Below are positions 1 through 34,250 of a DNA stretch of 34,250 nucleotides, one piece after another (positions within the stretch are counted from its first letter, which is position 1; each line of letters opens with the position of its first letter). This DNA comes from an uncultured Gammaproteobacteria bacterium. GTDB lineage: Bacteria; Patescibacteriota; Patescibacteriia; UBA2591; UBA6264. The position numbers were made by a program, and so were the translations under genes. The stretch lies in contig CAZXPA010000002.1 of NCBI GenBank assembly GCA_964642485.1, positions 1-34,250 on the forward strand. Reading direction: 5' to 3'. The notes below the pieces were generated by a model. That model did no database searches. It was not told the origin of the DNA and worked only from the letters and a program-made list of their open reading frames with translations.

Positions 1-1
1 T

Positions 2-331
2 TTGCCTGAAATTCTGCCTAAAACCAATGACCTAGACCAATTAATAAGCTGGCGGAGAAGATTCACTCCTAATTCAGAACCAGCAAAACTGATTGAGGCT
101 AGAATGGCCAAGGTTTTGCCAGAAACCAATGACCTGGACCAATTAATAAGCTGGTGGGGAGAAGTCCCTTCTAATTCAGAACCAGCAAAACTGATTGAGG
201 CTAGAATGGCCGAGGTTTTGCCTGAAATTCTGCCTAAAACCAATGACCTGGACCAATTAATAAGCTGGCGGAGAGAAGTCTCTTCTAATTCAGAGCCGGA
301 AAAACTGATTGAGGCTAGAATGGCCAAGGTT
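2..331 (+). repeat. Tandem repeat, 3 units (2-115, 116-217, 218-331; 114/102/114 bp)
   Basis: Each unit starts ttgcc(t/a)ga and ends gctagaatggcc(a/g)aggt. The units are about 90% identical by eye and are in frame. Confidence 0.85.
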
Positions 332-457
332 TTGAAATTAATTTCATCAGAATCAGTTCCTCAGTGGTTTGTCAGAAGAATAGAGCAAGGCAAAATTCCA
401 GGCTTTCTGCTTGAAGAATTTAAAAACAAAGCTGCAGATATCTATCAGTCTTTATAG
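2..457 (+). CDS. 5'-truncated repeat-containing hypothetical protein
   Basis: ORF is open to the window edge. It has three 34-38 aa repeats (LPKTNDLDQLISW..NSEPAKLIEARMAKV) and a unique C-terminus. No recognisable family. Confidence 0.5.
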   Translation: MPEILPKTNDLDQLISWRRRFTPNSEPAKLIEARMAKVLPETNDLDQLISWWGEVPSNSEPAKLIEARMAEVLPEILPKTNDLDQLISWRREVSSNSEPEKLIEARMAKVLKLISSESVPQWFVRRIEQGKIPGFLLEEFKNKAADIYQSL

Positions 458-472
458 CCTATGTCACGAAGC

Positions 473-512
473 AAGGCCCGGCTTAACAATAGCTGGGCCT
501 TCTTTCATTTTT
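473..512. terminator. Hairpin terminator between convergent genes
   Basis: aaggcccggc (473-482) pairs with gctgggcctt (492-501), one G-U pair, followed by ctttcattttt. Confidence 0.6.
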
Positions 513-594
513 ATCTCTATCTAACCTTTAATTTACAATGACATTGCTGGCTCGAAGTTAGTGAAAAAAATTTGGAGAATAGAATTAAAAGGGG

Positions 595-1812
595 TTAAAA
601 TTTTTCTATCTCAGATTTCCTGACAGCAGCTTTAATAAGCTTTTTTATTCTAATCTTTTTTTCAGCTTTTTCTACATCTTTTAAACGAGCTCTGGTTTCC
701 GGGTGTTTAGGCAAAAATCGGCTGCAGCAATCTTGATCAGGTAAAATAGAGATGTCAAAAGTATTAATTTCTTTAGCTTTTTTTATTATTTCTTCCTTGT
801 CCTGGCCAACTAATGGCCTTAAAATTAATAATTCAACCGCTTGATTAATAACACCAATATTTTCTAGGGTTTGTGAAGCCACCTGACCAAGGCTTTCTCC
901 AGTTACCAGAGCCCGGGCCTTTTCTTTTTTAGCAACCTCTTGAGCGACCTTAAACATTATTCGACGGTATAAAATAATGCGCAACTTAGCCGGAGCATTT
1001 AAAAGAATCTCTTTTTGAATATCAGCAAAAGGCATTAAATAAAGTTTGGATTGAAACTGAAATTTAGTCAAAATTTTAACCAATTTCTTAGCCTTTTTGA
1101 TTGAGTCATCATTAGTATATGGATACGCATGAAAATGGATAAAAACCATTTTCAATCCTCTTTTAATGAGATAAAGGGCCGCAACTGGTGAATCAATCCC
1201 GCCAGAAAGCAACACTAAACCTTTACCGCTCACGCCAACTGGCAAACCACCCAGGCCTTTAATTTTCTCTAAATACAAAAAAGCGAATTTCTCAACAATT
1301 TCAATAAAACAAGTTAAATCTGGATTTTTTAAATCAACTTTTTTATTTAACCTTTCATTCAACCAAGCACCAACTTTTTCATTTATCTTTGGAGAGGTTA
1401 AGTAAAAATCTTTTTTTGATCTTTGAGTTAAAACTCGAAAACTTTTAAATTCTTTATGCTCTAAAAACTCTAATGCTTTTTTTTGAATTGATTCAATGTT
1501 TTGCTCAACACTTTGGGCAAAACAAAAATAAGCTAAACCAAAAACATTCTTCAAACTATCCTGAATCCGTTCTTGTCTTTTTTCCCCCTCAGGGCTTAAC
1601 TCAATAATAATTCGGCCTGAGATCCGCTTTACCCTGTTAAATAATTTCGCCTCTGGCGAAATTGCCGCTTTGCGGCATTTAACAGGGTGAACAAATTCAA
1701 AAAAGCAAGAATCTAAAGACTGTTTTAAATTCTCAACTAGTTTTTCTTCAAAAAACTTTCGATTTTTTCCTTTTAAGCCGATTTCGCTGTAATGACAAAT
1801 AATGTAATTCAT
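595..1812 (-). CDS. thiI: tRNA 4-thiouridine synthase ThiI (THUMP + PP-loop ATPase)
   Basis: PP-loop SGGIDSPVAA. The N-terminus MNYIICHYSEIGLKGKNR is typical of ThiI. The ATG at 1812 is preferred over the ORF-track start at 1848. Carries a 20-aa in-frame repeat insert. Confidence 0.9.
   Translation of the reverse strand: MNYIICHYSEIGLKGKNRKFFEEKLVENLKQSLDSCFFEFVHPVKCRKAAISPEAKLFNRVKRISGRIIIELSPEGEKRQERIQDSLKNVFGLAYFCFAQSVEQNIESIQKKALEFLEHKEFKSFRVLTQRSKKDFYLTSPKINEKVGAWLNERLNKKVDLKNPDLTCFIEIVEKFAFLYLEKIKGLGGLPVGVSGKGLVLLSGGIDSPVAALYLIKRGLKMVFIHFHAYPYTNDDSIKKAKKLVKILTKFQFQSKLYLMPFADIQKEILLNAPAKLRIILYRRIMFKVAQEVAKKEKARALVTGESLGQVASQTLENIGVINQAVELLILRPLVGQDKEEIIKKAKEINTFDISILPDQDCCSRFLPKHPETRARLKDVEKAEKKIRIKKLIKAAVRKSEIEKF
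1630..1692. repeat. 60-bp palindromic element, copy 1 (inside thiI, in frame)
   Basis: Terminal inverted repeats accctgttaaat and atttaacagggt. Inner hairpins aatttcgcc-tctg-ggcgaaatt and gccgc-ttt-gcggc. Related copies at 14779-14854 and 19934-19996. Confidence 0.9.
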
Positions 1813-1899
1813 ATTTAAAATAATACTAAAAAAATAAGATTTTCTCAATAGAAGTTCTTGATTTTTTTAAAAAATCTTATAAGATTAAATAAGAATTTT

Positions 1900-1973
1900 C
1901 GGGGTATAGTGTAATGGTAGCACGAGTCCTTTGGGAGGATTTAGCCCGAGTTCGAATCTCGGTACCCCGACCA
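1900..1973 (+). tRNA. tRNA-Pro(UGG), CCA encoded
   Basis: Manual cloverleaf: acceptor CGGGGTA/TACCCCG, anticodon arm AGTCC-TTTGGGA-GGATT, T-loop TTCGAAT, discriminator A plus CCA. Confidence 0.9.
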
Positions 1974-1977
1974 TTCA

Positions 1978-2007
1978 AGCAGACTAGATGATCTGCTCTT
2001 TTCTTTT
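1978..2007 (+). terminator. Rho-independent terminator after tRNA-Pro
   Basis: agcaga/tctgct stem followed by cttttctttt. Confidence 0.55.
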
Positions 2008-2030
2008 AATTATTTCTACTTTATTAAAAA

Positions 2031-3281
2031 TTATTCATACCTCAAAGCCTCAATCGGATTTTTTTTAGCCGCCTGCCGGGCAGGGTACATTCCAAAGGCA
2101 AGGCCAATAACAACTGATACGCTAACTGCTAGGACTATACCCGGCCAGAAAATTACAAAATTCCAGTTAAGGCCTTGCGCCCTGGCCGCAATTGAGGCCA
2201 ACCAGGAGATTAAAATCCCGAGAATTATCCCAATAACTCCGCCAATTAAAGTTATGATAATCGCTTCAGATAAAAATTGCCATAATATGTCATTATATTT
2301 TGCGCCAATTGATTTACGTAAACCGATTTCAAAAGTACGTTCAGTTATCGACACATACATTATATTCATAATTCCCACACCGCCGACAATTAGAGAAATT
2401 GAGCCCAGCACAATAAGCAGAATTTGAATTCCATAAATTACAATATCCATCATCTCCACCATTTGATCCATGCTGATAACAGCAAAGTCGTCTTTATCGG
2501 GGTCAGAGATTTTGTGCTGCTCACGTAGAATTAAAGTTAAATCTTCAACAGTTTGATCTCCCTCATCTTTATTAATCATTTGCGCAAAAATAAAGCTTAT
2601 ATAATCAATGCCGAGCAATCGTTTTTGCAACGTGCGCACCGGCATGAAAATCATATTATCCATGTCTAGAGAAAAAGTGGCGCCTTTTTCTTTTAATGTA
2701 CCAATAACTCTGAATTTTTCATTACCAACCTGAATTGATTCATTTATAGGATTCTGATCGCCGAATAATTTATTTTTAAGTTTGGCGCCGAGCACAGCAA
2801 CTTTGGCCAGGGATCTATTTTCTTGCTTTGAAAAAAATCTACCAGTTTCAATTTCCGATGAATCAATATCAATAAAATCTGTATTAGTGCCAAAGAGCAT
2901 TGTTTTTTTAATTTCGCTTTGGTAAGAAACCATTTTTTGGCCCATCACTCCCGTATAAAATTTAGAAATATTAGGGTGTCTAATAATAACTTCGGCGTCT
3001 TTTTCTTTAAGTGTTGTAATCACTGATCCGCCAAGCATGCTGAAAGCATTTTCCGTAGAAGCCTGCTTGGTTTGTGGGGTTTTAACTTCTATTTCAATAA
3101 AGTCTGAACCAAAAGACTCTAGCTCACCAATGATTAATCCTTTAATTGCTTGGCCGGCTGAGAGCACGACAATTACAGCCGTAATTCCAATTACAATACC
3201 AAGAATAGTGAGCGCAGTTCGGCCTTTATTTTTGCGAAAGGTGGATAAAGCGATTTTTATGGGCAATAATAATTTATTCAT
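2031..3281 (-). CDS. ABC transporter permease, MacB/FtsX family
   Basis: N-terminal TM helix, large extracytoplasmic MacB-like domain, and C-terminal FtsX 3-TM block ending PIEALRYE. Confidence 0.85.
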   Translation of the reverse strand: MNKLLLPIKIALSTFRKNKGRTALTILGIVIGITAVIVVLSAGQAIKGLIIGELESFGSDFIEIEVKTPQTKQASTENAFSMLGGSVITTLKEKDAEVIIRHPNISKFYTGVMGQKMVSYQSEIKKTMLFGTNTDFIDIDSSEIETGRFFSKQENRSLAKVAVLGAKLKNKLFGDQNPINESIQVGNEKFRVIGTLKEKGATFSLDMDNMIFMPVRTLQKRLLGIDYISFIFAQMINKDEGDQTVEDLTLILREQHKISDPDKDDFAVISMDQMVEMMDIVIYGIQILLIVLGSISLIVGGVGIMNIMYVSITERTFEIGLRKSIGAKYNDILWQFLSEAIIITLIGGVIGIILGILISWLASIAARAQGLNWNFVIFWPGIVLAVSVSVVIGLAFGMYPARQAAKKNPIEALRYE

Positions 3282-4506
3282 ATCTTAAAGCTGTAATTGG
3301 ATCAAATTTAGCAGCCTTTCTGGCCGGATAAAGTCCAAAAATTATTCCTATTAAAAAAGCAAAAATGCAGGATAGTAAGACTGAGAAAAGAGTGATTATA
3401 AAATCCCAGCCATAGCCGAGTTTATTAACAACAATTGATATTAAATAAGAAATTATTATTCCAATAAAAATTCCAATTAATGCGCCCAGGAATGAAATGA
3501 CAATTGTTTCAGCCAAAAACTGAGCAATAATCTGGTTTTTGGTGGCGCCGACTGCCTGGCGCAAACCAATTTCCCTGACGCGTTCAGTTACGGCGGCCAG
3601 CATAATATTCATTATGCCAATTCCGCCAACCACCAAAGCGATTGCCACAATAGCGATTAGAAAAAATTGCAAGGCGCTGGTAACTTTTTCAAGCATTTGC
3701 ATTGCTTCCAGCATGTTTCTGACAGTAAAGTCGTCTTCTTTGGGGTCATTAATATTATGCCTAGCGCGTAGCAACAAAGTAATTTCTTCGCTGACGCTAG
3801 TAAGATTTTTTTCTTTATCAACGCGAACTCGGATAAAACCTAGATAGTTGATTCCTAATACTTTTTTTTGGGCAGTGGTCACTGGCAGAAAAACCATGTT
3901 ATCCACGTTTTGGAAGCCAGCAGATCCGAGCGGCTCCATAACGCCGATAACTGTAAATTTATTCTTTTTAATTTGAATTTTTTGGCCGATTGGATCTGTA
4001 TTTTCAAAAAGATCATCTTTTACCTGTGAACCAATAACAGCTACTCCCGCATTAGTCCTTTTATCTTCTTCTGTAAAAAAACTTCCCGTCTCAACTTTGG
4101 AATTAGCCAACTGTGGGTAGTCGGGGGAAGTGCCATAAATCGAAGCGGTAATTTTTTGATTTCCCCAATTTACAGTTTCAGTAGCGCTGACATAAGAAGA
4201 AGCCGCTACAACGTGGGGAAGTTTTTTAATTGCTTCGGTATCTTCGTCTTTTAAGGTTGTAACAACAATTCCAAACATAGCGACTGGTGGCCCCTCCTCG
4301 TCTGTCCCGCCTGGCAGGATGCCAATTATATTAGAACCAACACTTTTGAATTGGTTGGTAATCAAACTTTGCGCGCCAGCAACGACAGAAGTGATTATGA
4401 TTACTGATGAAATGCCAATGATGATTCCTAGCATTGTCAAAAAAGAACGCATCTTTTGAGTGCGCAGGTTCTTGATGGCCATTTTGATTGTGGTGCGAGT
4501 GAACAT
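3274..4506 (-). CDS. ABC transporter permease, MacB/FtsX family (paralog)
   Basis: Same architecture as the neighbouring permease, ending DPITALRYE. Overlaps the downstream permease by 8 nt. Confidence 0.85.
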   Translation of the reverse strand: MFTRTTIKMAIKNLRTQKMRSFLTMLGIIIGISSVIIITSVVAGAQSLITNQFKSVGSNIIGILPGGTDEEGPPVAMFGIVVTTLKDEDTEAIKKLPHVVAASSYVSATETVNWGNQKITASIYGTSPDYPQLANSKVETGSFFTEEDKRTNAGVAVIGSQVKDDLFENTDPIGQKIQIKKNKFTVIGVMEPLGSAGFQNVDNMVFLPVTTAQKKVLGINYLGFIRVRVDKEKNLTSVSEEITLLLRARHNINDPKEDDFTVRNMLEAMQMLEKVTSALQFFLIAIVAIALVVGGIGIMNIMLAAVTERVREIGLRQAVGATKNQIIAQFLAETIVISFLGALIGIFIGIIISYLISIVVNKLGYGWDFIITLFSVLLSCIFAFLIGIIFGLYPARKAAKFDPITALRYE

Positions 4507-4636
4507 TATAAAGAATGAATAATTTTTAATTGATCTAATTACTAATAAATTTCTAATTTGTAATAACTAACGACCAGCTTCACCATTGGAACCTTGGACA
4601 TTAATTAGTAATTAGAAATTTTTAATTAGAAATTTT

Positions 4637-5371
4637 TTATTTTGCTAAGGATTCGCCATCTTTAAAGAAATGTCGATTCTTAATTTTCGTGTCTTTAAAT
4701 ACGGCCCCGTCCTTGATAAAAATAATTCGTTTGGCCGCTCGGGCCACATCTTGTTCGTGAGTAACAATAATTATTGTTTTGCCTTCACGATTAAGATCTT
4801 GTAAGATTTTCATGATTTGGGCCCCGGATTTTGAGTCAAGATTACCGGTCGGTTCATCTGCCAGAATTAAATCCGGATTATTAACTAGCGCGCGGGCAAT
4901 TGCAACGCGCTGTTTTTCTCCACCAGACAATTGGTTGGACATGTAGGTTTTGCGATATTCCAAATTAACAGCTTCAATGGCTTTGTTAGTTTTCGCTTTA
5001 TGTTGAACATTCGGAAGTTTACTATAAATAAGCGGTAGCCTGACATTATCAAAAACTGTTGTTCGCCGCAACAAATTAAAGGACTGAAAAACAAAGCCAA
5101 TTTCTGTATTGCGCACTTCAGCCATTTGAGTTTCAGTTAATTCATTGGTATTTTTTCCTTTGAAAAAATATTCCCCTTTTGAAGGTCTATCCAGAAAACC
5201 AATAATGTGCAGTAAGGTTGATTTACCAGATCCAGATGGACCTATGATGGACACAAATTCTCCTTGTTTAATCTGAAAACTTGCTTCTCTGAGAGCAACA
5301 GTTTTGATTTCTCCGTTTTCGTAAACTTTTTGTAAATTGTTGGCTTGGATTAAATCCATATGTATCGACAC
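4637..5371 (-). CDS. ABC transporter ATP-binding protein (MacB/LolD-type)
   Basis: Walker [10 protein letters not shown], signature LSGGEKQR, Walker [12 protein letters not shown] start with tgaggg 5 nt upstream; alternative ATG at 5359. Confidence 0.9.
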
Positions 5372-5503
5372 TAAACCCTCAACAGGCCCAGAATAAATAT
5401 ACTAATCTCTACTAAGGATATTAATCATTGAAGTTAGGCGAGATTAGTATATAATTAGTGTCTTCAAAACACTACCGGGAAATGATTAGTATGGCATTAT
5501 TGA

Positions 5504-7237
5504 TTATTCTCCGCTTCTAATACGAATGACGATTTTATCTCCGTCTTTTATACCTTCAGTTATTTCAATACTACCGTTACTCCCTCGCATTCCAGTTTTA
5601 ACTTCAACTTCGCGATAACTAAGACCATCTTGATTTAAGATCCTAACAATTTTTTTCCCACCCTTTTTTAAAATTGCGCGTTGGGGTATGCTGATGACGT
5701 TTTTCTTTATGTTGGTTAGAATATCAAGATCTGCCGTCATGCCCGATCTTATTAAGTCGCTTTCTTCTGCAAATTCAAAACTAACTTCATAGGTCGGAAT
5801 ATTATCAATTATGGTTTCAGCCGGAGCGATTTCAATTACTTTAGCTTTAAACTCCGTGTCACTGCTGTAAGCATCCAAAGTAACAGTTGCCAGATCGTCA
5901 ATCTTAATATTAGCAATGTCAACTTCAGGAACATTAGATTTTATTTCAAAGTCCATCTCAGAAATAATCGAAAGGACCAGAGCATTAAGTGAAACAATTT
6001 CGCCAATTTTAGCTTTTTGTTCAACAACTACGCCACTGATCGGTGCCCTAAGAACTGTTTTTACTAATTGAGCCCGAACATTTTCAATTTTAGCCTGAGC
6101 TTGTTTAATCTGAGCTCTCTGAGATGTAATGTTTATTTCGGCTTGCTTGACCTGGGCCTCCTGAGCTCTAATTTGTTCGTCTGTAGCCCCGGATTTTTTA
6201 AGAGTAAGTTCGTCTTCAGCTAAAGTCAGGGCATTTTGACCTTCATTAACCCCGGCCTGAGCTGAATTAATATTATTTTGATTAGTTATTTTTTGAGCAG
6301 CAATTGATTGTTTTTGGCTATTAACATTAGAAATAGCTGTATTTATATTAGTCCGAGCCGTATTTATATTGGTTTTGTAAGTATTAAGTGTGGCCTGAGA
6401 TAAACCAGTACTAGCATTAACTGCTTCATTTAACCGACTTAAAAAATTTCTAATTATTACTAAATAACCCTCTCCATTAATCAAAGCTTGATCTAGGCCT
6501 GAAGAAGATAAATTATCAATCTCTGTTTTAAATGTTTCAAGTGTCTGACCAGCTAACACCCTTCCGTTTTCAACGTCTATTTTAGCTTGAGAATTAGAGG
6601 TTGAAAAAGTTATTTGCGGATCTTCAGAAGAATCATTGGAAAATAATTCATCTATTTGTTTGTTCACCGCGTCGTCAGCTTTGGTATAGGCATCTTGGAG
6701 AATATCTCCAACGTCATCATAAAGGTTGTTTAAATCAATCCCTGCTTTATTCTTAACATTTTCTAAATTCACTTCTGCGTCAGCCAATGTCTTTTTTGCG
6801 TTGGCAACCTTTGTCTCCACCACCTGAATCTCTTCTGGTTTAGCTCCTACTTTTAATTCATCTAACTTTGCTCTCTGGGTTTCTAAAGCAGCTTGATATT
6901 GTTTTAACCCAGCTTGAGCGCTTTCTAAAGCAGCTTGGTCCTGAGCTAACTGAGCCATTAAATCAGCGTTGTCTAAAGCAACTAATATTTGGTCTTTTAT
7001 TACTTGGTCACCAACTTTAACATTAACCTCTGAAATTCGGCCACTTTTTTCAAAGGCCAAATCAACACTCTCAACTGGGTCAACCCGACCAGTAACACTT
7101 ACTTCTTGAATAAGGTCGCTTTTTTGAGCAATTATAAAATCATAGATTGGTTTTTTCTCCCGGCTAAAATAAAAATAACCACCAACAAAAACAATAACTA
7201 AAATAATAATAAAATTATATTTTTTCTTTATTTTCAT
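5504..7237 (-). CDS. HlyD/MacA-family periplasmic adaptor with long coiled coil
   Basis: N-terminal TM helix, biotinyl-lipoyl-like hairpin motifs, a roughly 300-aa Q/A/N-rich coiled-coil, and a beta-barrel C-terminus. Lies upstream of the ABC genes. Confidence 0.8.
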   Translation of the reverse strand: MKIKKKYNFIIILVIVFVGGYFYFSREKKPIYDFIIAQKSDLIQEVSVTGRVDPVESVDLAFEKSGRISEVNVKVGDQVIKDQILVALDNADLMAQLAQDQAALESAQAGLKQYQAALETQRAKLDELKVGAKPEEIQVVETKVANAKKTLADAEVNLENVKNKAGIDLNNLYDDVGDILQDAYTKADDAVNKQIDELFSNDSSEDPQITFSTSNSQAKIDVENGRVLAGQTLETFKTEIDNLSSSGLDQALINGEGYLVIIRNFLSRLNEAVNASTGLSQATLNTYKTNINTARTNINTAISNVNSQKQSIAAQKITNQNNINSAQAGVNEGQNALTLAEDELTLKKSGATDEQIRAQEAQVKQAEINITSQRAQIKQAQAKIENVRAQLVKTVLRAPISGVVVEQKAKIGEIVSLNALVLSIISEMDFEIKSNVPEVDIANIKIDDLATVTLDAYSSDTEFKAKVIEIAPAETIIDNIPTYEVSFEFAEESDLIRSGMTADLDILTNIKKNVISIPQRAILKKGGKKIVRILNQDGLSYREVEVKTGMRGSNGSIEITEGIKDGDKIVIRIRSGE

Positions 7238-7282
7238 ACCTTCATATTATGATTTAAAAATAAGCTCATGTCAAGCCATGTC

Positions 7283-7310
7283 TTCACAAAGCTTTAAAAT
7301 TCTGTATAAT
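7283..7310 (+). promoter_or_regulatory. Sigma70-like promoter for tRNA-Gly
   Basis: TTCACA (7283-7288), 16-nt spacer, TATAAT (7305-7310). The tRNA starts 12 nt downstream. Confidence 0.6.
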
Positions 7311-7321
7311 TAAAAAAACAA

Positions 7322-7396
7322 GCGGGTATCGTATAGTGGTTATTATCTCAGGTTTCCAACCTGATGACGGGGGTCCGATTCCCCCTACCCGCTCCA
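7322..7396 (+). tRNA. tRNA-Gly(UCC), CCA encoded
   Basis: Acceptor GCGGGTA/TACCCGC, anticodon arm TCAGG-TTTCCAA-CCTGA, T-arm GGGGG-TCCGATT-CCCCC. Confidence 0.9.
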
Positions 7397-7404
7397 ACAC
7401 AAAA

Positions 7405-7432
7405 ACAGGCTAATCGCCTGTCTTTGTGTTTT
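7405..7432. terminator. Bidirectional hairpin terminator
   Basis: acaggc-taatc-gcctgt, with T-runs on both strands (ctttgtgtttt on plus, ttttgtgttg on minus). Confidence 0.65.
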
Positions 7433-7447
7433 AAAGTAAAGCTTGTC

Positions 7448-8644
7448 TTAGACCCAACCCAAAACCATGGCCAAACCTAAGATAAAAATAATTATTCCGG
7501 CAATTAAATGTAAATACCTGATGTTTTTATTTTTCCAGTCAGAAATATCTTGAACCTTAGCAATGCTTAAATAAACAATCCCAATAATAACCAGCATTGG
7601 TAAAACAAAAACTAAGTTATAAAGCAACAACCAGGGCAAAGACCTTAACAACCCTAAAGGAGATAAAATTCCTCCACAAATCACATAAGGACCAATTGTA
7701 CAGGGTAATAAAAATATTGTCACAAAAGCGCCAACAACAAAAGCTCCAACAGGTGAAGTAATGCTAGAAATTATTTTTTCAACCTTTGGCCTTAAGAACA
7801 TGGGCATTTCTGTACCAAAACTACCGGGTTTGTATCTAAAAAAATCTCTGATATTTAAAATTCCTAAAACAATTGCCAAAACACCTAAAACCTTATACAG
7901 CCATAATCGAATATTGGTTAAAGCTTGGACTAATTGAAAAAACTTAACAATTACTAAACCATAAAAAAGATACATGACAAAAACAGAAAAAACAAAAGCC
8001 AGGCCAGCCAACAAAACCTTCTTCTTGTTTTCTGGATTATAAGTAAGAATAGTAATTAACATTAAAATTAAAACTGCTAAAGCGCAGGGATTTATTGCAT
8101 CTACAGCAGCCAAAGATAAAATCTTGGTTAAAGTAAATTCGAGCTGATCTTGTATTGGCCCTTCATTAATGGAGCCAAGAGACAAAATTTCTCCGCCCTG
8201 CCAAACATTTGGTTTACCCGGTAGAACATTGGCGCCTAGATGTTCAAAATCAATAGAGGTGCCATCAACCAGGGGGCATTCGTTGTTTTTTAAATCCTTA
8301 ATAACTGTCTCCATATCTTGCAAGATCGACCGGGCGCCAATAAGATGTTCTTTCTCGTTAAAAATAATTAAAGGAACGACTAGACCCGAGTTATAATTTG
8401 CATTATATTGAAGAATTAAGGGTGAGTTCTCTTTTTGTTGTTGGACTTCGTATTCAATAATAACTAAATCTGGATACTTTTCTTGTAAATCCCCTAGGAC
8501 GACTGGACTAACCTTGGCACAATGGGGACAATTAATACCAGTAAAATAAACTGCGCAAGTAAAATCTTGTTCAGCCTTAACTAGGTTGGGAAAAAGAAAA
8601 AAACAAACAATAAGAACAAAAATAAAAAAACCTTTTCTATTCAT
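7448..8644 (-). CDS. Thioredoxin-fold (CPHC) domain fused to a CcdA/DsbD-like membrane thiol-disulfide transporter
   Basis: Signal/TM N-terminus, a CxxC motif (INCPHCAKV), then a polytopic domain with membrane-embedded Cys motifs (AINPCALAV, LLPCTIGPY). Confidence 0.75.
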   Translation of the reverse strand: MNRKGFFIFVLIVCFFLFPNLVKAEQDFTCAVYFTGINCPHCAKVSPVVLGDLQEKYPDLVIIEYEVQQQKENSPLILQYNANYNSGLVVPLIIFNEKEHLIGARSILQDMETVIKDLKNNECPLVDGTSIDFEHLGANVLPGKPNVWQGGEILSLGSINEGPIQDQLEFTLTKILSLAAVDAINPCALAVLILMLITILTYNPENKKKVLLAGLAFVFSVFVMYLFYGLVIVKFFQLVQALTNIRLWLYKVLGVLAIVLGILNIRDFFRYKPGSFGTEMPMFLRPKVEKIISSITSPVGAFVVGAFVTIFLLPCTIGPYVICGGILSPLGLLRSLPWLLLYNLVFVLPMLVIIGIVYLSIAKVQDISDWKNKNIRYLHLIAGIIIFILGLAMVLGWV

Positions 8645-8656
8645 AAACTATAATAT

Positions 8657-9790
8657 TTATTTTACCATTGAAGCTATTTTTTTTGTCAAATTCTTTTCAA
8701 AAATATTAGGAATAACTTTTTGCGGTCTTGGATTTTTCACCAATGAGGCTAATTTTTTAGCCGCAGCAATTTTAATCTTATTGGTAATCTTTAAAACTCC
8801 ATTATCTATGGCCCCTTTAAAAATCCCCGGGAAAACTAAAGCATTATTAATCTGATTTGGAAAATCAGAACGACCAGTAGCAACAACTTTTGCTCCTGCT
8901 TGTTTAGCTAAATCTGGCATTATTTCTGGAACTGGATTAGCTAAAGCAAAAATTATAGCATTTTTATTCATTGTTCTGGCCCACTCTTTTTTTAAAACAC
9001 CAGCGCAAGAAACTCCAATAAAAACATCTTTGCCAAAAATAACATCCTTAAGCTTACCTTTTGCTCTCTTATGATTAGTCATTTTAGCAATCTCTTTTTT
9101 AGCAAAATTTAAATTAGGCCTTCCTTTGTAAATCGTTCCTTTACTGTCTAAAACAACAATATCTCTGGCCCCACAACTTAAAAAAATTTTAGTTATAGCA
9201 ATCCCTGCCGCTCCAGCACCATTAACGATAATCTTTACTTGCTTAATATTCTTATTTACTATCTTTAAAGCATTAATTAAAGCAGCTAAAACAACTATTG
9301 CTCCTCCATGCTGATCATCATGAAAAACAGGAATATCAAGCTCAGCAATTAATTGTTTTTCAATTTTAAAACATTCTGGAGCCGCAATATCTTCTAGGTT
9401 TATGCCCCCAAAACCAGGAGCAATTGCCTTAACAGCTTTGACAATTTCATTGCTTTTTTTCAAATCCAAACAAATTGGATAAGCGTCAATATTAGCAAAT
9501 TTTTTAAATAATAAACATTTACCTTCCATAACTGGCAAAGCTGCCTGAGGACCAATATCACCAAGCCCTAAAACTGCGGTTCCATTAGTAACAACAGCCA
9601 CACTATTTCCTTTTATAGTATATTTATAAATATTTTTAACGTCCTTAAAAATCTCTCTACAGGGCTGAGCTACTCCCGGAGTATAAGCAATGCTTAAATC
9701 TCTTTTATTTTTAAGAGGTAGTTTTGGTTTTATTTCTAATTTACCTCTTTTTTTTCGATGTTGTTTTAATGATTCTTTAAAATAATCCAT
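8657..9790 (-). CDS. NAD(P)-dependent malic enzyme (short MaeB-like form)
   Basis: Motifs DLSIAYTPGVAQPC and TNGTAVLGLGDIGPQAALPVMEGKCLLFK, plus Rossmann motif VNGAGAAG. The ATG at 9790 is preferred over the TTG at 9826. Confidence 0.9.
   Translation of the reverse strand: MDYFKESLKQHRKKRGKLEIKPKLPLKNKRDLSIAYTPGVAQPCREIFKDVKNIYKYTIKGNSVAVVTNGTAVLGLGDIGPQAALPVMEGKCLLFKKFANIDAYPICLDLKKSNEIVKAVKAIAPGFGGINLEDIAAPECFKIEKQLIAELDIPVFHDDQHGGAIVVLAALINALKIVNKNIKQVKIIVNGAGAAGIAITKIFLSCGARDIVVLDSKGTIYKGRPNLNFAKKEIAKMTNHKRAKGKLKDVIFGKDVFIGVSCAGVLKKEWARTMNKNAIIFALANPVPEIMPDLAKQAGAKVVATGRSDFPNQINNALVFPGIFKGAIDNGVLKITNKIKIAAAKKLASLVKNPRPQKVIPNIFEKNLTKKIASMVK
8659..8667 (-). promoter_or_regulatory. Extended -10 box TGgTAAAAT upstream of the Trx-CcdA gene
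   Basis: Minus-sense sequence aatggtaaaat; 14 nt separate the box from the ATG at 8644. Confidence 0.4.
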
Positions 9791-9881
9791 AAGAATAAAG
9801 AAGTTTTTACCTATAACCTCCCTCAAAATAACATTATAAAGTCTGACACAATTCTATAAAAAATCAATCTCTTATACACTA

Positions 9882-9910
9882 TTTACAAAATAAAATTTAT
9901 ATGATAGAAT
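9882..9910 (+). promoter_or_regulatory. Candidate sigma70-like promoter of the tRNA-Phe/GIY-YIG locus
   Basis: TTTACA (9882-9887), 17-nt spacer, TAGAAT (9905-9910). Confidence 0.45.
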
Positions 9911-9945
9911 TGTCCATAGTTAATAATTACAACTTTGTCGCAAAA

Positions 9946-10018
9946 GCCGAGGTAGCTCAGTGGTACCTGCCTGCCGGCAGGCAGGCCTGCCTGCCGGCAG
10001 GCAGGGAGCAAATGGCTG
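9946..10018 (+). pseudogene. Disrupted 5' half of tRNA-Phe (positions 1-34)
   Basis: gccgaggtagctcagtggta, then a 40-nt palindrome insert, then gagcaaatggctg. This matches nt 1-34 of the downstream tRNA-Phe except for two stem bases. Confidence 0.8.
9966..10005. repeat. Two tandem perfect 20-nt palindromes (cctgcctgccggcaggcagg x2)
   Basis: Read directly from the sequence. The insert sits in the D-loop of the tRNA-Phe 5' fragment. Confidence 0.95.
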
Positions 10019-10031
10019 GTTTCAAATTTCT

Positions 10032-10274
10032 ATGACTTATAAAGTCTACGCTATTAAAAATAAAAAGGGAAGGATTTATATTGGACTAACAAAAAACATA
10101 AATCAACGATTAAAAGATCATAATAGTGGAAAAGTTTTTTCAACAAAAGGTTATAGACCGTGGGATTTATTTTATAATGAATTTTGTACAGATAGGATTA
10201 AAGCGCGGAAACGCGAAAAATTTTTAAAATCAGGCTGTGGTAAAGAATTTCTTAAAAAACTCATGCCGAGGTAG
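10032..10274 (+). CDS. Small GIY-YIG nuclease-family protein (80 aa)
   Basis: YKVYAIKNKKGRIYIGLTKNINQRLKDHNSG...REKFLKSGCG matches the GIY-YIG/UPF0213 pattern. The TAG stop lies inside tRNA-Phe. Confidence 0.85.
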   Translation: MTYKVYAIKNKKGRIYIGLTKNINQRLKDHNSGKVFSTKGYRPWDLFYNEFCTDRIKARKREKFLKSGCGKEFLKKLMPR

Positions 10275-10336
10275 CTCAGTGGTAGAGCAAAAGACTGAAA
10301 ACCATTGTGTCGGCAGTTCGATTCTGCCCCTCGGCA
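10265..10336 (+). tRNA. tRNA-Phe(GAA), no encoded CCA, weakened anticodon stem
   Basis: Acceptor GCCGAGG/CCTCGGC, loop CTGAAAA, T-arm GGCAG-TTCGATT-CTGCC. The anticodon stem AAAGA/CCATT has two mismatches. Confidence 0.75.
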
Positions 10337-10361
10337 CCTATTGATAACTATTATTAACATA

Positions 10362-10392
10362 AAAACCCACTTTTAAGTGGGTTTTTGTTTTG
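10362..10392. terminator. Bidirectional terminator
   Basis: aaaacccac-ttttaa-gtgggtttt, followed by tgttttg. Confidence 0.75.
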
Positions 10393-10431
10393 AAATGGGC
10401 ACTGAGGAATTTGAAACCCCGACCTACTAAA

Positions 10432-10692
10432 TCAAGTATACAAGTTACTGTGACTGTCTATGACGACAAAAATACATTCCTCTTCACTAATAAATTTATA
10501 AACAGCCCTTAAGTCTCCTGTTATATTAATACTCCGATAATCAGTATATTTTCCTTTTAAAGGGTGGTTATTAAGCCGAGAATTAAATGGATTTTTTAAA
10601 AATAATTCTAATCTTTCGCACACTTTTTCCTGTTCTTTTTTCTTTGGTTTCTTATATTGCTTTTCAAAATTCTTGTGAAAACGGATCTTCAT
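10432..10692 (-). CDS. RelE/YafQ-family type II toxin
   Basis: 86 aa with HPLKGKYTDYRSINITGDLRAVY, typical of RelE/ParE-fold toxins. Overlaps the antitoxin gene by 4 nt. Confidence 0.8.
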   Translation of the reverse strand: MKIRFHKNFEKQYKKPKKKEQEKVCERLELFLKNPFNSRLNNHPLKGKYTDYRSINITGDLRAVYKFISEEECIFVVIDSHSNLYT

Positions 10693-10964
10693 AAGGAAGT
10701 CAAATGTTTTTTAAATTCTTTTTTAGAAGAAAAATCACGTGATATATTTCTGTTTCTCTGAATATCAAATTCTATCTTACCTAAAAGCTTTTCCAGTTCC
10801 GGAGACATTTTAGGAGTAATGCTAAAATGAACCTCTTTATTTCTGACAAACTGCTTTAAATAGGCGTTAATAACTGCGCTCAAAGAAAGTCCTATTTCCT
10901 TAGCAAGTTTCTGAGCGCGAGCCTTTACCTCTTTTTCTGTTTTTATATTAATTACTACTCTCAT
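10689..10964 (-). CDS. RelB/DinJ-family antitoxin
   Basis: MRVVINIKTEKEVKARAQKLAKEIGLSLSAVINAYLKQFV resembles a ribbon-helix-helix N-terminus. The ATG at 10964 is preferred over 11000. Confidence 0.7.
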   Translation of the reverse strand: MRVVINIKTEKEVKARAQKLAKEIGLSLSAVINAYLKQFVRNKEVHFSITPKMSPELEKLLGKIEFDIQRNRNISRDFSSKKEFKKHLTSL

Positions 10965-11105
10965 ATACCTAAAGTATATACAATGGTTAATAGATGTCAA
11001 GAGACTATTTGTGGAAAACTTTAAGAACCTGCTCTAAAAATTTTGGCTTCTTTTTGTTATTTTTACTCATTTTGCAGATTGTCGTAGTTTATCATAATAT
11101 AGAAG

Positions 11106-11177
11106 TGGACGGCATAGGATTCGAACCTATAACCCTCGCGATGTAAGCGCGATACTCTACCATTGAGCTAGCCGTCC
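11106..11177 (-). tRNA. tRNA-Val(UAC), no encoded CCA
   Basis: Reverse complement folds as GGACGGC..TCGCG-CTTACAT-CGCGA..ATAGG-TTCGAAT-CCTAT-GCCGTCC-A. Confidence 0.9.
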
Positions 11178-11185
11178 TTGGTGGG

Positions 11186-11268
11186 CCCCGTTAGAAGCGG
11201 CTCGAACCGACAAAATAGCGTATTTTGAACCATCTGTCGAGCTCAAGATACTTCCGCTTCTAACGGGG
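11186..11268 (-). other. 83-nt hairpin with a perfect 15-bp stem in the tRNA-Ala/tRNA-Val spacer
   Basis: ccccgttagaagcgg (11186-11200) pairs with ccgcttctaacgggg (11254-11268). It abuts the tRNA-Ala 3' end. Confidence 0.8.
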
Positions 11269-11339
11269 TGGACCCAGGGAGAGTCGAACTCCCGACTCGT
11301 CCATGCCGAGGACGTGTTTTACCACTAGACTATGGGCCC
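11269..11339 (-). tRNA. tRNA-Ala(GGC) with G3:U70 and an unusual C33
   Basis: GGGCCCA/TGGGTCC acceptor with G3-U70, anticodon arm CGTCC-TCGGCAT-GGACG, T-arm GGGAG-TTCGACT-CTCCC. Confidence 0.75.
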
Positions 11340-11467
11340 GTAATTTGCCTTGCAGATTAACTGTAAACTATAAATGTTAAACCTTAGACCTTTATTTATA
11401 GTCTACTGTTTAAAGTTTAAAGTATTTTCACCTACGGCGAAAAAGTACACTATATTAAAGATAGTTA

Positions 11468-11640
11468 GAACCCTCCTTCGCTAAAGCTTCAGACGGGCAC
11501 AGCTCATTTCGCCGCCTGCCTGCCCGCCAAAGCCTTGGCGACAGAGGGCGGCGGCGAGCAAGCCCCCAAAATTGAACAGCCTGTCCGCCTTTGGCGCGGC
11601 TCCGCCGCGCCGATGACAATTTCAAGTTTTTCTTTAGCGG
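11468..11640. other. GC-rich structured island of unknown function
   Basis: Several GC hairpins (cgccaa-agcc-ttggcg; ggcgcggc-tcc-gccgcgcc) are closed by cgctaaag (11479-11486) pairing with ctttagcg (11632-11639). The background is AT-rich. Confidence 0.5.
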
Positions 11641-11666
11641 CAAATTCTTAAAAAAATTATGAAATA

Positions 11667-12350
11667 TCAATCTTTTTTAATAGCAACTTCTTCTAGCGGC
11701 GAATCTGACTTTAGATTTTCTACTACTCTCTGTGCAACTATTTTAGGATCTAAAAACGTCTCATATCCTTTCGGCTTCTCCTCATCAAAAAAGTTGGTAC
11801 GCATTCCACCCGGGAAAACTCCAACAACAAACACATTTGCATCCCTCGCTTCATTGCGTAGAGATTTTGTAAAACCGATGGCGGCAGATTTACTGGCAAC
11901 ATATCCAGATTTGCCAGTGGGACCTTCGAGCGCGCTCGTGGAAAGGATATTAACTATTGTACCGGACTTTTGTTTTCGCATTTGTACTAGCGCAGCTTTC
12001 GCGCCATACATAGTGCCAAACAGATTTACTTCTATCATTTCATGCGCTCGCTTCATGTCCATTTCTTCTAACGTCGCCAGCGGTATTCGGATACCAGCAT
12101 TATTGACCCAAACATCAATCCACCCAAATTTATCTAAAGCTGTTTTAGCAAGATTTTTAACTTGGTTTTCGTCTTCTACATCCGCTACAACAGAAACCGC
12201 ACCCACTTCTTTAGCAACTGCTTCAAGATCTTCCTGTGTGCGTGAACCTAAAACAAGTTTGGAGCCCTCCCTTGCGAAAACGCGAGCCAACTCTCTGCCA
12301 AGTCCACTACTTGCACCAGTAATTACTACAATCTTATTTTTCAAATCCAT
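11667..12350 (-). CDS. SDR-family oxidoreductase
   Basis: Motifs TGASSGLG, NNAG, and YVASK (YxxxK). The ATG at 12350 (MDLKNKIVVITG) is preferred over 12395. Confidence 0.9.
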   Translation of the reverse strand: MDLKNKIVVITGASSGLGRELARVFAREGSKLVLGSRTQEDLEAVAKEVGAVSVVADVEDENQVKNLAKTALDKFGWIDVWVNNAGIRIPLATLEEMDMKRAHEMIEVNLFGTMYGAKAALVQMRKQKSGTIVNILSTSALEGPTGKSGYVASKSAAIGFTKSLRNEARDANVFVVGVFPGGMRTNFFDEEKPKGYETFLDPKIVAQRVVENLKSDSPLEEVAIKKD

Positions 12351-12489
12351 AAAGATTAAAAATTTTCTTACCCCAAAAATTAAAACGCAGTTCAAGCCGA
12401 TATTTTTAACAGATTCTTTGGTAGTTTTTTAAGATCGCGGCAAGCCCGCCGGCAAGTGGGCGACCCACCAATCGTTGACTTTTTCTCGG

Positions 12490-12575
12490 TGGTGCCCAGG
12501 GCGGGACTCGAACCCGCACGCTCCGAAGAGCACGGCTCCTCAAGCCGCCATGTTTTCCAATTACATCACCTGGGC
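12490..12575 (-). tRNA. tRNA-Leu(GAG), CCA encoded, long variable arm
   Basis: GCCCAGG..GCGGC-TTGAGGA-GCCGT, variable arm gctcttcggagcgt, T-arm GCGGG-TTCGAGT-CCCGC, then CCTGGGC-A-CCA. Confidence 0.9.
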
Positions 12576-13214
12576 TTGTATTTTAAGGATGTTTTCTACT
12601 TTCTTCTGCTTTCTCAAAAGACATGGAACGCCCTCTTTATAATACATTCTTTTCCAAAGAATCTGTGAATCTCTTTTAGCATATTCTAATTGCCACGATC
12701 CTGTAGCTTTAGATATGCCACCTCCTTTAACTTCTGCCAATTGTTCAATTTGATTATGCAGCCATTTAAGATAAGATAAGCTAGCGGAAGTAAATCGGAT
12801 GTTAAACATAAAACTATTTGGCCACCTTTCATCCCAAAAAGAGTGGCAAGAGCCATCTCCGTCAAAGTATCCCCGTAAAAAATCGAAAAAATATTTATCA
12901 GAAATCTTCAACTCGCCAAGCGTCTTACTTTTAGCTGGAGTTAATCCGATTGTGAGAAGGTAGTTATAAAGTATTACGTGGCTAAATTGAAGCCGAGGAC
13001 ACCTTCTTCCATGTCCATCTGATTTATATGCTATTTTAACATCTAAATTCAAACACTCTTTAAACGTTTTTATTAACTGTATATCTTTAGACGTAAAATC
13101 AATATGTCTGCCGTCTTTAGATAAACATCCATCTGCTGTTAATAAACCAATAGCATAAGCAAACTCTGGCGTCCATTTTATTACATAATCTTTGTTCTTT
13201 TGATTACCCCTCAT
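12561..13214 (-). CDS. Free-standing double-motif LAGLIDADG homing endonuclease-like protein
   Basis: Two LAGLIDADG motifs ([11 protein letters not shown] and [11 protein letters not shown]). ATGA overlap with the rplS stop. The last 15 nt lie inside tRNA-Leu. Confidence 0.85.
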
Positions 13215-13567
13215 TCTTTTATTTCTTTCAGCTTTTTTTTATACTTACTTCGTAAATAATATAGCTTTGCCCTTCTAACTTTATGTTTTTTTACTATTTC
13301 TATTTTTAAAATACCTGGCAAATGCAAGGGGAAAATCTTTTCTACTCCGACCCCACCAGTAGCAATTTTCCGAACAGTAAAAGTAGCACCTGGAGTACTA
13401 CCACCACGCCGAGCAATAACAATGCCCTCAAATATTTGAACTCGTTCTTTCGGCTTGCCTTTAGCGTCTAATTCCTTAATCTTTTGATGAATCCGCACTA
13501 CCATTCCAGGCCTAATTTCAAATAATTCATTTTTTTCTTGTTTTTTTTCTTCGGTCATATTTATCAT
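13211..13567 (-). CDS. rplS: 50S ribosomal protein L19
   Basis: [42 protein letters not shown] is the conserved L19 core. Confidence 0.95.
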
Positions 13568-14153
13568 GTTTATTCTTTAAAAAATTTTTAATCATTTGAA
13601 TAGCTTTTTTCTTAATTTTGCTGATACCCTCTTTGTTGTTATCAACAATAAGATCATATATCTTTTTTTGTCTTAAATTAATTCCATAAAGTTGCTGGTA
13701 ACGCTTTTGATCCCCGTTATCTCTCTGCTCAATCATTTCTCTGGCCTGGGAAAGTGTTAAATTATTTCTTTGACTTAGTCTTTTAATTCGAATTGATTTC
13801 CTACAATCAACAAAAATCTTACAATCAGAAAAATCACCAGACGCCCAACCAGCCAACCGGCCAGCAATAACGTAGCCCCCTTTCATAGCAGTCTTTAACA
13901 TCTGCTCATCTATAAAATAATCAACCTTTGCTGGTAAAGTTTTAGATGCCTTTCCTAATGAAATCTTTCTTTTTCTAGCAAATTTTCTCAGGATATCGCC
14001 GGCATTTATGAATTCTAATTTGAAATAACGAGCTATTTCTTTAGCAATTGTATCTTTGCCTGAAGCAGCAAATCCTGAGACAGTGATGGTTAACCCTTTT
14101 TTTCTAATTACTGCTTTTTCGTGTCTTTTTAGAAATTTTAAATATGTTCCCAT
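13527..14153 (-). CDS. cmk: Cytidylate kinase-like P-loop kinase
   Basis: P-loop-like motif [11 protein letters not shown], adjacent to FINAGDILR. About 200 aa, archaeal-type cmk-like. Confidence 0.7.
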
Positions 14154-14950
14154 TATTGACTATTTTTTAATTTTTTTAAAAAATCATCTAACTCTTTTGG
14201 TAACCCACTTTTAAACTCTTGCCACCTATTATTTAAATCATAAAAACCTAAATAACAAGCATGTAAAAATATTCTCCCTAATTTTTGTTTGGTTGTTAAA
14301 TTGTTTAATTGTTTAATTGAATATCGCCTGTCCCCAACAATTGGACAATTAATTGATTTAAGATGAACTCTTATCTGATGAGTCCGGCCAGTTGCCGGTC
14401 TTACCTGCAAAAGGGTAAAATCCTTAAATTGTTTTTTGATTTTATACCTTGTAAATGCCGGCTTCTCGTCTTTTATCTTTTTTCTATACTGAACAGCAAC
14501 AATTTTCCCTTCTCTAGTTCTAGCTAAAGGTATATCAATTATTCCTCTTTTTTCTAAAGGCCTGCCATGAACTAAAGCTAAATATTCTTTTTTTATCTTA
14601 CCCTGTTTAAACTGCTCAATTAAGACTTGATACATTTTTTCCGTCCGGGCCACAACCATTAAGCCAGAGACATCTCTGTCTAGACGATGGACAATCCCCC
14701 ATCGTCCTGGCTGACCAACCCCTTTTATCTCTGGATAATATTTTAAAAGCAAGTCAACTAAAGTTTTGTCTAAAGAATATTTAACAGGGTGAACCCTGTT
14801 AAATAATTTCGCCCTTGGCGAAATTCCTGCTCCGCAGGATTTAACAGGGTGAACCAATAAACCGGCTGGTTTATCAACTATTAAAAAATTATCATCCTTG
14901 GTCAGGATGTCTAATTTTATATCAAATTTAGGGAAAAAGTCAACTGGCAT
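14153..14950 (-). CDS. RluA-family pseudouridine synthase (no S4 domain)
   Basis: Motifs DKPAGLLVHP, HRLDRDVSGLMVVART and GRTHQIRVHL. Carries a 20-aa in-frame repeat insert directly after LLVHP. Confidence 0.9.
   Translation of the reverse strand: MPVDFFPKFDIKLDILTKDDNFLIVDKPAGLLVHPVKSCGAGISPRAKLFNRVHPVKYSLDKTLVDLLLKYYPEIKGVGQPGRWGIVHRLDRDVSGLMVVARTEKMYQVLIEQFKQGKIKKEYLALVHGRPLEKRGIIDIPLARTREGKIVAVQYRKKIKDEKPAFTRYKIKKQFKDFTLLQVRPATGRTHQIRVHLKSINCPIVGDRRYSIKQLNNLTTKQKLGRIFLHACYLGFYDLNNRWQEFKSGLPKELDDFLKKLKNSQ
14779..14854. repeat. 60-bp palindromic element, copy 2 (inside the rluA-family gene), plus a 16-bp direct repeat
   Basis: atttaacagggtgaac occurs at 14779-14794 and 14839-14854, exactly 60 bp apart. 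Inner hairpins aatttcgcc-cttg-ggcgaaatt and cctgc-tcc-gcagg. Confidence 0.9.
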
Positions 14951-16527
14951 TAAAGACGTTTTTTTAAAAACCTTAAAGCCTGCTTTTTATTTTTAATCTT
15001 TTTGCTTAACTGTCGTTCACGCACTAATCCTAAAAGTCTACCAATCCGAGGCCCCGGAGATAGATTAAACTCTTTCATAATATCATCACCAGTAACTAAT
15101 GGTTTAGGCAACTCCTTTCTGCTTTTACTTAACTCTTTTAATCCTTTAATTCTGTCAAGCATTTGATTAAACTTTTCAAAATCTGGCTTACCTTTTTGGG
15201 GGATCGTTGCCGAAATATCAATAAAAGATAATCTAAGTAAATCTTGACCTGGCTTACGGGGGTTAAAAAAGTATTTCTCAATTGTCCCCGGTCTCATCTT
15301 GGTTATATCTCCCCTGATTAATATCATATGTTGCCTTACTAACCAGGCCAAATTTTCTGGATCAACGCCTACCTCAGCCGGACTTGATAATTTTAATCGC
15401 TGACAAATCTTTTTTGTAATTTCTTCTCCGACAACATCATGCCCATTAAAACGGATTCGATCTGTACCATCTTTTTCTGGGGTTCGGATAGTATATGGTT
15501 TACCTAAATCATGAAACATAGCGGCTAAAATTAAATCTGTTGATAATGGTTTTTTGCCAAATTGCTTTTTAAATTCTGGAGAAGTTAATTTTTCTAAACA
15601 TAGACGGGCATGATTCCAAACATCACCTTCTGAATGAAAATTTTCTGGCTGAGGACATCCTTTCATTTTTAAAATCTCTGGCATCAATTCTTTAAAAGCT
15701 CCACTTTTATCATATAAATCAAAAGCTTGAACTGGATTATGCTTAAAGGCCTTTAAAAACTCCTTGGCAATTACCTCATAAGGAATGGCCCGCTTTTCAA
15801 CAACCTTGGACTCAACAGTTGGACCACTGGAAACTGACTCCACTCTCCGACCTATTTTATTAAGAAGTTCAATTCGTTTTTTTAAAGCCTGCCAGGTTTT
15901 TTCTTCAATTTTAAAATTAAGCTGACAAGCCAGCCTTATAGCCCTTAACATCCTGGAATAATCTTCCTTAAATCTCTCTGTCGGAAGCCCTACTGTTCGT
16001 ATTAACCTTTTTTCTAGATTATCAATTCCCTTATAAGGATCAATAATCTGCCATTGACCAACGCCTTTTTTGCTGGATTTCTTCCATCTTAAGGCTATGG
16101 CATTGATAGTAAAATCGCGACGGCTTAAGTCCTTGTTAATTGACAAATCGGGATTACTTTGAATCTCAACGTCTCGATAACCACCAGTGCCAAAAGAAAA
16201 ATCTCTTCTTGGTAAAGCAATGTCAAATGGATTATGAGAATCACCGTCCTTGGGAACAAATTTAAACACGCCAAACAACTGACCAACTAAATTAACCTTT
16301 CCCTGGTTTGCTAAAAATTTCTCTAAATCCTTTACTTTGACTTTTCGAACAACAAAATCATAATCCTTAGTTGGCTTTGATAAAAGTAGATCTCTAACTG
16401 CTCCGCCAACTAAAAAAATATCCGCTGAAGGAAATTTCTTTTTAAGTTTTTCTAAAAAACTAAAACCCCTCTCTTTTTCTAAAGATTCTAAATTCATAGC
16501 AGGACTATCTTTTTTCTTTAAGGGCAT
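14950..16527 (-). CDS. cca: CCA-adding tRNA nucleotidyltransferase with HD domain
   Basis: LVGGAVRDLLL and DYDF motifs, RRDFTINA, and an HD domain (FHDLGK). Several local tRNAs lack an encoded CCA. Confidence 0.9.
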   Translation of the reverse strand: MPLKKKDSPAMNLESLEKERGFSFLEKLKKKFPSADIFLVGGAVRDLLLSKPTKDYDFVVRKVKVKDLEKFLANQGKVNLVGQLFGVFKFVPKDGDSHNPFDIALPRRDFSFGTGGYRDVEIQSNPDLSINKDLSRRDFTINAIALRWKKSSKKGVGQWQIIDPYKGIDNLEKRLIRTVGLPTERFKEDYSRMLRAIRLACQLNFKIEEKTWQALKKRIELLNKIGRRVESVSSGPTVESKVVEKRAIPYEVIAKEFLKAFKHNPVQAFDLYDKSGAFKELMPEILKMKGCPQPENFHSEGDVWNHARLCLEKLTSPEFKKQFGKKPLSTDLILAAMFHDLGKPYTIRTPEKDGTDRIRFNGHDVVGEEITKKICQRLKLSSPAEVGVDPENLAWLVRQHMILIRGDITKMRPGTIEKYFFNPRKPGQDLLRLSFIDISATIPQKGKPDFEKFNQMLDRIKGLKELSKSRKELPKPLVTGDDIMKEFNLSPGPRIGRLLGLVRERQLSKKIKNKKQALRFLKKRL

Positions 16528-16536
16528 ATAAATTAT

Positions 16537-17025
16537 TTAACTATCTAGTTTTTTGTGCCAAAAAATTGTTGTCATCTGACGATAGAGCTTACTACCTGGC
16601 GATCCAAATGTAAAATAATGGCGAACTGGCGTACGTCTACTCTGACTATTACTAATTGCTTGTCTATTACCAACGTAAAAACCAATATGGCTATGGGTTT
16701 TGCCATCTGGATACAATTTTTTTTTCCAAACAATAACCGCGCCCTTCCTTGGTTTTTTGATTTTTATCCAACCAGACTCTTGCATGTCACCTATAGTGCT
16801 CTTTACTGTTAAATGAGATTTATTAATTAAGTCGAAATTATTTAAAATAAAAGAAACAAAAAAAGCACAGGAAAGCTCCCCGTCTTTTACCCCATCCTTC
16901 TTATTTTTTCCGTTGTAAATATAAAAATTTTGAAAAAGACGGGTTCCTAAACTATTTTCTATCATTTTAAGATATGAATCCTTGATAATAAAAACTGTTC
17001 TGGGACCAGATTTCTGTAAGGCCAT
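16537..17025 (-). CDS. NlpC/P60-like papain-fold hydrolase (putative)
   Basis: Cys motif ELSCAFFV plus GAVIVW...HSHIGFYVGNRQAISNS fits the NlpC/P60 Cys-His pattern. No signal peptide. Confidence 0.5.
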   Translation of the reverse strand: MALQKSGPRTVFIIKDSYLKMIENSLGTRLFQNFYIYNGKNKKDGVKDGELSCAFFVSFILNNFDLINKSHLTVKSTIGDMQESGWIKIKKPRKGAVIVWKKKLYPDGKTHSHIGFYVGNRQAISNSQSRRTPVRHYFTFGSPGSKLYRQMTTIFWHKKLDS

Positions 17026-17043
17026 AATTTTTCAATAAAATAG

Positions 17044-17118
17044 TGGGCGTACCCCGACTCGAACGGGGGACCTTCTGCGTGTCGAGCAGACGCTCTAAAC
17101 CAACTGAGCTATACGCCC
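17044..17118 (-). tRNA. tRNA-Val(GAC) with an unusual C33, no encoded CCA
   Basis: GGGCGTA..TCTGC-TCGACAC-GCAGA..CCCCG-TTCGAGT-CGGGG-TACGCCC-A. Confidence 0.8.
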
Positions 17119-17151
17119 AACAAAAAGTAACCTCACTGCTAGCCTCCCAAG

Positions 17152-17226
17152 TGGTGGGCGTAGATGGATTTGAACCATCGACCTTTTCTTTATCAGAGAA
17201 ACGCTCTACCCCTGAGCTATACGCCC
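17152..17226 (-). tRNA. tRNA-Ile(GAU), CCA encoded
   Basis: GGGCGTA..TTTCT-CTGATAA-AGAAA..GATGG-TTCAAAT-CCATC-TACGCCC-A-CCA. Confidence 0.9.
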
Positions 17227-17240
17227 AAAATCATTCTATC

Positions 17241-17265
17241 ATTTTAACAATATAACATTTTAACA
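17241..17265 (-). promoter_or_regulatory. Two tandem extended -10 boxes (TGtTAAAAT) upstream of tRNA-Ile
   Basis: Minus-sense tgttaaaatgttatattgttaaaatgatagaatgatttt, then the tRNA. The proximal box ends 14 nt from the tRNA 5' end. Confidence 0.55.
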
Positions 17266-17371
17266 AAAACATTTCAACTATATGATTGCATAATAATAGA
17301 ATAACAAAAAAACCAGTTAAAATCAATCCCTCACCCAGAATTTATGCATTTTTTAATGCGAAGCATATATC

Positions 17372-17409
17372 TCTAAAAAAATAAAGTGCCACTGGTAAAG
17401 AGGCACTTT
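17372..17409 (-). terminator. Rho-independent terminator between 16S and tRNA-Ile
   Basis: Minus-sense aaagtgcc-(12 nt)-ggcacttt followed by atttttttag. Confidence 0.65.
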
Positions 17410-17627
17410 GTTTTATATACACACTTTCAAAAATGCTGAGCATTAAATGAGCAGGTTCTTATAAATTCCGGGTAAGAGATGAAGAATTTGTCAAAGGCAG
17501 AGAGAGCCAACCTTTACCTTACCTTGAATCTTATATGATTCAAGGGTCGACCTCGTTACTGTTAAACAGCAACTGAGTCCTCTAAATGAGGTGATCCACC
17601 CACAGCTTCCGCTACGGGTGCCTTGTT

Positions 17628-17939
17628 CATGTTATTCCCTATGTTTCCATGGGCACGGACTATATCTTCACCCCCTTCTTTCGATCGAAAGGAGGGGGGC
17701 CAACGTATGATAACAGTTTGATTCTCTAATAAACTTAGAGCCCCTGCTATCAAAGGTATAAACCTTAAGTCTCTACGGGGCGAAGCACTCAACGCCTTGA
17801 GTGCTCGCTTCCCACGATGTTGCCTTCATGCCTTTATTTTAGCATAAAATGACTAAAAAATAAAGAGTAAGGGTTCACCGTTATAGTTGGGTTTTTCTTA
17901 AGGATTACTCCCTAAGGTCGCAATTTACAGGTTGTAACC
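17628..17939 (-). mobile_element. Group I intron (312 nt, no ORF) at E. coli-equivalent position about 1498
   Basis: Interrupts AAGTCGT|AACAAGG. The 5' exon ends in U and the intron ends in G. Core-like GTAGAGACTTAAGG and GAAGATATAGTCCGT elements. GCGAC can pair with exon GUCGU, with a U-G pair at the splice site. Confidence 0.8.
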
Positions 17940-18358
17940 ACGACTTCGCCCCTGTTACCAATCCTACCTTATTCCCGCGAACGCGGACTTTCGGGTATTA
18001 CCGGCTTCCTTGGCGTGACGGGCAGTGAGTACAAAGTTTGGGAACGTATTCACCGTACCGTAGCTGATATACGGTTACTAGCGATTCCAGCTTCATGAGG
18101 TCGAGTTGCAGACCTCAATCCGAACTGAGACCGGCTTTGATGGGATTAGCTCCGCCTTACGGCTTTGCGACCCTTTGTACCGGCCATTGTACCACGTGTG
18201 TTGCCCAGGGCATAAGGGCCATGCTGATTTGACGTCGTCCCCACCTTCCTCCGGCTCATCACCGGCAGTCCTCTTAGAGTGCCCAACTTCTTAAAAGAAT
18301 GATGGCAACTAAGAGCAAGGGTTGCGCTCGTTTCCCCACTTAAGGGTACACGTCACCG

Positions 18359-18389
<31 letters not shown>

Positions 18390-18519
18390 ACTAGGTTCCG
18401 ATTTTACGGTCAGTCAACCTTTCGGCTAACCTACAACCTAGCGAGTCAAGCCCTGGTGAGGTTCTTCGCTTAGCATCGAATTAAACCACATGGTCCACCG
18501 CTTGTGCAAACTCCCGTCT

Positions 18520-18551
<32 letters not shown>

Positions 18552-18932
18552 TCCCAGGCGGGATGCTTAACGCGTTAGCTTTTTTACTGCGGCACTGAAA
18601 GGGTCGACACTTCCAATGCCCAGCATCCATCGTTTACGGCGTGGAATACCGGGGTATCTAATCCCGTTCTCTCCCCACGCTTTCGTGTCTCAGCGTCAGA
18701 ACTGTTCTAGCAAGCTGCCTTCGCATTCGGTGTTCCTGCCGATATTAACGGATTCTACCCCTACACCGGCAGTTCCACTTGCCTCTCCCAGTCTCTAGTT
18801 TAATAGTTTTTCTGGCGCTCCCAATGTTGAGCAAAGGGCTTTAACCAGAAACTTATTAAACCGCCTACACACGCTTTACGCCCAGTAAATCCGGATAACG
18901 CTTGTCGCCTTCGTCTTACCGCAGCTGCTGGC

Positions 18933-19380
18933 TGTATACTCATAATAGAGTAATTGCTACGGACTATATCACAATCCTTTTTTATAAATAAAAGGACCCT
19001 CGGCGTATGATAACAGTTTATAATTCCAGATTATCTGGCACCTGTTATCTCATCGCTTAATATTTAGCTTTAAGCGAATCAGTCTCTGAGGGGTTAATCC
19101 CGACTTGTCGGGACAACTTCCCTGCTGATTGCCTATAAGCTGTTTCGTCATAAACGAAATGCAGCAAAATCTTAAAGTTTAGATAAGAATTTTAACCTTT
19201 TCAAACTTCAAGGTTCTGGCAAAGCCAGGTTCTTATAGTTTGGCAATAAGATATTATACCTTTCAAACTTCAAGGTTCTGGCAAAGCCAGGTTCTTATAG
19301 GTTTCCAGCATATAAGCCAAGTTTTTCAACTTCGATTACTCGAAGAAGTCGCGCTCTTTGATAAGACGAAAATTAATTGC
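18933..19380 (-). mobile_element. Group I intron (about 448 nt, no ORF) at E. coli-equivalent position about 516
   Basis: Interrupts CTTCGT|GCCAGCAGC. Core-like CTCAGAGACTGATT and GTGATATAGTCCGT. Shares aaactgttatcatacg with the other intron. Boundaries are ambiguous by 1-2 nt. Confidence 0.75.
19195..19300. repeat. 43-44 bp direct repeat (period 63 bp) inside the position-516 intron
   Basis: acctttt-caaacttcaaggttctggcaaagccaggttcttatag at 19195-19238 and again at 19258-19300, differing by one T. Confidence 0.9.
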
Positions 19381-19821
19381 ACGAAGTTAGCTGCGACTTA
19401 TTCCTGGGGTACACTCAACCGAAGCTTGTTCCCCCAGAAAAGCAGTTTACACTCCGAAAAGATTCATCCTGCACGCGGCGTCGCTCCTTCAGCCTTTCGG
19501 CCATTGAGGAAGATTCTTGACTGCAGCCCCCCGTAGGAGATTGAGCAGTGTCTCAGTCTCAATGAGGCGGATCATGCTCTCACACCCGCTACCCGTCATC
19601 GGCTTGGTAGGCCATTACCCTACCAACAACCTGATGGGCCATAAGCTCCTCAGAAAGCGCGATTGCTCGCTTTACTAAGCACTCAATATGAGTGCTCAGC
19701 ATATGGGGTATTAGCCTCGATTTCTCGAGGTTATTCCCCTCTTTCCGGCAGATTACTAATGTGTTACTCTCCCGTTTGCCACTGCCTGATAAATCAGGCC
19801 GTTCGACTTGCATGCCTTAGA

Positions 19822-19861
<40 letters not shown>

Positions 19862-19933
19862 TTAAAAAAGATTTGATCTAATAAATAAAAGGAATAGATT
19901 GGCTAATTCTCTACCTTTGACAAATTCTTCATT

Positions 19934-19996
19934 TTACCCTGTTAAATGCCGCTTCGCGGCAATTTCGCCAAGGGCGAAATTATTTAACAGGGTGAA
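19934..19996. repeat. 60-bp palindromic element, copy 3 (intergenic, between trmD and 16S)
   Basis: taccctgttaaat-gccgc-ttc-gcggc-aatttcgcc-aag-ggcgaaatt-atttaacagggtga. On the plus strand it is in the opposite orientation to copies 1 and 2. Confidence 0.9.
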
Positions 19997-20080
19997 TTGT
20001 TAAAGAACTGGTTGGGTACTTAGGTACTTAGTTAATTGGGGATTAATTAATTTGCTCTTCCCAATGACCCGATTACCCAA

Positions 20081-20761
20081 TTACCCGATTACCTGATGTG
20101 TCCGCCACTCTTTTACTTTCTGATGATCGCCTGAAAGTAAAACCTTTGGCGCCTTCAGCTTCTTTAGCTTACCAAACTTATCTTTATATGTAAAGACCTC
20201 TGGACGAGTATATTGTGGATATTCAATATTAATTGATGATTTAAAAGAAAAGCTCTCTTCTTCTAAAGATTCTGCTTTAATCACCCCAGGAATTAACCTG
20301 GCAACCGCATCAACAATTATCATGGCAGGGATTTCTCCGCCTGTCAAGATATAAGAACCGATAGAAATTTGTTCATCAACAAACTTTGTTACCCTTTCGT
20401 CAACCCCCTCATACCGACCACAAATTAGAACCACTCTTTCTGTTCTTGACAATCTCCTGGCTGTCTTTTGATCAAGTTGCTTACCTTTTGGGGTTAATAA
20501 AATAATTCTTAATTTTTTATTTATATTTTTGGTTTTACTTAAACTTCTTATTGCTCTATATAAAGGAGGGAGTTTAAGAATCATTCCCGGCCCACCGCCA
20601 TAAGGTTTATCATCTACTGTTTTGTGCTTGTCAGTAGTCCATTTTCTAAGGTTATGAACCTTAATTTTAATGAATTTCTTTTTCTGGGCCCGAGCAATAA
20701 TCGAGGTATTAAAATAGGAATCAAAAATATGAGGAAATATTGTAATAATATCAAACTGCAT
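20081..20761 (-). CDS. trmD: tRNA (guanine37-N1)-methyltransferase TrmD
   Basis: MQFDIITIFP, DDKPYGGGPGM, LICGRYEGVDERV and SIGSYILTGGEIPAMIIVDAV. Confidence 0.95.
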   Translation of the reverse strand: MQFDIITIFPHIFDSYFNTSIIARAQKKKFIKIKVHNLRKWTTDKHKTVDDKPYGGGPGMILKLPPLYRAIRSLSKTKNINKKLRIILLTPKGKQLDQKTARRLSRTERVVLICGRYEGVDERVTKFVDEQISIGSYILTGGEIPAMIIVDAVARLIPGVIKAESLEEESFSFKSSINIEYPQYTRPEVFTYKDKFGKLKKLKAPKVLLSGDHQKVKEWRTHQVIG

Positions 20762-20929
20762 AACTCGCTACGCTCGTTTTACTACTAAATACGAATTTGT
20801 ACAAAAATACTAAAAATTATTTTCATTTCTTTCGTACTTTAGTAATATTTTCGTATTTCGTAGTAGTTAAGCAAAAATCGTCACCCAATAAGGCAACGAC
20901 TTCTGCGCCCCTTTTATTGGGAATACGTT

Positions 20930-21235
20930 TTACAATTTTAATTCTTCATCAGCACTTGCCCGTGGGGCTTTCCTGGTAGACCCTTCAGGTTCTTCAATCT
21001 TAAGGTTAACCCGGGCATTATTTCTTAGGCCAACAATTCGCAAAAGACTTCTAACCGCCCGTGCAGTTGAACCCTGACGACCAATAACCTGACCCATATC
21101 TTCTGGGTTAATTTTTAACGAGAGGAGAACTCCCATTTCATCAACGTTCCGAGTCACTTTAACGTCCTCTGGGTGAACAACAAGTGCCTTAATGACATTC
21201 TCTAAGAATTCCTGATCTTTATATTTTTCAGCCAT
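20930..21235 (-). CDS. KH-domain RNA-binding protein (YlqC/UPF0109-like)
   Basis: LVVHPEDVKV...GQVIGRQGSTARAVRSLL contains a GxxG KH motif. Lies in the conserved position after rpsP. Confidence 0.85.
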   Translation of the reverse strand: MAEKYKDQEFLENVIKALVVHPEDVKVTRNVDEMGVLLSLKINPEDMGQVIGRQGSTARAVRSLLRIVGLRNNARVNLKIEEPEGSTRKAPRASADEELKL

Positions 21236-21425
21236 ATACTTAATCTAATGTCTTGACTAATACACTAATAAAAATGTATATTAATCTACTTCTACTTATC
21301 TATAAAACCTTCCAGCCTTTCGACCTTTTCCTGAAACCGGAAAAAATAACTTAATACGGTTTCTCAATTTCTTCAAGACTGGCATTTCAGTTGTTATTTA
21401 AAGTGTAACAAAAATATATTTCTTG

Positions 21426-21749
21426 TCAACCCCCCTCTTTTTTTGGCTTCTTTTTTACTGCTCTTTCCTTTTTACCCTTTTTCTTGTGTACCCTGGTTAC
21501 CTTAACTTTTTTGCCCTTAATAATCCCTTGCTTAATTAATAAATTATGAACTGAACCAGTTGACTGAGCTCCTTGAGAAAGCCAATATTTTATCCGCTCA
21601 ACTTTAAGAACGGTCTTTTTTGTTAAGGGGTTTAAAAATCCTAAATCTTCTAAAAAATCCCCCCGAGGATCTTTAGCTTTTTCCAATAAAATTATTCGAA
21701 AAAACGGTTGATTTTTTTTTCCTTTTCGACTTAACTTGATCGCTAACAT
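21426..21749 (-). CDS. rpsP: 30S ribosomal protein S16 with basic C-terminal extension
   Basis: MLAIKLSRKGKKNQPFFRIIL...RIKYWLSQGAQSTGSV. Confidence 0.95.
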   Translation of the reverse strand: MLAIKLSRKGKKNQPFFRIILLEKAKDPRGDFLEDLGFLNPLTKKTVLKVERIKYWLSQGAQSTGSVHNLLIKQGIIKGKKVKVTRVHKKKGKKERAVKKKPKKEGG

Positions 21750-21758
21750 AACAAAATC

Positions 21759-21767
21759 ATTTTAACA
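21759..21767 (-). promoter_or_regulatory. Extended -10 box TGtTAAAAT, 9 nt upstream of the rpsP ATG (second copy at 21783-21791)
   Basis: Minus-sense aatgttaaaatgattttgttATG. Confidence 0.5.
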
Positions 21768-21885
21768 TTAGAACATTGGAACATTTTAACATAATCTTTT
21801 AAAAAAGCAATGAGTGTTTTATTTATTCATAGCATTCGCATACATTCGCTCGCCTCGTCTCCGAGTCGGAGCGGGTAGATTGGCA

Positions 21886-22608
21886 TTATTTTTGTGCTTT
21901 CTTGGCCACTAAATTACTGGCCCTGAGTAAAGAATCAAATGTGCCGGCATCTGACCAAAACCCTTTAACAACCTCAAAAGAAGCTGTTTTTTGGTTGATA
22001 TAGAAATTATTTACATCAGTAATCTCTAATTCTCCTCTTTGAGAGGGTTTTAAGGTCTTAATTACATCAAAAACTTGACCATCATACATATAAAGACCAG
22101 TTACAGCATATTGACTCTTTGGTTTTTTCGGTTTTTCTTCAATCTTGATTATCTTTTTCCCTTTAAGCTGAGCCACGCCAAAACGTTCTGGATCTGAAAC
22201 TTTCTTTAAAAAAACCTTAGCTCCCCATTTTTGATTTTCAAAATCCTTAACTGCCCTAGTAAAATCATCTTCAAAAATATTATCACCTAAAATAACCACT
22301 ACCTTACCAGTGTCAGCAAAATCTTCAGCCAAGCCCAGGGCCTCAGCAATCCCCCCAGATCCTTCCTGATAAGTATAATGAATCTCTTTTAAACCAAACT
22401 CTTTTCCATTGCCCAAAAGTTTTAGAAAATCACCTGGGTTATTACCACCAGTAACAATTAAAACCTCCTTAATGCCCGCATTGACCAGCGTTTCTAAAGG
22501 ATAATAGATCATAGGCTTCTTAAAAACTGCTAAACAATGTTTGTTGGTGACTTTTGTTAAGGGGAGTAACCGGGTTCCGGTTCCCCCGGCAAGAATGATT
22601 CCCTTCAT
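21886..22608 (-). CDS. Sugar-phosphate nucleotidyltransferase (glucose-1-phosphate thymidylyl/uridylyltransferase-like)
   Basis: MKGIILAGGTGTRLLPLT signature, and a short (240 aa) RfbA-like fold. Confidence 0.85.
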   Translation of the reverse strand: MKGIILAGGTGTRLLPLTKVTNKHCLAVFKKPMIYYPLETLVNAGIKEVLIVTGGNNPGDFLKLLGNGKEFGLKEIHYTYQEGSGGIAEALGLAEDFADTGKVVVILGDNIFEDDFTRAVKDFENQKWGAKVFLKKVSDPERFGVAQLKGKKIIKIEEKPKKPKSQYAVTGLYMYDGQVFDVIKTLKPSQRGELEITDVNNFYINQKTASFEVVKGFWSDAGTFDSLLRASNLVAKKAQK

Positions 22609-23492
22609 ATATTTATTGATTTAATCTTCTTTTTTATTAATAAAAACTTGTTATATTTCCTGCGCATCCTATTAACATTTCGACTATCCTTATATAACCA
22701 TTCTAGAATTCTAAGCGCTTGTATATTCCCTCTATATCTTAATGCATAATGATCTCTATTCTTTATATTATTAGTCAATCTTGTTTCACCTACCTTACAA
22801 TATTTAATCAAATAATTCTGGATACTTTTTAAAAGACTTTTTGTCCCTACAATCTGAAAACAAAGAGAGAAATGCCTTTCATCAAACATTATGCTGCCAT
22901 CGCCCTCAAAAATACCCCGAATAAAACTTTTAAAAATATCCTCTCTGTCTTTTTCCTCTATCTCTTTTAAGAATCTTTCGTTTAGAGACTTCTTTTCTCT
23001 CAGACCAAGAGCGATCAATCTATCCACTACATATTCATTATGAATATGTAATGCCAGCTGACCAGAGCAATTGATCATTACTCCCTTAGAAGAGATTCTG
23101 CTATAGGGTGAACGTTTATATAAAGGCCCAGTATATTGCAAAAATTTTTTAATTTTTAAGAGCACGTCTTGATCGCTCATTCTTATCGCAATCCCAAAAT
23201 ATTTAATTGGTCTTAACCTTATAAAACCGTCGCTTAATAACCAGCCTAATACCCATGCAACATCAGGAGTAATTTTATCAAAAAACTTCTCATTTGCGCT
23301 ATATTTAGTTCTATAAAGAGATAGCTTCCATGTCTTATTTCGAATTTCAATATCAAACCCTTTTAATCGATGACTGATCACCCATCGAGAACACCCAACT
23401 GTACGAGCTATTTCATCTTGACTCAATTTATTTTCTATATATTCATTAACCAAAAACTTTTTTGATATTTTATATTGTAATTCTGTTGGCAT
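22605..23492 (-). CDS. Free-standing LAGLIDADG homing endonuclease-like protein with N-terminal HTH
   Basis: LGWLLSDGFI and IRGIFEGDGSI motifs, plus an N-terminal LSQDEIARTVGCSRWVISHRLK helix-turn-helix. ATGA overlap with the downstream gene. Confidence 0.8.
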   Translation of the reverse strand: MPTELQYKISKKFLVNEYIENKLSQDEIARTVGCSRWVISHRLKGFDIEIRNKTWKLSLYRTKYSANEKFFDKITPDVAWVLGWLLSDGFIRLRPIKYFGIAIRMSDQDVLLKIKKFLQYTGPLYKRSPYSRISSKGVMINCSGQLALHIHNEYVVDRLIALGLREKKSLNERFLKEIEEKDREDIFKSFIRGIFEGDGSIMFDERHFSLCFQIVGTKSLLKSIQNYLIKYCKVGETRLTNNIKNRDHYALRYRGNIQALRILEWLYKDSRNVNRMRRKYNKFLLIKKKIKSINI

Positions 23493-23633
23493 TTATATAA
23501 TTTAGTGAGATTCTAAAAAATTATTTTATTCACAGCATCCACAAACACAAAATTGTTGTCTCTGATAAATCATAACATCCATGACTACCTTATAATTATA
23601 ACAAATTTTCTATTTTCAAACAACCAAATTTCT

Positions 23634-23652
23634 GCCCAGGTCGCACCTGGGC
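23634..23652 (-). terminator. Hairpin downstream of the SNase gene
   Basis: gcccaggt-cgc-acctgggc forms an 8-bp GC-rich stem. The T-run is weak. Confidence 0.5.
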
Positions 23653-23666
23653 AATTTTAAAATATC

Positions 23667-24500
23667 TTAATAATTGCAACCTTCGGCTCTTTTAAATCCT
23701 GCTACCTCGGCCTCTTCTTCAGTACAAAAATATCTGTCTCCTTTTTCCAAATCCACCTTCACTCTTTTATAATTGGGGCAACCAGGAAGAAAATATGTTT
23801 TTCCATACCCATGCTCTGAAATATTGCCCTTAATAACACATTCGGGATTTGGCGGAGGATCATTTGTTTCAAAAGTGGATGTTTTTTCTTTCAATCCCTG
23901 TTCGCAAGCGCCCCACATCCCTCTTCCCCTAGTAACTGCCTCATTACGACTATGTATTAAAATATTATTATACCGCCCCCTCTTAGACATAAACAAAGTA
24001 TTAGCAAAACCCTGTTCTAAAAGATAATCATTAACAAAAACATCGTTTGTAAAATCTCCCTCAACTAAAAATACGTAACGGAGTAATCTACCAAATCTAT
24101 CTGTTCCAAAAATATCTTTTTCCAGTTCTATATTTCTTCCTAAAACAAGCTCATTTAAGGCCTGTTTTGCTTCGCTGTAATAGCAGTCACCTTGCTCAGG
24201 AGAATCAATCCCGAGAAGACGAACAACATTTCCATCATTTATTTCTATTGTATCCCCATCAATGACTCTAACAACCTCTACTAATTCAGGCCCAAATTCT
24301 GGGGCAACATCTGAACCTGTTTCAGGCTCCATTAAACTACCTGTTCCAAACAGCGCAATCAAAATAATAAGCAATCCGCTTAAATATTTTCTTAATGTTT
24401 CATTGGATCCAGTTAAAGTCAGTACACCAATTACTGCGCCAAGAACAACAATAAAGCCTAAAAATAACTGTCTAAGTTTTTTAAATTCCTCTTTTTTCAT
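23667..24500 (-). CDS. Membrane-anchored thermonuclease (SNase-like) with Cys-containing C-terminal domain
   Basis: TM helix, then VVRVIDGDTIE...VRLLGIDSPE...DRFGRLLRYV (SNase fold). C-terminus IKGNISEHGYGKTYFLPGCPNY...YFCTEEEAEVAGF. The ATG at 24500 is preferred over the TTG at 24527. Confidence 0.85.
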   Translation of the reverse strand: MKKEEFKKLRQLFLGFIVVLGAVIGVLTLTGSNETLRKYLSGLLIILIALFGTGSLMEPETGSDVAPEFGPELVEVVRVIDGDTIEINDGNVVRLLGIDSPEQGDCYYSEAKQALNELVLGRNIELEKDIFGTDRFGRLLRYVFLVEGDFTNDVFVNDYLLEQGFANTLFMSKRGRYNNILIHSRNEAVTRGRGMWGACEQGLKEKTSTFETNDPPPNPECVIKGNISEHGYGKTYFLPGCPNYKRVKVDLEKGDRYFCTEEEAEVAGFKRAEGCNY

Positions 24501-24508
24501 AAATTTAC

Positions 24509-24527
24509 TTGGAAACTTAGTTTCCAA
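24509..24527. promoter_or_regulatory. 19-bp palindrome ttggaaac-tta-gtttccaa upstream of the SNase gene
   Basis: Perfect 8-bp arms. The 29-nt context is repeated at 25438-25466. Confidence 0.6.
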
Positions 24528-24540
24528 ATGGTTTATACTT

Positions 24541-25389
24541 TTACCAAACTACTTCATCAATTTTTGTATATTTTTCCTCAATTTTATCTTTATCCGGGCA
24601 GATGTTTCTATATTCACACCAGGGACATAGTTTGTTAATACGAGGCGAAAAATTATTATCATCCCTGGCTTCCTTTATAATGTTAACAATTTCATTTTCT
24701 ATTTTTTTTAATTCATCTTTAGTCCATATTATATCATAAATCTTTGAATACTTAATATAAATCAATCCGGCTTTAATCTTTTTTGCAAAAGGATAAAGTT
24801 TAGAAGCTATAATTGCATAAACAGGAACCTGAAGGTCCTTTTCCATCATCTTTTCTACACTATCACGATAAGGCAATTTTCCAGTCTTATAATCCCACAC
24901 TGAAATTGAAGATTCTGAATCTTGATCAATTCTGTCTATTCGACCCGCTATTACAAATTCATCTATACTGCACTGCATCCAATCTTCTAAAGATAGCGGA
25001 ACTATTGATAAATCAGCTTTTGAAATATAATTGTTCAACATTGCAATTGTCTTTAGCCCAAAGGCTTTTTCTTGCTCCACGGATCCAAATAGCTTTTTTC
25101 TTTCTTTGGCGCTCCAGCAGTCACTACTCCAACTACTCTTGGGCGCTCTGGCCCATGAATATCTTAGCATCTCGCCTAAATCTTGATCTCTTCTTTTATT
25201 TATTGGAATTTTTCTAATATCAAAAAATTTTTCAAGAACTAGATGTATTACTTTGCCGATAAAGCTTTCAGGGCTTTCAACAAATTCTGCTTTTACCTCC
25301 CTGTCGTTATGACATTTAAATTTAAACGGACACTGAATATAGGTATTCAATGCATTAGGAAATATTTTTTCTGGAAATATATATGCCAT
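24541..25389 (-). CDS. Cas4/AddB-like PD-(D/E)XK nuclease with 4-Cys Fe-S cluster motif
   Basis: N-terminal Cys (YIQCPFKFKC), GRIDRID, VWDYKTGK, QVPVY, and C-terminal CPWCEYRNIC. Confidence 0.8.
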   Translation of the reverse strand: MAYIFPEKIFPNALNTYIQCPFKFKCHNDREVKAEFVESPESFIGKVIHLVLEKFFDIRKIPINKRRDQDLGEMLRYSWARAPKSSWSSDCWSAKERKKLFGSVEQEKAFGLKTIAMLNNYISKADLSIVPLSLEDWMQCSIDEFVIAGRIDRIDQDSESSISVWDYKTGKLPYRDSVEKMMEKDLQVPVYAIIASKLYPFAKKIKAGLIYIKYSKIYDIIWTKDELKKIENEIVNIIKEARDDNNFSPRINKLCPWCEYRNICPDKDKIEEKYTKIDEVVW

Positions 25390-25439
25390 AATTTATCCCT
25401 TAATTAAATTTTCAGGCTTTCCGCTACTTGGAACGCTAC

Positions 25440-25458
25440 TTGGAAACTTAGTTTCCAA
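25440..25458. promoter_or_regulatory. 19-bp palindrome ttggaaac-tta-gtttccaa upstream of the Cas4-like gene
   Basis: Identical palindrome to 24509-24527. An extra half-site repeat gctacttggaa occurs twice at 25423-25445. Confidence 0.6.
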
Positions 25459-25548
25459 GTGGTTTAATTTACTTCTCAATTAAATCTTCGGCTTATTTTT
25501 CATCAAATCAGCTTCATTTTGAGAACCATCCCCTATTTTTTTACATAT

Positions 25549-25959
25549 CTACATAATATCCATAATAATACCAACAATTAATGCCAGAACAGAAAGAATA
25601 AAAATAAAAGCTGAATTCCACCTTGATTTTGAGGTTAGACTGGTTTTGACAATATACTTCAGGGCTTGCTTTTGCTTCTCATCAACACAAGGGGCTTTTT
25701 CCACCACATCAACCAGCTTGTAATCCGCAACCAATTCTGACCGCTTTTTTTGAATATCAAAACGATGCCCAAAATAAATAATAAAACCAATGGTGCCGAT
25801 ATACCAAGAAATTTTCACCCATAAGGGGCTATAAAAATTTAAGACGATAATTATGCGATAGGCTAATGTTGCAATAACGCCGGCCCAAAAGAAAAATAAA
25901 CGAATAGGTCTTGGATTAGGTTTTATAATTTCTAGAGATGAATTAAATGAAAAAATCAT
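25549..25959 (-). CDS. Small integral membrane protein, unknown function
   Basis: 136 aa with three clear hydrophobic helices. No recognisable family. Confidence 0.6.
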   Translation of the reverse strand: MIFSFNSSLEIIKPNPRPIRLFFFWAGVIATLAYRIIIVLNFYSPLWVKISWYIGTIGFIIYFGHRFDIQKKRSELVADYKLVDVVEKAPCVDEKQKQALKYIVKTSLTSKSRWNSAFIFILSVLALIVGIIMDIM

Positions 25960-26280
25960 ATTTTTTTATTTATGAAGCTCAAAAAAATTTCAAGCTTTGC
26001 TTATAATATCCATAAAGTTTTATTTAACTTATCTTTGTAATAATTCCTTTATCAGCATCTACTTTTATAATAGTATAATAGGGGACGGTTCTCTATTTAG
26101 CTTCATTTCTATAAAAACTTATTTCGTCCCACTTTCTCTTTGTAAAACTCATAAAGGGAAAGGGAACTGCCCTAAAAAACCTTGTTATTCGCTCCGCTCA
26201 CAATAAGAAATATATAAATATTTCTTAAAATAAATTTATTTACAAACGCAAAAATCGGGTTGCCGAGAATCAAACTCGGG

Positions 26281-27147
26281 CTATACGGCTCCGATTTGTA
26301 ATTTTAAAATCTTTGAAAGACGATTCACAGGGAATAAATCCTTGGGATATATCTCAACTAATTTAATGTTATATTTTCTGCAAATCTTTTGTTTTTTTCT
26401 AACTAATTTATCATATTCTTTCAGATCGCCTGCCAATCCGAAAAATTCTATAAAAATATCTTTGATAACAAAATCAACGCTTAAGGAATTATTCCCAGGA
26501 TATGGGACTCTTCTCTCATGCCCAATATTTTGATCAGAAAGCCAATCGTCAATTATTTTTTCAGAAAAAGAATCGCATTTGTGTCCGTCATTGGCAATAT
26601 GCTTTTTAGCAAACAATACTGGATTCGGATTAAAACCCGCTGCTTTAATTGCATTATTCCAATTGCCAAATCGGTTTCGGGTAGCACAATAGTGATGAAA
26701 TTCTCTTTTAAGAGGAATTCGTTTATTTCTTTCGTAAAATTCTTTGATTAGCTTACAGATAGTTTCTTTACTTACGACTTGAGATTTGTGTTTACATTTT
26801 ATCGAGCAATATATTTGGTGACCAAAAAATTCCTTACCACAATAATTGCATTTATCCTTCAGTTTTTTCTTTTTGGGAAATTTAGAGTTATTAAATGAAG
26901 CAGCACAAGAGAGAGAACAGAAAACGTTACCTGATTTAGATTTTCTAAATTGATTTAATAACCGAGAGATTTTCTTACTACAATTAGGGTTGGCACAAAT
27001 TTTTTCTACCCTCCTCAACCTATATTGACTTTGGCATTTTATAGAACAATACTGATTCCAGTCGAATTTATTGGCTTCATTTACTCGGCCTAATGTTCTG
27101 TAAAATCTTTTACCACAAAAGTCACACTTAACTTTAACTAAATTCAT
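26281..27147 (-). CDS. Three Cys4 zinc-finger (FCS-like) modules + HEAR-like repeat + C-terminal restriction-endonuclease-like domain
   Basis: CDFCGK..YCSIKC, CANPNC..FCSLSC and CNYCGK..YCSIKC. Then RIPLKREF...FGNWNNAIKAAGF. Then SEKIIDDWL...SVDFVI..IFIEFFG. Confidence 0.65.
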   Translation of the reverse strand: MNLVKVKCDFCGKRFYRTLGRVNEANKFDWNQYCSIKCQSQYRLRRVEKICANPNCSKKISRLLNQFRKSKSGNVFCSLSCAASFNNSKFPKKKKLKDKCNYCGKEFFGHQIYCSIKCKHKSQVVSKETICKLIKEFYERNKRIPLKREFHHYCATRNRFGNWNNAIKAAGFNPNPVLFAKKHIANDGHKCDSFSEKIIDDWLSDQNIGHERRVPYPGNNSLSVDFVIKDIFIEFFGLAGDLKEYDKLVRKKQKICRKYNIKLVEIYPKDLFPVNRLSKILKLQIGAV

Positions 27148-27162
27148 AAAATTCCCTTATTA

Positions 27163-27238
27163 TCGGGGTGACCGGATTCGAACCGGCGAAACCTCTCGCC
27201 CCCCAGACGAGCGCTCTACCCAACTGAGCTACACCCCG
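27163..27238 (-). tRNA. tRNA-Pro(GGG), no encoded CCA
   Basis: CGGGGTG/CACCCCG acceptor, anticodon arm CTCGT-CTGGGGG-GCGAG, T-loop TTCGAAT. Confidence 0.85.
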
Positions 27239-27251
27239 AAAAATATAAATC

Positions 27252-27431
27252 CTAAATCTTCATTTTCTTTTTTAAACTCTTTAAACACTTAGTACAGATC
27301 TTTATCCTCTTGCCAGATATTTTTTTTGTCTGTAAATTTAAATATTGCCATCTTTTAGTAGCGATATTTGAGTGAGATCTGGTAATGCTTGTTTTGGGCC
27401 CGCGGCCGCAAATTAAACAACGTTTAGCCAT
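27252..27431 (-). CDS. rpmB: 50S ribosomal protein L28
   Basis: MAKRCLICGRGPKTSITRSHSNIATKRWQYLNLQ...CTKCLKS. The ATG at 27431 is preferred over 27482. Confidence 0.9.
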   Translation of the reverse strand: MAKRCLICGRGPKTSITRSHSNIATKRWQYLNLQTKKISGKRIKICTKCLKSLKKKMKI

Positions 27432-27529
27432 AATAAAAGCAATTAAACAAATAAACAACTTAACATAAAAATAGTTTAGCAAATTTCTAAATTAAAGCAA
27501 TCTTTTTTATTATTGCTAAATTGCTAAAT

Positions 27530-27538
27530 TGCTAAAAT
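27530..27538 (+). promoter_or_regulatory. Extended -10 box TGcTAAAAT, 8 nt upstream of the M50 protease ATG
   Basis: attgctaa occurs three times in tandem (27512-27537), ending in tgctaaaat-gatttcaa-ATG. Confidence 0.5.
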
Positions 27539-27546
27539 GATTTCAA

Positions 27547-28155
27547 ATGATTAAACTTTTTTTATACATAGTTATTGTTCTCTCAGCTATCTTTCATGAA
27601 TACGCTCATGCCTGGACAGCTTATCAATTAGGAGACCCAACTGCTAAAAATGAAGGTCGATTAACCCTAAACCCCTTAGTTCATTTAGACCCTATTGGCA
27701 CAGTAATTCTCCCTCTTTTCCTGTTATTCACTTCAGGCATGTTTCTTGGTTGGGCTAAGCCTGTTCCTTATAATCCTCATAATCTTAGAGACCTAAAATA
27801 CGGCACCTTAAAAGTCGCTATTGCCGGTCCTTTGGCCAATCTCTTGATTGCCTTAGTTTTGGGCCTAATTTTAAGGTTTTTCTCTGGCCCTATTTTAGCC
27901 TATAGCGCTACTTTACCAGTTTTTTTAGGTCTTATCATTTACGTTAATATTTTCTTGGCCCTATTTAACTTGCTGCCTTTTCCTCCGCTTGATGGTTCAA
28001 AAATATTTGCCGACTTGTTTCCAAATCAATGGCGACATCTTATGCAATTAGGAATGATTGGAATTTTTATTGCTTTATTCATTGCCTTTTTTATCCTTTC
28101 GCCAATAGCTAACTTCATTTTCCGTCTTATTATCGGCCAAGGATTTATGTTCTAG
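27547..28155 (+). CDS. Site-2 protease family (M50) membrane metalloprotease
   Basis: HEYAHAW (HExxH) within a polytopic membrane protein, and LPFPPLDGSK. Confidence 0.85.
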   Translation: MIKLFLYIVIVLSAIFHEYAHAWTAYQLGDPTAKNEGRLTLNPLVHLDPIGTVILPLFLLFTSGMFLGWAKPVPYNPHNLRDLKYGTLKVAIAGPLANLLIALVLGLILRFFSGPILAYSATLPVFLGLIIYVNIFLALFNLLPFPPLDGSKIFADLFPNQWRHLMQLGMIGIFIALFIAFFILSPIANFIFRLIIGQGFMF

Positions 28156-28312
28156 TCCCTGCTACTCTCGTAATGCTTGACATTTCTAAGAAATAAAGTA
28201 AAATACAGGTCATCATAATATATAACATGGCAACATGAGAACATTTCCTGCCTGCGGCAGGTAAAAAAAGAAATTTCTATAAAGCAAAATTTCTTATGTT
28301 CCAATGTTCCAA

Positions 28313-28321
28313 TGCTAAAAT
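28313..28321 (+). promoter_or_regulatory. Extended -10 box TGcTAAAAT, 8 nt upstream of the rpsL ATG
   Basis: atgttccaatgttccaatgctaaaat-gaattagt-ATG. Confidence 0.5.
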
Positions 28322-28329
28322 GAATTAGT

Positions 28330-28755
28330 ATGCCAACAATTAATCAATTGGTCCGTAAAGGAAGAAAAAAAATAAAGAAGAAATCAAAGACTCCTGCTTT
28401 GCAGAGCACTTTTAATATTCTTAAAAGAACAAGAGCTGAAATGCCAAAAGGACGTCCATTTTTGCGCGGCGTTTGTTTGAAAGTCACCACTCAAACTCCT
28501 AAAAAACCTAATTCAGCCCTACGTAAAATTGCTCGCGTCAGATTGTCTAATGGCATGGAGGTCACTGCCTATATCCCGGGCATTGGTCATAATTTACAAG
28601 AGCATTCAGTGGTTCTGCTCAGAGGCGGCCGAGTTAAAGATCTGCCTGGTGTCCGCTATCACGTTGTTCGCGGTGTTCATGATGCTGGAGGGGTTGAGAA
28701 CAGGAAACAAAGTCGAAGTCTTTATGGAACAAAAAAAGAGAAGTCAGGTACTTAG
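28330..28755 (+). CDS. rpsL: 30S ribosomal protein S12
   Basis: [12 protein letters not shown]...KKPNSALRK...[14 protein letters not shown]. Confidence 0.97.
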
Positions 28756-28824
28756 GTACTTCGGTAATCAGGTATTAACCCAATCCCTAATCCCCAATTA
28801 ACCAATTAACTAATTAACCAACTT

Positions 28825-29298
28825 ATGCGTGGAAAACCAGCCCCCAAAAGAAAAATCTCTCCTGATCCCAAGTACCATCTTGTTCAAATGGCTAAATTTA
28901 TTAATTACGTGATGAGAAAAGGCAAAAAAACTATTGCCTCAAAAACGGTTTATCAGGCCATAGAGATCATTAAGCAAAAAATTAAAAAAGACCCAATTGA
29001 TATCTTCCAAAAAGCAATTAAAAATACTTCTCCCGTAGTCGAAGTAAGATCTCGTCGAATTGGCGGAGCTAATTACCAAATCCCCTTCCCAACAAATGAA
29101 TCCCGCCGTTTTGTTTTAGCCTCACGCTGGATTATTGAGGCAGCTAAAGCCCGAAAAGGCAAATCAATGTCAGAAAAATTAGCTCAAGAACTTTTAGATG
29201 CCGCCTACAGGCAAGGCGCCGCCGTTAAGAAAAAAGAGGATATCCATCGAATAGCTGAAGCAAATAAGGCCTTTGCTCATTTTGCTAGATATCATTAA
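28825..29298 (+). CDS. rpsG: 30S ribosomal protein S7
   Basis: PDPKY...VEVRSRRIGGANYQIP...ANKAFAHF. Confidence 0.97.
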   Translation: MRGKPAPKRKISPDPKYHLVQMAKFINYVMRKGKKTIASKTVYQAIEIIKQKIKKDPIDIFQKAIKNTSPVVEVRSRRIGGANYQIPFPTNESRRFVLASRWIIEAAKARKGKSMSEKLAQELLDAAYRQGAAVKKKEDIHRIAEANKAFAHFARYH

Positions 29299-29414
29299 AT
29301 CATTTTAATATTCTAACGTTTTAACATATTAACATGCCCCCCCCCTCTAATCTCCCCCTCCCAGAGGGACGGGGAGAAAATTGTTAAATTGTTTCATTGT
29401 TAAATTAGCTTAAT

Positions 29415-31517
29415 ATGTCTGATGAATTTTCATTAGAAAAAACCCGTAATATCGGTATTATTGCCCATATTGACGCTGGTAAAACTACGGTTACCGAGCG
29501 TATTTTATATTATACTGGAAAAAAACATAAAGTTGGTGAGGTTCATAAAGGTCAAGCAGAAATGGATTGGATGGCTCAGGAAAGAGAACGGGGCGTAACC
29601 ATTACTGCTGCCGCCACAACTGTTTTTTGGGCTCCACTTAAACAAAAAGAAATCCGCATTAATATTATTGACACCCCTGGTCACATTGACTTTACAGCTG
29701 AAGTTCAGCGATCTTTACGAGTCCTTGATGGCGGAATAGTTGTTTTTGACGGTGTAGCTGGAGTTGAACCACAATCAGAAACAGTTTATCATCAAGCAGA
29801 AAAATTCAAGATTCCTTTAATTGCTTTTATTAATAAAATGGATCGAGTAGGAGCCAACTTCTATGCTGATTTAGCTTCAATTCATGAACGTTTAACTCCT
29901 AATGCTTACCCTTTACAATTACCAATTGGCGCTGAAGCAGATTTTAAGGGTATAGTTGATTTATTTACCCGCCGGGCCAAAATTTACTTAGACGAAATGG
30001 GGAAAGAAATTAAAGACGAAGAAATCCCAGCAAACCTTAAGGATAAAGTCGAGGAATACCGACATAAATTAATTGAGGCAATTGTTGAACATGATGAAAA
30101 ATTAATGCATCAATATTTAGGGGGCAAAGAACCAGACATTAATGATTTAAAAAAAGTTTTACGGCAGGCAGTTATCAAGAATAAAATAGTCCCTGTCTTA
30201 TGCGGTTCAGCTTTAAAAAATAAAGGAATTCAATTATTATTAGACGCTATTTGCGATTACCTGCCTTCTCCCTTAGACGTTCCACCAATTGAGGGAATTA
30301 TCCCAAAAACTGGTGAGAAACAAACACGTCCTTCGGACAAGGATAAACCTTTTGCTGCTCTGGCTTTTAAAATTGCCACTGATCCTTATGTTGGTCGTCT
30401 ATGTTACCTTCGAGTTTATTCTGGCGCTTTATTAGCAGGCTCATATGTCTTGAATGCCACTACTGGTAACAAAGAAAGGGTCGGACGGATTGTTCAAATG
30501 CATGCTAATCAACGAAAAGAGCTCAAACAGGTTCTTGCTGGAGAAATTGCTGCAATTGTTGGAATAAAAAACACAAGTACTGGCGATACTCTTTGTGCCT
30601 CCGCCCACCCAATCGTTTTAGAATCAATTACTTTCCCTGAGCCAGTTATTTCTGTGGCTATTGAGCCAAAAACTAAAACTGACCAAGAAAAAATGGGCCT
30701 GGCAATTACTAAATTAGTCGAAGAAGACCCAACTTTTAAGGTAAAAACTGATGAAGAAACCGGGCAAACGATCATCTCTGGCATGGGCGAGCTTCATTTA
30801 GAAATCATTGTTGACCGCCTAAAGCGCGAATTTAGTGTTAATGCCAATGTTGGTCAGCCGCGAGTCGCTTACAAAGAAACCATTACTTCAATAGTTGAAA
30901 GTGAAGGAAAATATATTCATCAATCAGGTGGCCGCGGTCAATATGGCCATTGTTGGCTTAAACTTGAACCATTAGAAAGAAATAAAGGATTTGAATTTGT
31001 AGATAAAATCAAGGGGGGGACCATTCCTAAAGAATATATTCCAGCAATTAAAAAGGGCGTAATTGAAGCCATGGCGACCGGGGTTTTAGCTGGTTATCCA
31101 GTTATTGACATGATGACTACTGTTTATGATGGTTCTTTCCATGAAGTTGATTCTTCAGAGGCAGCTTTTAAAATTGCTGCTAATCGAGCTATTCGTGACG
31201 GCGTCAGAAAAGCTAAACCAATCCTTTTAGAACCAGTGATGAAAATTGAAGTTGTTGCTCCAGAAAAATTTATGGGCGAGGTAATTGGTGACCTTAATTC
31301 CAGACGAGCTCAAATTCAAGGGACAAAAACGCGTGGGCAAATAAAATTAGTTGACGCCTTAGCCCCTTTAGCAGAAATGTTTGGCTACACTACTGCCCTA
31401 CGATCAATTACCGAAGGCCGAGGCAGTTCAACTATGGAATTCTCTCATTACGCTCAAGTTCCACGTAATATTCAAGAAGAAATAGTTGGCGAAACAATTG
31501 AGAAAAAAGAAAAATAA
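29415..31517 (+). CDS. fusA: Elongation factor G
   Basis: [22 protein letters not shown], and domain IV/V motifs. 700 aa, in the str-operon position. Confidence 0.97.
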
Positions 31518-31518
31518 T

Positions 31519-31546
31519 TTGACTTTTACTCTAAAAATGGTATACT
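31519..31546 (+). promoter_or_regulatory. Sigma70-like promoter, candidate ssrA promoter
   Basis: TTGACT (31519-31524), 16-nt spacer, TATACT (31541-31546), preceded by TGg (extended -10). Confidence 0.6.
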
Positions 31547-31715
31547 TACATTATAAATTCTAAATCCTAATTTCTAAATCCTAAACAAATTCAAAATTCT
31601 AAATTCAAATGTTCCAAACAAAAGATATCTATTCTTAAATTTGAAAATTGAGATTTAAATATTATTTAGAATTTCGGATTTAGGATTTCGGGATTCCTGC
31701 CGTAGGCAGGTCATA

Positions 31716-32067
31716 GGGGGTGAAAGGCATCGATAGGAAGATAGAAATGAAAGCGGCTCTTTGTCTTGAGAAAGACATAAAATTTCTCAAAGAAAATAAT
31801 TGCCAACGAAAAGTTAGCTTTTGCTGTTGCTTAAAAAAGCTGCAGCCGCTAAGACTAAAGACTCCTACTATTTAGTTATTAGCGTCAATTCAGTGGGATC
31901 GGTGTTCTGAAGACCTGAACCAGAATACTTAAAAAAATCAGGCTAAGATTTTAGAGATTTGTCTGGTTTAAGCTCTAAAATCCGAAAAAAATTAAACTAG
32001 ACTATAAGAGTAGATGCTCCTCATTAACACTTCTTAGACGGGAGTTCAATTCTCCCCACCTCCACCA
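31716..32067 (+). ncRNA. ssrA: tmRNA (SsrA), tag ANEKLAFAVA
   Basis: 5' GGGGGTG pairs with 3' CACCTCC-A-CCA, giving G3:U70. T-arm GGGAGTTCAATTCTCCC. Tag reading frame GCC AAC GAA AAG TTA GCT TTT GCT GTT GCT TAA at 31802-31834. Confidence 0.9.
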
Positions 32068-32151
32068 CAGAAACAAATTAACAACTAAACAACTTAACAA
32101 TTAAACAAAGAATAAAAAAAACAAAATCAATTCCATGGGATTTTGTTAGAA

Positions 32152-32168
32152 TGTTAAAATGTTAAAAT
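32152..32168 (+). promoter_or_regulatory. Two overlapping extended -10 boxes (TGtTAAAAT x2), 6 nt upstream of the infC GTG
   Basis: atgttaaaatgttaaaat-gattta-GTG. Confidence 0.45.
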
Positions 32169-32174
32169 GATTTA

Positions 32175-32681
32175 GTGAAGTACTATCGCTTTAACAATCA
32201 AATATCTGCAACCCAGGTTCGCTTGATTGACGAAAATGGTAAACATTTAGGTACAATTGAAACCACTAAAGCCTTAGAGATGGCTCGAGGAAAAGGATTA
32301 GATTTAGTAGAAATCGACCCAAAAGTAGATCCACCAATAGCAAAAATTCTGGATTTTGGTCGATTTAAATATGAACTAAAGAGAAAAGATCGACAACAAA
32401 AAAAACAACATAAGGCCGGCGGTATTAAAGGGATTCGTCTGACACCAAGAATCGGCAAACATGACTTAGAGCTCCGAGTTACTAAGGCTAGAGAGTTTCT
32501 TTTAGAAAAACAAAAAATAAAAATTGAAATGGTTCTCCGGGGCAGAGAAAAAGCCCACTTTGATCTGGCTGAGAAACTGGTGAAACACTTTATTGAATTG
32601 CTTGGCGAAGAAATAAAAATTGAACAACCGCCAAAAAGACAAGGTAGCCGGTTGATTGCTGTGATTAGCCCTACCAAGTAA
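32175..32681 (+). CDS. infC: Translation initiation factor IF-3
   Basis: NNQISATQVRLIDENGKHLG...LDLVEI...PIAKILDFGRFKYE. Non-ATG (GTG) start, as is usual for infC. Confidence 0.95.
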   Translation: MKYYRFNNQISATQVRLIDENGKHLGTIETTKALEMARGKGLDLVEIDPKVDPPIAKILDFGRFKYELKRKDRQQKKQHKAGGIKGIRLTPRIGKHDLELRVTKAREFLLEKQKIKIEMVLRGREKAHFDLAEKLVKHFIELLGEEIKIEQPPKRQGSRLIAVISPTK

Positions 32682-32697
32682 GGTAATCTCTAAAATT

Positions 32698-32886
32698 ATG
32701 ACAAAAACACGCAAGTCAATTGCTAAAAGGTTAAAAATAACTAAAAACAAAAAAATCTTGCATCGAACCTGTGGACAAGATCATTTTAACGCTCGTGAAT
32801 CAAGAAAAATCACTAAAAGCAAACGTCGGTACAAACCTCTAAGTAAAAATCTAAGAAAAACACTTAAACAACACTTAAAAAAATAA
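32698..32886 (+). CDS. rpmI: 50S ribosomal protein L35
   Basis: MTKTRKSIAKRLKITKNKKILHR. Basic, 62 aa, in the infC-rpmI-rplT context. Confidence 0.9.
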   Translation: MTKTRKSIAKRLKITKNKKILHRTCGQDHFNARESRKITKSKRRYKPLSKNLRKTLKQHLKK

Positions 32887-33019
32887 CCTTACTAAAGTAC
32901 CAATCCTTACTAATAGTACAAATAAATCTATCAGTGAAATTGGTATAAATCCGTACATTCGTAAGGTCCTACTAATTTATTGGTAAAATTAGTATTTATT
33001 TGTAATTTTGTAAGGTCCT

Positions 33020-33364
33020 ATGTCAAGAGTTAAGCGGGGTAAACTCCACTTGAAAAAAAGAAAAAAAATACTTAAACAGGCCAAAGGTTATCGAGGGGGC
33101 AGAAAGAAAAAAATCAAACTGGCAAAAACAGCTATCCTCAAAGCTGGGGTTTATGCTTACCGTGATCGGCGGACAAAAAAAAGACAAGCTCGAGCTCTTT
33201 GGCAGATTAAAATTAATGCTGCCTGCCGAGAAAATGGCTTAACCTATTCTAAATTTATCTCGGCTCTTAAAAAGAATAAGATTGAACTTGATAGAAAAAT
33301 TTTGGCTGACCTGGCAGAAAACCATCCGAAAATTTTCTTTGAAATTATTAAAATGGTCCGGTAG
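33020..33364 (+). CDS. rplT: 50S ribosomal protein L20
   Basis: MSRVKRG...[10 protein letters not shown]...[23 protein letters not shown]. The stop codon lies inside tRNA-Asp. Confidence 0.95.
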
Positions 33365-33430
33365 ATCAATTGGAGGATCGTCTGCCTGTCACGCAGAAGG
33401 TTGCGGGTTCGAGTCCCGTCCGGACCGCCA
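33355..33430 (+). tRNA. tRNA-Asp(GUC), CCA encoded
   Basis: GGTCCGG/CCGGACC acceptor, anticodon arm TCTGC-CTGTCAC-GCAGA, T-arm GCGGG-TTCGAGT-CCCGT, then G-CCA. Confidence 0.9.
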
Positions 33431-33455
33431 TCCACTGTTTAAAACTAAAATACAA

Positions 33456-33487
33456 TAAAAAACCGTCTAAAAAACGGCTTTTTTTAT
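33456..33487. terminator. A/T-flanked short hairpin between convergent tRNAs
   Basis: aaaaaaccgt-ctaaaaa-acggcttttttt. Confidence 0.5.
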
Positions 33488-33489
33488 TA

Positions 33490-33565
33490 TGGTGCCCCCA
33501 GCAGGAATTGAACCTGCACTCTTGAGATCCGCAATCTCATGTTTTGTCCATTAAACTATAGGGGC
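33490..33565 (-). tRNA. tRNA-Arg(GCG), CCA encoded
   Basis: GCCCCTA/TGGGGGC acceptor, anticodon arm TGAGA-TTGCGGA-TCTCA, T-arm GCAGG-TTCAATT-CCTGC, then A-CCA. Confidence 0.8.
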
Positions 33566-33566
33566 A

Positions 33567-34064
33567 CTATATTCTTAGCCAGCGATTCAGGCGATCAATT
33601 AAAGTTTCTTCTTCTTTACTTAAATCTTCTTCTAAATACTCTTTTAAAATCTTACGAATCTCTAAGGGGTTCTGGCCTTCTAAAGAAACAGAAAGATCTG
33701 GTATTAAAACACTTTTTAAATCAAGATAAAGTCTTTTTGTTTCTGGCGGTCGATAAACAAGACGGAAATTTCTAATTTCTGACCATTCATAGAACCTTGA
33801 CCCGACCATTAAACCATCTTCAAAAACTTTGAACTCAACCTTTATTGGTGTGCGTCTAAGATGGAGAATAAAAATCAGGCCAAATAAAACCAAAAAAAGA
33901 GTAAAAAGAAAATTAGCTGTTAAAAAAGAATAAAAAATGGCGATCACCAGAACAAGACCAACAATCACATACCACGACTTACTTCTCTGGTACTGAGTAT
34001 ATTCTGGAAAGTGCCATTTTAAAATAACTTGACCGTGGTCTTCTTCTTTTTTTTCTTTAGGCAT
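33567..34064 (-). CDS. Hypothetical membrane protein (2 TM + soluble C-terminal domain)
   Basis: Two adjacent hydrophobic helices (WYVIVGLVLVIAIFYSF, FLFTLFLVLFGLIFIL). No recognisable family. Confidence 0.6.
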   Translation of the reverse strand: MPKEKKEEDHGQVILKWHFPEYTQYQRSKSWYVIVGLVLVIAIFYSFLTANFLFTLFLVLFGLIFILHLRRTPIKVEFKVFEDGLMVGSRFYEWSEIRNFRLVYRPPETKRLYLDLKSVLIPDLSVSLEGQNPLEIRKILKEYLEEDLSKEEETLIDRLNRWLRI

Positions 34065-34089
34065 AGTAAATTAAATTATCAAAAATTCA

Positions 34090-34179
34090 TGGCGGTGGGG
34101 GTGGGATTCGAACCCACGGTACCTTTTCAGGTACAGCAGTTTTCAAGACTGCCCGATTCAACCGCTCTCGCACCCCACC
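34090..34179 (-). tRNA. tRNA-Ser(UGA), CCA encoded, long variable arm
   Basis: GGTGGGG/CCCCACC acceptor, anticodon arm GCAGT-CTTGAAA-ACTGC, variable arm gtacctgaaaaggtac, then G-CCA. Confidence 0.9.
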
Positions 34180-34250
34180 CGATAATAAAATTTTGTGGCG
34201 GTACCTTTTGGACAAAATCCGAACTTTTTTTGACGAAAATCCGGACTGCG

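Follow-up and report, generated by a model that had tools for sequence, protein, structure and literature searches.

The RPEs are palindromic elements of about 100-150 bp that form ten sequence families, occur only in Rickettsia and, in many instances, lie in frame within unrelated housekeeping genes, where they are translated as extra segments compatible with the fold of the host protein (PMC10969869). The window analysed here, that is, the whole 34,250-nt stretch of DNA, carries three copies of an element that shares several of these habits: in both cases small palindromic repeats are scattered through a reduced genome, and in both some of the copies within genes are in frame. Another likeness concerns the target site, since no duplication is seen at the thiI junction of the window and, to our knowledge, none has been reported for RPEs. 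The element differs from RPEs, however, in its length of 43-68 bp among the copies listed (60 nt in the window), its T-shaped three-way junction, its termini, which are identical across phyla, and its mostly intergenic location. The original prediction had called it RPE-like; this holds for its behaviour but not for membership, the element being set apart from the RPE families on the grounds of its length and its hosts.

Comparison with other small repeats gives a similarly mixed picture. Like MITEs (the Correia elements of Neisseria, ERIC and RUP), the element has terminal inverted repeats, is small and non-coding, occurs in multiple dispersed and sometimes nested copies, and gives rise to occasional in-frame fusions. 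It departs from them in that the one unambiguous junction (thiI) shows no target-site duplication, that about 1 Mb of loci yielded no parent insertion sequence sharing its ends, and that its interior is not arbitrary but constrained to two hairpins; its spread across phyla is also unusual for a MITE family. REPs and REPINs are imperfect palindromes of 20-40 nt with a 5' GTAG-like tetranucleotide, found in genomes that hold a RAYT gene. With the REP/BIME/REPIN group (RAYT, Y1 HUH) and the PATEs of IS200/IS605, the element has in common a short structured palindrome, the absence of target duplication and an orientation bias relative to genes or replication, and all of them are probably recognised as folded single strands. 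In contrast to REPs and REPINs, it has no GTAG-type 5' tetranucleotide, its inner hairpins differ from each other, its long outer stem is sequence-specific, and no Y1/HUH or RAYT/TnpA gene was found among the window ORFs.

The three window copies and their fold

All three copies are on the minus strand. Copy 1 (1630..1689) is an exact 60-nt insert in thiI (595..1848, minus strand), the gene for tRNA 4-thiouridine synthase, identified by the Pfam families ThiI, THUMP and ThiI_fer and by orthologue alignment; translation likely starts at the methionine of MNYIICHY at 1812. The boundaries of the copy follow from the empty site of a relative (L121). Its core, CCCTGTTAAAT to ATTTAACAGGG, occupies 1632-1687, and the coding strand reads 5'-CA, the end CCCTGTTAAAT, the hairpin GCCGC AAA GCGGC, the hairpin AATTTCGCC AGA GGCGAAATT, the end ATTTAACAGGG and TA-3'. 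The copy adds the residues HPVKCRKAAISPEAKLFNRV to ThiI, which reads VHPVKCRKAAISPEAKLFNRV across the insert, and breaks the Pfam match to the ThiI_fer domain. Copy 2 (14794..14851, a core at 14794-14849 plus a 2-nt right end) lies in the gene for an RluA/RluD-family pseudouridine synthase (14153..14950, minus strand; Pfam PF00849, PseudoU_synth_2, and orthologue alignment), the protein reading VHPVKSCGAGISPRAKLFNRV across it. Immediately before this core stands an extra element end, ATTTAACAGGGTGAA (14779..14793, minus strand), which encodes a second VHPVK, and which, with 14839-14854, makes up a direct repeat of 16 nt on either side of the copy's interior. The net addition due to copy 2 is 60 nt, or 20 codons (KSCGAGISPRAKLFNRVHPV or the same residues in another register). 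The half-site ATTTAACAGGGTGAA occurs seven times in the window as against 1.4 occurrences expected by chance, and neither a search with up to three mismatches nor a covariance model found further copies there.

Copy 3 (19935..19994, core 19937-19992) lies in the 16S rRNA leader, with the 16S gene (17913-19867) 66 nt downstream, and directly adjoins the 25-bp 16S processing stem, whose 25-nt 5' arm (19908..19932, minus strand) is 96% complementary to 17479-17503. The 16S gene itself has about 420 extra nt. The polarity of the ends of copy 3 relative to transcription is that of copies 1 and 2 (TT/CA..TA/AA, minus strand), whereas its inner hairpins stand in the reverse order relative to the ends ('flop'). 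The sequence of the copy is identical in an independent Logan assembly (L132), which ends inside the element. The original prediction had placed elements at these three sites and had read the two host genes in these frames, both of which the sequence bears out; it had described copy 3 as intergenic, but the setting of this copy, beside the processing stem, is not anonymous intergenic DNA.

The three-stem fold that had been proposed is likewise upheld. In each copy an outer stem of 13-15 bp encloses two hairpins that adjoin directly. Folding energies range from -31 to -36 kcal/mol and z scores from -5.8 to -7.9, none of 200 shuffles being as stable, and the fold is stable as RNA on both strands. 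In the family consensus, 5'-(C/T)A CCCTGTTAAAT ... ATTTAACAGGG T(A/G)-3', the ends pair with each other, and among the copies listed 85 of 126 unique interiors form two hairpins, 75 of these 85 with no unpaired base at the junction. Whereas the ends are invariant, the hairpin sequences can be wholly different between copies with pairing kept, and all 14 inner pairs covary. Double changes at the inner pairs fill 103 cells versus 42±5.5 in shuffles, not one of 500 shuffles reaching 103, and inner pairing amounts to 87.5% versus 35-50% in slid controls. The compensatory pairs first noticed between the small hairpins of the window (GCCGC/GCGGC in copy 1 versus CCTGC/GCAGG in copy 2) are real, and the argument built on them, that the fold is under selection, holds at the scale of the family. 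Is it folded DNA or folded RNA that matters? Loops of 3 nt (109 of 140 hairpins) and the motif GCGAAGC/GCTTCGC (26 of the 126 interiors), which we take to be the very stable d(GCGAAGC) mini-hairpin, hint at folding at the level of DNA; signals of an RNA strand, looked for in the counts of G·U versus A·C in inner hairpins (7 versus 4) and in a purine bias of the loops, gave nothing decisive.

Insertion, loss and inversion

The 20 residues that the original prediction had taken for an insertion are exactly those missing from the closest ThiI orthologue (P0001, 94-95% identical). The corresponding empty site in L121 reads GAATTTGTT^AAGCGA, i.e. GTT^AAG, against the occupied GTT/CA..TA/AAG of the window. 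Because this empty site is exact, the thiI insert can be put at precisely 60 nt, as had been claimed, placed in the middle of TTAA with no duplicated base; target-site duplications of TA, TNA and TTAA are all incompatible with the junction. Because so close a relative is empty at that site, the element was evidently gained recently in the lineage of the window. The position is occupied in 4 of 121 ThiI homologues, each with its nearest neighbours empty (P0002, P0013 and P0015 alone among 120 homologues), and P0002 and P0015, the two whose DNA was compared, carry the nucleotide palindrome. The RluA orthologue (95% identical, L125-L127) is without the 60 nt and keeps one element end, the close relative's rluA holding exactly one 16-mer, GTTCACCCTGTTAAAT, where other orthologues have a native VHP(D/T)KY; in another pair, the rluA site is occupied in L128 and empty in L129. 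About 50 kb of the close relative (L121, L125-L127) hold no copy, versus three in the 34-kb window. Of the source samples SRR8146440 and ERZ24794676, the latter contains occupied as well as empty alleles, in related populations. From comparisons of this kind, it is evident that the unit inserts whole (core plus 4 nt, 60 nt in the window) in the middle of RTT^AA and without duplicating its target. The target is RTT^AA in 37-43 of 43 oriented copies, with inverted rather than direct flanks, while the rule of no duplication has one fully unambiguous empty/occupied junction, that of thiI, those of rluA being blurred by 4-16 nt of homology.

Insertion of a folded unit with boxes at the base of its stem recalls integron attC or CTX-phage attP, and the elements might accordingly be folded-DNA sites of a tyrosine recombinase, with GTTAAAT/ATTTAAC as core sites, structure determining strand choice, and movement as small circles by site-specific recombination. 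GTTAAAT fits GTTRRRY and ATTTAAC fits RYYYAAC, as does the thiI target GTTAAGC the former; as in attC, 7-nt boxes of this consensus lie at the stem base, conserved ends enclose a variable structured interior, and the whole measures about 55-70 nt. Copy 2, a 60-nt unit in its 16-nt direct repeat, is moreover what would be expected of a circle integrating through its own end. However, the box order is 5'-GTTRRRY...RYYYAAC-3' (GTTAAAT..ATTTAAC on both strands), inverted relative to the 5'-RYYYAAC...GTTRRRY-3' of attC, and the stems pair perfectly, with none of the extrahelical bases that attC has alongside an unpaired central spacer; no cassette arrays occur among the loci and no integrase-like gene among the 32 window ORFs scanned. 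The thiI junction, too, falls after GTT, where a G^TT crossover cannot place it. A site of this type is quite unlikely.

Nested and tandem copies occur, and elements are evidently also lost, through deletion between their repeated ends or of their interior. A GatA orthologue (77-80% identical), tried and set aside as a second clean empty site, carries instead a decayed 24-nt remnant, HPVKFDRV, which is still in frame. The interior, to judge from the copies aligned, also inverts between the two ends: with end polarity fixed, the two orders number 17 versus 9, and both are present at one orthologous hydrogenase locus. An outer stem around two small internal palindromes, existing as flip and flop isomers, is known from the ITRs of parvoviruses such as AAV. 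The likeness is architectural only: AAV ITRs terminate the linear ssDNA genomes of viruses, are 125-145 nt long and contain a nicking site and GAGC repeats to which Rep binds, whereas the element is a chromosomal interspersed repeat of about 60 nt.

Could the host instead be keeping the element in place? The stem CCCTGTTAAAT/ATTTAACAGGG would then be a cis-acting motif held by selection, either a protein site (for a Xer-type recombinase, a nucleoid protein or an RNase) or an RNA-stabilising structure. Such a role would suit the near-perfect ends of orthologous copies (24-26 of 26 positions identical) amid saturated flanks (coding DNA 39-84% identical), a hydrogenase intergenic site that is occupied in six species, end polarity that is co-oriented with neighbouring genes (21 versus 7, p = 0.0125) and the position of copy 3 against the 16S processing stem; TGTTAAAT matches the XerD arm of E. 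coli, TTATGTTAAAT, over its outer 8 nt, which provides a lead only. Yet the closest relative lacks the full element at both the thiI and the rluA site, the ThiI lineages are occupied in only the four cases mentioned, nested and tandem copies exist, and copies also lie within unrelated protein-coding genes. As many copies are found between convergent genes as between divergent ones (11 of each). Nor is the geometry that of dif, with two 11-bp arms around a 6-8-bp central region, for the hairpins of the element put 20-46 nt between its arms, and a dif-like pair of arms with a 3-4-nt spacer is found solely at accidental tandem junctions (14779-14804 in the window; L011). We consider a host-maintained motif rather unlikely. 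The near-perfect ends and the six-species site fit in-situ purifying selection and repeated recent insertion equally well; a purely neutral element, for its part, need not show the polarity bias. Two regulatory roles were rejected, that of an intrinsic terminator on the grounds of the equal convergent and divergent placement, the lack of a terminator-like site around copy 3 and the copies within ORFs, and that of a promoter given that no consensus sites lie near copy 3 and placement is unbiased.

Copies within genes

In-frame inserts, each adding 18-22 residues, are found in ThiI, RluA, GatA, KsgA and other genes, and the peptides, in GatA and KsgA as elsewhere, mostly take the form (V/I)HPVK..FNRV(K/N). 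Among the copies listed, core length is 2 mod 3 in 13 of 15 CDS copies versus 44 of 116 intergenic ones (Fisher p = 4e-4). Genic copies evidently persist only when the frame is preserved and free of stops, and hence would be transcribed and translated, with a gain of about 20 residues; it is the frame-preserving length and the HPVK…FNRV reading that argue for translation instead of splicing, retention in the protein being deduced from the reading frames. In the AlphaFold model of ThiI, the only segment with pLDDT<50 comprises residues 46-63, between strands 38-44 and 63-72, and the insert is predicted to sit in a disordered surface beta-turn. That inserts recur at one and the same codon in several lineages of ThiI and of RluA may have its origin in the scarcity of permissive RTT/AA codon junctions in surface loops, to which, at rluA, the likeness of the native GTTCAYCC to an element end may contribute.

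If, conversely, the elements were intervening sequences (mini-introns or processing cassettes) removed from the thiI and rluA mRNAs and from the pre-rRNA, the proteins would be normal. The stability of the RNA fold on both strands would allow this, as would the place of copy 3 in the rRNA leader beside a processing stem, and rRNA insertions are common in Patescibacteria, the window's own 16S gene having its extra nucleotides. Splicing, however, requires neither a length of 0 mod 3 nor an open frame, and genic copies are filtered for both; the GatA remnant, too, has stayed in frame through its decay. The elements show no features of a bulge-helix-bulge or a ribozyme core, and Rfam 15 gave no family match over the window copies at the gathering threshold (a permissive search returned mir-1991 at best, with E = 3 and 14 bits versus a threshold of 66) and none on 18 Desulfobacterota loci. 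Removal at the RNA level is, on this evidence, very improbable.

Spread of the family and its possible enzyme

Scanning public genomes with the two 11-nt ends yielded at least 120 loci, and a collection-wide search at least 130 further copies; the covariance model recovers them with E mostly between 1e-9 and 1e-20, as the original prediction had led one to expect. Hosts among the matches listed are Patescibacteria, Desulfobacterota, WOR-3, Omnitrophota and others, the phylum of some copies being assigned through MAG binning, and the G+C content of the loci differs from phylum to phylum. The terminal inverted repeats are perfect over 11-15 nt (24 nt in WOR-3). About 116 of the 131 copies listed are intergenic; there are several per MAG, as a rule one per 8-kb locus, in housekeeping contexts. 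A viral origin was rejected, IMG/VR giving one match in 2.9 million viral contigs. Literature searches on the terminal sequences and the HPVK/LFNRV peptides returned chance primer matches alone, those on MITEs or palindromic repeats of Patescibacteria/CPR nothing relevant (CRISPR papers), and the family is apparently undescribed so far. This spread across phyla, insertion at TT^AA without duplication, an interior that occurs in flip and flop orders and the preponderance of intergenic copies all go beyond what had been predicted.

Short-read assemblies do break at the element, as L132 does, and a palindromic chimera generated by assembler or library preparation might be suspected. The same inserts nevertheless recur at the same codons in assemblies that different projects produced independently and with different assemblers (ENA, Logan, NCBI, JGI), in keeping with the genuine insertion originally proposed, copies occur in single-cell genomes and one closed genome (L014, L024, L061), and the diversity of the family is structured, with covariation; the probability of an artefact is practically negligible.

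The elements are best explained, with a probability of about 0.7, as a family of mobile palindromic DNA repeats, small and non-coding, which are here called three-stem or T-shaped elements and whose behaviour resembles that of MITEs, REPs and RPEs. They would be selfish, of no use to the host, and a trans-acting enzyme would recognise their conserved ends and fold, its substrate most probably being cruciform DNA or a folded single strand. What could this enzyme be? No transposase or recombinase linked to the element was found among the window ORFs or in about 1 Mb of loci, which likewise yielded no autonomous, full-length relative bearing these ends and no far-apart pair of terminal inverted repeats enclosing a transposase; L118 has a 1.3-kb segment between small copies, but it encodes a HARE-HTH protein, not a transposase. 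A small GIY-YIG nuclease, intact in the window, is truncated in the relative that lacks the element. As the mobilising enzyme, it is an unsupported lead, just two further homologues being present in 0.95 Mb of element-bearing loci. It is conceivable, though at present doubtful, that the elements are substrates of a widespread, unrecognised DNA-transaction system, in which an enzyme common to Patescibacteria, Desulfobacterota, Omnitrophota, WOR-3 and others would read the 13-15-bp stem and the perfect three-way junction on folded ssDNA, insert the unit bluntly at TT^AA without duplication, and flip the interior as in the resolution of AAV hairpins.

In practical terms, the element disrupts short-read assembly, lengthens annotated proteins by 18-22 residues that look spurious and divides matches to Pfam domains, and a covariance model of it would better the annotation of thousands of MAGs. 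Termini shared across phyla, a structural interior, duplication-free insertion and flip/flop together fit no described prokaryotic repeat family, and this combination points to an enzyme worth finding. The genomes of Patescibacteria are among the smallest and most streamlined of any bacteria, and yet that of the window puts up with a repeat that proliferates and remodels the surface loops of enzymes essential to RNA modification and translation (ThiI, RluA, GatA, KsgA). The element is in this respect a direct and datable source of lineage-specific protein insertions in Patescibacteria and, should the proposed DNA-transaction system prove real, that system would represent a new mechanism of transposition or recombination, one that naturally supplies the essential proteins of minimal-genome bacteria with 'designer loops'.

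The window copies and the wider family

The window genome belongs to a low-G+C member of the Patescibacteria (CPR), and the source names of close protein homologues include 'Patescibacteria group bacterium' and 'Candidatus Nealsonbacteria'. Counted together with its complement, the 11-mer CCCTGTTAAAT is found seven times in the window, against 1.4 expected; six of these make up inverted pairs and the seventh is a solo half-site. The three predicted copies were confirmed, with cores (from one conserved 11-nt end to the other) at 1632-1687 within thiI (copy 1), at 14794-14849 within an RluA-family pseudouridine synthase gene (copy 2, with an extra half-site at 14779-14789) and at 19937-19992 upstream of the 16S gene (copy 3). 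They are 86-89 % identical to each other (repeats D7, I1 and I2 in a repeat search of the window), and neither a looser search nor R1, a covariance model of the element, found further copies in these 34 kb. Whichever strand is folded, all three form an outer stem with two abutting hairpins, with folding energies of -31 to -36 kcal/mol (z = -5.8 to -7.9) that none of 200 shuffles equals. Copy 3 is immediately adjoined by the 25-bp 16S processing stem; its sequence is identical in an independent Logan assembly, whose contig breaks within the element.

That additional copies exist outside the window was borne out by a scan for CCCTGTTAAAT-N20-50-ATTTAACAGGG in one genome per GTDB species, which gave at least 120 further loci, with about one match expected by chance on a rough estimate; the matches listed and the window's three together make 133 copies. 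Many lineages of Patescibacteria are among the sources (Nealson-, Doudna-, Niyogi-, Nomura-, Kaiser-, Sungii- and Morani-bacteria, Paceibacterota and Saccharibacteria-labelled MAGs); others come from Desulfobacterota (one on a 4.1-Mb contig), WOR-3/Stahlbacteria and Omnitrophota, and a few from Bacteroidota, Cloacimonadota, Acidobacteriota and Armatimonadota MAGs. Across all groups, some assignments depend on how MAGs were binned. Locus G+C varies by group (0.38-0.46). IMG/VR holds a single match and Rfam no family matching the element. R1 recovers the ascertained copies, with E values mostly of 1e-9 to 1e-20, and adds merely about 10 % more, with imperfect ends. The size extremes are one-hairpin forms of 35 nt and long forms of 120-146 nt, and there are nested (loci L044, L093, L031) and tandem (L011) copies. 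The three-stem unit of Desulfobacterota is 48 nt long and forms part of a larger, multi-branched, conserved palindromic repeat of about 220 nt, without a match in Rfam, whose outer inverted repeats are GAGGCTGATGGAAAACGCCCATCTGC / GCATATGGACATTTTCCATCAGCCTC (L013, L015, L017, L025, L035, L036, L054, L071, L072, L074, L088, L090 and L098, over about ±110 nt from the element). WOR-3 elements have terminal repeats of 24 nt (ACGCAGATTAACCCTGTTAAATAA at L118) and interiors that form no hairpin. At L118, from a WOR-3 MAG, three small copies (4722-6447) bracket 1.3 kb that code for a HARE-HTH protein and also hold an ORF of 100 aa, and a copy supplies the last four codons (HPVK) and the stop of a neighbouring, putative uracil-DNA glycosylase gene (224 aa).

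The window holds other repeats and irregularities as well. The 16S gene measures 1955 nt against a 1533-nt model, implying an insertion of about 420 nt (window 17913-19867), within which a 53-nt direct repeat (19189-19241 and 19251-19303) is 91 % identical; a 98-aa ORF without a Pfam match runs antisense to the gene (19240-19536). An AT-rich motif, CATTTTAACATT(T/C)TAACA (complement TGTTAAAATGTTAAAATGATTT), recurs at 17226-17277, 21752-21803, 27505-27543, 28296-28329, 29287-29338 and 32134-32178, in some cases directly 5' of genes (a tRNA, rpsP) and in others in intergenic spacers, and may be a promoter or regulatory box. Three tandem units of about 102-114 nt, 84-92 % identical, occupy the window edge (1-334), in an ORF (2-457) that has no Pfam match.

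Insertion into thiI, rluA and other genes

Copy 1, in thiI (595-1848), runs along the coding strand and reads VHPVKCRKAAISPEAKLFNRV. The 20 residues that the original prediction took to be inserted are exactly those lacking from P0001, the closest of 120 ThiI homologues (94-95 % identical). The empty site in the P0001 DNA reads GAATTTGTT^AAGCGA and the occupied one GAATTTGTT/CACCCTG...CAGGGTA/AAGCGG; as neither junction can be moved, even by a single base, the insert must be exactly 60 nt (1630-1689). It stands at the centre of TTAA, without target-site duplication. About 50 kb of the close relative holds no copy, against three in the window, and from these comparisons we read copy 1 as recently acquired at thiI by the lineage of the window. 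Why, then, do three other ThiI proteins, only 63-72 % identical to that of the window (P0002, P0013, P0015), carry an insert at the same codon, when the nearest relatives of each are empty there? The best explanation for the recurrence is that permissive in-frame sites are rare, the target being just RTT^AA; an ancient insertion followed by many precise losses is a conceivable, if less favoured, account. An AlphaFold2 model of ThiI (mean pLDDT 82) places the insert (residues 42-61) in a turn between strands 38-44 and 63-72, and its single segment below 50 comprises residues 46-63. Other insertions, of 10-80 residues, occur at different loop positions in the Patescibacteria ThiI and GatA orthologues P0009, P0033, P0047, P0088, P0110, P0249, P0297 and P0309 (alignments A1 and A6), some with peptide repeats (e.g. 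SKFK...SKFK; ...RRVGWSP... twice in P0249), which suggests additional families of repeat-derived inserts.

Copy 2, on the coding strand of its host gene (14153-14950), reads VHPVKSCGAGISPRAKLFNRV and follows the conserved KPxGxxVHP motif. A 95 % identical orthologue, present in three independent assemblies, lacks the 60 nt and retains one GTTCACCCTGTTAAAT (coding for VHPVK), a 16-mer that occurs twice in the window gene as a direct repeat flanking 44 nt. Other orthologues have the native reading LLVHP[D/T]KYS, and the element end TTCACCC resembles the native GTTCAYCC. We read this locus in the close relative as a gain followed by repeat-mediated loss. An insert occupies the same site in P0122, P0123, P0124 and P0126 (...LLVHP[V/I]KC...FNRVNP[D/N]KY...), P0134 and P0137 carry other, longer insertions at this position, and the occupied locus L128 differs from the empty L129 by 60 nt within an ACCC microhomology. 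Residues encoded by the hairpins differ radically between orthologous copies (SCGAG, CHSVA, CRKAA) and base pairing is retained, so the constraint acts on the nucleic acid. The L128 genome has another copy directly 3' of the khpA stop codon (L128:5137-5200), whose outer stem itself shows a compensatory change (TCCTGTTAAAT / ATTTAACAGGA).

About 15 copies lie within the long ORFs of genes unrelated to one another, which include GatA, KsgA, an IscS-like gene and a large Cys-rich ORF. Core length is 2 mod 3, so that core plus 4 nt makes whole codons, in 13 of 15 genic against 44 of 116 intergenic copies (Fisher p = 4e-4), and no genic copy contains a stop codon. Most encode [V/I]-HPVK-x-FNRV-[K/N], in the frame set by the xTT/AAx codon junction. 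Such a filter on frame and stops would be expected if the inserts are retained in mRNA and protein; splicing would not give it. Where L006 has a full 60-nt copy in GatA, the orthologue at L133:1742-1765 keeps a 24-nt in-frame remnant, CACCCTGTTAAATTTGACAGGGTA (HPVKFDRV), which marks either decay by internal deletion or excision.

Ends, polarity and fold

On one strand, oriented copies read TT/CA-core-TA/AA, with a conserved C·A mismatch at the extreme termini (T·G on the opposite strand; the column is unpaired in 24 of 35 sequences). RTT^AA is the target consensus read from the flanks, with nothing conserved farther out; across 43 oriented copies, position -3 is a purine in 38, TT is present in 37-39 and AA in 40-43. 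In 21 of 28 informative cases (p = 0.0125), the three window copies among them, the CA...TA strand coincides with the sense strand of the genes nearby. Which inner hairpin comes first does not depend on this polarity (17 vs 9), and it varies between orthologous copies in a conserved intergenic hydrogenase site, indicating that the interior inverts between the terminal repeats and the ends stay. AAV terminal hairpins show such a flip/flop pattern; the inversion is explained equally well by ordinary recombination, or by template switching, between the two inverted repeats. That site is filled in six species (L009:2448-2503, downstream of a NiFe-hydrogenase large-subunit gene; L048:3857-3911; L070:1419-1473; L093:2340-2440; L031:5336-5514; L053:4882-5003) between the conserved flanks AAAACCTTTA / TGCTCA, with very different interiors that include nested copies, a 100-nt expansion and inverted order. 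Adjoining GC palindromes of the CGCCAGCTGGCG type may represent another repeat family.

Interiors share almost no sequence, and still the fold comes out as exactly two hairpins in 85 of 126 unique ones, 75 of the 85 with zero unpaired junction bases; 85 of 126 is the unbiased figure, the 35 sequences of the alignment having been picked for folding. Double-sided changes are seen at each of the 14 inner pairs in that alignment (103 cells, shuffles giving 42±5.5 and 0/500 as high), and sliding the partner columns lowers pairing from 87.5 % to 35-50 %, which upholds the earlier view of compensatory changes as a sign of a selected fold. Triloops (109 of 140 hairpins), GCGAAGC/GCTTCGC (26 of 126 interiors) and the symmetric folding of the two strands hint at folding at the DNA level.

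Nature of the element

The data fit best a non-autonomous, structure-dependent mobile repeat of selfish character, which we consider most likely. Its main rival is a motif maintained by the host, which would accord with ends that match at 24-26/26 positions between orthologous copies, against 39-84 % identity in the coding DNA that flanks them, and with the intergenic site filled in six species; near-identical genomes, however, differ in occupancy, copies are nested, and placement is indifferent to gene orientation (11 convergent vs 11 divergent).

No transposase or integrase was found among 32 window ORFs scanned, which include several free-standing nucleases (GIY-YIG, LAGLIDADG, HNH-repeat, PD-(D/E)XK, SNase). 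Of these, the small GIY-YIG gene is complete in the window, and the element-free relative has a truncated version; no enrichment of the gene is seen near elements in other genomes. In this YhbQ-like gene, whose stop lies inside a tRNA gene, the catalytic N-terminal half is carried by a segment of about 205 nt (9936-10140, within 9936-10274) missing from the close relative (L125), which is left with the C-terminal half alone; in the segment, 20 nt of the adjacent tRNA gene's 5' end are duplicated, and the GC palindrome CCTGCCTGCCGGCAGGCAGG stands in two tandem copies at 9966-10005. The density of nuclease/homing-endonuclease-like genes (12561-13214, 22605-23492, 26281-27147, 24541-25389, 23667-24527; two LAGLIDADG_3, one of them weak, HNH_repeat, PD-(D/E)XK/Cas4-like and SNase) is unusual for 34 kb.

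In behaviour the element is closest to MITEs and to Rickettsia RPEs, which are in-frame palindromic inserts (PMC10969869); it departs from the definition of RPEs in size and host and from that of MITEs in target duplication. With integron attC sites it shares consensus boxes and logic, but its box order is inverted, it has no extrahelical bases and its junction is incompatible; the architecture and flip/flop isomers of AAV ITRs are mirrored. No publication was found on its ends, its peptides or such elements in Patescibacteria, and 'undescribed' is provisional because literature coverage is incomplete. As a mobile repeat, the element would be tolerated solely between genes and in permissive loops of proteins, and its fold and ends would be kept because they are needed for propagation.

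Follow-up and report, generated by a model that had tools for sequence, protein, structure and literature searches.

The closest precedent for the locus described here is, by analogy, phage T4 SegB, which includes a DNA-binding region and is well over 200 aa long. This free-standing GIY-YIG homing endonuclease recognises the T-psi-C stem-loop motif of tRNA genes, spreads by double-strand-break repair and co-converts neighbouring tRNA markers (PMC2330249). SegB activity also leads to recombination-dependent tandem amplification of segB together with tRNA, and a C-terminal truncation (SegB-short) abolishes the toxicity seen upon its overexpression (PMC13096335). Two other types of arrangement are relevant: in fractured genes, a free-standing homing endonuclease gene lies between the halves of a split-intein gene (PMC2677866), and integrative elements that target tRNA genes leave behind partial tRNA copies, fragments that have been reviewed (PMC9897764). 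Our locus lies in the window, by which we mean the whole stretch of 34,250 nucleotides that was analysed. On balance, we think that it is probably one copy of a family of homing-type selfish cassettes specialised on tRNA genes, each with an Slx1/UPF0213-like mini-nuclease. This reading builds on direct observations, namely the architecture of the locus and its recurrence across phyla, the exclusive link between a palindrome and the GIY-YIG gene, tandem arrays, mirror forms, ORF-less derivatives and a chimeric anticodon stem.

All features of the locus other than the palindrome are read on the + strand. A promoter-like site at 9882..9910 (TTTACA, 17 nt, TGnTAGAAT; 10/12 matches in a consensus scan, with an extended −10 TG) begins the series, about 36 nt upstream of an orphan tRNA fragment. 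It is presumed from its sequence to be the native tRNA-Phe promoter, which would yield a single transcript containing the fragment, the ORF and the tRNA. The orphan fragment starts with segment A (9946..9965; GCCGAGGTAGCTCAGTGGTA), tRNA-Phe nt 1-20, which is identical to 10265-10284 (20/20), spans the acceptor 5′ strand, the D-stem 5′ strand and the D-loop, and is unchanged in an alignment of all five Phe-type elements. Palindrome H follows at 9966..10005 as two tandem copies of CCTGCCTGCCGGCAGGCAGG, which together form a perfect 40-nt palindrome that folds into an 18-bp hairpin (z = −8.6). H is inserted cleanly between tRNA nt 20 and 21 (GGTA/GAGC) of this non-functional copy, and the 20-mer has no further occurrence in the window, where shuffles expect 0. 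Segment B′ (10006..10018; GAGCAAATGGCTG) is a relic of tRNA-Phe nt 21-33, with 11/13 identity to 10285-10297, and carries AATGG where the resident tRNA has AAAGA. The two parts of the upstream copy (9946-9965 and 10006-10018) match the tRNA-Phe at 10265-10297 in 31/33 positions and differ only at tRNA positions 29 and 31, in agreement with an earlier note on this DNA, which had reported that the first 33 nt of tRNA-Phe occur twice, with the upstream copy split by a 40-nt palindrome.

A 13-nt leader (10019..10031) runs from the relic to the start codon; it is homologous to the leader of the closest relative, L099 (..TTTCTATG), and is variable in the other relatives. The GIY-YIG mini-nuclease ORF (10032..10274, ATG to TAG, 80 aa; PF01541, E = 3e-16) is the sole ORF within the unit, and its final 10 nt overlap the tRNA, such that the TAG stop coincides with tRNA nt 8-10 (U8-A9-G10); leader, ORF and overlap had been described correctly in the earlier note. 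The resident, contiguous tRNA-Phe(GAA) occupies 10265..10338 (ARAGORN; Rfam 62.5 bits). Downstream, direct reading of the sequence reveals a hairpin followed by a T-run (AAAACCCACTTTTAAGTGGGTTTTTG; 10362..10385), a probable terminator of the unit, for which Rfam gives just partial terminator-type matches (sroH) and a simple terminator scan made no call. Searches with Rfam for introns and other known RNAs (gathering threshold for the whole window; E <= 10 for 9850-10400) returned only the tRNA and chance hairpin matches. The earlier proposal is borne out in that a minimal GIY-YIG cassette sits inside a tRNA gene and brings a replacement segment with which the tRNA remains contiguous.

The resident tRNA-Phe is abnormal, another point on which the earlier note was correct. 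Inspection of the cloverleaf places AAAGA opposite CCATT and gives the mismatches A29.A41 and A31.C39; with AATGG in place of AAAGA, all five pairs are Watson-Crick and the energy changes from −25.5 to −29.5 kcal/mol. Two anticodon-stem mismatches occur in no other genuine tRNA among the 68 that flank homologous GIY-YIG genes. The 3′ strand of the window is CCATT, whereas all four related Phe loci have TCTAT or TCTAC. AAAGA is also found in tRNA-Phe genes that have no GIY-YIG gene (L084-L086, not syntenic with the window), where it pairs with TCTTT. AAAGA is thus a natural tRNA-Phe allele elsewhere, which fits a foreign origin of the resident 5′ strand. When metagenomes were scanned for tRNA-Phe genes with one or the other 3′ strand, only these three AAAGA/TCTTT genes and zero CCATT alleles were recovered. 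For the mismatched tRNA-Phe, the best reading is that recent co-conversion made a chimera of a foreign AAAGA 5′ strand and a native CCATT 3′ strand; co-conversion would place the junction between the two in the anticodon loop, and the stem has, as a sequence pattern, the form expected of co-conversion leftovers. A split or permuted tRNA and an archaeal-type tRNA intron, arrangements in which halves become joined only as RNA, by way of a bulge-helix-bulge motif or of complementary leaders, were considered separately and rejected, as a contiguous tRNA-Phe is present and the upstream fragment has no 3′ partner.

The window protein scores 59.8 bits against PF01541 (cut-off 22.6), the GIY-YIG superfamily, whose marks are the GIY and YIG motifs on a sheet of three strands together with a conserved Arg, a His/Tyr and a Glu that binds metal. 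Comparison of 28 sequences shows no variation at Y6, Y16, G18, R26, H30 or N31 and at least 90% conservation of E62, and the subfamily has an invariant C-terminal motif of its own, KSGxGKEFLK. The AF2 model (pLDDT 95) has the order beta-beta-alpha-beta-alpha-alpha; the protein consists of the catalytic domain alone, and a separate DNA-binding domain of the I-TevI/Seg kind is missing. Pfam finds GIY-YIG and a weak T5orf172 match only, and for TIGR01453 (group I intron endonuclease) the score of 17 bits falls short of the cut-off of 56. A profile search against the PDB gave 1ywl (1.2e-7), 1zg2 (3.5e-7) and Slx1 (about 4e-4), and 1zg2 (UPF0213) and Slx1 (7cq2/6seh) were top-ranked by Foldseek at TM of about 0.6-0.7; the profile and fold matches include the I-TevI catalytic domain. 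By sequence and fold, the window protein belongs to the Slx1/UPF0213 branch of the GIY-YIG superfamily. Slx1 cleaves branched and stem-loop DNA in a structure-specific manner, with which a hairpin- or cruciform-forming palindrome as substrate would be in keeping. Judged from dN/dS, which is 0.14-0.21 between the window ORF and its relatives (family range 0.07-0.21), the ORF is under purifying selection, and its catalytic residues (Tyr, Tyr, Arg, His and Glu) are intact; the 80-aa protein is presumably active as a nuclease. Searches for defence-system membership (PADLOC, PHROGs) gave weak matches to the GIY motif only, and an exact-protein look-up returned zero identical matches.

The same architecture recurs widely. 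Our comparison set comprised 94 homologous ORFs, that is, 80 loci and the window. A scan of 185,579 species, with one genome per species, gave 471 confirmed relatives of the query, a lower bound since the scan was seeded by a single peptide pattern, and 4,820 clusters (50% identity, E <= 1e-10) extend over phyla as distant as Patescibacteria and Bacteroidota. A same-strand tRNA starts within −60 to +30 nt of the stop codon in 55/94 ORFs, and most loci have an upstream duplicate of the first 20-26 nt of the tRNA, bearing out the expectation that GIY-YIG paralogs adjoin tRNA halves. The stop lies inside the tRNA in 34/94; the exact 10-nt overlap is seen in 21 and uses TAG as U8A9G10 in all 21. 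More than 80 independent assemblies have the architecture, among them a complete isolate chromosome, NZ_CP159481.1 (L059), and the isolate genomes L049, L053, L064 and L077, so the locus is not an assembly artefact. Culturable carriers include Pedobacter albus and Cyclobacterium xiamenense (L053, L059); the doubled palindrome is also present in the independent assemblies L010 and L016. Target tRNAs include Arg-CCT/ACG/CCG/TCG, Asn, Thr, Leu, Phe, Lys, Ile, Cys and Tyr. Elements in Bacteroidota use Arg-CCT across the whole phylum, and one Patescibacteria group uses Phe, in a tRNA neighbourhood that its members share: Val follows Phe on the opposite strand in L081, L082 and L010, and Ala and Leu are also present in L010 and the window. 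The Phe-type elements (n = 5) are mutually 64-88% identical, which, together with their neighbourhood, could be explained by long vertical persistence.

Variants of the cassette are equally informative. Tandem arrays hold two units in L041, three in L049 and four in L059, and an ORF-less mini-unit is located at the tRNA-Thr(CGT) of L030. Forms L and R are mirror images found at one and the same tRNA site; depending on the form, the 5′ or the 3′ side is restored, so restoration is not confined to the 5′ side that had been proposed from the window. Relatives differ in where the upstream fragment ends, at points from about nt 25 to nt 55, and the one fixed junction is that of the palindrome, at the D-loop/D-stem border. 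Over-extended "GIY-YIG" ORFs beginning ..LPAGRQ.. or ..PACRQAG.. make up 31/148 representatives, and ARAGORN calls two H-bearing copies as intron-containing tRNAs. A free-standing homing endonuclease would cut both strands site-specifically in alleles without its gene, and presence/absence polymorphism is the classic signature of homing. An empty orthologous site was not found; the flanking malic-enzyme gene has a best relative at 72% identity, and the two relatives examined were not syntenic. Element turnover between L099 and L100 was also considered and set aside, as the flanks (86% identical) and the ORFs (80% identical) have diverged to too similar a degree to show replacement. In searches for vectors, plasmids and phages gave no match at 1e-8 and viral contigs one weak match.

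H is the most conserved DNA feature of the cassette family. CCTGCCTGCCGGCAGGCAGG lies within 160 nt of 88/94 homologous ORFs, in Patescibacteria, Bacteroidota, Omnitrophota and Ignavibacteriota, and is exact in 51 of the 77 distinct H copies; all exact H cores (73/73, in 413 kb scanned) are found <700 nt from a GIY ORF. H is near invariant while synonymous sites of the ORF are near saturation (dS 0.8-2.4). The 8+8 nt around H restore an intact tRNA, typically at 16/16 positions, so H is a clean insertion without target duplication. It is placed after tRNA nt 9, 14-17, 20-24, 26, 32, 35 or 55-57, all of which are unpaired or at loop/stem borders. The tRNA copy that carries H is non-functional, and at every locus examined it adjoins a second, uninterrupted copy of that tRNA; in form L and form R alike, the ORF lies between H and the intact tRNA. 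Apart from H, the H-bearing copies of L016, L038 and L042 are whole and show no difference from the intact copy, and nested or multiple H copies are present at some loci. Variants of H are 17 of G.U type and 11 of A.C type, with no decisive strand bias that would separate RNA- from DNA-level selection. In a divergent GIY subfamily at tRNA-Cys (KSGKGREYLN), the palindrome is another one, CCCGCCTTCGGCGGG. H may serve as a recognition or structure element of the nuclease. For H, models based on circles, terminal inverted repeats or cruciform resolution were also considered and dropped, there being no sequence evidence in their favour, such as half-palindromes at the ends of the unit.

We therefore picture the cassette as follows. 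A cassette consists of an ~80-aa GIY-YIG nuclease, a carried piece of the target tRNA and the conserved ~20-bp GC-rich palindrome H, in form L ordered as orphan tRNA nt 1-20, H, decaying relic, leader, ORF and complete tRNA. Since the carried 5′ segment rebuilds a contiguous tRNA, the host would lose nothing, and the displaced tRNA copy would be left non-functional and marked by H. Spread and persistence would most likely be by homing, in which the nuclease breaks the tRNA gene or a structure formed there, and repair from an element-bearing copy then duplicates the cassette, with variable co-conversion of the flanking tRNA; tandem arrays may arise through misaligned repair. Homing is our inference, and some observations count against it, among them the failure to find an empty site or a plasmid or phage vector and the possible vertical persistence of the Phe-type elements. 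First of all, the intact neighbouring tRNA still has the H-insertion sites, and immunity by target destruction does not explain its escape. Second, an 80-aa catalytic domain has no obvious means of recognising a long site. Finally, a hydrolytic GIY-YIG enzyme does not account for the clean insertion of a 20-bp palindrome at many tRNA positions. The palindrome itself might be mobile, with an Slx1-like GIY-YIG protein and a 20-bp hairpin making up a new transposition/homing system, although we regard this as unlikely. The hairpin would then enter single-stranded loops of tRNA-gene DNA folded as a cloverleaf, without target duplication, and the element would persist because it always brings along, or duplicates, a spare piece of tRNA. 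If true, it would be a GIY-YIG counterpart of REP/RAYT or IS200/IS605, and at ~300 bp no smaller autonomous element with a specialisation on tRNA genes would be known.

It is likewise doubtful, in our view, that the cassette is a domesticated, resident module, a vertically inherited tRNA companion with a host- or RNA-level role. In such a role H might, for example, form a hairpin that stabilises the distal end of the ORF mRNA, or the nuclease might aid tRNA-gene conversion or amplification. Strong purifying selection on the ORF, the use of one tRNA across wide clades (Arg-CCT in Bacteroidota, Phe in the Patescibacteria group), the position of H, always distal to the intact tRNA in both forms, and the failure to find a plasmid or phage vector would all suit such a module, and amplification of the SegB type can benefit its carrier (PMC13096335). 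However, a structural RNA hairpin should drift by compensation, whereas 51/77 copies are identical and the G.U and A.C variants (17 vs 11) are without strand bias. Moreover, the position of H follows the broken tRNA copy rather than the ORF; the arrays, the units without an ORF, the multiple or nested copies of H and the variety of tRNA targets resemble selfish dynamics; and the distribution is sparse, with at least 471 relatives in 185,579 species.

The earlier note had itself proposed that a single 279-bp unit, composed of leader, ORF and a new 5′ half, was inserted after G34, the palindrome being separate and incidental. This has some merit, since the upstream homology stops exactly at G34, AATGG pairs with the downstream CCATT where the contiguous AAAGA, a natural foreign allele, does not, and a single recombination junction in the anticodon loop covers both the end of homology and the pairing. 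We nevertheless find it improbable. In L099, whose GIY protein is the closest relative (77% identical; 81% nt identity), the post-palindrome relic is GAGCAAATGGC, as in the window, next to a homologous leader, but the resident tRNA-Phe has GTAGA/TCTAC. The post-palindrome fragment can thus travel with the element, and an element-borne relic makes "inserted after G34" insecure; chance agreement at the two relic positions has a probability of about 1/16. Synonymous divergence between the window and L081, the nearest relative measured, is about 0.8, with L099 at a similar distance; the shared relic is thus of long standing, and a mismatch is unlikely to have gone uncompensated for such a time. 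Furthermore, upstream fragments end at widely different points, whereas the junction of the palindrome stays constant, and a palindrome that is near 88/94 homologous ORFs and conserved across phyla cannot be incidental. What survives of the proposal is the nested cassette; the boundary after G34 is specific to this locus, with fragment ends at about nt 25-55 elsewhere. The upstream fragment as the local ancestral half, joined to the downstream 3′ half, is favoured by the stem pairing and made less likely by the L099 relic.

Far less probable is an intron-like H that is removed from RNA, such that H-bearing copies are functional and the GIY-YIG protein is the homing endonuclease of a mini-intron. 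H does always lie at loops or junctions of the cloverleaf, the H-bearing copies in L016, L038 and L042 are otherwise complete and identical to the intact copy, and two H-bearing copies are called intron-containing by ARAGORN. On the other hand, every locus examined has an uninterrupted copy of the same tRNA beside the H-bearing one, most H-bearing copies are truncated (in the window to nt 1-33 only), Rfam finds neither ribozyme nor intron at the window locus, and we know of no bacterial machinery for removing a 20-nt hairpin from a D-loop. An assembly or duplication artefact in this metagenome-assembled contig is so improbable as to be negligible: short repeats and palindromes in an uncultured, Patescibacteria-type genome can mislead assemblers, but the same architecture is present in independent assemblies from many studies and in isolates, and the longest unbroken match between the tRNA copies is 27 nt at most, or 20 nt where the palindrome splits the upstream copy, with the junction in a 7-nt loop, which makes a strain-mixing chimera unlikely, subject to the word size of the assembler.

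The three-part layout is apparently undescribed; our literature search, mostly outside subscription journals, found neither the palindrome sequence nor a link in bacteria between GIY-YIG and partial tRNA copies. If the homing-type reading is right, an element of this kind can occupy an essential gene without RNA or protein splicing: a cassette of ~300 bp would bring a spare piece of tRNA, and the palindrome would mark the discarded copy. The family also explains misannotation, in the form of over-extended GIY-YIG ORFs, ORFs reading into tRNA and pseudo-tRNAs called intron-bearing. Horizontal exchange of tRNA halves through the family would yield chimeric tRNAs such as the tRNA-Phe of the window, and an 80-aa nuclease with a defined 20-bp palindrome might become a tool, as a minimal system for studying GIY-YIG target recognition.

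We finally consider how the cassette compares with known systems. By profile and fold, the best matches of the window protein are the single-domain URI-type nucleases UPF0213 (COG2827, YhbQ-like) and Slx1, for which we found no description of a tRNA-nested architecture or an associated palindrome; similarity in sequence to Seg proteins and I-TevI is confined to the N-terminal GIY-YIG motifs. As in islands and prophages with tyrosine integrases, insertion is in a tRNA gene, the carried part keeps the gene intact and a partial copy remains at the other end. Integrase-type elements that target tRNA genes typically restore the 3′ part. They extend over kilobases and depend on a site-specific recombinase and att sites, whereas the cassette, at ~300 bp and without a recombinase, restores either side, leaves a tRNA copy interrupted by a palindrome and, in the window, repeats the 5′ and not the 3′ part. 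Group I introns in tRNA anticodon loops also insert near the anticodon and may carry a GIY-YIG gene, but here tRNA function is kept by duplication of DNA and not by RNA splicing. A group I intron at the locus was rejected, as there is no Intron_gpI match, no room for a ribozyme in 279 bp with a 243-bp ORF, and the tRNA is contiguous in DNA. REP/RAYT and IS200/IS605 share with the cassette short GC-rich palindromes without target-site duplication beside a small nuclease-type gene, and insertion into unpaired regions would suit a single-strand mechanism such as theirs. These systems, however, rely on HUH/Y1 transposases, covalent intermediates and palindromes spread genome-wide, whereas here the gene is GIY-YIG and H is confined to adjoining tRNA copies; membership was rejected, as an HUH (Y1) transposase is missing. 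Similarly to fractured genes, a putative homing endonuclease gene is placed inside an essential gene and host function is rescued without intron splicing, but by a carried duplicate gene segment instead of protein trans-splicing. SegB, too, is encoded among tRNA genes, and tandem arrays and a chimeric tRNA are seen here as well. SegB is a phage protein whose gene lies between whole tRNA genes; the cassette, on the other hand, is chromosomal and nested in one tRNA gene with a partial duplicate, and encodes only an 80-aa catalytic domain, with its stop codon inside the tRNA and a conserved 20-bp palindrome as constant companion.

tRNA-Phe(GAA) is called once by ARAGORN and Rfam, at 10265-10338, and the DNA ahead of it holds a second, broken copy of its 5' part. 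The first 20 nt recur as an orphan copy at 9946-9965 and the next 13 nt as a relic at 10006-10018 that differs from the resident tRNA at two positions, giving an overall match of 31 of 33 nt. Between the two pieces lies a 40-nt perfect palindrome made of two tandem copies of CCTGCCTGCCGGCAGGCAGG, a 20-mer that has no further occurrence in the window; the palindrome folds into an 18-bp hairpin. A 13-nt leader then separates the relic from an ORF for an 80-aa GIY-YIG domain protein (10032-10274), whose TAG stop is formed by tRNA nt 8-10. In view of a promoter-like site (9882-9910) and, 3' of the tRNA, a terminator-type hairpin with a T-run (10362-10385), fragment, ORF and tRNA look, from sequence, like one transcription unit. 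Directly downstream of this hairpin, two small overlapping ORFs on the minus strand (10432-10692 and 10689-11000; 86 and 103 aa) look, from size and arrangement, like a putative toxin-antitoxin pair. The resident tRNA-Phe has two anticodon-stem mismatches, A29.A41 and A31.C39, its strands being AAAGA and CCATT; the relic reads AATGG, which pairs perfectly with CCATT, and substituting it lowers the cloverleaf energy from -25.5 to -29.5 kcal/mol. The earlier note had described this repeat, palindrome, ORF and mismatched stem correctly in all details.

The arrangement recurs widely. Close homologs of the window protein number 96, Patescibacteria for the most part, and a scan with one genome per species yielded 80 loci in Patescibacteria, Bacteroidota, Omnitrophota and Ignavibacteriota, isolate genomes included. 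Among 94 ORFs, the window's included, 55 have a same-strand tRNA starting between -60 and +30 nt from the stop and 34 stop inside it; the overlap is exactly 10 nt in 21, in all of which TAG is U8-A9-G10. A majority are preceded by a duplicate of the same tRNA's first 20-26 nt. Most of the tRNAs involved are Arg-CCT (Bacteroidota), Asn, Thr, Leu or Phe; Lys and Ile are also represented, and more distant subfamilies use tRNA-Cys and tRNA-Tyr. One of these shows the same layout at tRNA-Tyr with several stacked GC-rich palindromes (locus L101, 1040-1447), and another forms a two-unit tandem at tRNA-Cys with a different palindrome, CCCGCCTTCGGCGGG (L093, 90-760); the phenomenon is therefore wider than the subfamily with the invariant C-terminal motif KSGxGKEFLK. 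When 1.8 billion cluster representatives were searched by profile, 4,820 clusters matched at E <= 1e-10.

The palindrome, here called H, is the family's signature. The earlier note had removed it to make the repeat visible; it is conserved across phyla and lies within 160 nt of 88 of the 94 ORFs. Exact CCTGCCTGCCGGCAGGCAGG accounts for 51 of 77 distinct H copies, and across 413 kb of retrieved DNA each of the 73 exact H cores has a GIY ORF no more than 700 nt away. When the 8 nt on either side of H are joined, they rebuild an intact tRNA (typically 16/16); the insertion is thus clean, with no target duplication. Insertion points fall after tRNA nt 9, 14-17, 20-24, 26, 32, 35 and 55-57, every one a cloverleaf loop or loop/stem border and most commonly with TA before and GA after the junction; some broken copies carry two or more H, or nested H (L023, L059, L048). 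The ORFs are under purifying selection (dN/dS 0.07-0.21), and H is identical despite synonymous sites that are near saturation (dS 0.8-2.4). As a gauge of DNA-level versus RNA-level selection, its variant pairs, 17 of G.U type and 11 of A.C type, show no strand bias. That the sequence of H is so well conserved speaks for a protein that recognises it, and the nuclease is the sole candidate in the unit. Candidate roles are a dyad or cruciform site for an Slx1-like nuclease, a mobile hairpin, an interruption that cuts the direct repeats on either side of the ORF into pieces too short to recombine efficiently and so prevents cassette deletion, and a hairpin that protects the mRNA end.

Besides H, a second conserved insertion of ~30 nt, ..CC(T/A)CCT(G/T)CGCCAAGGCTTCGG(A/T)..GGACAA.., interrupts further orphan tRNA 5' fragments in Patescibacteria and Bacteroidales, after nt 10 of tRNA-Phe (L099 100-150; L100 ~40-95) and in the D-loop of tRNA-Arg (L038 2441-2472). 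The window itself has three short palindromes with arms as in H (CCTGCC-N1-3-GGCAGG; 2072-2084, 28247-28261 and 31696-31710), where ~0.4 such GC-rich palindromes are expected in shuffles of the window (36% GC); the last ends 5 nt ahead of the tmRNA gene (31716). A compound-hairpin repeat of ~60 nt, CCCTGTTAAATAATTTCGCC...GGCGAAATT-[short GC hairpin]-ATTTAACAGGG, is present in at least three copies (1628-1691, ~14796-14855 and, as reverse complement, 19933-19996) whose apical hairpin varies (GCCGCTTTGCGGC, CCTGCTCCGCAGG), and suggests a genomic element of the REP or MITE kind. One copy lies ~70 nt upstream of the 5' end of the 16S rRNA gene (17913-19867, minus strand). At 1,955 nt, this gene is longer than its 1,533-position model and so contains ~420 nt of insertion; such insertions are common in Patescibacteria.

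The units occur in two forms, both of which retain an uninterrupted tRNA. In form L (the window, L041, L088), a tRNA 5' part, A, is followed by H, a tRNA continuation of variable length, B', the ORF and the complete tRNA. In form R (L019, L050, L055, L016, L074, L004), the complete tRNA comes first, followed by a spacer, the ORF and a partial or whole tRNA copy with H. Both would be expected if a donor consisting of an H-interrupted tRNA and the ORF recombined with an intact tRNA on either side of H. Units are also found in tandem, 2 to 4 at a time (L041, L049, L059), and there are ORF-less mini-units of orphan 5' fragment, H and short relic (L030 2800-2863, in the order A, H, 8 nt, 13 nt, tRNA-Thr(CGT); L006 2813-2897). 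These mini-units are followed immediately by an intact tRNA-Thr(CGT), stand beside a full GIY element at tRNA-Thr(GGT), and may be non-autonomous derivatives or footprints.

How the window tRNA-Phe acquired its mismatched stem is best judged against its relatives. Five Phe-type elements align well, with A and H invariant, B' and leader variable and the tRNA conserved. The relatives' anticodon stems read ATAGA/TCTAT and GTAGA/TCTAC, from which AAAGA is one change away and CCATT three, and AAAGA/TCTTT is a natural allele of GIY-free tRNA-Phe genes. With the 3' strand departing most and AAAGA occurring naturally, a chimera joined in the anticodon loop is a good reading of these sequences. The earlier note had proposed that an ancestral tRNA, the upstream 5' half plus the downstream 3' half, was split by a 279-bp unit inserted after G34. 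The relic, however, need not be the local ancestral half. L099 encodes a GIY protein with 77% identity to that of the window and shares the GAGCAAATGGC relic, with a homologous leader, yet its tRNA has GTAGA/TCTAC, so the relic can travel with the element. L081, which has the same amino-acid identity to the window as L099, differs from the window by ~0.8 at synonymous sites, and over that depth a mismatch is unlikely to have persisted uncompensated since the first insertion. A recent co-conversion that replaced the 5' part of the functional copy is therefore tentatively favoured over the alternatives.

These structures also disturb annotation. Many database proteins of the family (P0219-P0336 and others) are mis-called with an N-terminal extension that is the orphan fragment plus H translated (e.g. 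MVELADLPAGRQA...); translated H (LPAGRQ, PACRQAG) begins 31 of 148 over-called proteins in a representative library. C-terminal extensions, also present in several of the close homologs, are translated downstream tRNA DNA (...RGSSVVEQ, ...CSSVG). ARAGORN annotates H-bearing copies as intron-containing tRNAs whose anticodon is undetermined or ambiguous (L038 2973-3065 and 3141-3233; L042 2737-2831), which probably gives rise to spurious bacterial tRNA annotations of this kind.

The protein retains the catalytic Tyr, Tyr, Arg, His and Glu, and its AF2 model is confident (pLDDT 95). By profile and fold, the nearest solved relatives are UPF0213 proteins and the Slx1 nuclease domain; the match to I-TevI is confined to the N-terminal motifs, the 80 aa include no DNA-binding domain, and searches of NCBIfam, PADLOC and PHROGs gave weak, motif-level matches only. 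A putative homing-type selfish cassette is the best-supported explanation of the locus. Our literature search, of incomplete coverage, found neither the palindrome sequence in any paper nor a paper connecting GIY-YIG genes to partial copies of tRNAs in bacteria. Among systems established by experiment, T4 SegB comes closest. SegB, a GIY-YIG endonuclease encoded in a tRNA cluster, recognises a motif of tRNA genes, T-psi-C; its inheritance approaches 100%, and the flanking markers of the recipient are lost (PMC2330249); it also drives recombination-dependent tandem amplification of segB and tRNA (PMC13096335). The known kind is the free-standing GIY-YIG homing endonuclease at tRNA genes, of which the locus appears to be a variant with three features undescribed for such enzymes: a carried, target-restoring tRNA segment, a stop codon within the tRNA, and a conserved palindrome that is an obligatory part of the discarded copy.

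Follow-up and report, generated by a model that had tools for sequence, protein, structure and literature searches.

A 60-bp nested-palindrome repeat inserted in frame in an RluA/RluD-family pseudouridine synthase gene of a Patescibacteria-like genome

REP sequences are single imperfect hairpins with a GTAG-type head (GT[AG]G) and a species-specific sequence, and two such units in inverted orientation form a REPIN. In both the REP/RAYT and the IS200/IS605 systems, Y1 HUH transposases recognize folded single-stranded DNA, with no target duplication and with precise excision. The T-shaped inverted terminal repeats of the parvovirus AAV and the telomere foldbacks of Streptomyces lie at the ends of linear replicons and prime DNA synthesis. 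attC sites, which are 57-141 nt long, carry R'' (RYYYAAC) and R' (GTTRRRY) in that order within an imperfect stem with extrahelical bases, and dif is a 28-bp Xer site with two 11-bp arms and a 6-8 bp center, usually present once per chromosome. MITEs, such as Correia, ERIC, RUP and BOX, have target-site duplications and are derived from insertion sequences (IS) with the same inverted repeats (PMC10969869, PMC2229807, PMC3184786). Rickettsia palindromic elements (RPE; Ogata et al. 2000), as summarized in PMC10969869, are about 100-150 bp long and occur in Rickettsia, and double-hairpin elements of Allomyces mitochondrial DNA are likewise on record (Paquin, Laforest and Lang 2000; cited in PMC7218506).

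Here we describe a repeat that resembles several of these systems, examined in a window of 34,250 nucleotides, i.e., the whole stretch of DNA analyzed, from a genome that is Patescibacteria-like. Repeat finding in the window gave three copies of the element, which lie among the following features:

595-1848, minus strand: ThiI open reading frame
1628-1691: copy 1, a 64-nt palindrome in frame in the ThiI open reading frame, encoding VHPVKCRKAAISPEAKLFNR
14153-14950, minus strand: RluA/RluD-family pseudouridine synthase open reading frame, 265 aa (PF00849 PseudoU_synth_2, 3e-33)
14779-14795: first copy of the direct repeat, ATTTAACAGGGTGAACC on the plus strand and GGTTCACCCTGTTAAAT (G-VHPVK) on the coding strand; this is the single 17-mer of the empty alleles L121-L123
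14779-14789: extra "solo" arm beside the copy 2 element, i.e., the arm portion of the first direct repeat
14794-14804: element arm CCCTGTTAAAT of copy 2, pairing with 14839-14849 in predicted folds
14796-14855, minus strand: the 60 bp missing in close relatives (DNA and protein alignments), coding for 20 extra residues
14805-14825: hairpin A of copy 2, AATTTCGCC-ctt-GGCGAAATT, with a 9-bp stem and a 3-nt loop
14826-14838: hairpin B of copy 2, CCTGC-tcc-GCAGG, with a 5-bp stem and a 3-nt loop
14839-14855: second copy of the direct repeat (17-mer), of which bases 14839-14849 are the second arm, ATTTAACAGGG
17913-19867, minus strand: 16S rRNA gene
19933-19996: copy 3, in the intergenic spacer that separates trmD from the 16S rRNA gene
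20081-20761, minus strand: trmD

The original prediction had proposed a 16-bp direct repeat around copy 2. The 16-mer (ATTTAACAGGGTGAAC) was indeed present at both 14779-14794 and 14839-14854, but the identity runs one base further, giving a 17-mer (14779-14795 and 14839-14855) whose two copies start 60 bp apart. Because of this repeat, the 60-bp insert has 18 equivalent placements, e.g., 14779-14838. The plus strand from 14779 to 14858 reads ATTTAACAGGGTGAA-CCCTGTTAAAT-AATTTCGCCcttGGCGAAATT-CCTGCtccGCAGG-ATTTAACAGGG-TGAACCAAT. With up to three mismatches allowed, the 16-mer matched the window seven times, compared with 0.47 matches expected from shuffled sequence (none of 100 shuffles reached seven), and all seven of the 12-nt arms in the window were perfect.

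Copies 1 to 3 have a common layout: an outer stem, (TTYA)CCCTGTTAAAT...ATTTAACAGGG(TRAA), enclosing two hairpins, A (AATTTCGCC-nnn-GGCGAAATT) and B. Hairpin A of copy 2 recurs in copies 1 and 3 and in about 45 copies from metagenomes. Copies 1 and 3 have GCCGC/GCGGC as the stem of hairpin B, whereas copy 2 has CCTGC/GCAGG, so that two base pairs have changed in a compensated manner, as had been noticed before. For copy 2 the resulting three-way structure was the minimum-energy fold on both strands (DNA, -24.7 kcal/mol, z = -8.9). A closed palindrome of 26-28 bp, ATTTAACAGG-GTGAAC-CCTGTTAAAT, is present in copy 2 and at locus L040; attC-like, dif-like and LAGLIDADG-target-like readings of this palindrome are leads.

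The translation of the host gene includes ...DKPAGLLVHPVKSCGAGISPRAKLFNRVHPVKYSLDKTLVDLLLKYYPE..., and the open reading frame around the insert reads ...DKPAGLLVHPVKSCGAGISPRAKLFNRVHPVKYSLDK.... The insert does follow LLVHP, as proposed; however, that motif is the N-terminal one conserved in the RluA family and not the catalytic Asp motif, which is HRLD, further downstream. The best solved relative of the protein was RluD, and its alignment with E. coli RluD contained gaps summing to 20 residues at the insert point. An AlphaFold2 model had a mean pLDDT of 81, with values below 50 for residues 38-60, and the remainder of the model superposed on RluD with a TM score of 0.80. In line with the idea that it might form a surface loop, the 20-residue insert after LLVHP is, on this model, probably a tolerated, disordered loop at the surface. 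Given the intact frame, the 60 bp would be translated.

The best RluA orthologue (P0001) was 95% identical to the window protein outside the insert and, in the protein alignment, had exactly 20 residues fewer. Its DNA was available from three independent assemblies, i.e., NCBI GCA_016783845.1, one from ENA and one from Logan (L121, L122 and L123). In all three the gene was 96% identical to the window gene at the nucleotide level, contained one 17-mer and lacked the 60 bp (...TTATTGGTTCACCCTGTTAAATATTCT...; ...GGTTTATTGGTTCACCCTGTTAAATATTCT...). Aligning orthologues thus defined the empty site as an exact 60-bp difference, and removal of 60 bp restores the usual RluA/RluD spacing, both as anticipated. 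The original prediction would have been refuted by the extra 20 residues in orthologues lacking any nucleotide palindrome; this was not the case, L124 and L126 carrying both the residues and the palindrome. These comparisons show that copy 2 is a genuine insertion of 60 bp, polymorphic and in frame, which placed a multi-copy nested palindrome in an essential-type gene.

Because the empty allele has a single 17-mer, the host site already matched the terminal arm of the element. More distant empty alleles (GTT CAT CCA GAT AAA TAT; L125) were identical to the arm (GTTCACCCTGTTAAAT) at 13 of 16 positions. Of the two origins originally considered for the repeat, these alleles support integration where the host already resembled the terminus of the element: the host codons GGT TCA CCC TGT TAA AT (Val-His-Pro-Val-Lys) would have equaled the terminal arm before insertion. 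The 17-bp repeat would then exist because the host codons were already identical to the arm, which after insertion stands twice.

The ThiI gene gave a similar picture, and the description of copy 2 as a second in-frame copy was borne out by copy 1. An orthologue of 94% identity without the insert (L128/L129) reads GAA TTT GTT AAG CGA, and the window gene has 60 bp more, reading GAA TTT GTT CAC CCT GTT AAA T...A TTT AAC AGG GTA AAG CGG. Only one of the six frames is free of stops in copy 1, and two are in copy 2, which explains why the two coding copies share one orientation and frame. The ThiI codon was also filled in two further lineages.

At the RluA codon, an insert was present in seven of 22 aligned orthologues. 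Five of the seven had an empty orthologue as their nearest sampled relative (88%, 79%, 72% and 61% identity, and 95% for the window), whereas P0014 and P0017 were closest to each other, with an empty orthologue next at 78-80%. L124 and L126 carry 60-bp family members at this codon, with hairpin B stems of GCCAC/GTGGC and GCCGC/GCGGC, respectively; the copy in L127 is longer and has co-varied arms (ACCCCGTTAGA/TCTAACGGGGT) around an interior that is not palindromic. The junctions at the codon had two polarities, ...FNRVNP (FNR-VNP-DKY) and ...RVHP (-VHP-). Between lineages the element was 79-80% identical in nucleotides, compared with 39-49% at synonymous third positions of the host gene, a difference that would fit either insertions that were repeated and recent or a constraint acting on the DNA. 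Spread of one filled allele by recombination was rejected, the flanks of filled alleles being as diverged as the rest of the gene. As judged from these alignments, the RluA codon and one ThiI codon are recurrent hot spots of gain and loss, filled in a patchy manner across lineages and always with a gain of 60 bp.

The same alleles can be read in the opposite direction. The RluA element would then be of long standing, and the close relative would have become empty by precise, palindrome-stimulated deletion between the 17-bp repeats, leaving the solo arm (GTTCACCCTGTTAAAT) as a footprint. The site is filled in several deep lineages; the relative has HP-V-KY (GTT AAA T, as in the arm) where other empty alleles have HP-D/T/N-KY; and an L124-type allele deleted between ...GTTAAAT and ...GATAAAT would give the exact sequence of the relative. 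In addition, a match to the arm at 16 of 16 positions is improbable by chance; pure coincidence is an unlikely source of the perfect arm in the empty relative, and this arm may be the remnant of an earlier element. However, the relative has no ThiI copy either, nor a footprint at that site, and in about 45 kb of its sequence (L121, L122 and L128) there were no elements, only the solo arm in RluA, compared with three elements in the 34-kb window. The filled alleles are also scattered among empty nearest relatives, and conservation of the element greatly exceeds that of synonymous sites, which would not be expected of an ancient neutral insert. We therefore regard deletion as a rather doubtful account, although it has a clear claim to be considered second; it is one that alters the history of the site, not the nature of the element.

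The architecture and distribution of the family were examined with scans based on the arms and on hairpin A. An arm-only scan with one genome per species (CCTGTTAAAT-N25-55-ATTTAACAGG) yielded at least 120 loci. Judging by record titles, the hosts among the arm-scan matches listed were mainly Patescibacteria, with Omnitrophota, Desulfobacterales and a WOR-3 variant as well; the Desulfobacterales contigs carried a 46-nt subfamily and had a G+C content of 41-53%, compared with 29-46% for most others. Among the arm-defined matches listed, 67 of 129 interiors could be parsed into two perfect hairpins with no unpaired base, as against 0.015 expected from shuffled interiors. The 134 hairpins of the two-hairpin copies listed had 69 distinct stem sequences, and loops were of 3 nt in 114 of 154 cases among the matches listed. 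The element is thus built from a pair of conserved inverted arms that enclose two perfect triloop hairpins, with zero junction bases. Its arms are 11-15 nt and the unit 54-66 bp, with ends that are perfect inverted repeats of each other. Logos of the flanks gave TTYAC at one end and GTRAA at the other, and in most copies a flanking T-R-A-A pairs with TTYA to make a 15-nt palindrome per arm. Scanning metagenomes with just hairpin A brought up about 45 members of the family, the majority with the same arms, together with compensated arm variants (CCCCGTTAAAT/ATTTAACGGGG, GTTAAAC/GTTTAAC and GTCAAAT/ATTTGAC). No element of the same architecture with different arms was found in about 1 Mb of loci.

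Most members of the family lie between genes: of 98 two-hairpin copies, only 17 (about 17%) lay inside open reading frames of at least 90 aa, by crude calling of reading frames. This is a strong depletion of coding copies, where the expectation is that bacterial genomes are mostly coding and not the coding fraction of these particular contigs. Intergenic copies occurred in either orientation, with no bias among tandem, convergent and divergent contexts. The coding copies were found in many unrelated reading frames but in one peptide frame, [I/V][H/Y]PVK...FNRV[K/N]. By eye, from conserved motifs, some of their hosts look like MiaA, KsgA, GatA and an ATP-cone protein. Inside genes the element survives only in a stop-free frame, and six open reading frames in the fetched loci stop at a TAA within an arm.

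These data bear on the idea that the repeat serves as a functional RNA, i.e., as a regulatory structure in the mRNA, a site for RNase III or an intervening sequence at the RNA level, or that the 20-residue loop in RluA is adaptive. The mRNA of copy 2 does fold strongly, into the same three-way structure (-34.7 kcal/mol, z = -5.8), and pairing in the hairpins is kept by compensatory changes. Moreover, copy 3, in which the two hairpins are in the opposite order to those of copies 1 and 2, lies within the 16S leader and adjoins the processing stem, one 25-nt arm of which (19908-19932) has its inverted partner across the 16S gene at 17479-17503. On the other hand, no Rfam 15 family was detected at the element, either in a gathering-threshold scan of the whole window or at E values up to 10 across 14700-14930. 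Perfect triloop stems with no junction bases fold equally well on both strands, and copies occur in either orientation, in all intergenic contexts without bias and in unrelated genes. Every coding copy keeps its frame open and its length a multiple of three, features that would be irrelevant were the RNA excised, and close orthologues work without the loop, which is itself modeled at low confidence. A function in RNA or protein therefore seems improbable as the explanation of the repeat.

Three other roles or origins were considered. A scan of viral contigs gave only two matches, without hairpins and with unextended arms, which look like chance. A CRISPR array was suspected from WOR-3 arms with interiors of about 40 nt, but each locus has the arms only once, with interiors that are conserved and not spacer-like. 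A role as a terminator was rejected, there being no bias to the 3' ends of genes or to convergent regions, and no T-run after the element.

The second origin originally considered for the direct repeat was that the element had duplicated its target. The 17-bp repeat would then be a true target-site duplication, formed by staggered cleavage and transposition of a 43-bp segment. One copy in the empty site and two flanking the insert in the filled site are the formal signature of such an event. However, the 43 bp between the repeats miss one arm and do not make a complete family member, and the "duplicated" sequence is the element's own arm. Among about 165 other copies, examined at offsets of 0-8 and lengths of 4, 6 and 8, there was no consistent flanking duplication, and no 17-bp duplication of unrelated sequence; for the hairpin-type copies no target duplication was detected. 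The proposed check of other copies for the same duplication thus gave no consistent case; signals were confined to the WOR-3 variant, to single 6-bp repeats at L111 and L090 and to a 4-bp repeat at L093. The layout of an element plus an extra arm was seen at only one other locus, L040. Finally, the other insertions in RluA and ThiI also add 60 bp, yet share only 2-6 nt with their targets. Target duplication at copy 2 is thus very unlikely.

A different rule was suggested by the filled and empty pairs, which overlap with the target and have no duplication. The full palindrome is 64-66 nt and the net gain always 60 nt, so that 4-6 terminal nucleotides must coincide with host sequence. The sequences are consistent with insertion of a 60-nt unit (TTYA plus a 56-nt core), with no duplication, directly 5' of T-N-N-A-(C/G). 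This putative rule covers five junction types at two genomic sites:

Copy 2: TTCAC
L127: TCCAC
L124, other strand: TGAAC
L126, other strand: TGTAC
ThiI: TAAAG, with one synonymous GTT/GTA difference allowed

The host tetranucleotide at copy 2, TTCA, is followed by 11 nt identical to an arm, which accounts for the 17-bp direct repeat. Misplacement of the 60 bp by the assembler through the repeated arms is scarcely credible: short palindromic repeats can mislead short-read assemblers, and a protein search did not return the exact window protein, but the insert is exactly in frame, independent assemblies from other lineages (L124 and L126) have a homologous 60-bp insert at the same codon, and the ThiI copy behaves alike.

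Our preferred reading, which we consider probable, is that copy 2 is a 60-bp insertion of a small, non-autonomous nested-palindrome repeat into an arm-like host target, without target duplication, by a mobilizer that recognizes the arms. The two arms and two hairpins would allow either strand to adopt a T- or Y-shaped fold, and a trans-acting enzyme would most likely recognize the conserved arms on the folded single-stranded DNA. We infer a movement akin to that of REP/RAYT or the "peel-and-paste" of IS200/IS605, with no duplication and with precise excision. A host T-N-N-A-(C/G) sequence, once adjoined, would pair with the TTYA end of the element. Suitable targets would be supplied by the Val-His codons (GTTCAY) in RluA and the Val-Lys codons (GTWAAG) in ThiI, which would make recurrent hot spots of these two sites. 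For copy 2 itself, a template switch at the arm homology would be an equally workable route; a donor element would be copied from the 17-nt arm homology, with return at a GGT microhomology. Tandem or nested copies occur at L010, L029, L092, L119, L180, L244 and L248, and together with the extra-arm layout at L040 they suggest that insertions are drawn to arm-like sequence.

No transposase is encoded in the window. A tblastn search of all loci with approximate E. coli RAYT and IS608 TnpA queries returned a single match, which was unrelated to any element, so that no candidate RAYT or TnpA beside a copy came from these queries. The window also contains several free-standing open reading frames that are homing-endonuclease-like.

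The same arms of 11-15 nt recur across phyla with inner hairpins that are freely variable yet perfectly paired, and this points to a conserved recognition machinery. More tentatively, the arms CCCTGTTAAAT/ATTTAACAGGG might mark an undescribed mobile-DNA system shared by Patescibacteria, Omnitrophota and Desulfobacterales, with a variant in WOR-3, in which T-shaped single-stranded palindromes are moved by a conserved enzyme without duplication and home to sequences that mimic their ends; we offer this broader proposal as a speculative one. If it is true, conserved motifs such as Val-His-Pro in RluA enzymes are insertion hot spots and sources of new surface loops in minimal genomes. No published description of the arm sequence, or of such repeats in Patescibacteria/CPR, was found in the full text of literature outside subscription journals.

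In-frame "selfish" palindromes are textbook knowledge only for Rickettsia, and the same behavior is now seen in ultra-small Patescibacteria genomes. Minimal genomes evidently tolerate repeats within essential RNA-modification genes such as RluA and ThiI, and the natural pairs of filled and empty alleles provide material for the study of repeat movement. In practical terms, such repeats will appear as spurious "insertions" in protein alignments of uncultivated lineages, as contig breaks and as mis-called gene ends.

With RPE the element shares its short palindromic form, the lack of coding capacity of its own, its in-frame presence in unrelated housekeeping genes with one tolerated frame, and its presence between genes. 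It is set apart by the described size and hosts of RPE, being a three-way nested palindrome of 54-66 bp, coding in about 17% of copies and found in several phyla. REP/RAYT and IS200/IS605 are alike in being small, mainly extragenic palindromes in many copies, with no target duplication and, if the putative junction rule holds, a short specific sequence at one end. The strong extragenic bias expected of a REP or REPIN is present here (17/98 in open reading frames), but the element has an outer stem and two perfect hairpins instead of one GTAG-headed hairpin. The ends of IS200/IS605, which are subterminal hairpins on the same strand, are not inverted repeats, whereas those of the element are perfect inverted repeats. 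As in MITEs, there are terminal inverted repeats, a length below about 300 bp, many dispersed copies and occasional in-frame intragenic copies; however, the fixed-length target-site duplication of MITEs is lacking, with no excess of direct repeats at any offset in the hairpin-type copies, and a parent insertion sequence with such repeats was not seen, the window encoding no transposase.

The double-hairpin elements of Allomyces, in which two adjacent small hairpins reportedly act together as one mobile unit, optional among close relatives and also present in genes, are similar in the paired-hairpin unit, but are mitochondrial and unrelated in sequence. The likeness to the AAV and Streptomyces ends is one of architecture only, i.e., an outer stem, two small internal palindromes and 3-nt loops, and extends to "flip/flop" in that both hairpin orders occur (copy 3 compared with copies 1 and 2); the present repeats, however, are dispersed and internal to the chromosome. 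ATTTAAC and GTTAAAT fit the attC consensus but stand in reversed order, and the stems are perfect. The sequence TGTTAAAT is presumably shared with the XerD arm of E. coli dif, although the elements described here are multi-copy. The element therefore belongs to none of the MITE, REP, IS200/IS605, RPE or Rfam families, but resembles several of them.

Among the loci that we fetched from other genomes and metagenomes and searched for the element (L001-L251), the WOR-3 and Stahlbacteria copies are a distinct variant. Their arms, i.e., the terminal inverted repeats, are identical to those of the family, but the 40-nt interior is conserved and non-palindromic. Outside, the 15-nt arms are flanked by direct repeats, CCACAGA(T/G) or ATCTG(C/T)G(T/G); in this variant the target may thus be either genuinely duplicated or fixed. 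The variant was borne by L011, L015, L020, L026, L050, L055, L061, L063, L078, L085, L108 and L118, and also by L039, L057, L104 and L115.

Nested copies, in which one of the two hairpins of an outer element is replaced by a whole element, or one-sided arm duplications, were present at the following loci:

L180, about 2890-2990
L244
L248
L119, 6857-6956
L029, 5337-5513
L092, 2341-2439

At six of the fetched loci, an ORF ends at a TAA within the element arm (CCC TGT TAA), so that the last few residues of the protein, as well as its stop codon, come from the element. On the 6.9-kb contig L004, an identical open frame of 1257 codons, interrupted in frame by an element, is found on each strand (elements at 680-733 and 6202-6255), which makes L004 a large inverted duplication that was probably created during assembly.

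No transposase genes are encoded within the window. It does contain free-standing nuclease ORFs:

9960-10274, plus strand
12561-13214, minus strand
22605-23492, minus strand
26281-27147, minus strand
24541-25389, minus strand

These comprise a GIY-YIG protein, two LAGLIDADG_3 proteins (one of which matches weakly), an HNH-associated repeat protein and a PD-(D/E)XK/Cas4-like protein. Two tandem copies (9966-10005) of a 20-nt perfect palindrome, CCTGCCTGCCGGCAGGCAGG, lie right at the beginning of the GIY-YIG ORF. Where the window has its first LAGLIDADG_3 gene, the close relative (the lineage whose RluA and ThiI genes lack the element) has a 233-aa ORF with no Pfam hits on record.

The window holds further repeats. 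At its start (1-334), a unit of 102-114 nt occurs three times in tandem, with copies 84-92% identical, within an ORF (2-457) that has no Pfam match. An AT-rich motif of ~40 nt containing TGTTAGAATGTTAAAATGTTAAAATGATTT recurs at 17226-17277, 21746-21803, 28296-28329, 29287-29338 and 32134-32181, i.e., just upstream of tRNA-Ile, rpsP, rpsL and infC, and also between rpsG and fusA. The motif resembles a promoter or leader common to translation genes.

The 16S rRNA gene is located as follows:

17913-19867, minus strand, 1955 nt versus a 1533-nt model

Because of this length, it must hold at least one insertion. Inside the gene, a 53-nt sequence is present twice within 62 nt (19189-19241 and 19251-19303). 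On either side of the gene lies a 25-nt inverted pair (17479-17503 and 19908-19932), 96% complementary, whose upstream arm is abutted by the third copy of the element in the window. The pair resembles a processing stem.

Follow-up and report, generated by a model that had tools for sequence, protein, structure and literature searches.

The 16S rRNA gene in the DNA analyzed here (a stretch of 34,250 nt from an uncultured bacterium, termed the window) ends in an anti-Shine-Dalgarno (anti-SD) core that reads CCUCA, not CCUCC. Few letters of bacterial rRNA are as strongly conserved as the CCUCC core. This raises the question of whether the substitution is real and, if so, what the altered tail may pair with. 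An earlier note, made from the sequence of the window alone, had described the tail as non-canonical and had proposed that its UCAUUU pairs with a box, UAAAAUGA, that recurs upstream of several genes. The reading favored here, with a probability of roughly two in three, is that the anti-SD has been re-specified, with an SD regulon of very few genes, above all tuf, in a CPR order that would otherwise be SD-independent.

The window contains one bacterial 16S gene, placed by Rfam on the minus strand at 17913–19867 (1324.9 bits), and also encodes a tmRNA and 12 tRNAs (Rfam; ARAGORN agrees). This is the single 16S locus in the whole genome, which comprises 646 kb in 57 contigs with 35% G+C and is 91% complete. 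The named neighbors of the S7 protein of the window are from Patescibacteria, Falkowbacteria, Uhrbacteria and Parcubacteria MAGs (55–72% identity), from which we infer that the host is a CPR bacterium. Two group I-like introns interrupt the gene (Table 1). Matches to the RF00028 catalytic core are found at 17637–17938 and 18957–19373, both sub-threshold, with E-values of 6e-8 and 6e-6, respectively, in a 2.9-kb search. Intron 1 is at the GUGCCAGC site, which we take to be near E. coli position 516 by a count on the E. coli sequence, and has a 53-nt direct repeat within it (19189–19241 and 19251–19303). Intron 2 is inserted after ...GUCGU, presumably U1498 by the same kind of count. Its splice marks are ...GUCGU/G...AUG/AACAAGG, where a U closes the 5′ exon and a G closes the insert.

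The second intron bears on how the 3′ end of the gene is read. Exon 2 ends in ...GAAGUCGU at 17940 (joined segment ...GAAGTCGT), and exon 3 is AACAAGGCACCCGUAGCGGAAGCUGUGGGUGGAUCACCUCAUUU, then AGAGG, on the minus strand. The junction of these two exons is fixed because, in contigs of intron-less relatives, ...ACGACTTC or ...ACGACUUC runs straight into exon 3, joining exactly behind 17627. The Rfam 16S alignment was rejected as a guide to the 3′ end. Its model end, 1533, lands at 17913 inside intron 2; the alignment forces the 3′ end into the intron and the true tail is therefore not visible there, and the exon-3 reading is preferred. A 25-nt inverted repeat brackets the gene and is presumed to form a pre-rRNA processing stem.

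Table 1. Features of the 16S locus and box copies in the window
Feature	Coordinates	Strand	Basis
16S exon 1	19380..19867	-	Rfam
Group I-like intron 1, ~448 nt, ends ±~2 nt	18932..19379	-	RF00028 32.9 bits, below gathering score 50
16S exon 2, 5′ boundary ±~2 nt	17940..18931	-	Rfam and sequence reading
Group I-like intron 2, 312 nt, ORF-free, terminal G	17628..17939	-	RF00028 39.5 bits, below gathering score 50
16S exon 3, AACAAGG...CCUCAUUU	17584..17627	-	Sequence; junction from intron-less contigs
End of helix 45 and 16S 3′ tail, GGUGGAUCACCUCAUUU	17584..17600	-	Sequence, independent contigs, relatives
Trailer GAGG, complementary to tail CCUC (CCUC-AUUUA-GAGG)	17579..17582	-	Conservation; minimum-energy fold
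Inverted repeat around 16S, 3′ arm, 25 nt	17479..17503		96% complementary to 19908–19932
Inverted repeat around 16S, 5′ arm	19908..19932		Partner of 17479–17503
TGTTAAAATGA box, 12 nt before tRNA-Ile (gene start 17226)	17239..17249	-	Untranslated gene, same box as protein genes
TAAAATGA box, 6 nt before rpsL ATG 28330; 8-nt tandem units 28296–28314	28316..28323	+	Sequence
TAAAATGA box, 4 nt before infC GTG 32175; TGTTAAAA units 32144–32169	32163..32170	+	Sequence
TAAAATGA box, 6 nt before ATG 27547, M50 peptidase-like gene	27533..27540	+	Sequence
TAAAATGA box, 7 nt before ATG 21749, 107-aa ORF; 8-nt tandem units 21758–21792	21757..21764	-	Sequence

Positions 17600 to 17584 of the minus strand read GGTGGATCACCTCATTT, followed by AGAGG, and the 16S sequence ends in ...GGAUCACCUCAUUU; the position of the mature 3′ end is a predicted one. 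The tail sits directly after helix 45 and opens with GAUCA, as in canonical anti-SD tails (GGAUCACCUCAUUU). The core is CCUCA, and the A at window position 17587 occupies the place of the last C, which we take to be C1539 in E. coli numbering. Contigs from three other runs are identical across 17584–17627 (X2 record 1, from the study of the probable source sample, and X5 record 13 and X6 record 23, from two other studies). These contigs differ elsewhere in the intron and spacer and are therefore not copies of the window's assembly. As the same tail is found in the independent contigs and in 20 related genomes, it is not an error, and CCUCC was found in none of the 16S copies and contigs checked. 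The substitution claimed by the earlier note is thus confirmed as real, fixed and lineage-wide. The probability of an assembly or sequencing artefact, or of a dead 16S copy, is negligible: the sequence does come from a metagenome-assembled genome in which two inserts interrupt the one 16S copy, but other runs and studies and the 20 relatives give the same tail, the Rfam match is full-length and the genome, at its level of completeness, shows no second 16S.

A search for helix 45 plus tail in the window's order matched 30 of 55 genomes, the 16S ends being absent from the other 25. The CCUCA tail, CCTCATTT, is present in 20 of the 30, and these include all 16 matching genomes of the window's family and members of three other families. 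Across these 20 genomes and four families, CCUCAUUU is without variation. Six of the 30 have a CCUCC tail, CCTCCTTT, and four have a CCUCU tail, CCTCTTTT. One further genome of the order has CCUCAUAAA, and in G006, of genus g7, the tail is wholly gone after helix 45. The class was sampled evenly (401 genomes). The general pattern is present in 287 of these, and a letter other than C at 1539 occurs in 10, all in the window's order; such a letter is absent from the 387 sampled genomes that belong to other orders.

The 16S loci and their flanking sequence (28 rows; G052 forms a long branch) were used for a quick maximum-likelihood tree, with the root set by five genomes from outside the order. 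This tree places every non-C tail in one clade (SH-aLRT 100), with the CCUCC families basal. The U-tail clade (SH-aLRT 95) adjoins an A-tail genome (99). The tree indicates that two changes would explain the tail states: C to A once, and then A to U once.

Does the genome use SD sequences at all? Genes were called by a crude procedure of our own, which gave 522 long ORFs covering 82% of the genome, the start being the first ATG. The SD 4-mers GGAG, GAGG and AGGA, scored at −18 to −5 with a control position at −58 to −45, precede 5% of 499 genes in the window's genome, versus 7% at the control position. The same pipeline applied to 50 kb of E. coli K-12 (40 genes) gives 42.5% versus 2.5%, and is therefore able to detect SDs. 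Upstream regions lack a purine-rich block, and G drops to 0.07–0.15 at −15 to −5. The mean best duplex of the genome's own tail is −2.36 kcal/mol with −20 to −1 and −2.62 with −60 to −41. When the tail taken from the window was paired with −25 to −1 of the 630 ORFs that are 45 aa or longer, 4.3% of these upstream windows reached −8 kcal/mol or lower, compared with 3.9% of 5000 random windows, which is no enrichment. The scarcity of GGAGG-like upstream sequences that had been noticed in the window consequently extends to the whole genome, and the hybridization profile that had been proposed as a check shows the tail pairing upstream of genes no better than with random windows. GGAGG itself occurs nine times at −22 to −4 and twice at the control position, but a genome-wide enrichment of the kind typical of SD use was not found. 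A compensated genome-wide SD, UGAGG or AAAUGAGG, was considered and rejected: TGAGG occurs six times at −22 to −4 versus nine at the control position, with no enrichment in energy.

Relatives were sampled at 20–91 kb each. SD 4-mers are found in 0–9% of genes of A-tail genomes, and in the CCUCC-tail sister families in 6–16% versus 0–9% at the control position. Elsewhere in the class, five genomes from different orders show 10–25% versus 6–12%. Therefore, SD use is weak across the whole class and nil in the window's order. Loss of SD use seems to have preceded the change in the tail.

One gene stands apart from this background. Upstream of tuf, which encodes EF-Tu and lies outside the window (contig 6, 173–1378), is AAAUGAGGU followed by a 7-nt spacer and AUG. 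This is a perfect 9-base complement of ACCUCAUUU in the variant tail. For pairing with the genome's own tail, tuf ranks second of the 630 ORFs at −11.6 kcal/mol, an energy that 0.26% of random windows reach. Thus the proposal that sequences complementary to the new tail lie upstream of genes holds for tuf, and does not hold for the UAAAAUGA box or genome-wide.

For 47 genomes in the window's order, tuf 5′ regions were compared with tail states (Table 2); four A-tail genomes (G013, G015, G018 and G028) were omitted from the table because their tuf matches are cut.

Table 2. State of the 16S tail and the tuf leader in the window's order
Tail state	Genomes with usable tuf 5′ end	tuf leader
CCUCC	6	4 AAGGAG (G opposite C); 2 without SD
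CCUCA	16	10 (A)AAUGAGG(U) (U opposite A); 3 C; 1 A; 2 without clear SD
CCUCU	4	2 AAAGAGG (A opposite U); 2 retain AAUGAGGU
Genus g7 (tail lost in G006; G014 and G031 without assembled 16S 3′ end)	3	tuf SD in none

The GGAG and UGAG forms share one register, 9 nt before the ATG. Among genomes that bear a tuf SD, the letter matches the tail in 4/4 with C, 10/14 with A and 2/4 with U, and none of the 18 non-C-tail genomes with a tuf SD has a G opposite 1539. The four mismatches opposite A1539 are a C in G001, G007 and G012 and an A in G004. The strongest tuf duplex is that with the genome's own tail type in 4/6 (C), 13/16 (A) and 2/4 (U) genomes. Its margin is 2.4–3.6 kcal/mol in the 16 matched cases and at most 0.4 in the three cases with a C opposite A. 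On the tree, the two U-tail genomes in which the letter is still U appear to lag behind the A to U change. As a control gene, tsf has an SD-like match in one of 29 genomes (AAGAGGU, in the window's genome only). A tail that still paired with the tuf leader would be expected to leave such a pattern, although the covariation concerns one gene and about two rRNA changes plus one loss, among relatives that are not independent.

Under the favored reading of a re-specified anti-SD, the whole order would initiate translation almost wholly without SD pairing, and the order-wide near-absence of such pairing would be what allowed the C to A substitution to be fixed. A very few mRNAs would still use the tail as an anti-SD, chiefly that of tuf, whose SD would have been re-written at each change of 1539, with G opposite C, U opposite A and A opposite U. 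In many first genes of operons, an extended −10 element lies so near the ATG that the mRNAs would be leaderless or nearly so. Perhaps a second constraint comes from pre-rRNA processing, since the 3′ trailer has a conserved stretch complementary to CCUC. Pairing of the tail with mRNA on the ribosome, and a role in processing, are both what we infer from the sequences. A more specific proposal is that this is a natural re-specification of an SD/anti-SD pair: 1539 would have changed twice in the only 16S gene, with tuf, as the last SD-dependent mRNA, compensating each time, and the tuf SD would have been lost together with the tail. Such a native, "orthogonal-like" pair has, in our estimation, slightly better than an even chance of being correct.

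The alternative that survives best is simple decay, in which the anti-SD is unused, C to A is neutral drift and the tuf match is a coincidence or a functionless leftover. The missing SD signal in the window's genome and its kin agrees with decay, as does the complete loss of the tail in one genus (G006). So does the report, in the part of Amin et al. (2018; PMC6107228) that bears on this, that SDs are generally missing where the anti-SD is a variant one. Compensation is also absent from most of the small number of SD-like genes. In the window's genome, 21 of 500 genes have an SD-like 5-mer at −20 to −4. About 12 of these are canonical (A)GGAG(G), among them nusA and the genes for a PEP-utilizing enzyme, a BNR protein, a DUF218 protein, a PEMT-like protein and family-less small membrane proteins; four are TGAGG, including tuf. 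With CCUCA, the canonical motifs can pair only across a G-A mismatch, for about −6 kcal/mol. The A-tail relative G020 was sampled over 80 kb, where motifs of the AAAGGAGG or AAAGGGGG type, which suit CCUCC better (−11 to −17 versus −6 to −12 kcal/mol), accompany about 9–10 of 66 genes. Since canonical SD-like motifs persist in both genomes, compensation is not general. A second covarying gene was sought in the other gene with AAAUGAGGU, C20:7498 (methyltransferase-like), but at E ≤ 1e-10 none of the order's other 54 genomes has a match to it. The G020 sample also contains a second gene preceded by AAUGAGGU.

Against decay is the invariance of the tail across four families, where drift predicts otherwise. 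In addition, the tuf letter tracks 1539 through three states and one loss, the rank of tuf among the 630 ORFs is high, and the control gene tsf shows nothing in 28 of the 29 genomes. Decay is accordingly considered unlikely.

It may also be asked whether the tail is kept for ribosome biogenesis only, by pairing of CCUC with the trailer GAGG or by recognition by a processing enzyme, with no pairing to mRNA. The TTTAGAGG sequence follows the tail in most kin that share it, and kin with a CCUCC tail have AAGGAG, GGAG or GGGAG at the corresponding trailer site, so that in both groups the trailer can pair with the tail it follows. This conserved complement suggests that pre-rRNA processing may be a second constraint on CCUC, and the presumed processing stem around the gene fits the same picture. 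The CCUC/GAGG hairpin appears in the minimum-energy fold, but its energy is no better than that of shuffled sequences (z = 0.26) and is therefore not significant; the hairpin is retained as a conservation argument only. Moreover, a GAGG trailer is missing from G021 and G025, both of which carry the A letter. Ablation of the anti-SD impairs rRNA processing in F. johnsoniae, according to the portion of PMC13000453 that deals with it. Era, described in the relevant section of PMC10582724 as binding GAUCACCUCC and as missing in most CPR, was not found in the window's genome, where the best match has 73 bits against a cut-off of 116. A role limited to biogenesis leaves the tuf covariation unexplained, and is quite improbable. 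As a second constraint, it is compatible with the re-specified anti-SD.

The proposal of the earlier note that the UAAAAUGA box is a new ribosome-binding site pairing with the UCAUUU of the tail is very improbable. In its favor are the complementarity of AAAUGA to UCAUUU and the peak of the box at −14 to −12, which is an SD-like distance. The words most enriched at −20 to −1 are TGTTAA (57 seen versus 5.5 expected) and AAATGA (34 versus 4.9), and they combine into TGTTAAAATGA, which is extended −10-like. The UAAAAUGA box is the 3′ portion of TGTTAAAAT, an extended −10-like element; the sigma-70 extended −10 consensus is TGnTAnAAT. This consensus peaks at −17 and −15, with the hexamer starting mostly at −14 or −12, and is found in 43 of 384 non-internal genes versus 4 of 116 operon-internal ones. 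For AAATGA at −15 to −4 the figures are 29/384 and 1/116. The box thus nearly disappears from operon-internal genes, and it stands before tRNA-Ile, an untranslated gene. Related boxes precede tRNA-Leu, tRNA-Ser and tRNA-Glu, those of the last two having TTGACT/TTGACA −35 elements 17 nt upstream. In three kin with the same tail, the AAATGA box is found in 0/66, 0/68 and 0/66 genes. The AAAUGA/UCAUUU duplex is worth just −2.3 kcal/mol, compared with −7.0 for GGAGG/CCUCC. The upstream part of the box, TGTT, is unable to pair with the tail yet suits an extended −10, and the letter that follows the box is usually U, not the GG that pairing would favor. For the box, the best reading is an extended −10 promoter rather than a ribosome-binding site.

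About 30 of 100 TAAAATGA copies close arrays of 8-nt tandem units (ATGTTNNA, 3–5 copies), which are followed by 4–8 nt and then ATG. The start of the −10 hexamer at −14 or −12 is the basis for proposing leaderless mRNAs, and the abutment of the box on the start codon suggests that first-in-operon genes with it have such mRNAs. The mRNAs of rpsL, infC and the M50 peptidase gene in the window (Table 1) are probably leaderless or near-leaderless. A −10-like box at a fixed short distance from starts is characteristic of leaderless-rich bacteria (GeneMarkS-2 'group C', Actinobacteria, Deinococcus), and the genome of the window resembles them in this. It differs in that the extended −10 lies within tandem 8-nt units and precedes about 9–11% of genes, and in that the leaderless state is here predicted from sequence.

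Several elements of this picture have been described in other systems. Engineered specialized or orthogonal ribosomes, reportedly made by Hui and de Boer and by Rackham and Chin, have an altered anti-SD with a matching SD. A changed anti-SD letter paired with a compensating SD change is what they share with the present case, but they are laboratory constructs that work beside the wild type, whereas the pair proposed here would be natural, with the sole 16S gene tracked by a native gene.

In F. johnsoniae, as the pertinent part of Naeem et al. (2026; PMC13000453) has it, ribosomes are SD-blind and the anti-SD is retained for one gene, rpsU, and for rRNA processing. The resemblance lies in SD use that is near nil, an anti-SD retained under selection, an SD regulon of about one gene and a possible link to rRNA processing. 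That organism, however, as described there, has the canonical CCUCC, rpsU as its SD gene and a tuf without SD; in the window's genome the core letter is altered, and the SD gene is tuf. The only candidate for bS21, which with bS18 and bS6 would sequester the tail in the Bacteroidia manner, is a bS21-like ORF below the cut-off (24.3 bits against 27), and it has no SD upstream.

Variant anti-SDs that go with missing SD motifs are reported in the section of Amin et al. (2018; PMC6107228) on such organisms, which records no matching variant SD. As here, SD motifs are missing and the variants are grouped in lineages that are related to each other and have reduced genomes. The set treated in that section is centered on Bacteroidetes, Tenericutes and Carsonella, not CPR, and the present case differs in having one gene with a perfect 9-nt covarying complement. 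A subgroup of Parcubacteria without the CCTCCT motif, in which SD helices are probably not formed, is mentioned by Tsurumaki et al. (2022; PMC9297842). It resembles the window's order in being CPR with a 16S that lacks the canonical anti-SD; the passage concerned gives no variant sequence, SD statistics or matching SD. The subgroup is described there as overlapping the group that lacks uL1, whereas uL1 is present in the window's genome (192.8 bits), where the link to uL1 loss is therefore not applicable, and in the window's class the change is limited to one order. Accordingly, from what these sources state in the parts concerned, variant anti-SDs with SD loss, CCTCCT-less Parcubacteria and single-gene retention of the anti-SD are already known (PMC6107228, PMC9297842, PMC13000453). 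Full-text searches of the papers themselves found no natural variant anti-SD with a matching covarying SD, though supplements may list tail variants. They also found nothing on the anti-Shine-Dalgarno in Patescibacteria or on leaderless mRNAs in Parcubacteria.

What the order may represent is a middle state, in which SD use is cut to about one essential, highly expressed gene; the anti-SD would then be free to change, provided that this gene follows. It offers a testable natural example of SD/anti-SD co-evolution and, if the re-specification is true, a living record of how an anti-SD evolves. There are practical consequences as well. Gene calling in CPR genomes is affected, as SD-based start models would mislead, and caution is needed where expression is inferred from the 16S 3′ end or from SD motifs in uncultured lineages.

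Two further observations concern translation initiation in the window's genome. A 377-aa ORF with S1 repeats scores 196.8 bits against a strict bS1 cut-off of 577, a value that just 2 of 14 control genomes reach. Start regions are rich in A/U and contain little C or G, and a U at −1 is found in 66% of genes. Operon-internal genes (116) and first genes (335) show this U at 65% and 66%, respectively, and this equality makes it a feature of translation and not of transcription start. Elsewhere, the frequency of U at −1 is 0.33–0.85 in kin and 0.25 in E. coli.

The nucleotide immediately preceding the start codon (position -1) is U in 66% of genes genome-wide, and U is equally common there in operon-internal genes. 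Across the class the fraction ranges from 0.33 to 0.85, versus 0.25 in E. coli; in the related genomes the position was read at loci L031-L066 and L153-L172. In these bacteria, which are poor in Shine-Dalgarno (SD) sequences, U at -1 may serve as a context signal for the start codon. One idea is that such a U pairs with A37 of the initiator tRNA.

A small class of genes in the window's own genome (G000) keeps strong canonical AAAGGAGG-type SDs, although the 16S tail reads CCUCA. The products mostly match no Pfam family and are short membrane proteins or unknown proteins; two of the genes, C12:14508 and C3:18024, are weak paralogues. In an 80-kb sample of G020, a relative that also has the CCUCA tail, approximately 9-10 of 66 genes have an SD of this type. 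It is possible that these genes were recently acquired horizontally.

In G006, of genus g7 in the same family as the window's genome, the whole tail after helix 45 is lost (locus L009; GGAUUAUAUUUC...). An SD at tuf is absent in all three g7 genomes. In several families, a short conserved element or hairpin containing CGCGA precedes the tuf SD by 8-15 nt.

Locations of features in the window, its genome and related genomes
Feature	Location	Remarks
Tandem 8-nt units	window 28296-28314, 27512-27536, 32144-32169, 21758-21792, 29378-29406, 28794-28821, 20060-20093, 14285-14319, 32071-32125	
Group I-like intron 1	window 18932-19379	in 16S gene; no ORF
Group I-like intron 2	window 17628-17939	in 16S gene; no ORF
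tmRNA	window 31716-32067	tag peptide ANEKLAFAVA
Genes with AAAGGAGG-type SD	G000 contigs, C13:11709, C15:1256, C29:6030, C12:14508, C22:3639, C3:18024, C56:2619	loci L173-L179
CGCGA-containing element/hairpin	tuf upstream regions	loci L197, L204, L206, L211, L215

Many intergenic regions of the window are made up of tandem 8-nt units, the types of which include ATGTTCCA, ATTGCTAA, TGTTAAAA, CCAATTAA and AAATTGTT, among others. Genome-wide, arrays of the ATGTTNNA unit, with a terminal TGTTAAAATGA a short way 5' of the ATG, constitute about 30 predicted promoters. The window's left end (21-334) carries a longer tandem repeat of 102-114 nt (approximately 2-3 copies, 86-92% identical), which is located within an open reading frame that extends off the contig.

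The first 16S intron contains a 53-nt direct repeat (19189-19241 and 19251-19303) whose copies are 91% identical. At the second, one contig of the public sequencing run X4 has 247 letters replaced by 709 others (joint 17642 to 17890); this contig is from a relative with a different insert at the intron 2 site. The tmRNA gene has fusA directly upstream and infC downstream, the latter with a GTG start codon.

Follow-up and report, generated by a model that had tools for sequence, protein, structure and literature searches.

A group I intron with a probable terminal adenosine at position 516 of a bacterial 16S rRNA gene, and a family of similar introns at the same site

To our knowledge, group I introns are defined in part by a terminal guanosine (omegaG), held to be nearly universal, and it is by this base that annotation tools place their 3' boundary. 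Redundancy among omegaG, P9.0 and P10 is known from other introns, and the presence of group I introns in the rRNA genes of CPR bacteria (Patescibacteria) is said to have been first noted by Brown and colleagues in 2015. These CPR rRNA introns often carry LAGLIDADG genes, spread by homing and are absent from transcripts (Tsurumaki et al. 2024, PMC11270868), and the same survey includes a LAGLIDADG_2-encoding insertion at 16S position 1498 (PMC11270868). The intron described here resembles the CPR 16S and 23S introns in having its core at a conserved rRNA site, and differs from those of the survey in coming from a marine organism; in the survey the splice sites were left unmapped and a missing terminal G goes unmentioned (PMC11270868). 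Natural group I introns without omegaG are rare, the precedents being the hexacoral mitochondrial ND5-717 intron and an intron of the Coxiella burnetii 23S rRNA gene. The former ends in A and its exons are perfectly ligated in vivo (PMC6545197); like the intron studied here it has A in place of the terminal G and a compact conserved catalytic core (PMC6545197), but it is an intron of a mitochondrial protein gene, obligatory, vertically inherited and without a homing endonuclease, and its giant P8 insertions and back- or trans-splicing set it apart from our rRNA intron. The Coxiella intron is reportedly self-splicing and 'lacks the canonical omegaG' (Raghavan et al. 2007), being to that extent comparable to ours, which is also a group I intron of a bacterial rRNA gene and probably lacks the canonical terminal G. 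The insertion site itself, after U516 of the SSU rRNA, is also that of eukaryotic nuclear S516 introns, for example in myxomycetes (PMC9223047); these belong to nuclear rDNA and are likened to the bacterial family by site alone.

The window analysed here, a 34,250-nucleotide stretch of DNA from an uncultured bacterium, contains a 16S rRNA gene that is interrupted twice:

17582 to 19867, minus strand: 16S rRNA gene including two introns (Rfam SSU_rRNA_bacteria, 1324.9 bits; 3' end approximate)
18933 to 19380, minus strand: group I intron at site S516, 448 nt and ORF-less, with preferred ends U516(19381)|G19380 and A18933|G517(18932)
17628 to 17939, minus strand: second group I intron, 312 nt, after U1498 (GUCGU|GG...CAUG|AACAAGG), canonical

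Once spliced in silico the gene measures 1530 nt, a length as approximate as its 3' end, which reads GGAUCACCUCAUUUA, and it is at most 90% identical to any of the loci fetched, the nearest being at 89-90%. Within the window no second 16S gene was seen, and no 23S rRNA gene was detected across its 34 kb. A perfect 19-nt inverted repeat (CCTTTGACAAATTCTTCAT, at 19914-19932 on the plus strand and 17479-17497 on the minus strand), for which the chance expectation is none, flanks the whole 16S gene with both introns and is probably a precursor processing stem. The gene is followed by tRNA-Ile(GAU) and tRNA-Val(GAC) (17043-17226), the usual pair being Ile/Ala; the window also holds a tmRNA gene (31716-32067, 143.8 bits) and 11 further tRNA genes dispersed over both of its strands.

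In the Rfam alignment an insertion of 456 nt falls at SSU model positions ~510-520, within the conserved 515-530 region, and the insert proper (18933-19380, minus strand, 448 nt) splits the gene at CUUCGU|GCCAGC, at the place where the first-pass annotation of this DNA had located the interruption. In the RNA sense the 5' boundary reads ...GCUAACUUCGU(19381) followed by G(19380)C(19379)AAUUAA..., and the 3' boundary ...GAGUAUACA(18933) followed by G(18932)C(18931)CAGCAGCUGCGG, and excision of exactly 448 nt gives back GUGCCAGCAGC. Because GC is present at both of its ends, the insert can be cut out in three ways (U|G..A|G, G|C..G|C and C|A..C|C), and none of the three combines a U at −1 with a terminal G: the boundary puzzle recognized in the first pass is therefore a real one. 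An assembly error, such as a collapsed GG, was ruled out, as the identical junction occurs in four runs from three studies of seawater, marine and aquatic metagenomes (X1-X4); Logan contigs of X1, X2 and X3 span the two junctions without a mismatch, and the 3' junction is further spanned, with 2 mismatches, by a contig of X4. In run X1 the depth is 8-10 in the intron and the flanking contigs alike, and a matching intron-less joint was looked for in the same run and is absent, the intron being thus fixed in its population.

Intron-less alleles, for which the earlier annotation had proposed a search among relatives, do occur. The DNA of run X3 contains a form in which the same 448 nt are skipped (joint 18930->19379, with a 2-nt ambiguity), and the same joint, reading GUGCCAGC, is found in RNA contigs of the seawater metatranscriptomes X25 and X32. 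Since the latter have 5 mismatches in the 5' exon, they come from a relative, perhaps an intron-less one, and not from the window organism; they record the uninterrupted rRNA of a close relative and are no demonstration of splicing of the window intron. A search for RNA runs holding the window 16S returned only runs sharing conserved words with it (share at most 0.19), four of which, when mapped to the window, gave a depth of zero across the intron. RNA searches with two unambiguous homologues (L046 and L113) returned only DNA runs of their populations, and groundwater metatranscriptomes mapped on a further homologue (L111) gave conserved-exon matches only.

On the evidence of its sequence, the insert is a group I intron without an ORF, located at position 516 of the 16S, in agreement with the initial call. 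The Rfam model Intron_gpI (RF00028) matches 18957-19373 over its full length with 32.9 bits (E 1e-6 for the 521-nt stretch searched), and matches the second intron at 17637-17938 with 39.5 bits (E ~9e-9); both scores lie below the gathering score of 50 and were obtained in a permissive search. For the S516 intron the score is lowered by the sizeable insertions that P5 and the P7-P3' interval contain. On the RNA strand the intron has no ORF of 60 aa or longer, and the window copy accordingly has no intron-encoded homing endonuclease. The core helices P1, P2, P3, P4, P5, P6, P7, P8, P9.0 and P9, including the P3/P7 pseudoknot, could all be placed by hand; the elements needed below are, from 5' to 3' in the RNA:

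19379 to 19384, minus strand: P1 5' strand, predicted, made of exon UCGU (19384-19381, U516 being 19381) and intron G and C (19380-19379), pairing with GCGCGA
19349 to 19354, minus strand: internal guide sequence GCGCGA, in which G 19352 wobbles with U516
19330 to 19345, minus strand: P2 hairpin CUUCGA-GUAA-UCGAAG
19316 to 19321, minus strand: P3 5' strand CUUGGC, partner GCCGAG at 18999-19004
19305 to 19310, minus strand: P4 5' strand UGCUGG, partner UCAGCA at 19123-19128, 100% of cells paired in 37 sequences
19132 to 19301, minus strand: P5, CCUAUAAG (19294-19301) with CUUAUAGG (19132-19139), enclosing a variable insertion of ~150 nt
19183 to 19300, strand not assigned: 62-nt tandem duplication, 1.9 copies, within the P5 insertion (TRF score 206)
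19080 to 19086, minus strand: P7 5' strand G-A(bulge)-GACUG, in which G 19084 is the G of the guanosine-binding pair
19009 to 19076, minus strand: P7.1 (19054-19076) and P7.2 (19009-19049), extra hairpins between P7 and P3'
18975 to 18996, minus strand: P8 hairpin UCCUUUU...AAAAGGA, outer pairs 83% paired and covarying
18961 to 18966, minus strand: P7 3' strand UAGUCC, in which C 18962 pairs with G 19084
18958 to 18960, minus strand: P9.0 5' strand GUA, immediately 3' of P7, pairing with UAC at 18934-18936
18937 to 18952, minus strand: P9 hairpin UACUC-UAUUAU-GAGUA
18934 to 18936, minus strand: P9.0 3' strand UAC, adjoining the last intron base
18933, minus strand: terminal intron A (omega position)
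18931 to 18932, minus strand: G517 and C518, start of the 3' exon, forming a 2-bp P10 with the guide

This structure was mapped on a MAFFT alignment (A2) of 37 ORF-less S516 homologues, in which standard pairs are found in 79.3% of the cells, as compared to 70.5% in shuffles and 35-47% in slid controls, and the covariation score amounts to 0.233 against 0.121 for the shuffles, a value reached by 0 of 500. P3 is paired in 88-98% of the cells, with UA<->CG and GC<->CG<->AU<->UA exchanges, and P6 in 95%; P4 and P7 are fully paired, and the P7 pairs are invariant. The guanosine-binding G-C pair next to the bulged A is present (CAG-A-GACU / AUAGUCC, G19084-C18962). The P5 insertion is variable, as in run X3 intron variants have 17 or 29 nt in place of 19134-19299, and the 62-nt duplication, which contains a copy of the P5 5' strand, is itself polymorphic, since a contig of X2 skips 19199-19260 and retains one copy only. 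An intervening sequence excised by RNase III, without ligation, was ruled out, the insert having a group I core and not one long stem.

With the 5' splice site at U516 the last base of the intron is A18933, a terminal G being obtained only with a G at −1; so placed, the intron has a last base other than G and an intact catalytic core. The location of the insertion between U516 and G517 (E. coli numbering) is given alike by the Rfam SSU alignment, by the intron-less joints and by the joint of the homologue L113 (see below). We consider it likely, from the comparison of homologues, that the boundary is U516|...A18933|G517 and the intron a naturally occurring omegaA one; cutting after U516, which leaves an intron ending in A, was one of the options listed in the first-pass annotation, and it is the one favoured by the comparative evidence. 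Indeed, the U516·G wobble is invariant in the aligned S516 introns (37/37), as is the G515-C pair, and the guide is laid out alike in the A-ending and G-ending classes, with 5'-GG(C/U), the wobble G and then the complement of the local exon, a part which covaries with the exon (GCGA, GCGAGG, GCAGAG, GCGUAG and others). Pairing of the GG(C/U) with GCC of the 3' exon is possible and gives a P10 of at least 2 bp in 46 of 48 A-ending and 24 of 26 G-ending introns; in the window the 5' GC of the guide (19353-19354) pairs either with intron positions +1/+2, extending P1, or with G517/C518 as P10. Within the canonical class the +1 base is a G, plainly intronic, in 26 of 27 introns, so that the window G following U516 is the expected +1 base, and its likeness to G517 comes from the pairing of the two with one guide position.

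The 3' end can be read from P9.0. Perfect complementarity between the 3 nt that follow GAUAUAGUCC and the 3 nt preceding the terminal A is found in 42 of 50 unique A-ending tails (mean 2.82 of 3), as compared to ~1 bp in registers shifted by −2, −1 or +1, and the pairs covary over at least 15 types (AAA/UUU, AUG/CAU, GAA/UUC, AUA/UAU, GAU/AUC, ACA/UGU, GUA/UAC, GAC/GUC and others), the helix ending exactly one base 5' of the terminal A. According to what is reported by Michel and co-workers for the T4 sunY intron, it is through P9.0 that the last nucleotide is brought to the active site. The same P9.0 register, (G/A)UG...CAU, occurs in six unique position-1498 introns, that of the window among them, where it is followed by omegaG; A18933 is therefore the omega nucleotide by position. 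An altered G-binding site was rejected as the cause of the terminal A, for the A-ending and G-ending classes do not differ in their P7 strands CCUCAGAGACU / GAUAUAGUCC; the terminal A thus occurs without the specificity switch known from engineered ribozymes. In the Tetrahymena ribozyme, a G-to-A change at the terminal position is a severe handicap to exon ligation if the G-binding site stays as it was, and the unchanged site of the window intron accordingly counts against omegaA, as do its P10 of only 2 bp and its Rfam score below the gathering threshold.

An unchanged G-binding site favours a terminal G, which would be retained if both splice sites were one base downstream, with cuts after G19380 (a G at −1, in Watson-Crick pairing with a guide C) and after G18932 as omegaG. 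For the window sequence alone this gives the same product, GUGCCAGC, as the omegaA reading, and it can be extended to 51 of the 55 A- or C-ending homologues, because their +1 base is G; moreover, there is a report of a tRNA intron family in which the −1 base is C and not U (bioRxiv 10.1101/2020.01.27.920355). Such a displacement cannot, however, apply to L031, L046 and L113, short of an A in their rRNA at the universally conserved position 517. These three introns, which belong to different clades, have at +1 an A paired to a guide U, and since A and not G follows U516 they admit a single boundary, GUGCCAGC being restored only by U516|A...A|G517. In the case of L113, 949-nt contigs run across both junctions in three groundwater runs, and the joint of an intron-less allele, found in four runs, skips exactly 837 nt with zero overlap. 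Also, there would be no reason for the invariance of the U516·G wobble, a known determinant of the 5' site, if cleavage occurred one base downstream of it, and G-ending introns with the same 5' architecture are cut after U516. At the other end, the displacement would put an extra A between P9.0 and omega, unlike in the position-1498 introns, and would make the base before the final G an A in 53 of 55 introns, at a position where canonical introns vary (G13, U7, A6, C1). Altogether, we regard a displacement of both sites as unlikely.

Both canonical rules, U(−1) and a terminal G, would be respected by cutting after U516 and taking G18932 as omegaG, and nothing in the window sequence alone conflicts with this; the mature 16S would then be without G517, with the junction CUUCGUCCAGC, or else the gene or the intron would be defective. 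We find this very improbable, as G517 is within the universally conserved 530 loop and is kept in the intron-less DNA alleles and in the rRNA of close relatives, which read GUGCCAGC, and P10 uses G517/C518, and not C518/C519, with the guide. In fact, with no second 16S in the window, equal intron and flank depth in X1 and no matching intron-less joint there, this copy most likely has to work. Decay is also a poor fit to a large A-ending class with intact homing endonuclease genes and a conserved P9.0, and under these alternatives L031, L046 and L113 would be left with an rRNA having A517 or lacking G517.

We thus infer, for the window intron, ends at U516 and A18933 and a splicing pathway as follows. 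The 5' splice site after U516 (19381) would be set by the U·G wobble of the predicted P1, in which exon UCGU and intron GC face GCGCGA (19349-19354), and the first step would be an ordinary attack by free guanosine, as expected from the unchanged guanosine-binding pair of P7 (19084/18962). The 3' splice site would lie between A18933 and G18932 (G517), so that the intron would end in A instead of omegaG. In the second step this A may be held at the active site by the 3-bp P9.0 (GUA 18958-18960 / UAC 18934-18936), which abuts P7, and also by the short P10 formed by G517 and C518 with the guide, and ligation of the exons would then yield the normal GUGCCAGC.

Homologous introns were collected by a genome scan with one genome per species and the pattern GATATAGTC-N(13-43)-CCAGCAGCNGCGGTAA, the junction base being left free, which gave 54 S516 loci, mostly in Patescibacteria, with other hosts labelled Omnitrophota, Bdellovibrionaceae, Planctomycetales, Gammaproteobacteria and Nanoarchaeota. 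The canonical ...G|GCCAGC is present in 40 of the 54, and a single G in the remaining 14 (preceded by A in 13 and by C in 1). A metagenome scan limited to loci with a non-G base before GCCAGC added 72 more. Public genomes and metagenomes together yielded 82 S516 introns, 27 ending in G, with both junctions, and 55 unique ones (duplicates removed) not ending in G, of which 53 end in A and 2 in C; three loci with a mis-detected 5' exon (L023, L008, L092) were left out of the counts, and four others (L055, L061, L072, L102) are intron-less matches, where GCCAGC directly follows U516. Of the two C-ending introns, L017 and L085, the former keeps the P9.0 register (AUA/UAU), and therefore the omega position appears to tolerate C. 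Comparison of these sequences indicates that the window element is a member of a widespread family of S516 introns ending in A, rarely in C, in Patescibacteria and other uncultured bacteria. A literature search found no description of an omegaA family, and the A-ending S516 family is apparently undescribed; the Coxiella intron is reportedly a single one, of one species and at a 23S site, against dozens of S516 sequences across phyla.

Intact genes for LAGLIDADG homing endonucleases are found in many of the A-ending members, the window copy having the variable P5 insertion instead; for example, the metagenome locus L084, whose intron of 890 nt is the nearest relative of the window intron, has an intact LAGLIDADG_2 gene (E 3e-37), as does L113 (E 2e-34). 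Given these intact genes and the conserved P9.0, the A-ending introns are not decaying relics. In a crude neighbour-joining tree without support values, A-ending introns are scattered among G-ending ones, and the G-ending L013 has its first 45 nt identical to those of the A-ending L091 and L117 with a wholly different P9 module. This suggests, as far as sequences can tell, repeated switching between G and A or exchange of modules, and in the latter case S516 introns would have recombined their 5' and 3' halves; module exchange is as likely as repeated point changes, and a plain G-to-A change between sister introns was rejected, since the P9 modules of L013 and L091 differ. The two loci whose 16S is closest to that of the window (~89-90%), L053 and L084, have different S516 introns, a short canonical one of GCCAGCCC type in L053 and an A-ending LAGLIDADG type in L084, and the type of intron therefore does not follow host relatedness. 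The record of L053 is labelled Gammaproteobacteria, which looks doubtful.

The second intron of the gene, at position 1498, has U at −1, a terminal G and no ORF, its P9.0 (GUG/CAU) being followed by the terminal G, and the first-pass annotation had noted the likeness between the two introns and proposed that one of them derives from the other, through reverse splicing at a similar UCGU site. The likeness itself holds: AAACTGTTATCATACG (16 nt) and GATATAGTCCGT (12 nt) are exact in both (alignment A1), as are GCGAC and the upstream exon UCGU. The 12-mer corresponds to the P7 3' strand and the start of P9.0, and the 16-mer, which in the S516 intron is AAACUGUUAUCAUACG at 19004-19019, in the region of the extra hairpins, to the 3' strand of the second of these and the junction to P3'. 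Two extra hairpins between P7 and P3' are also present in the 1498 intron, and absent from most 1498 introns elsewhere, such as L037. The exact 16-mer is found only in the window pair, other homologues having at least 2 mismatches, and the C of GCGAC, unpaired in this S516 subfamily, would pair at the 1498 site GUCGU. The strings held in common, the exon context and the fit of that C would speak for a recent duplication within this gene, but for each intron the nearest relative occupies the corresponding site of another genome: over the 5' and 3' core segments the distance is 0.22 from the window S516 intron to that of L084 and 0.23 from the window 1498 intron to that of L119, as compared to 0.30 between the two. 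S516 and 1498 introns are in fact separate, widespread, site-specific families with their own 3' ends; 1498 introns of other genomes have in common the guide UUGCGAC and the 3' end ...ACAUG, and S516 relatives in other genomes have GGCGCGAC in common (alignment A2). GCGCGAC also occurs in S516 introns of other genomes, and the sharing of GCGAC follows from the UCGU exon context, the guide covarying elsewhere with the local exon. Furthermore, a reverse-spliced 1498 intron would import a terminal G. Recent seeding within this 16S gene is thus not supported by the sequence comparison, and we consider it highly unlikely. Since the 16-mer is unique to the pair and the unpaired C fits the 1498 site, a local exchange or an old switch of site between the two introns is possible.

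Group I introns in the rRNA genes of these bacteria, and isolated cases of introns ending in A, were already known; what would be new, if the above is correct, is a natural family of rRNA introns, dozens in number, with A as the last base. Such a family would account for failed automatic boundary calls in these 16S genes and would bear on 16S reconstruction in Patescibacteria and similar uncultured bacteria, because the S516 insertion falls within what we take to be the annealing site of the 515F primer, which is in wide use. It would also provide many natural sequences in which the choice of the second-step site can be tested without a terminal G. On balance, the results incline us to the view that a large, mobile and persistent family of bacterial 16S introns has dropped the 'universal' terminal guanosine, having A, or rarely C, as its last base, with the 3' splice site set by a tight P9.0 stacked on P7 together with P10, and with the guanosine-binding site kept for the first step.

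Follow-up and report, generated by a model that had tools for sequence, protein, structure and literature searches.

How are the core translation genes expressed and read in a genome whose 16S rRNA has lost the canonical anti-Shine-Dalgarno (anti-SD) sequence? This question is raised by a short AT-rich box that lies 6-9 nt upstream of several start codons in a 34,250 nt stretch of DNA (the window), among them that of rpsL. A preliminary description of the window offered three readings of the box: an extended -10 element giving leaderless mRNAs, an altered Shine-Dalgarno (SD) element matching an unusual 16S tail, or the opening of regulatory mini-uORFs. Our analysis points to the first of these, with the box as the gene-proximal copy in a series of extended -10 elements duplicated in tandem, placed where the mRNAs of several translation genes are predicted to be leaderless or to have leaders of 1-3 nt. 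We hold this reading with about even confidence, because the genes are also served by promoters further upstream.

A Parcubacterial window with an altered 16S 3' end

The window, with a GC content of 36%, comes from a member of the Patescibacteria (CPR), of the Parcubacteria/Falkowbacteria-Uhrbacteria type; its best S7 matches in GTDB genomes are 72% identical. It carries one 16S gene, 12 tRNAs and a tmRNA, and its protein genes include rpsL-rpsG-fusA, infC-rpmI-rplT, rpsP, trmD, rpmB and an M50 protease gene. The 16S gene contains two group-I-like insertions, at 18957-19373 (E=5e-6) and 17637-17938 (~300 nt, E=5e-8), both below the Rfam gathering score, and the Rfam 16S match stops at 17913 because the second of these interrupts the 3' end. 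The real 3' exon lies beyond this insertion, with GGATCACCTCATTTAGA at 17597-17581 on the minus strand (wider exon ...AACAAGGCACCCGTAGCGGAAGCTGTGGGTGGATCACCTCATTTAGA, end near 17581). The true 3' end is GGAUCACCUCAUUUAGA (17581-17597, minus strand), in which the anti-SD CCUCC is changed to CCUCA, and the tail is GGAUCACCUCAUUU once the group-I-like intron is recognised, also written CCUCAUUU and common to the relative L082. This relative has no intron, an identical 16S junction and an identical tail (GGATCACCTCATTT), which shows that the canonical anti-SD CCUCC is CCUCA in the window 16S. The tail UCAUUU of the preliminary description was therefore correct, though hidden by the 3' insertion. 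Calculations of SD energetics gave no signal with either the observed or the canonical 16S tail; with the canonical anti-SD missing and no SD usage, initiation must be SD-independent in any case.

A further sequence, TAAAATGAAG, ~70 nt upstream of the 16S gene, was considered as a promoter before a non-coding gene and was rejected as part of a leader/trailer processing stem. It forms the 5' strand of a ~25-bp 16S processing stem, in which 19936-19908 pairs with 17503-17479, and sits downstream of boxA (20008-19997); its counterpart in L143 is TTGAATGAAG.

The comparison drew on three tiers of relatives: a sister genome (L140/L143) that is 95-98% identical to the window over shared segments; L133, L134, L130 and L137, with rpsL 89-92% identical; and L002 and L003, with rpsL 86-88% identical, together with L082, with rpsP 78% identical. 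The closer ones were found by rpsL and rpsP homologue look-ups. A scan of genome contigs with S7 returned relatives of at most 72% identity only, and a metagenome scan with TrmD at most 65% only, while contig searches from window-edge proteins met one protein with no record and another with only a 1.2-kb contig. P0002-P0006 (200-aa 'S12') are chimeric duplications and were left out.

Tandem box arrays abut the starts of translation genes

The sequence TGYTAAAATGA occurs exactly seven times in the window, against 0.17 +/- 0.38 copies expected from dinucleotide shuffles (40-fold over-representation). With up to one mismatch there are 14 copies (3.96 expected), and the 16-mer AATGYTAAAATGAWTT occurs seven times with up to two mismatches (0.75 expected). 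Of the seven exact copies, five point towards a nearby gene, namely rpsL, the M50 gene, infC, rpsP or tRNA-Ile. The preliminary positions before rpsL (28313), M50 (27530), infC (32160) and rpsP (21759-21767, minus strand) all check out, as do the copies 14 nt upstream of tRNA-Ile and of the Trx-CcdA gene, the latter without the GA extension. Absent from that list were the two remaining exact copies, which are intragenic (9079, minus strand; 10820, plus strand), and a near-perfect copy in antisense orientation where rpsG stops (29297-29312, minus strand).

The boxes were also rightly placed inside tandem word repeats, which have a period of 8 nt; repeat analysis gave ATTGCTAA x3.1 and ATGTTCCA x2.4. 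At rpsL, the array ATGTTCCA-ATGTTCCA-ATGCTAAA-ATGAATTAGT-ATG (28296-28332, plus strand; box 28313-28323, ATG 28330) places the extended -10 sequence TGCTAAAAT (28313-28321) 8 nt from the ATG, with spacings counted from the final T of the -10 hexamer up to the start. The M50 array consists of ATTGCTAA x3 and AATGATTTCAA before the ATG (27512-27549, plus strand; box 27530-27540, ATG 27547), again with TGCTAAAAT 8 nt ahead. The infC array, TTGTTAGA-ATGTTAAA-ATGTTAAA-ATGATTTA-GTG (32143-32177, plus strand; box 32160-32170, GTG 32175), contains three tandem extended -10 sequences, the last of them 6 nt from the GTG. On the minus strand, the rpsP region (21747-21810) reads TTGCTT-16-TGTTAAAAT, three 8-nt words and a second TGTTAAAAT, this proximal copy being 9 nt from the ATG (box 21767-21757, ATG 21749); the distal TTGCTT-16-TGTTAAAAT is conserved. 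The fusA array, AAATTGTT-AAATTGTT-TCATTGTT-AAATTAGCTTAAT-ATG (29378-29417, plus strand), has TGTTAAATT 8 nt from the ATG and no AAUGA, and a 165-aa gene has TGATAATTT at the same distance (34062-34081, minus strand); these two genes carry TGnTAAATT or TGnTAATTT 8 nt before the ATG.

Other loci vary this layout. The HlyD-family gene has a complete promoter sequence in leaderless position, TTGACA-17-CATAAT-8-ATG (7235-7274, minus strand), and its start is secure, as the N-terminus MKIKKKYNFIIIL offers no alternative Met. The Trx-CcdA gene has a short-leader promoter, TTGACA-19-TGGTAAAAT-14-ATG (8642-8689, minus strand). The divergent rpmB (L28) array, TGTTAAGT-TGTTTATT-TGTTTAAT-TGCTTTTATT (27429-27465, minus strand), abuts the true ATG at 27431, and no intact -10 was found 6-9 nt from that ATG. 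At the rpsG stop, the antisense array ATGTTAAT-ATGTTAAA-ACGTTAGA-ATATTAAA-ATGATTTA-ATG (29293-29335, minus strand) has only a 33-aa antisense ORF behind it.

A box array also precedes a tRNA, past a clear 16S terminator. Upstream of tRNA-Ile, TTGAAA-17-TGTTATATT is flanked by two TGTTAAAAT copies (17222-17277, minus strand; box 14 nt from the tRNA), a further TGATAGAAT lies just 6 nt from the tRNA 5' end, and an intrinsic terminator at 17408-17375 parts the 16S gene from the array.

Sequence and spacing point to extended -10 elements

The features of an extended -10, namely TG one base upstream of the hexamer, A at -11 and T at -7, are present in TG(C/T)TAAAAT before rpsL, M50, infC, rpsP and tRNA-Ile, in TGTTAAATT before fusA and in TGATAATTT before the 165-aa gene. 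Leaderless genes are known by a Pribnow box that lies 6-8 nt ahead of the start (PMC6028130), a signature matched here by distances of 6, 8, 8, 8 and 9 nt, together with 8 nt for the independent full promoter sequence of the HlyD-family gene with its -35. Seven of the 111 TGnTAnnnT matches in the window fall 6-9 nt before a gene start, where the chance expectation was estimated at <1 (Poisson tail P~1e-5 at an assumed mean of 0.7). A -10-like hexamer at 6-9 nt was found for 10 of the 23 genes with an upstream gap of at least 25 nt and for none of the 12 internal genes with a gap below 25 nt (Fisher p=0.007, with the caveat that intergenic DNA is richer in AT). Within the window, a -10 at this distance is thus restricted to first genes, as expected of leaderless genes.

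In the mechanism we propose, each array would consist of 8-bp words whose core is an extended -10 of the form (A/T)(A/T)TG-n-TAAA(A/T)T, with a gap of 6-9 nt between the last, best-preserved copy and the start codon (6 nt in the case of the tRNA-Ile 5' end). RNA polymerase would start at the start codon or 1-3 nt before it, yielding leaderless or near-leaderless rpsL, rpsP, infC, fusA and M50 mRNAs, while upstream copies and older -35/-10 promoters would yield alternative short or long leaders. Slippage in 8-bp steps and the replacement of cassettes would account for the origin and turnover of the arrays, and the complementarity of AAAUGA to the 16S tail and the mini-ORFs would then be by-products of the word sequence. 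What the sequences show is the motif with its spacing and enrichment, the pattern of its conservation, the 16S tail and the dynamics of the arrays; promoter activity, start sites and leaderless translation are inferred from these, and a spacing of 8-9 nt predicts leaders of 1-3 nt, not strictly leaderless mRNA. It had also been suggested that the word repeats act as UP elements or -35 substitutes; such a role is not needed, as 7-8-nt arrays are general in the spacers of the clade and evolve fast.

Several observations run against this reading. The rpmB array has no intact -10 near its ATG, the antisense box at the rpsG stop has no gene behind it, two exact copies are intragenic, and the L002 rpsL hexamer has no A at -11 yet retains AAUGA. 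In addition, arrays of unrelated 7-8-nt words in various Parcubacteria relatives also end 5-10 nt before starts, so distance alone is not specific to a -10 element.

Relatives retain the -10 core at the same distance

The constant part shared by the arrays is TG-n-TAAA(A/T)T, not AUG; the M50, fusA and tRNA-Ile words carry TTG in place of ATG. The proximal copy is the best -10 in each array, and the distal copies are degraded at -11/-10 (TCCAAT, TCTAAT, TTCATT). The rpsL box shows 100% conservation in L140, where the array is one 8-nt word longer, and is also kept in L134 and L133; it is absent in L130, L137 and L003, and L002 has a damaged version, TGTTTTAAT-GACTTT-ATG, with the hexamer TTTAAT. 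At M50, L140 has an extra 8-nt word and a G-to-A change that gives TAAAATAATTT / TAAAATAATTTCAA-ATG, by which AAUGA is lost, while TAAAAT is kept 8 nt from the start (TAAAAT-AATTTCAA-ATG). At fusA, TGTTAAATT has become TGCTAAATT in L140; within the element this affects the free 'n' alone, the distance of 8 nt is unaltered, and discriminator bases differ as well. The L140 165-aa gene has lost its TG (TAATAATTT).

The same arrangement recurs elsewhere in altered form. In L082/L083, rpsP reads TTGCTT-16-TGATAGAAT-9-ATG, with no AAUGA, and the window has the same TTGCTT-16 promoter, here with TGTTAAAAT, followed by three extra words and then another TGTTAAAAT, again 9 nt from the ATG. The L002 infC start is TAAAAT-6-TTG, also lacking AAUGA; the infC spacer of L140 is wholly replaced and its start is probably ATT or ATA. 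In L133 and L140 the ATG of SmpB is preceded, at 6-9 nt, by TG(G/C)TATAAT, and trmD has TATAAT 6-7 nt before the ATG in eight relatives. TGTTAAAAT also occurs at ordinary promoter distances, ~30-55 nt before GT4 (L133, L134) and 108 nt before rpsP (L143), which is impossible for a ribosome-binding site, and so it behaves as a -10 element. Crude first-ATG surveys gave no general -10 peak at 6-9 nt among S7 relatives, and among trmD relatives a 6-9 nt peak that was mostly trmD itself, which indicates that the leaderless architecture is gene- or lineage-specific, not clade-wide.

An extended -10 giving leaderless mRNA is thus the best-supported of the three preliminary readings, given the invariant core, the 6-9 nt spacing and relatives that keep the -10 at the same distance; its leaderless part is qualified by conserved upstream promoters that put the box within a leader at rpsL and rpsP.

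Upstream promoters and a possible role of the box in the RNA

A gene that is strictly leaderless would have no alternative upstream promoter, but the distal promoters of rpsL and rpsP are conserved in relatives. The rpsL distal promoter P1, TTGACA-16-TAAAAT (28177-28204, plus strand; ~125 nt upstream of the ATG), is near-consensus, the best sigma-70 match in 17-34 kb (11/12), and conserved in every rpsL relative examined. It is followed by a leader of ~125 nt in the window, L140 and L134, for which a structure is predicted at 28228-28311 (plus strand), where AACAUG..GAACAUU pairs with the first ATGTTCC words on either side of the GC hairpin CCUGCCUGCGGCAGG (fold z = -4.5); an equivalent stem forms in L134, and no Rfam family matched the leaders at gathering score. 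With P1 conserved in all relatives and followed by a conserved structured leader, the box lies within at least one rpsL transcript, and likewise for rpsP. L143 keeps the distal rpsP promoter, but another cassette, 108 nt in length, separates it from the ATG, so mRNAs with a leader and no SD are evidently translated.

These leaders raise the alternative that the box is an RNA-level element, transcribed from upstream promoters or -10 copies, whose AAAUGA pairs with the 16S tail UCAUUU; in a variant, the array is an unstructured standby site that replaces the lost SD/anti-SD pair. The complementarity to the tail CCUCAUUU is real, as the preliminary description had proposed, and the AAAUGA:UCAUUU duplex (-4.1 to -4.7 kcal/mol) lies 4-7 nt from the start, an SD-like spacing. 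The rpsL ATG retains AAUGA at a distance of 4-6 nt in the window and in L140, L134, L133 and L002, the last of which has a damaged -10. The internal gene FeHyd of L134 shows AAAUGA 7 nt ahead of its ATG, RecO carries AAUGAGG, and the tendency of arrays of any word to finish 5-10 nt before starts would also suit a role in the RNA.

As a mechanism, however, such pairing was unsupported. Tail-complementary sequence was not enriched over 34 genes (mean duplex -3.16 kcal/mol upstream vs -3.39 in a control region), AAAUGA is carried by only 4 of these 34 and by no internal gene, rpsG, rpmI and rplT included, and among relatives the motif does not follow the 16S tail: in L082, whose tail is identical, AAUGA precedes none of 13 genes, not even rpsP. 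The M50 gene of L140 lost AAUGA by the G-to-A change and retained TAAAAT, AAUGA is missing beside the -10 of fusA, the 165-aa gene and HlyD, and the same box array precedes tRNA-Ile. The box is never extended to AAAUGAGG, which would pair far better, and the start-adjacent cassettes of the sister genome (TAGTATCGATTAT-ATG, CGTAAGGTCCT-ATG and CCAATTAAC..ATG) have no complementarity to the tail. We consider an RNA-level element doubtful as the main explanation and treat the match between AAAUGA and the tail as coincidental or at most auxiliary.

The AUG within the box also allows a reading as regulatory mini-uORFs, in which it opens an ORF of 2-5 codons that abuts or overlaps the main start and couples termination to reinitiation. 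Such ORFs are present as sequence: ATG AAT TAG stands before rpsL, ATG ATT TAG overlaps the infC GTG, and the L002 words form a chain AUG-NNN-UAAUG. Neither their frame and stop nor their length is conserved, though, since in L133 and L002 the last uORF enters rpsL out of frame and the L140 M50 gene has lost the ATG; the words of M50, fusA and tRNA-Ile have TTG, not ATG, and an identical mini-ORF (ATG ATA GAA TGA) precedes tRNA-Ile. The mini-uORFs are best seen as a by-product, and a regulatory role for them is highly improbable.

Word arrays differ between near-identical genomes

The box arrays belong to a wider class. Arrays with a period of 7 or 8 nt are characteristic of this clade: their density is 15-23 per 100 kb in the window and Parcubacteria relatives, compared with 1.3 in Saccharibacteria and other loci, and 107 of 141 arrays lie outside long ORFs. 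In co-directional spacers they lie a median of 8 nt from the downstream start, as against 53.5 nt from the upstream stop. Their words are mutually unrelated (TAAATCA, AATTGAT, AGTTACG, GCATTTT, CCAATTAA and others). Turnover of the spacers is very rapid: the window and L140/L143 differ in the cassettes of their infC, rpsP, rpsG, rplT and trmD spacers, and members of some cassette families stand before several different genes. An arrangement of inverted word arm, GC hairpin and forward word arm was found in the rpsL leader and in the rpsG-fusA (z=-3.65) and tmRNA-infC spacers, and not at rpsP or tRNA-Ile. As in MITE/REP-like elements, there are dispersed copies with presence/absence between close genomes: the infC and rpsP spacers hold the box array in the window and another cassette in L140/L143, at 96-97% identity.

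This behaviour suits a largely neutral origin, in which the box would be the by-product of one spread cassette of slippage-prone arrays or inverted-repeat cassettes whose AT-rich words resemble a -10, with real expression coming from the older -35/-10 promoters. It would account for the array density, for word numbers that vary and whole spacers (infC, rpsP, rpsG, rplT) that are swapped between genomes 96-97% identical, for the antisense and intragenic box copies, and for the inverted arms around GC hairpins. Close relatives, moreover, have rpsL-rpsG-fusA spacers of merely 5-17 nt, which indicates that the arrays are dispensable. A purely neutral account nevertheless leaves unexplained that the best -10 is in every case the proximal copy, with decay among the distal ones, that substitutions between close genomes spare TG and TAAAWT, and that the over-represented TGYTAAAATGA is concentrated before highly expressed translation genes; fusA, with a hairpin and array between it and rpsG, would also need a new promoter if the hairpin terminates transcription. 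We judge this explanation unlikely in itself. A neutral cassette or slippage origin and an RNA-level role are, however, compatible with the promoter reading and the three are not mutually exclusive.

A more general proposal is that start-adjacent 7-8-nt arrays are clade-wide, fast-evolving and portable 'initiation cassettes' in anti-SD-less Parcubacteria, for which we see only a slim chance. Their families (the TGnTAAAAT box, TAGTATCGATTAT, CGTAAGGTCCT and CCAATTAAC) might supply a promoter and/or an unstructured ribosome-landing region for SD-independent, including leaderless, initiation, and expression could be retuned by 8-bp slippage.

Comparison with known systems

A TG-extended -10 at 6-9 nt from the start is a candidate for how core translation genes are initiated in anti-SD-less Parcubacteria, where the tempting match of a 'new SD' to the altered 16S tail fails comparatively. 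Tandem words that differ between near-identical genomes could be a simple means of retuning expression in tiny, regulator-poor genomes, and the architecture bears on gene-start prediction in CPR genomes.

Extended -10 (TGn or 'TRTG -16 region') promoters of Firmicutes and Escherichia coli have TG one base upstream of a consensus-like hexamer, and their -35 is dispensable. The relatives of the window likewise use TGATAGAAT, TGGTATAAT and TGTTATAAT in normal promoter positions, but the window element differs in being tandemly repeated and directly abutting the coding sequence. Correia elements of Neisseria, an example of promoter-bearing miniature inverted-repeat elements, are short dispersed intergenic cassettes with inverted arms and outward -10-like ends beside genes that show presence/absence between close genomes. 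In contrast, the arms in the window are 8-nt tandem words, and several copies have no inverted arm.

The leaderless promoters of Actinobacteria and Deinococcus (GeneMarkS-2 'group C') have a -10 located 6-8 nt upstream of first operon genes that lack an SD and start with AUG or GUG (PMC6028130). The -10 of the window, at 6-9 nt and limited to genes with upstream gaps, is comparable, whereas it differs from 'group C' in being TG-extended and very AT-rich (TGnTAAAAT), in its iteration two to four times in an 8-bp register and in usually having no -35; it also occurs in a Patescibacteria genome with a mutated anti-SD, before about one third of genes. Our literature search returned no transcription start site or RNA data for Parcubacteria, and nothing specific on leaderless or SD usage in Patescibacteria/Parcubacteria. 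The window 16S, without CCUCCU, resembles those described for anti-SD loss in Parcubacteria, where CCUCCU is present in only 48% of genomes and the initiation mode was left open (Tsurumaki et al. 2022, PMC9297842). That paper is silent on promoters and leaders, and the present analysis supplies the actual tail, CCUCAUUU, together with a candidate architecture for initiation. Each component (leaderless promoters, extended -10 elements, loss of the anti-SD) has a precedent; new are the iteration of the element in tandem 8-bp units, its occurrence in a CPR genome and the word arrays next to starts throughout the clade.

Start-adjacent repeat cassettes

Short-period repeats proved to be a characteristic of the wider group. 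Across the window and loci L004-L025 and L084-L116, Parcubacteria-type loci are 10-20 times richer in period-7/8 tandem word arrays than Saccharibacteria and other loci. These arrays are mostly intergenic, and usually 5-10 nt lie between the last word and a start codon. The words themselves vary among loci. A second cassette family consists of GGTACTT/GGTAATC words, followed by CCCAATC and then CCAATTAAC words, with partial self-complementarity. It is present in the window at 28746-28821 (+) and 20015-20093, upstream of rplT in the sister genome (L140) and in the relative L130, and upstream of infB in the sister genome (L143). This cassette directly abuts start codons, and the genes concerned differ between genomes.

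Two more start-adjacent families were identified, one with TTAGTATA words and the end TAG(T/C)ATCGATTAT(T)-ATG, and the other with the form GTACTTTCGTAAGGTCCT-ATG. Their sites form two sets, one upstream of rpsG (L140 10420-10545) and rpsP (L143 9885-9998), the other upstream of trmD (L143), HypC (L140) and rplT (window 33000-33019). In the sister genome these families occupy the place of the window's TGnTAAAAT box, or vice versa. One of the intragenic copies of the box, at 10820 (+), is antisense inside the antitoxin gene of a YafQ/RelB-type toxin-antitoxin pair (10432-11000, minus).

Other repeats and ORFs were also observed in the window. A GIY-YIG nuclease ORF (9960-10274, +) carries two copies of a 20-nt palindromic repeat, CCTGCCTGCCGGCAGGCAGG, at its 5' end (9966-10005), and its 3' end falls within tRNA-Phe (10265-10338). 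The truncated first ORF (21-334, +) features long tandem repeats with two to three units of 102-114 nt, and a 295-aa ORF (22605-23492, minus) has weak LAGLIDADG similarity.

The str operon and the rpsL leader

In the window, rpsL-rpsG and rpsG-fusA are separated by 69 nt (28756-28824) and 116 nt (29299-29414), respectively, and the equivalent spacers of L140 are about 124 nt and about 116 nt. Both spacers are only 4-17 nt long in relatives whose S12 is 89-92% identical (L130, L134 and L137). The str operon seems to have been split through the insertion of hairpin-plus-array cassettes. Upstream of rpsL, a leader of ~125 nt (28205-28329, +) has a predicted structure that is kept in L140 and L134. 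It matched no Rfam family at gathering score and could represent an unrecognised ribosomal-protein leader.

The 16S rRNA gene

The 16S rRNA gene (17581-19867, minus) contains two group-I-like insertions, at 18957-19373 (E=5e-6) and 17637-17938 (E=5e-8), both below the Rfam gathering threshold. The second masks the true 16S 3' exon. Within the first, a 62-nt unit is tandemly repeated 1.9 times (19183-19300). The anti-Shine-Dalgarno sequence is CCUCA in place of CCUCC, a change shared with the relative L082. On the same strand, the gene is preceded by a boxA, GTTCTTTAACAA (19997-20008), flanked by a leader/trailer processing stem of ~25 bp (19908-19936 and 17479-17503) and followed by a canonical intrinsic terminator (17375-17408). 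Because of this terminator, tRNA-Ile and tRNA-Val form a separate unit, and no 23S gene follows.

Start codons of rpmB and infC

The 76-aa TTG ORF at 27252-27431 (minus) is rpmB (L28), whose real start is the ATG at 27431 (MAKRCLICG...). rpmB is thus divergent from the M50 protease gene across a 115-nt spacer, which comprises two word arrays in opposed orientation. All infC starts in the group are non-AUG: GTG in the window (32175), TTG in the relative L002 and probably ATT/ATA in L140 (~13797-13802), where the gene caller chose a downstream TTG. These starts are consistent with IF3 autoregulation, which is known in other organisms.
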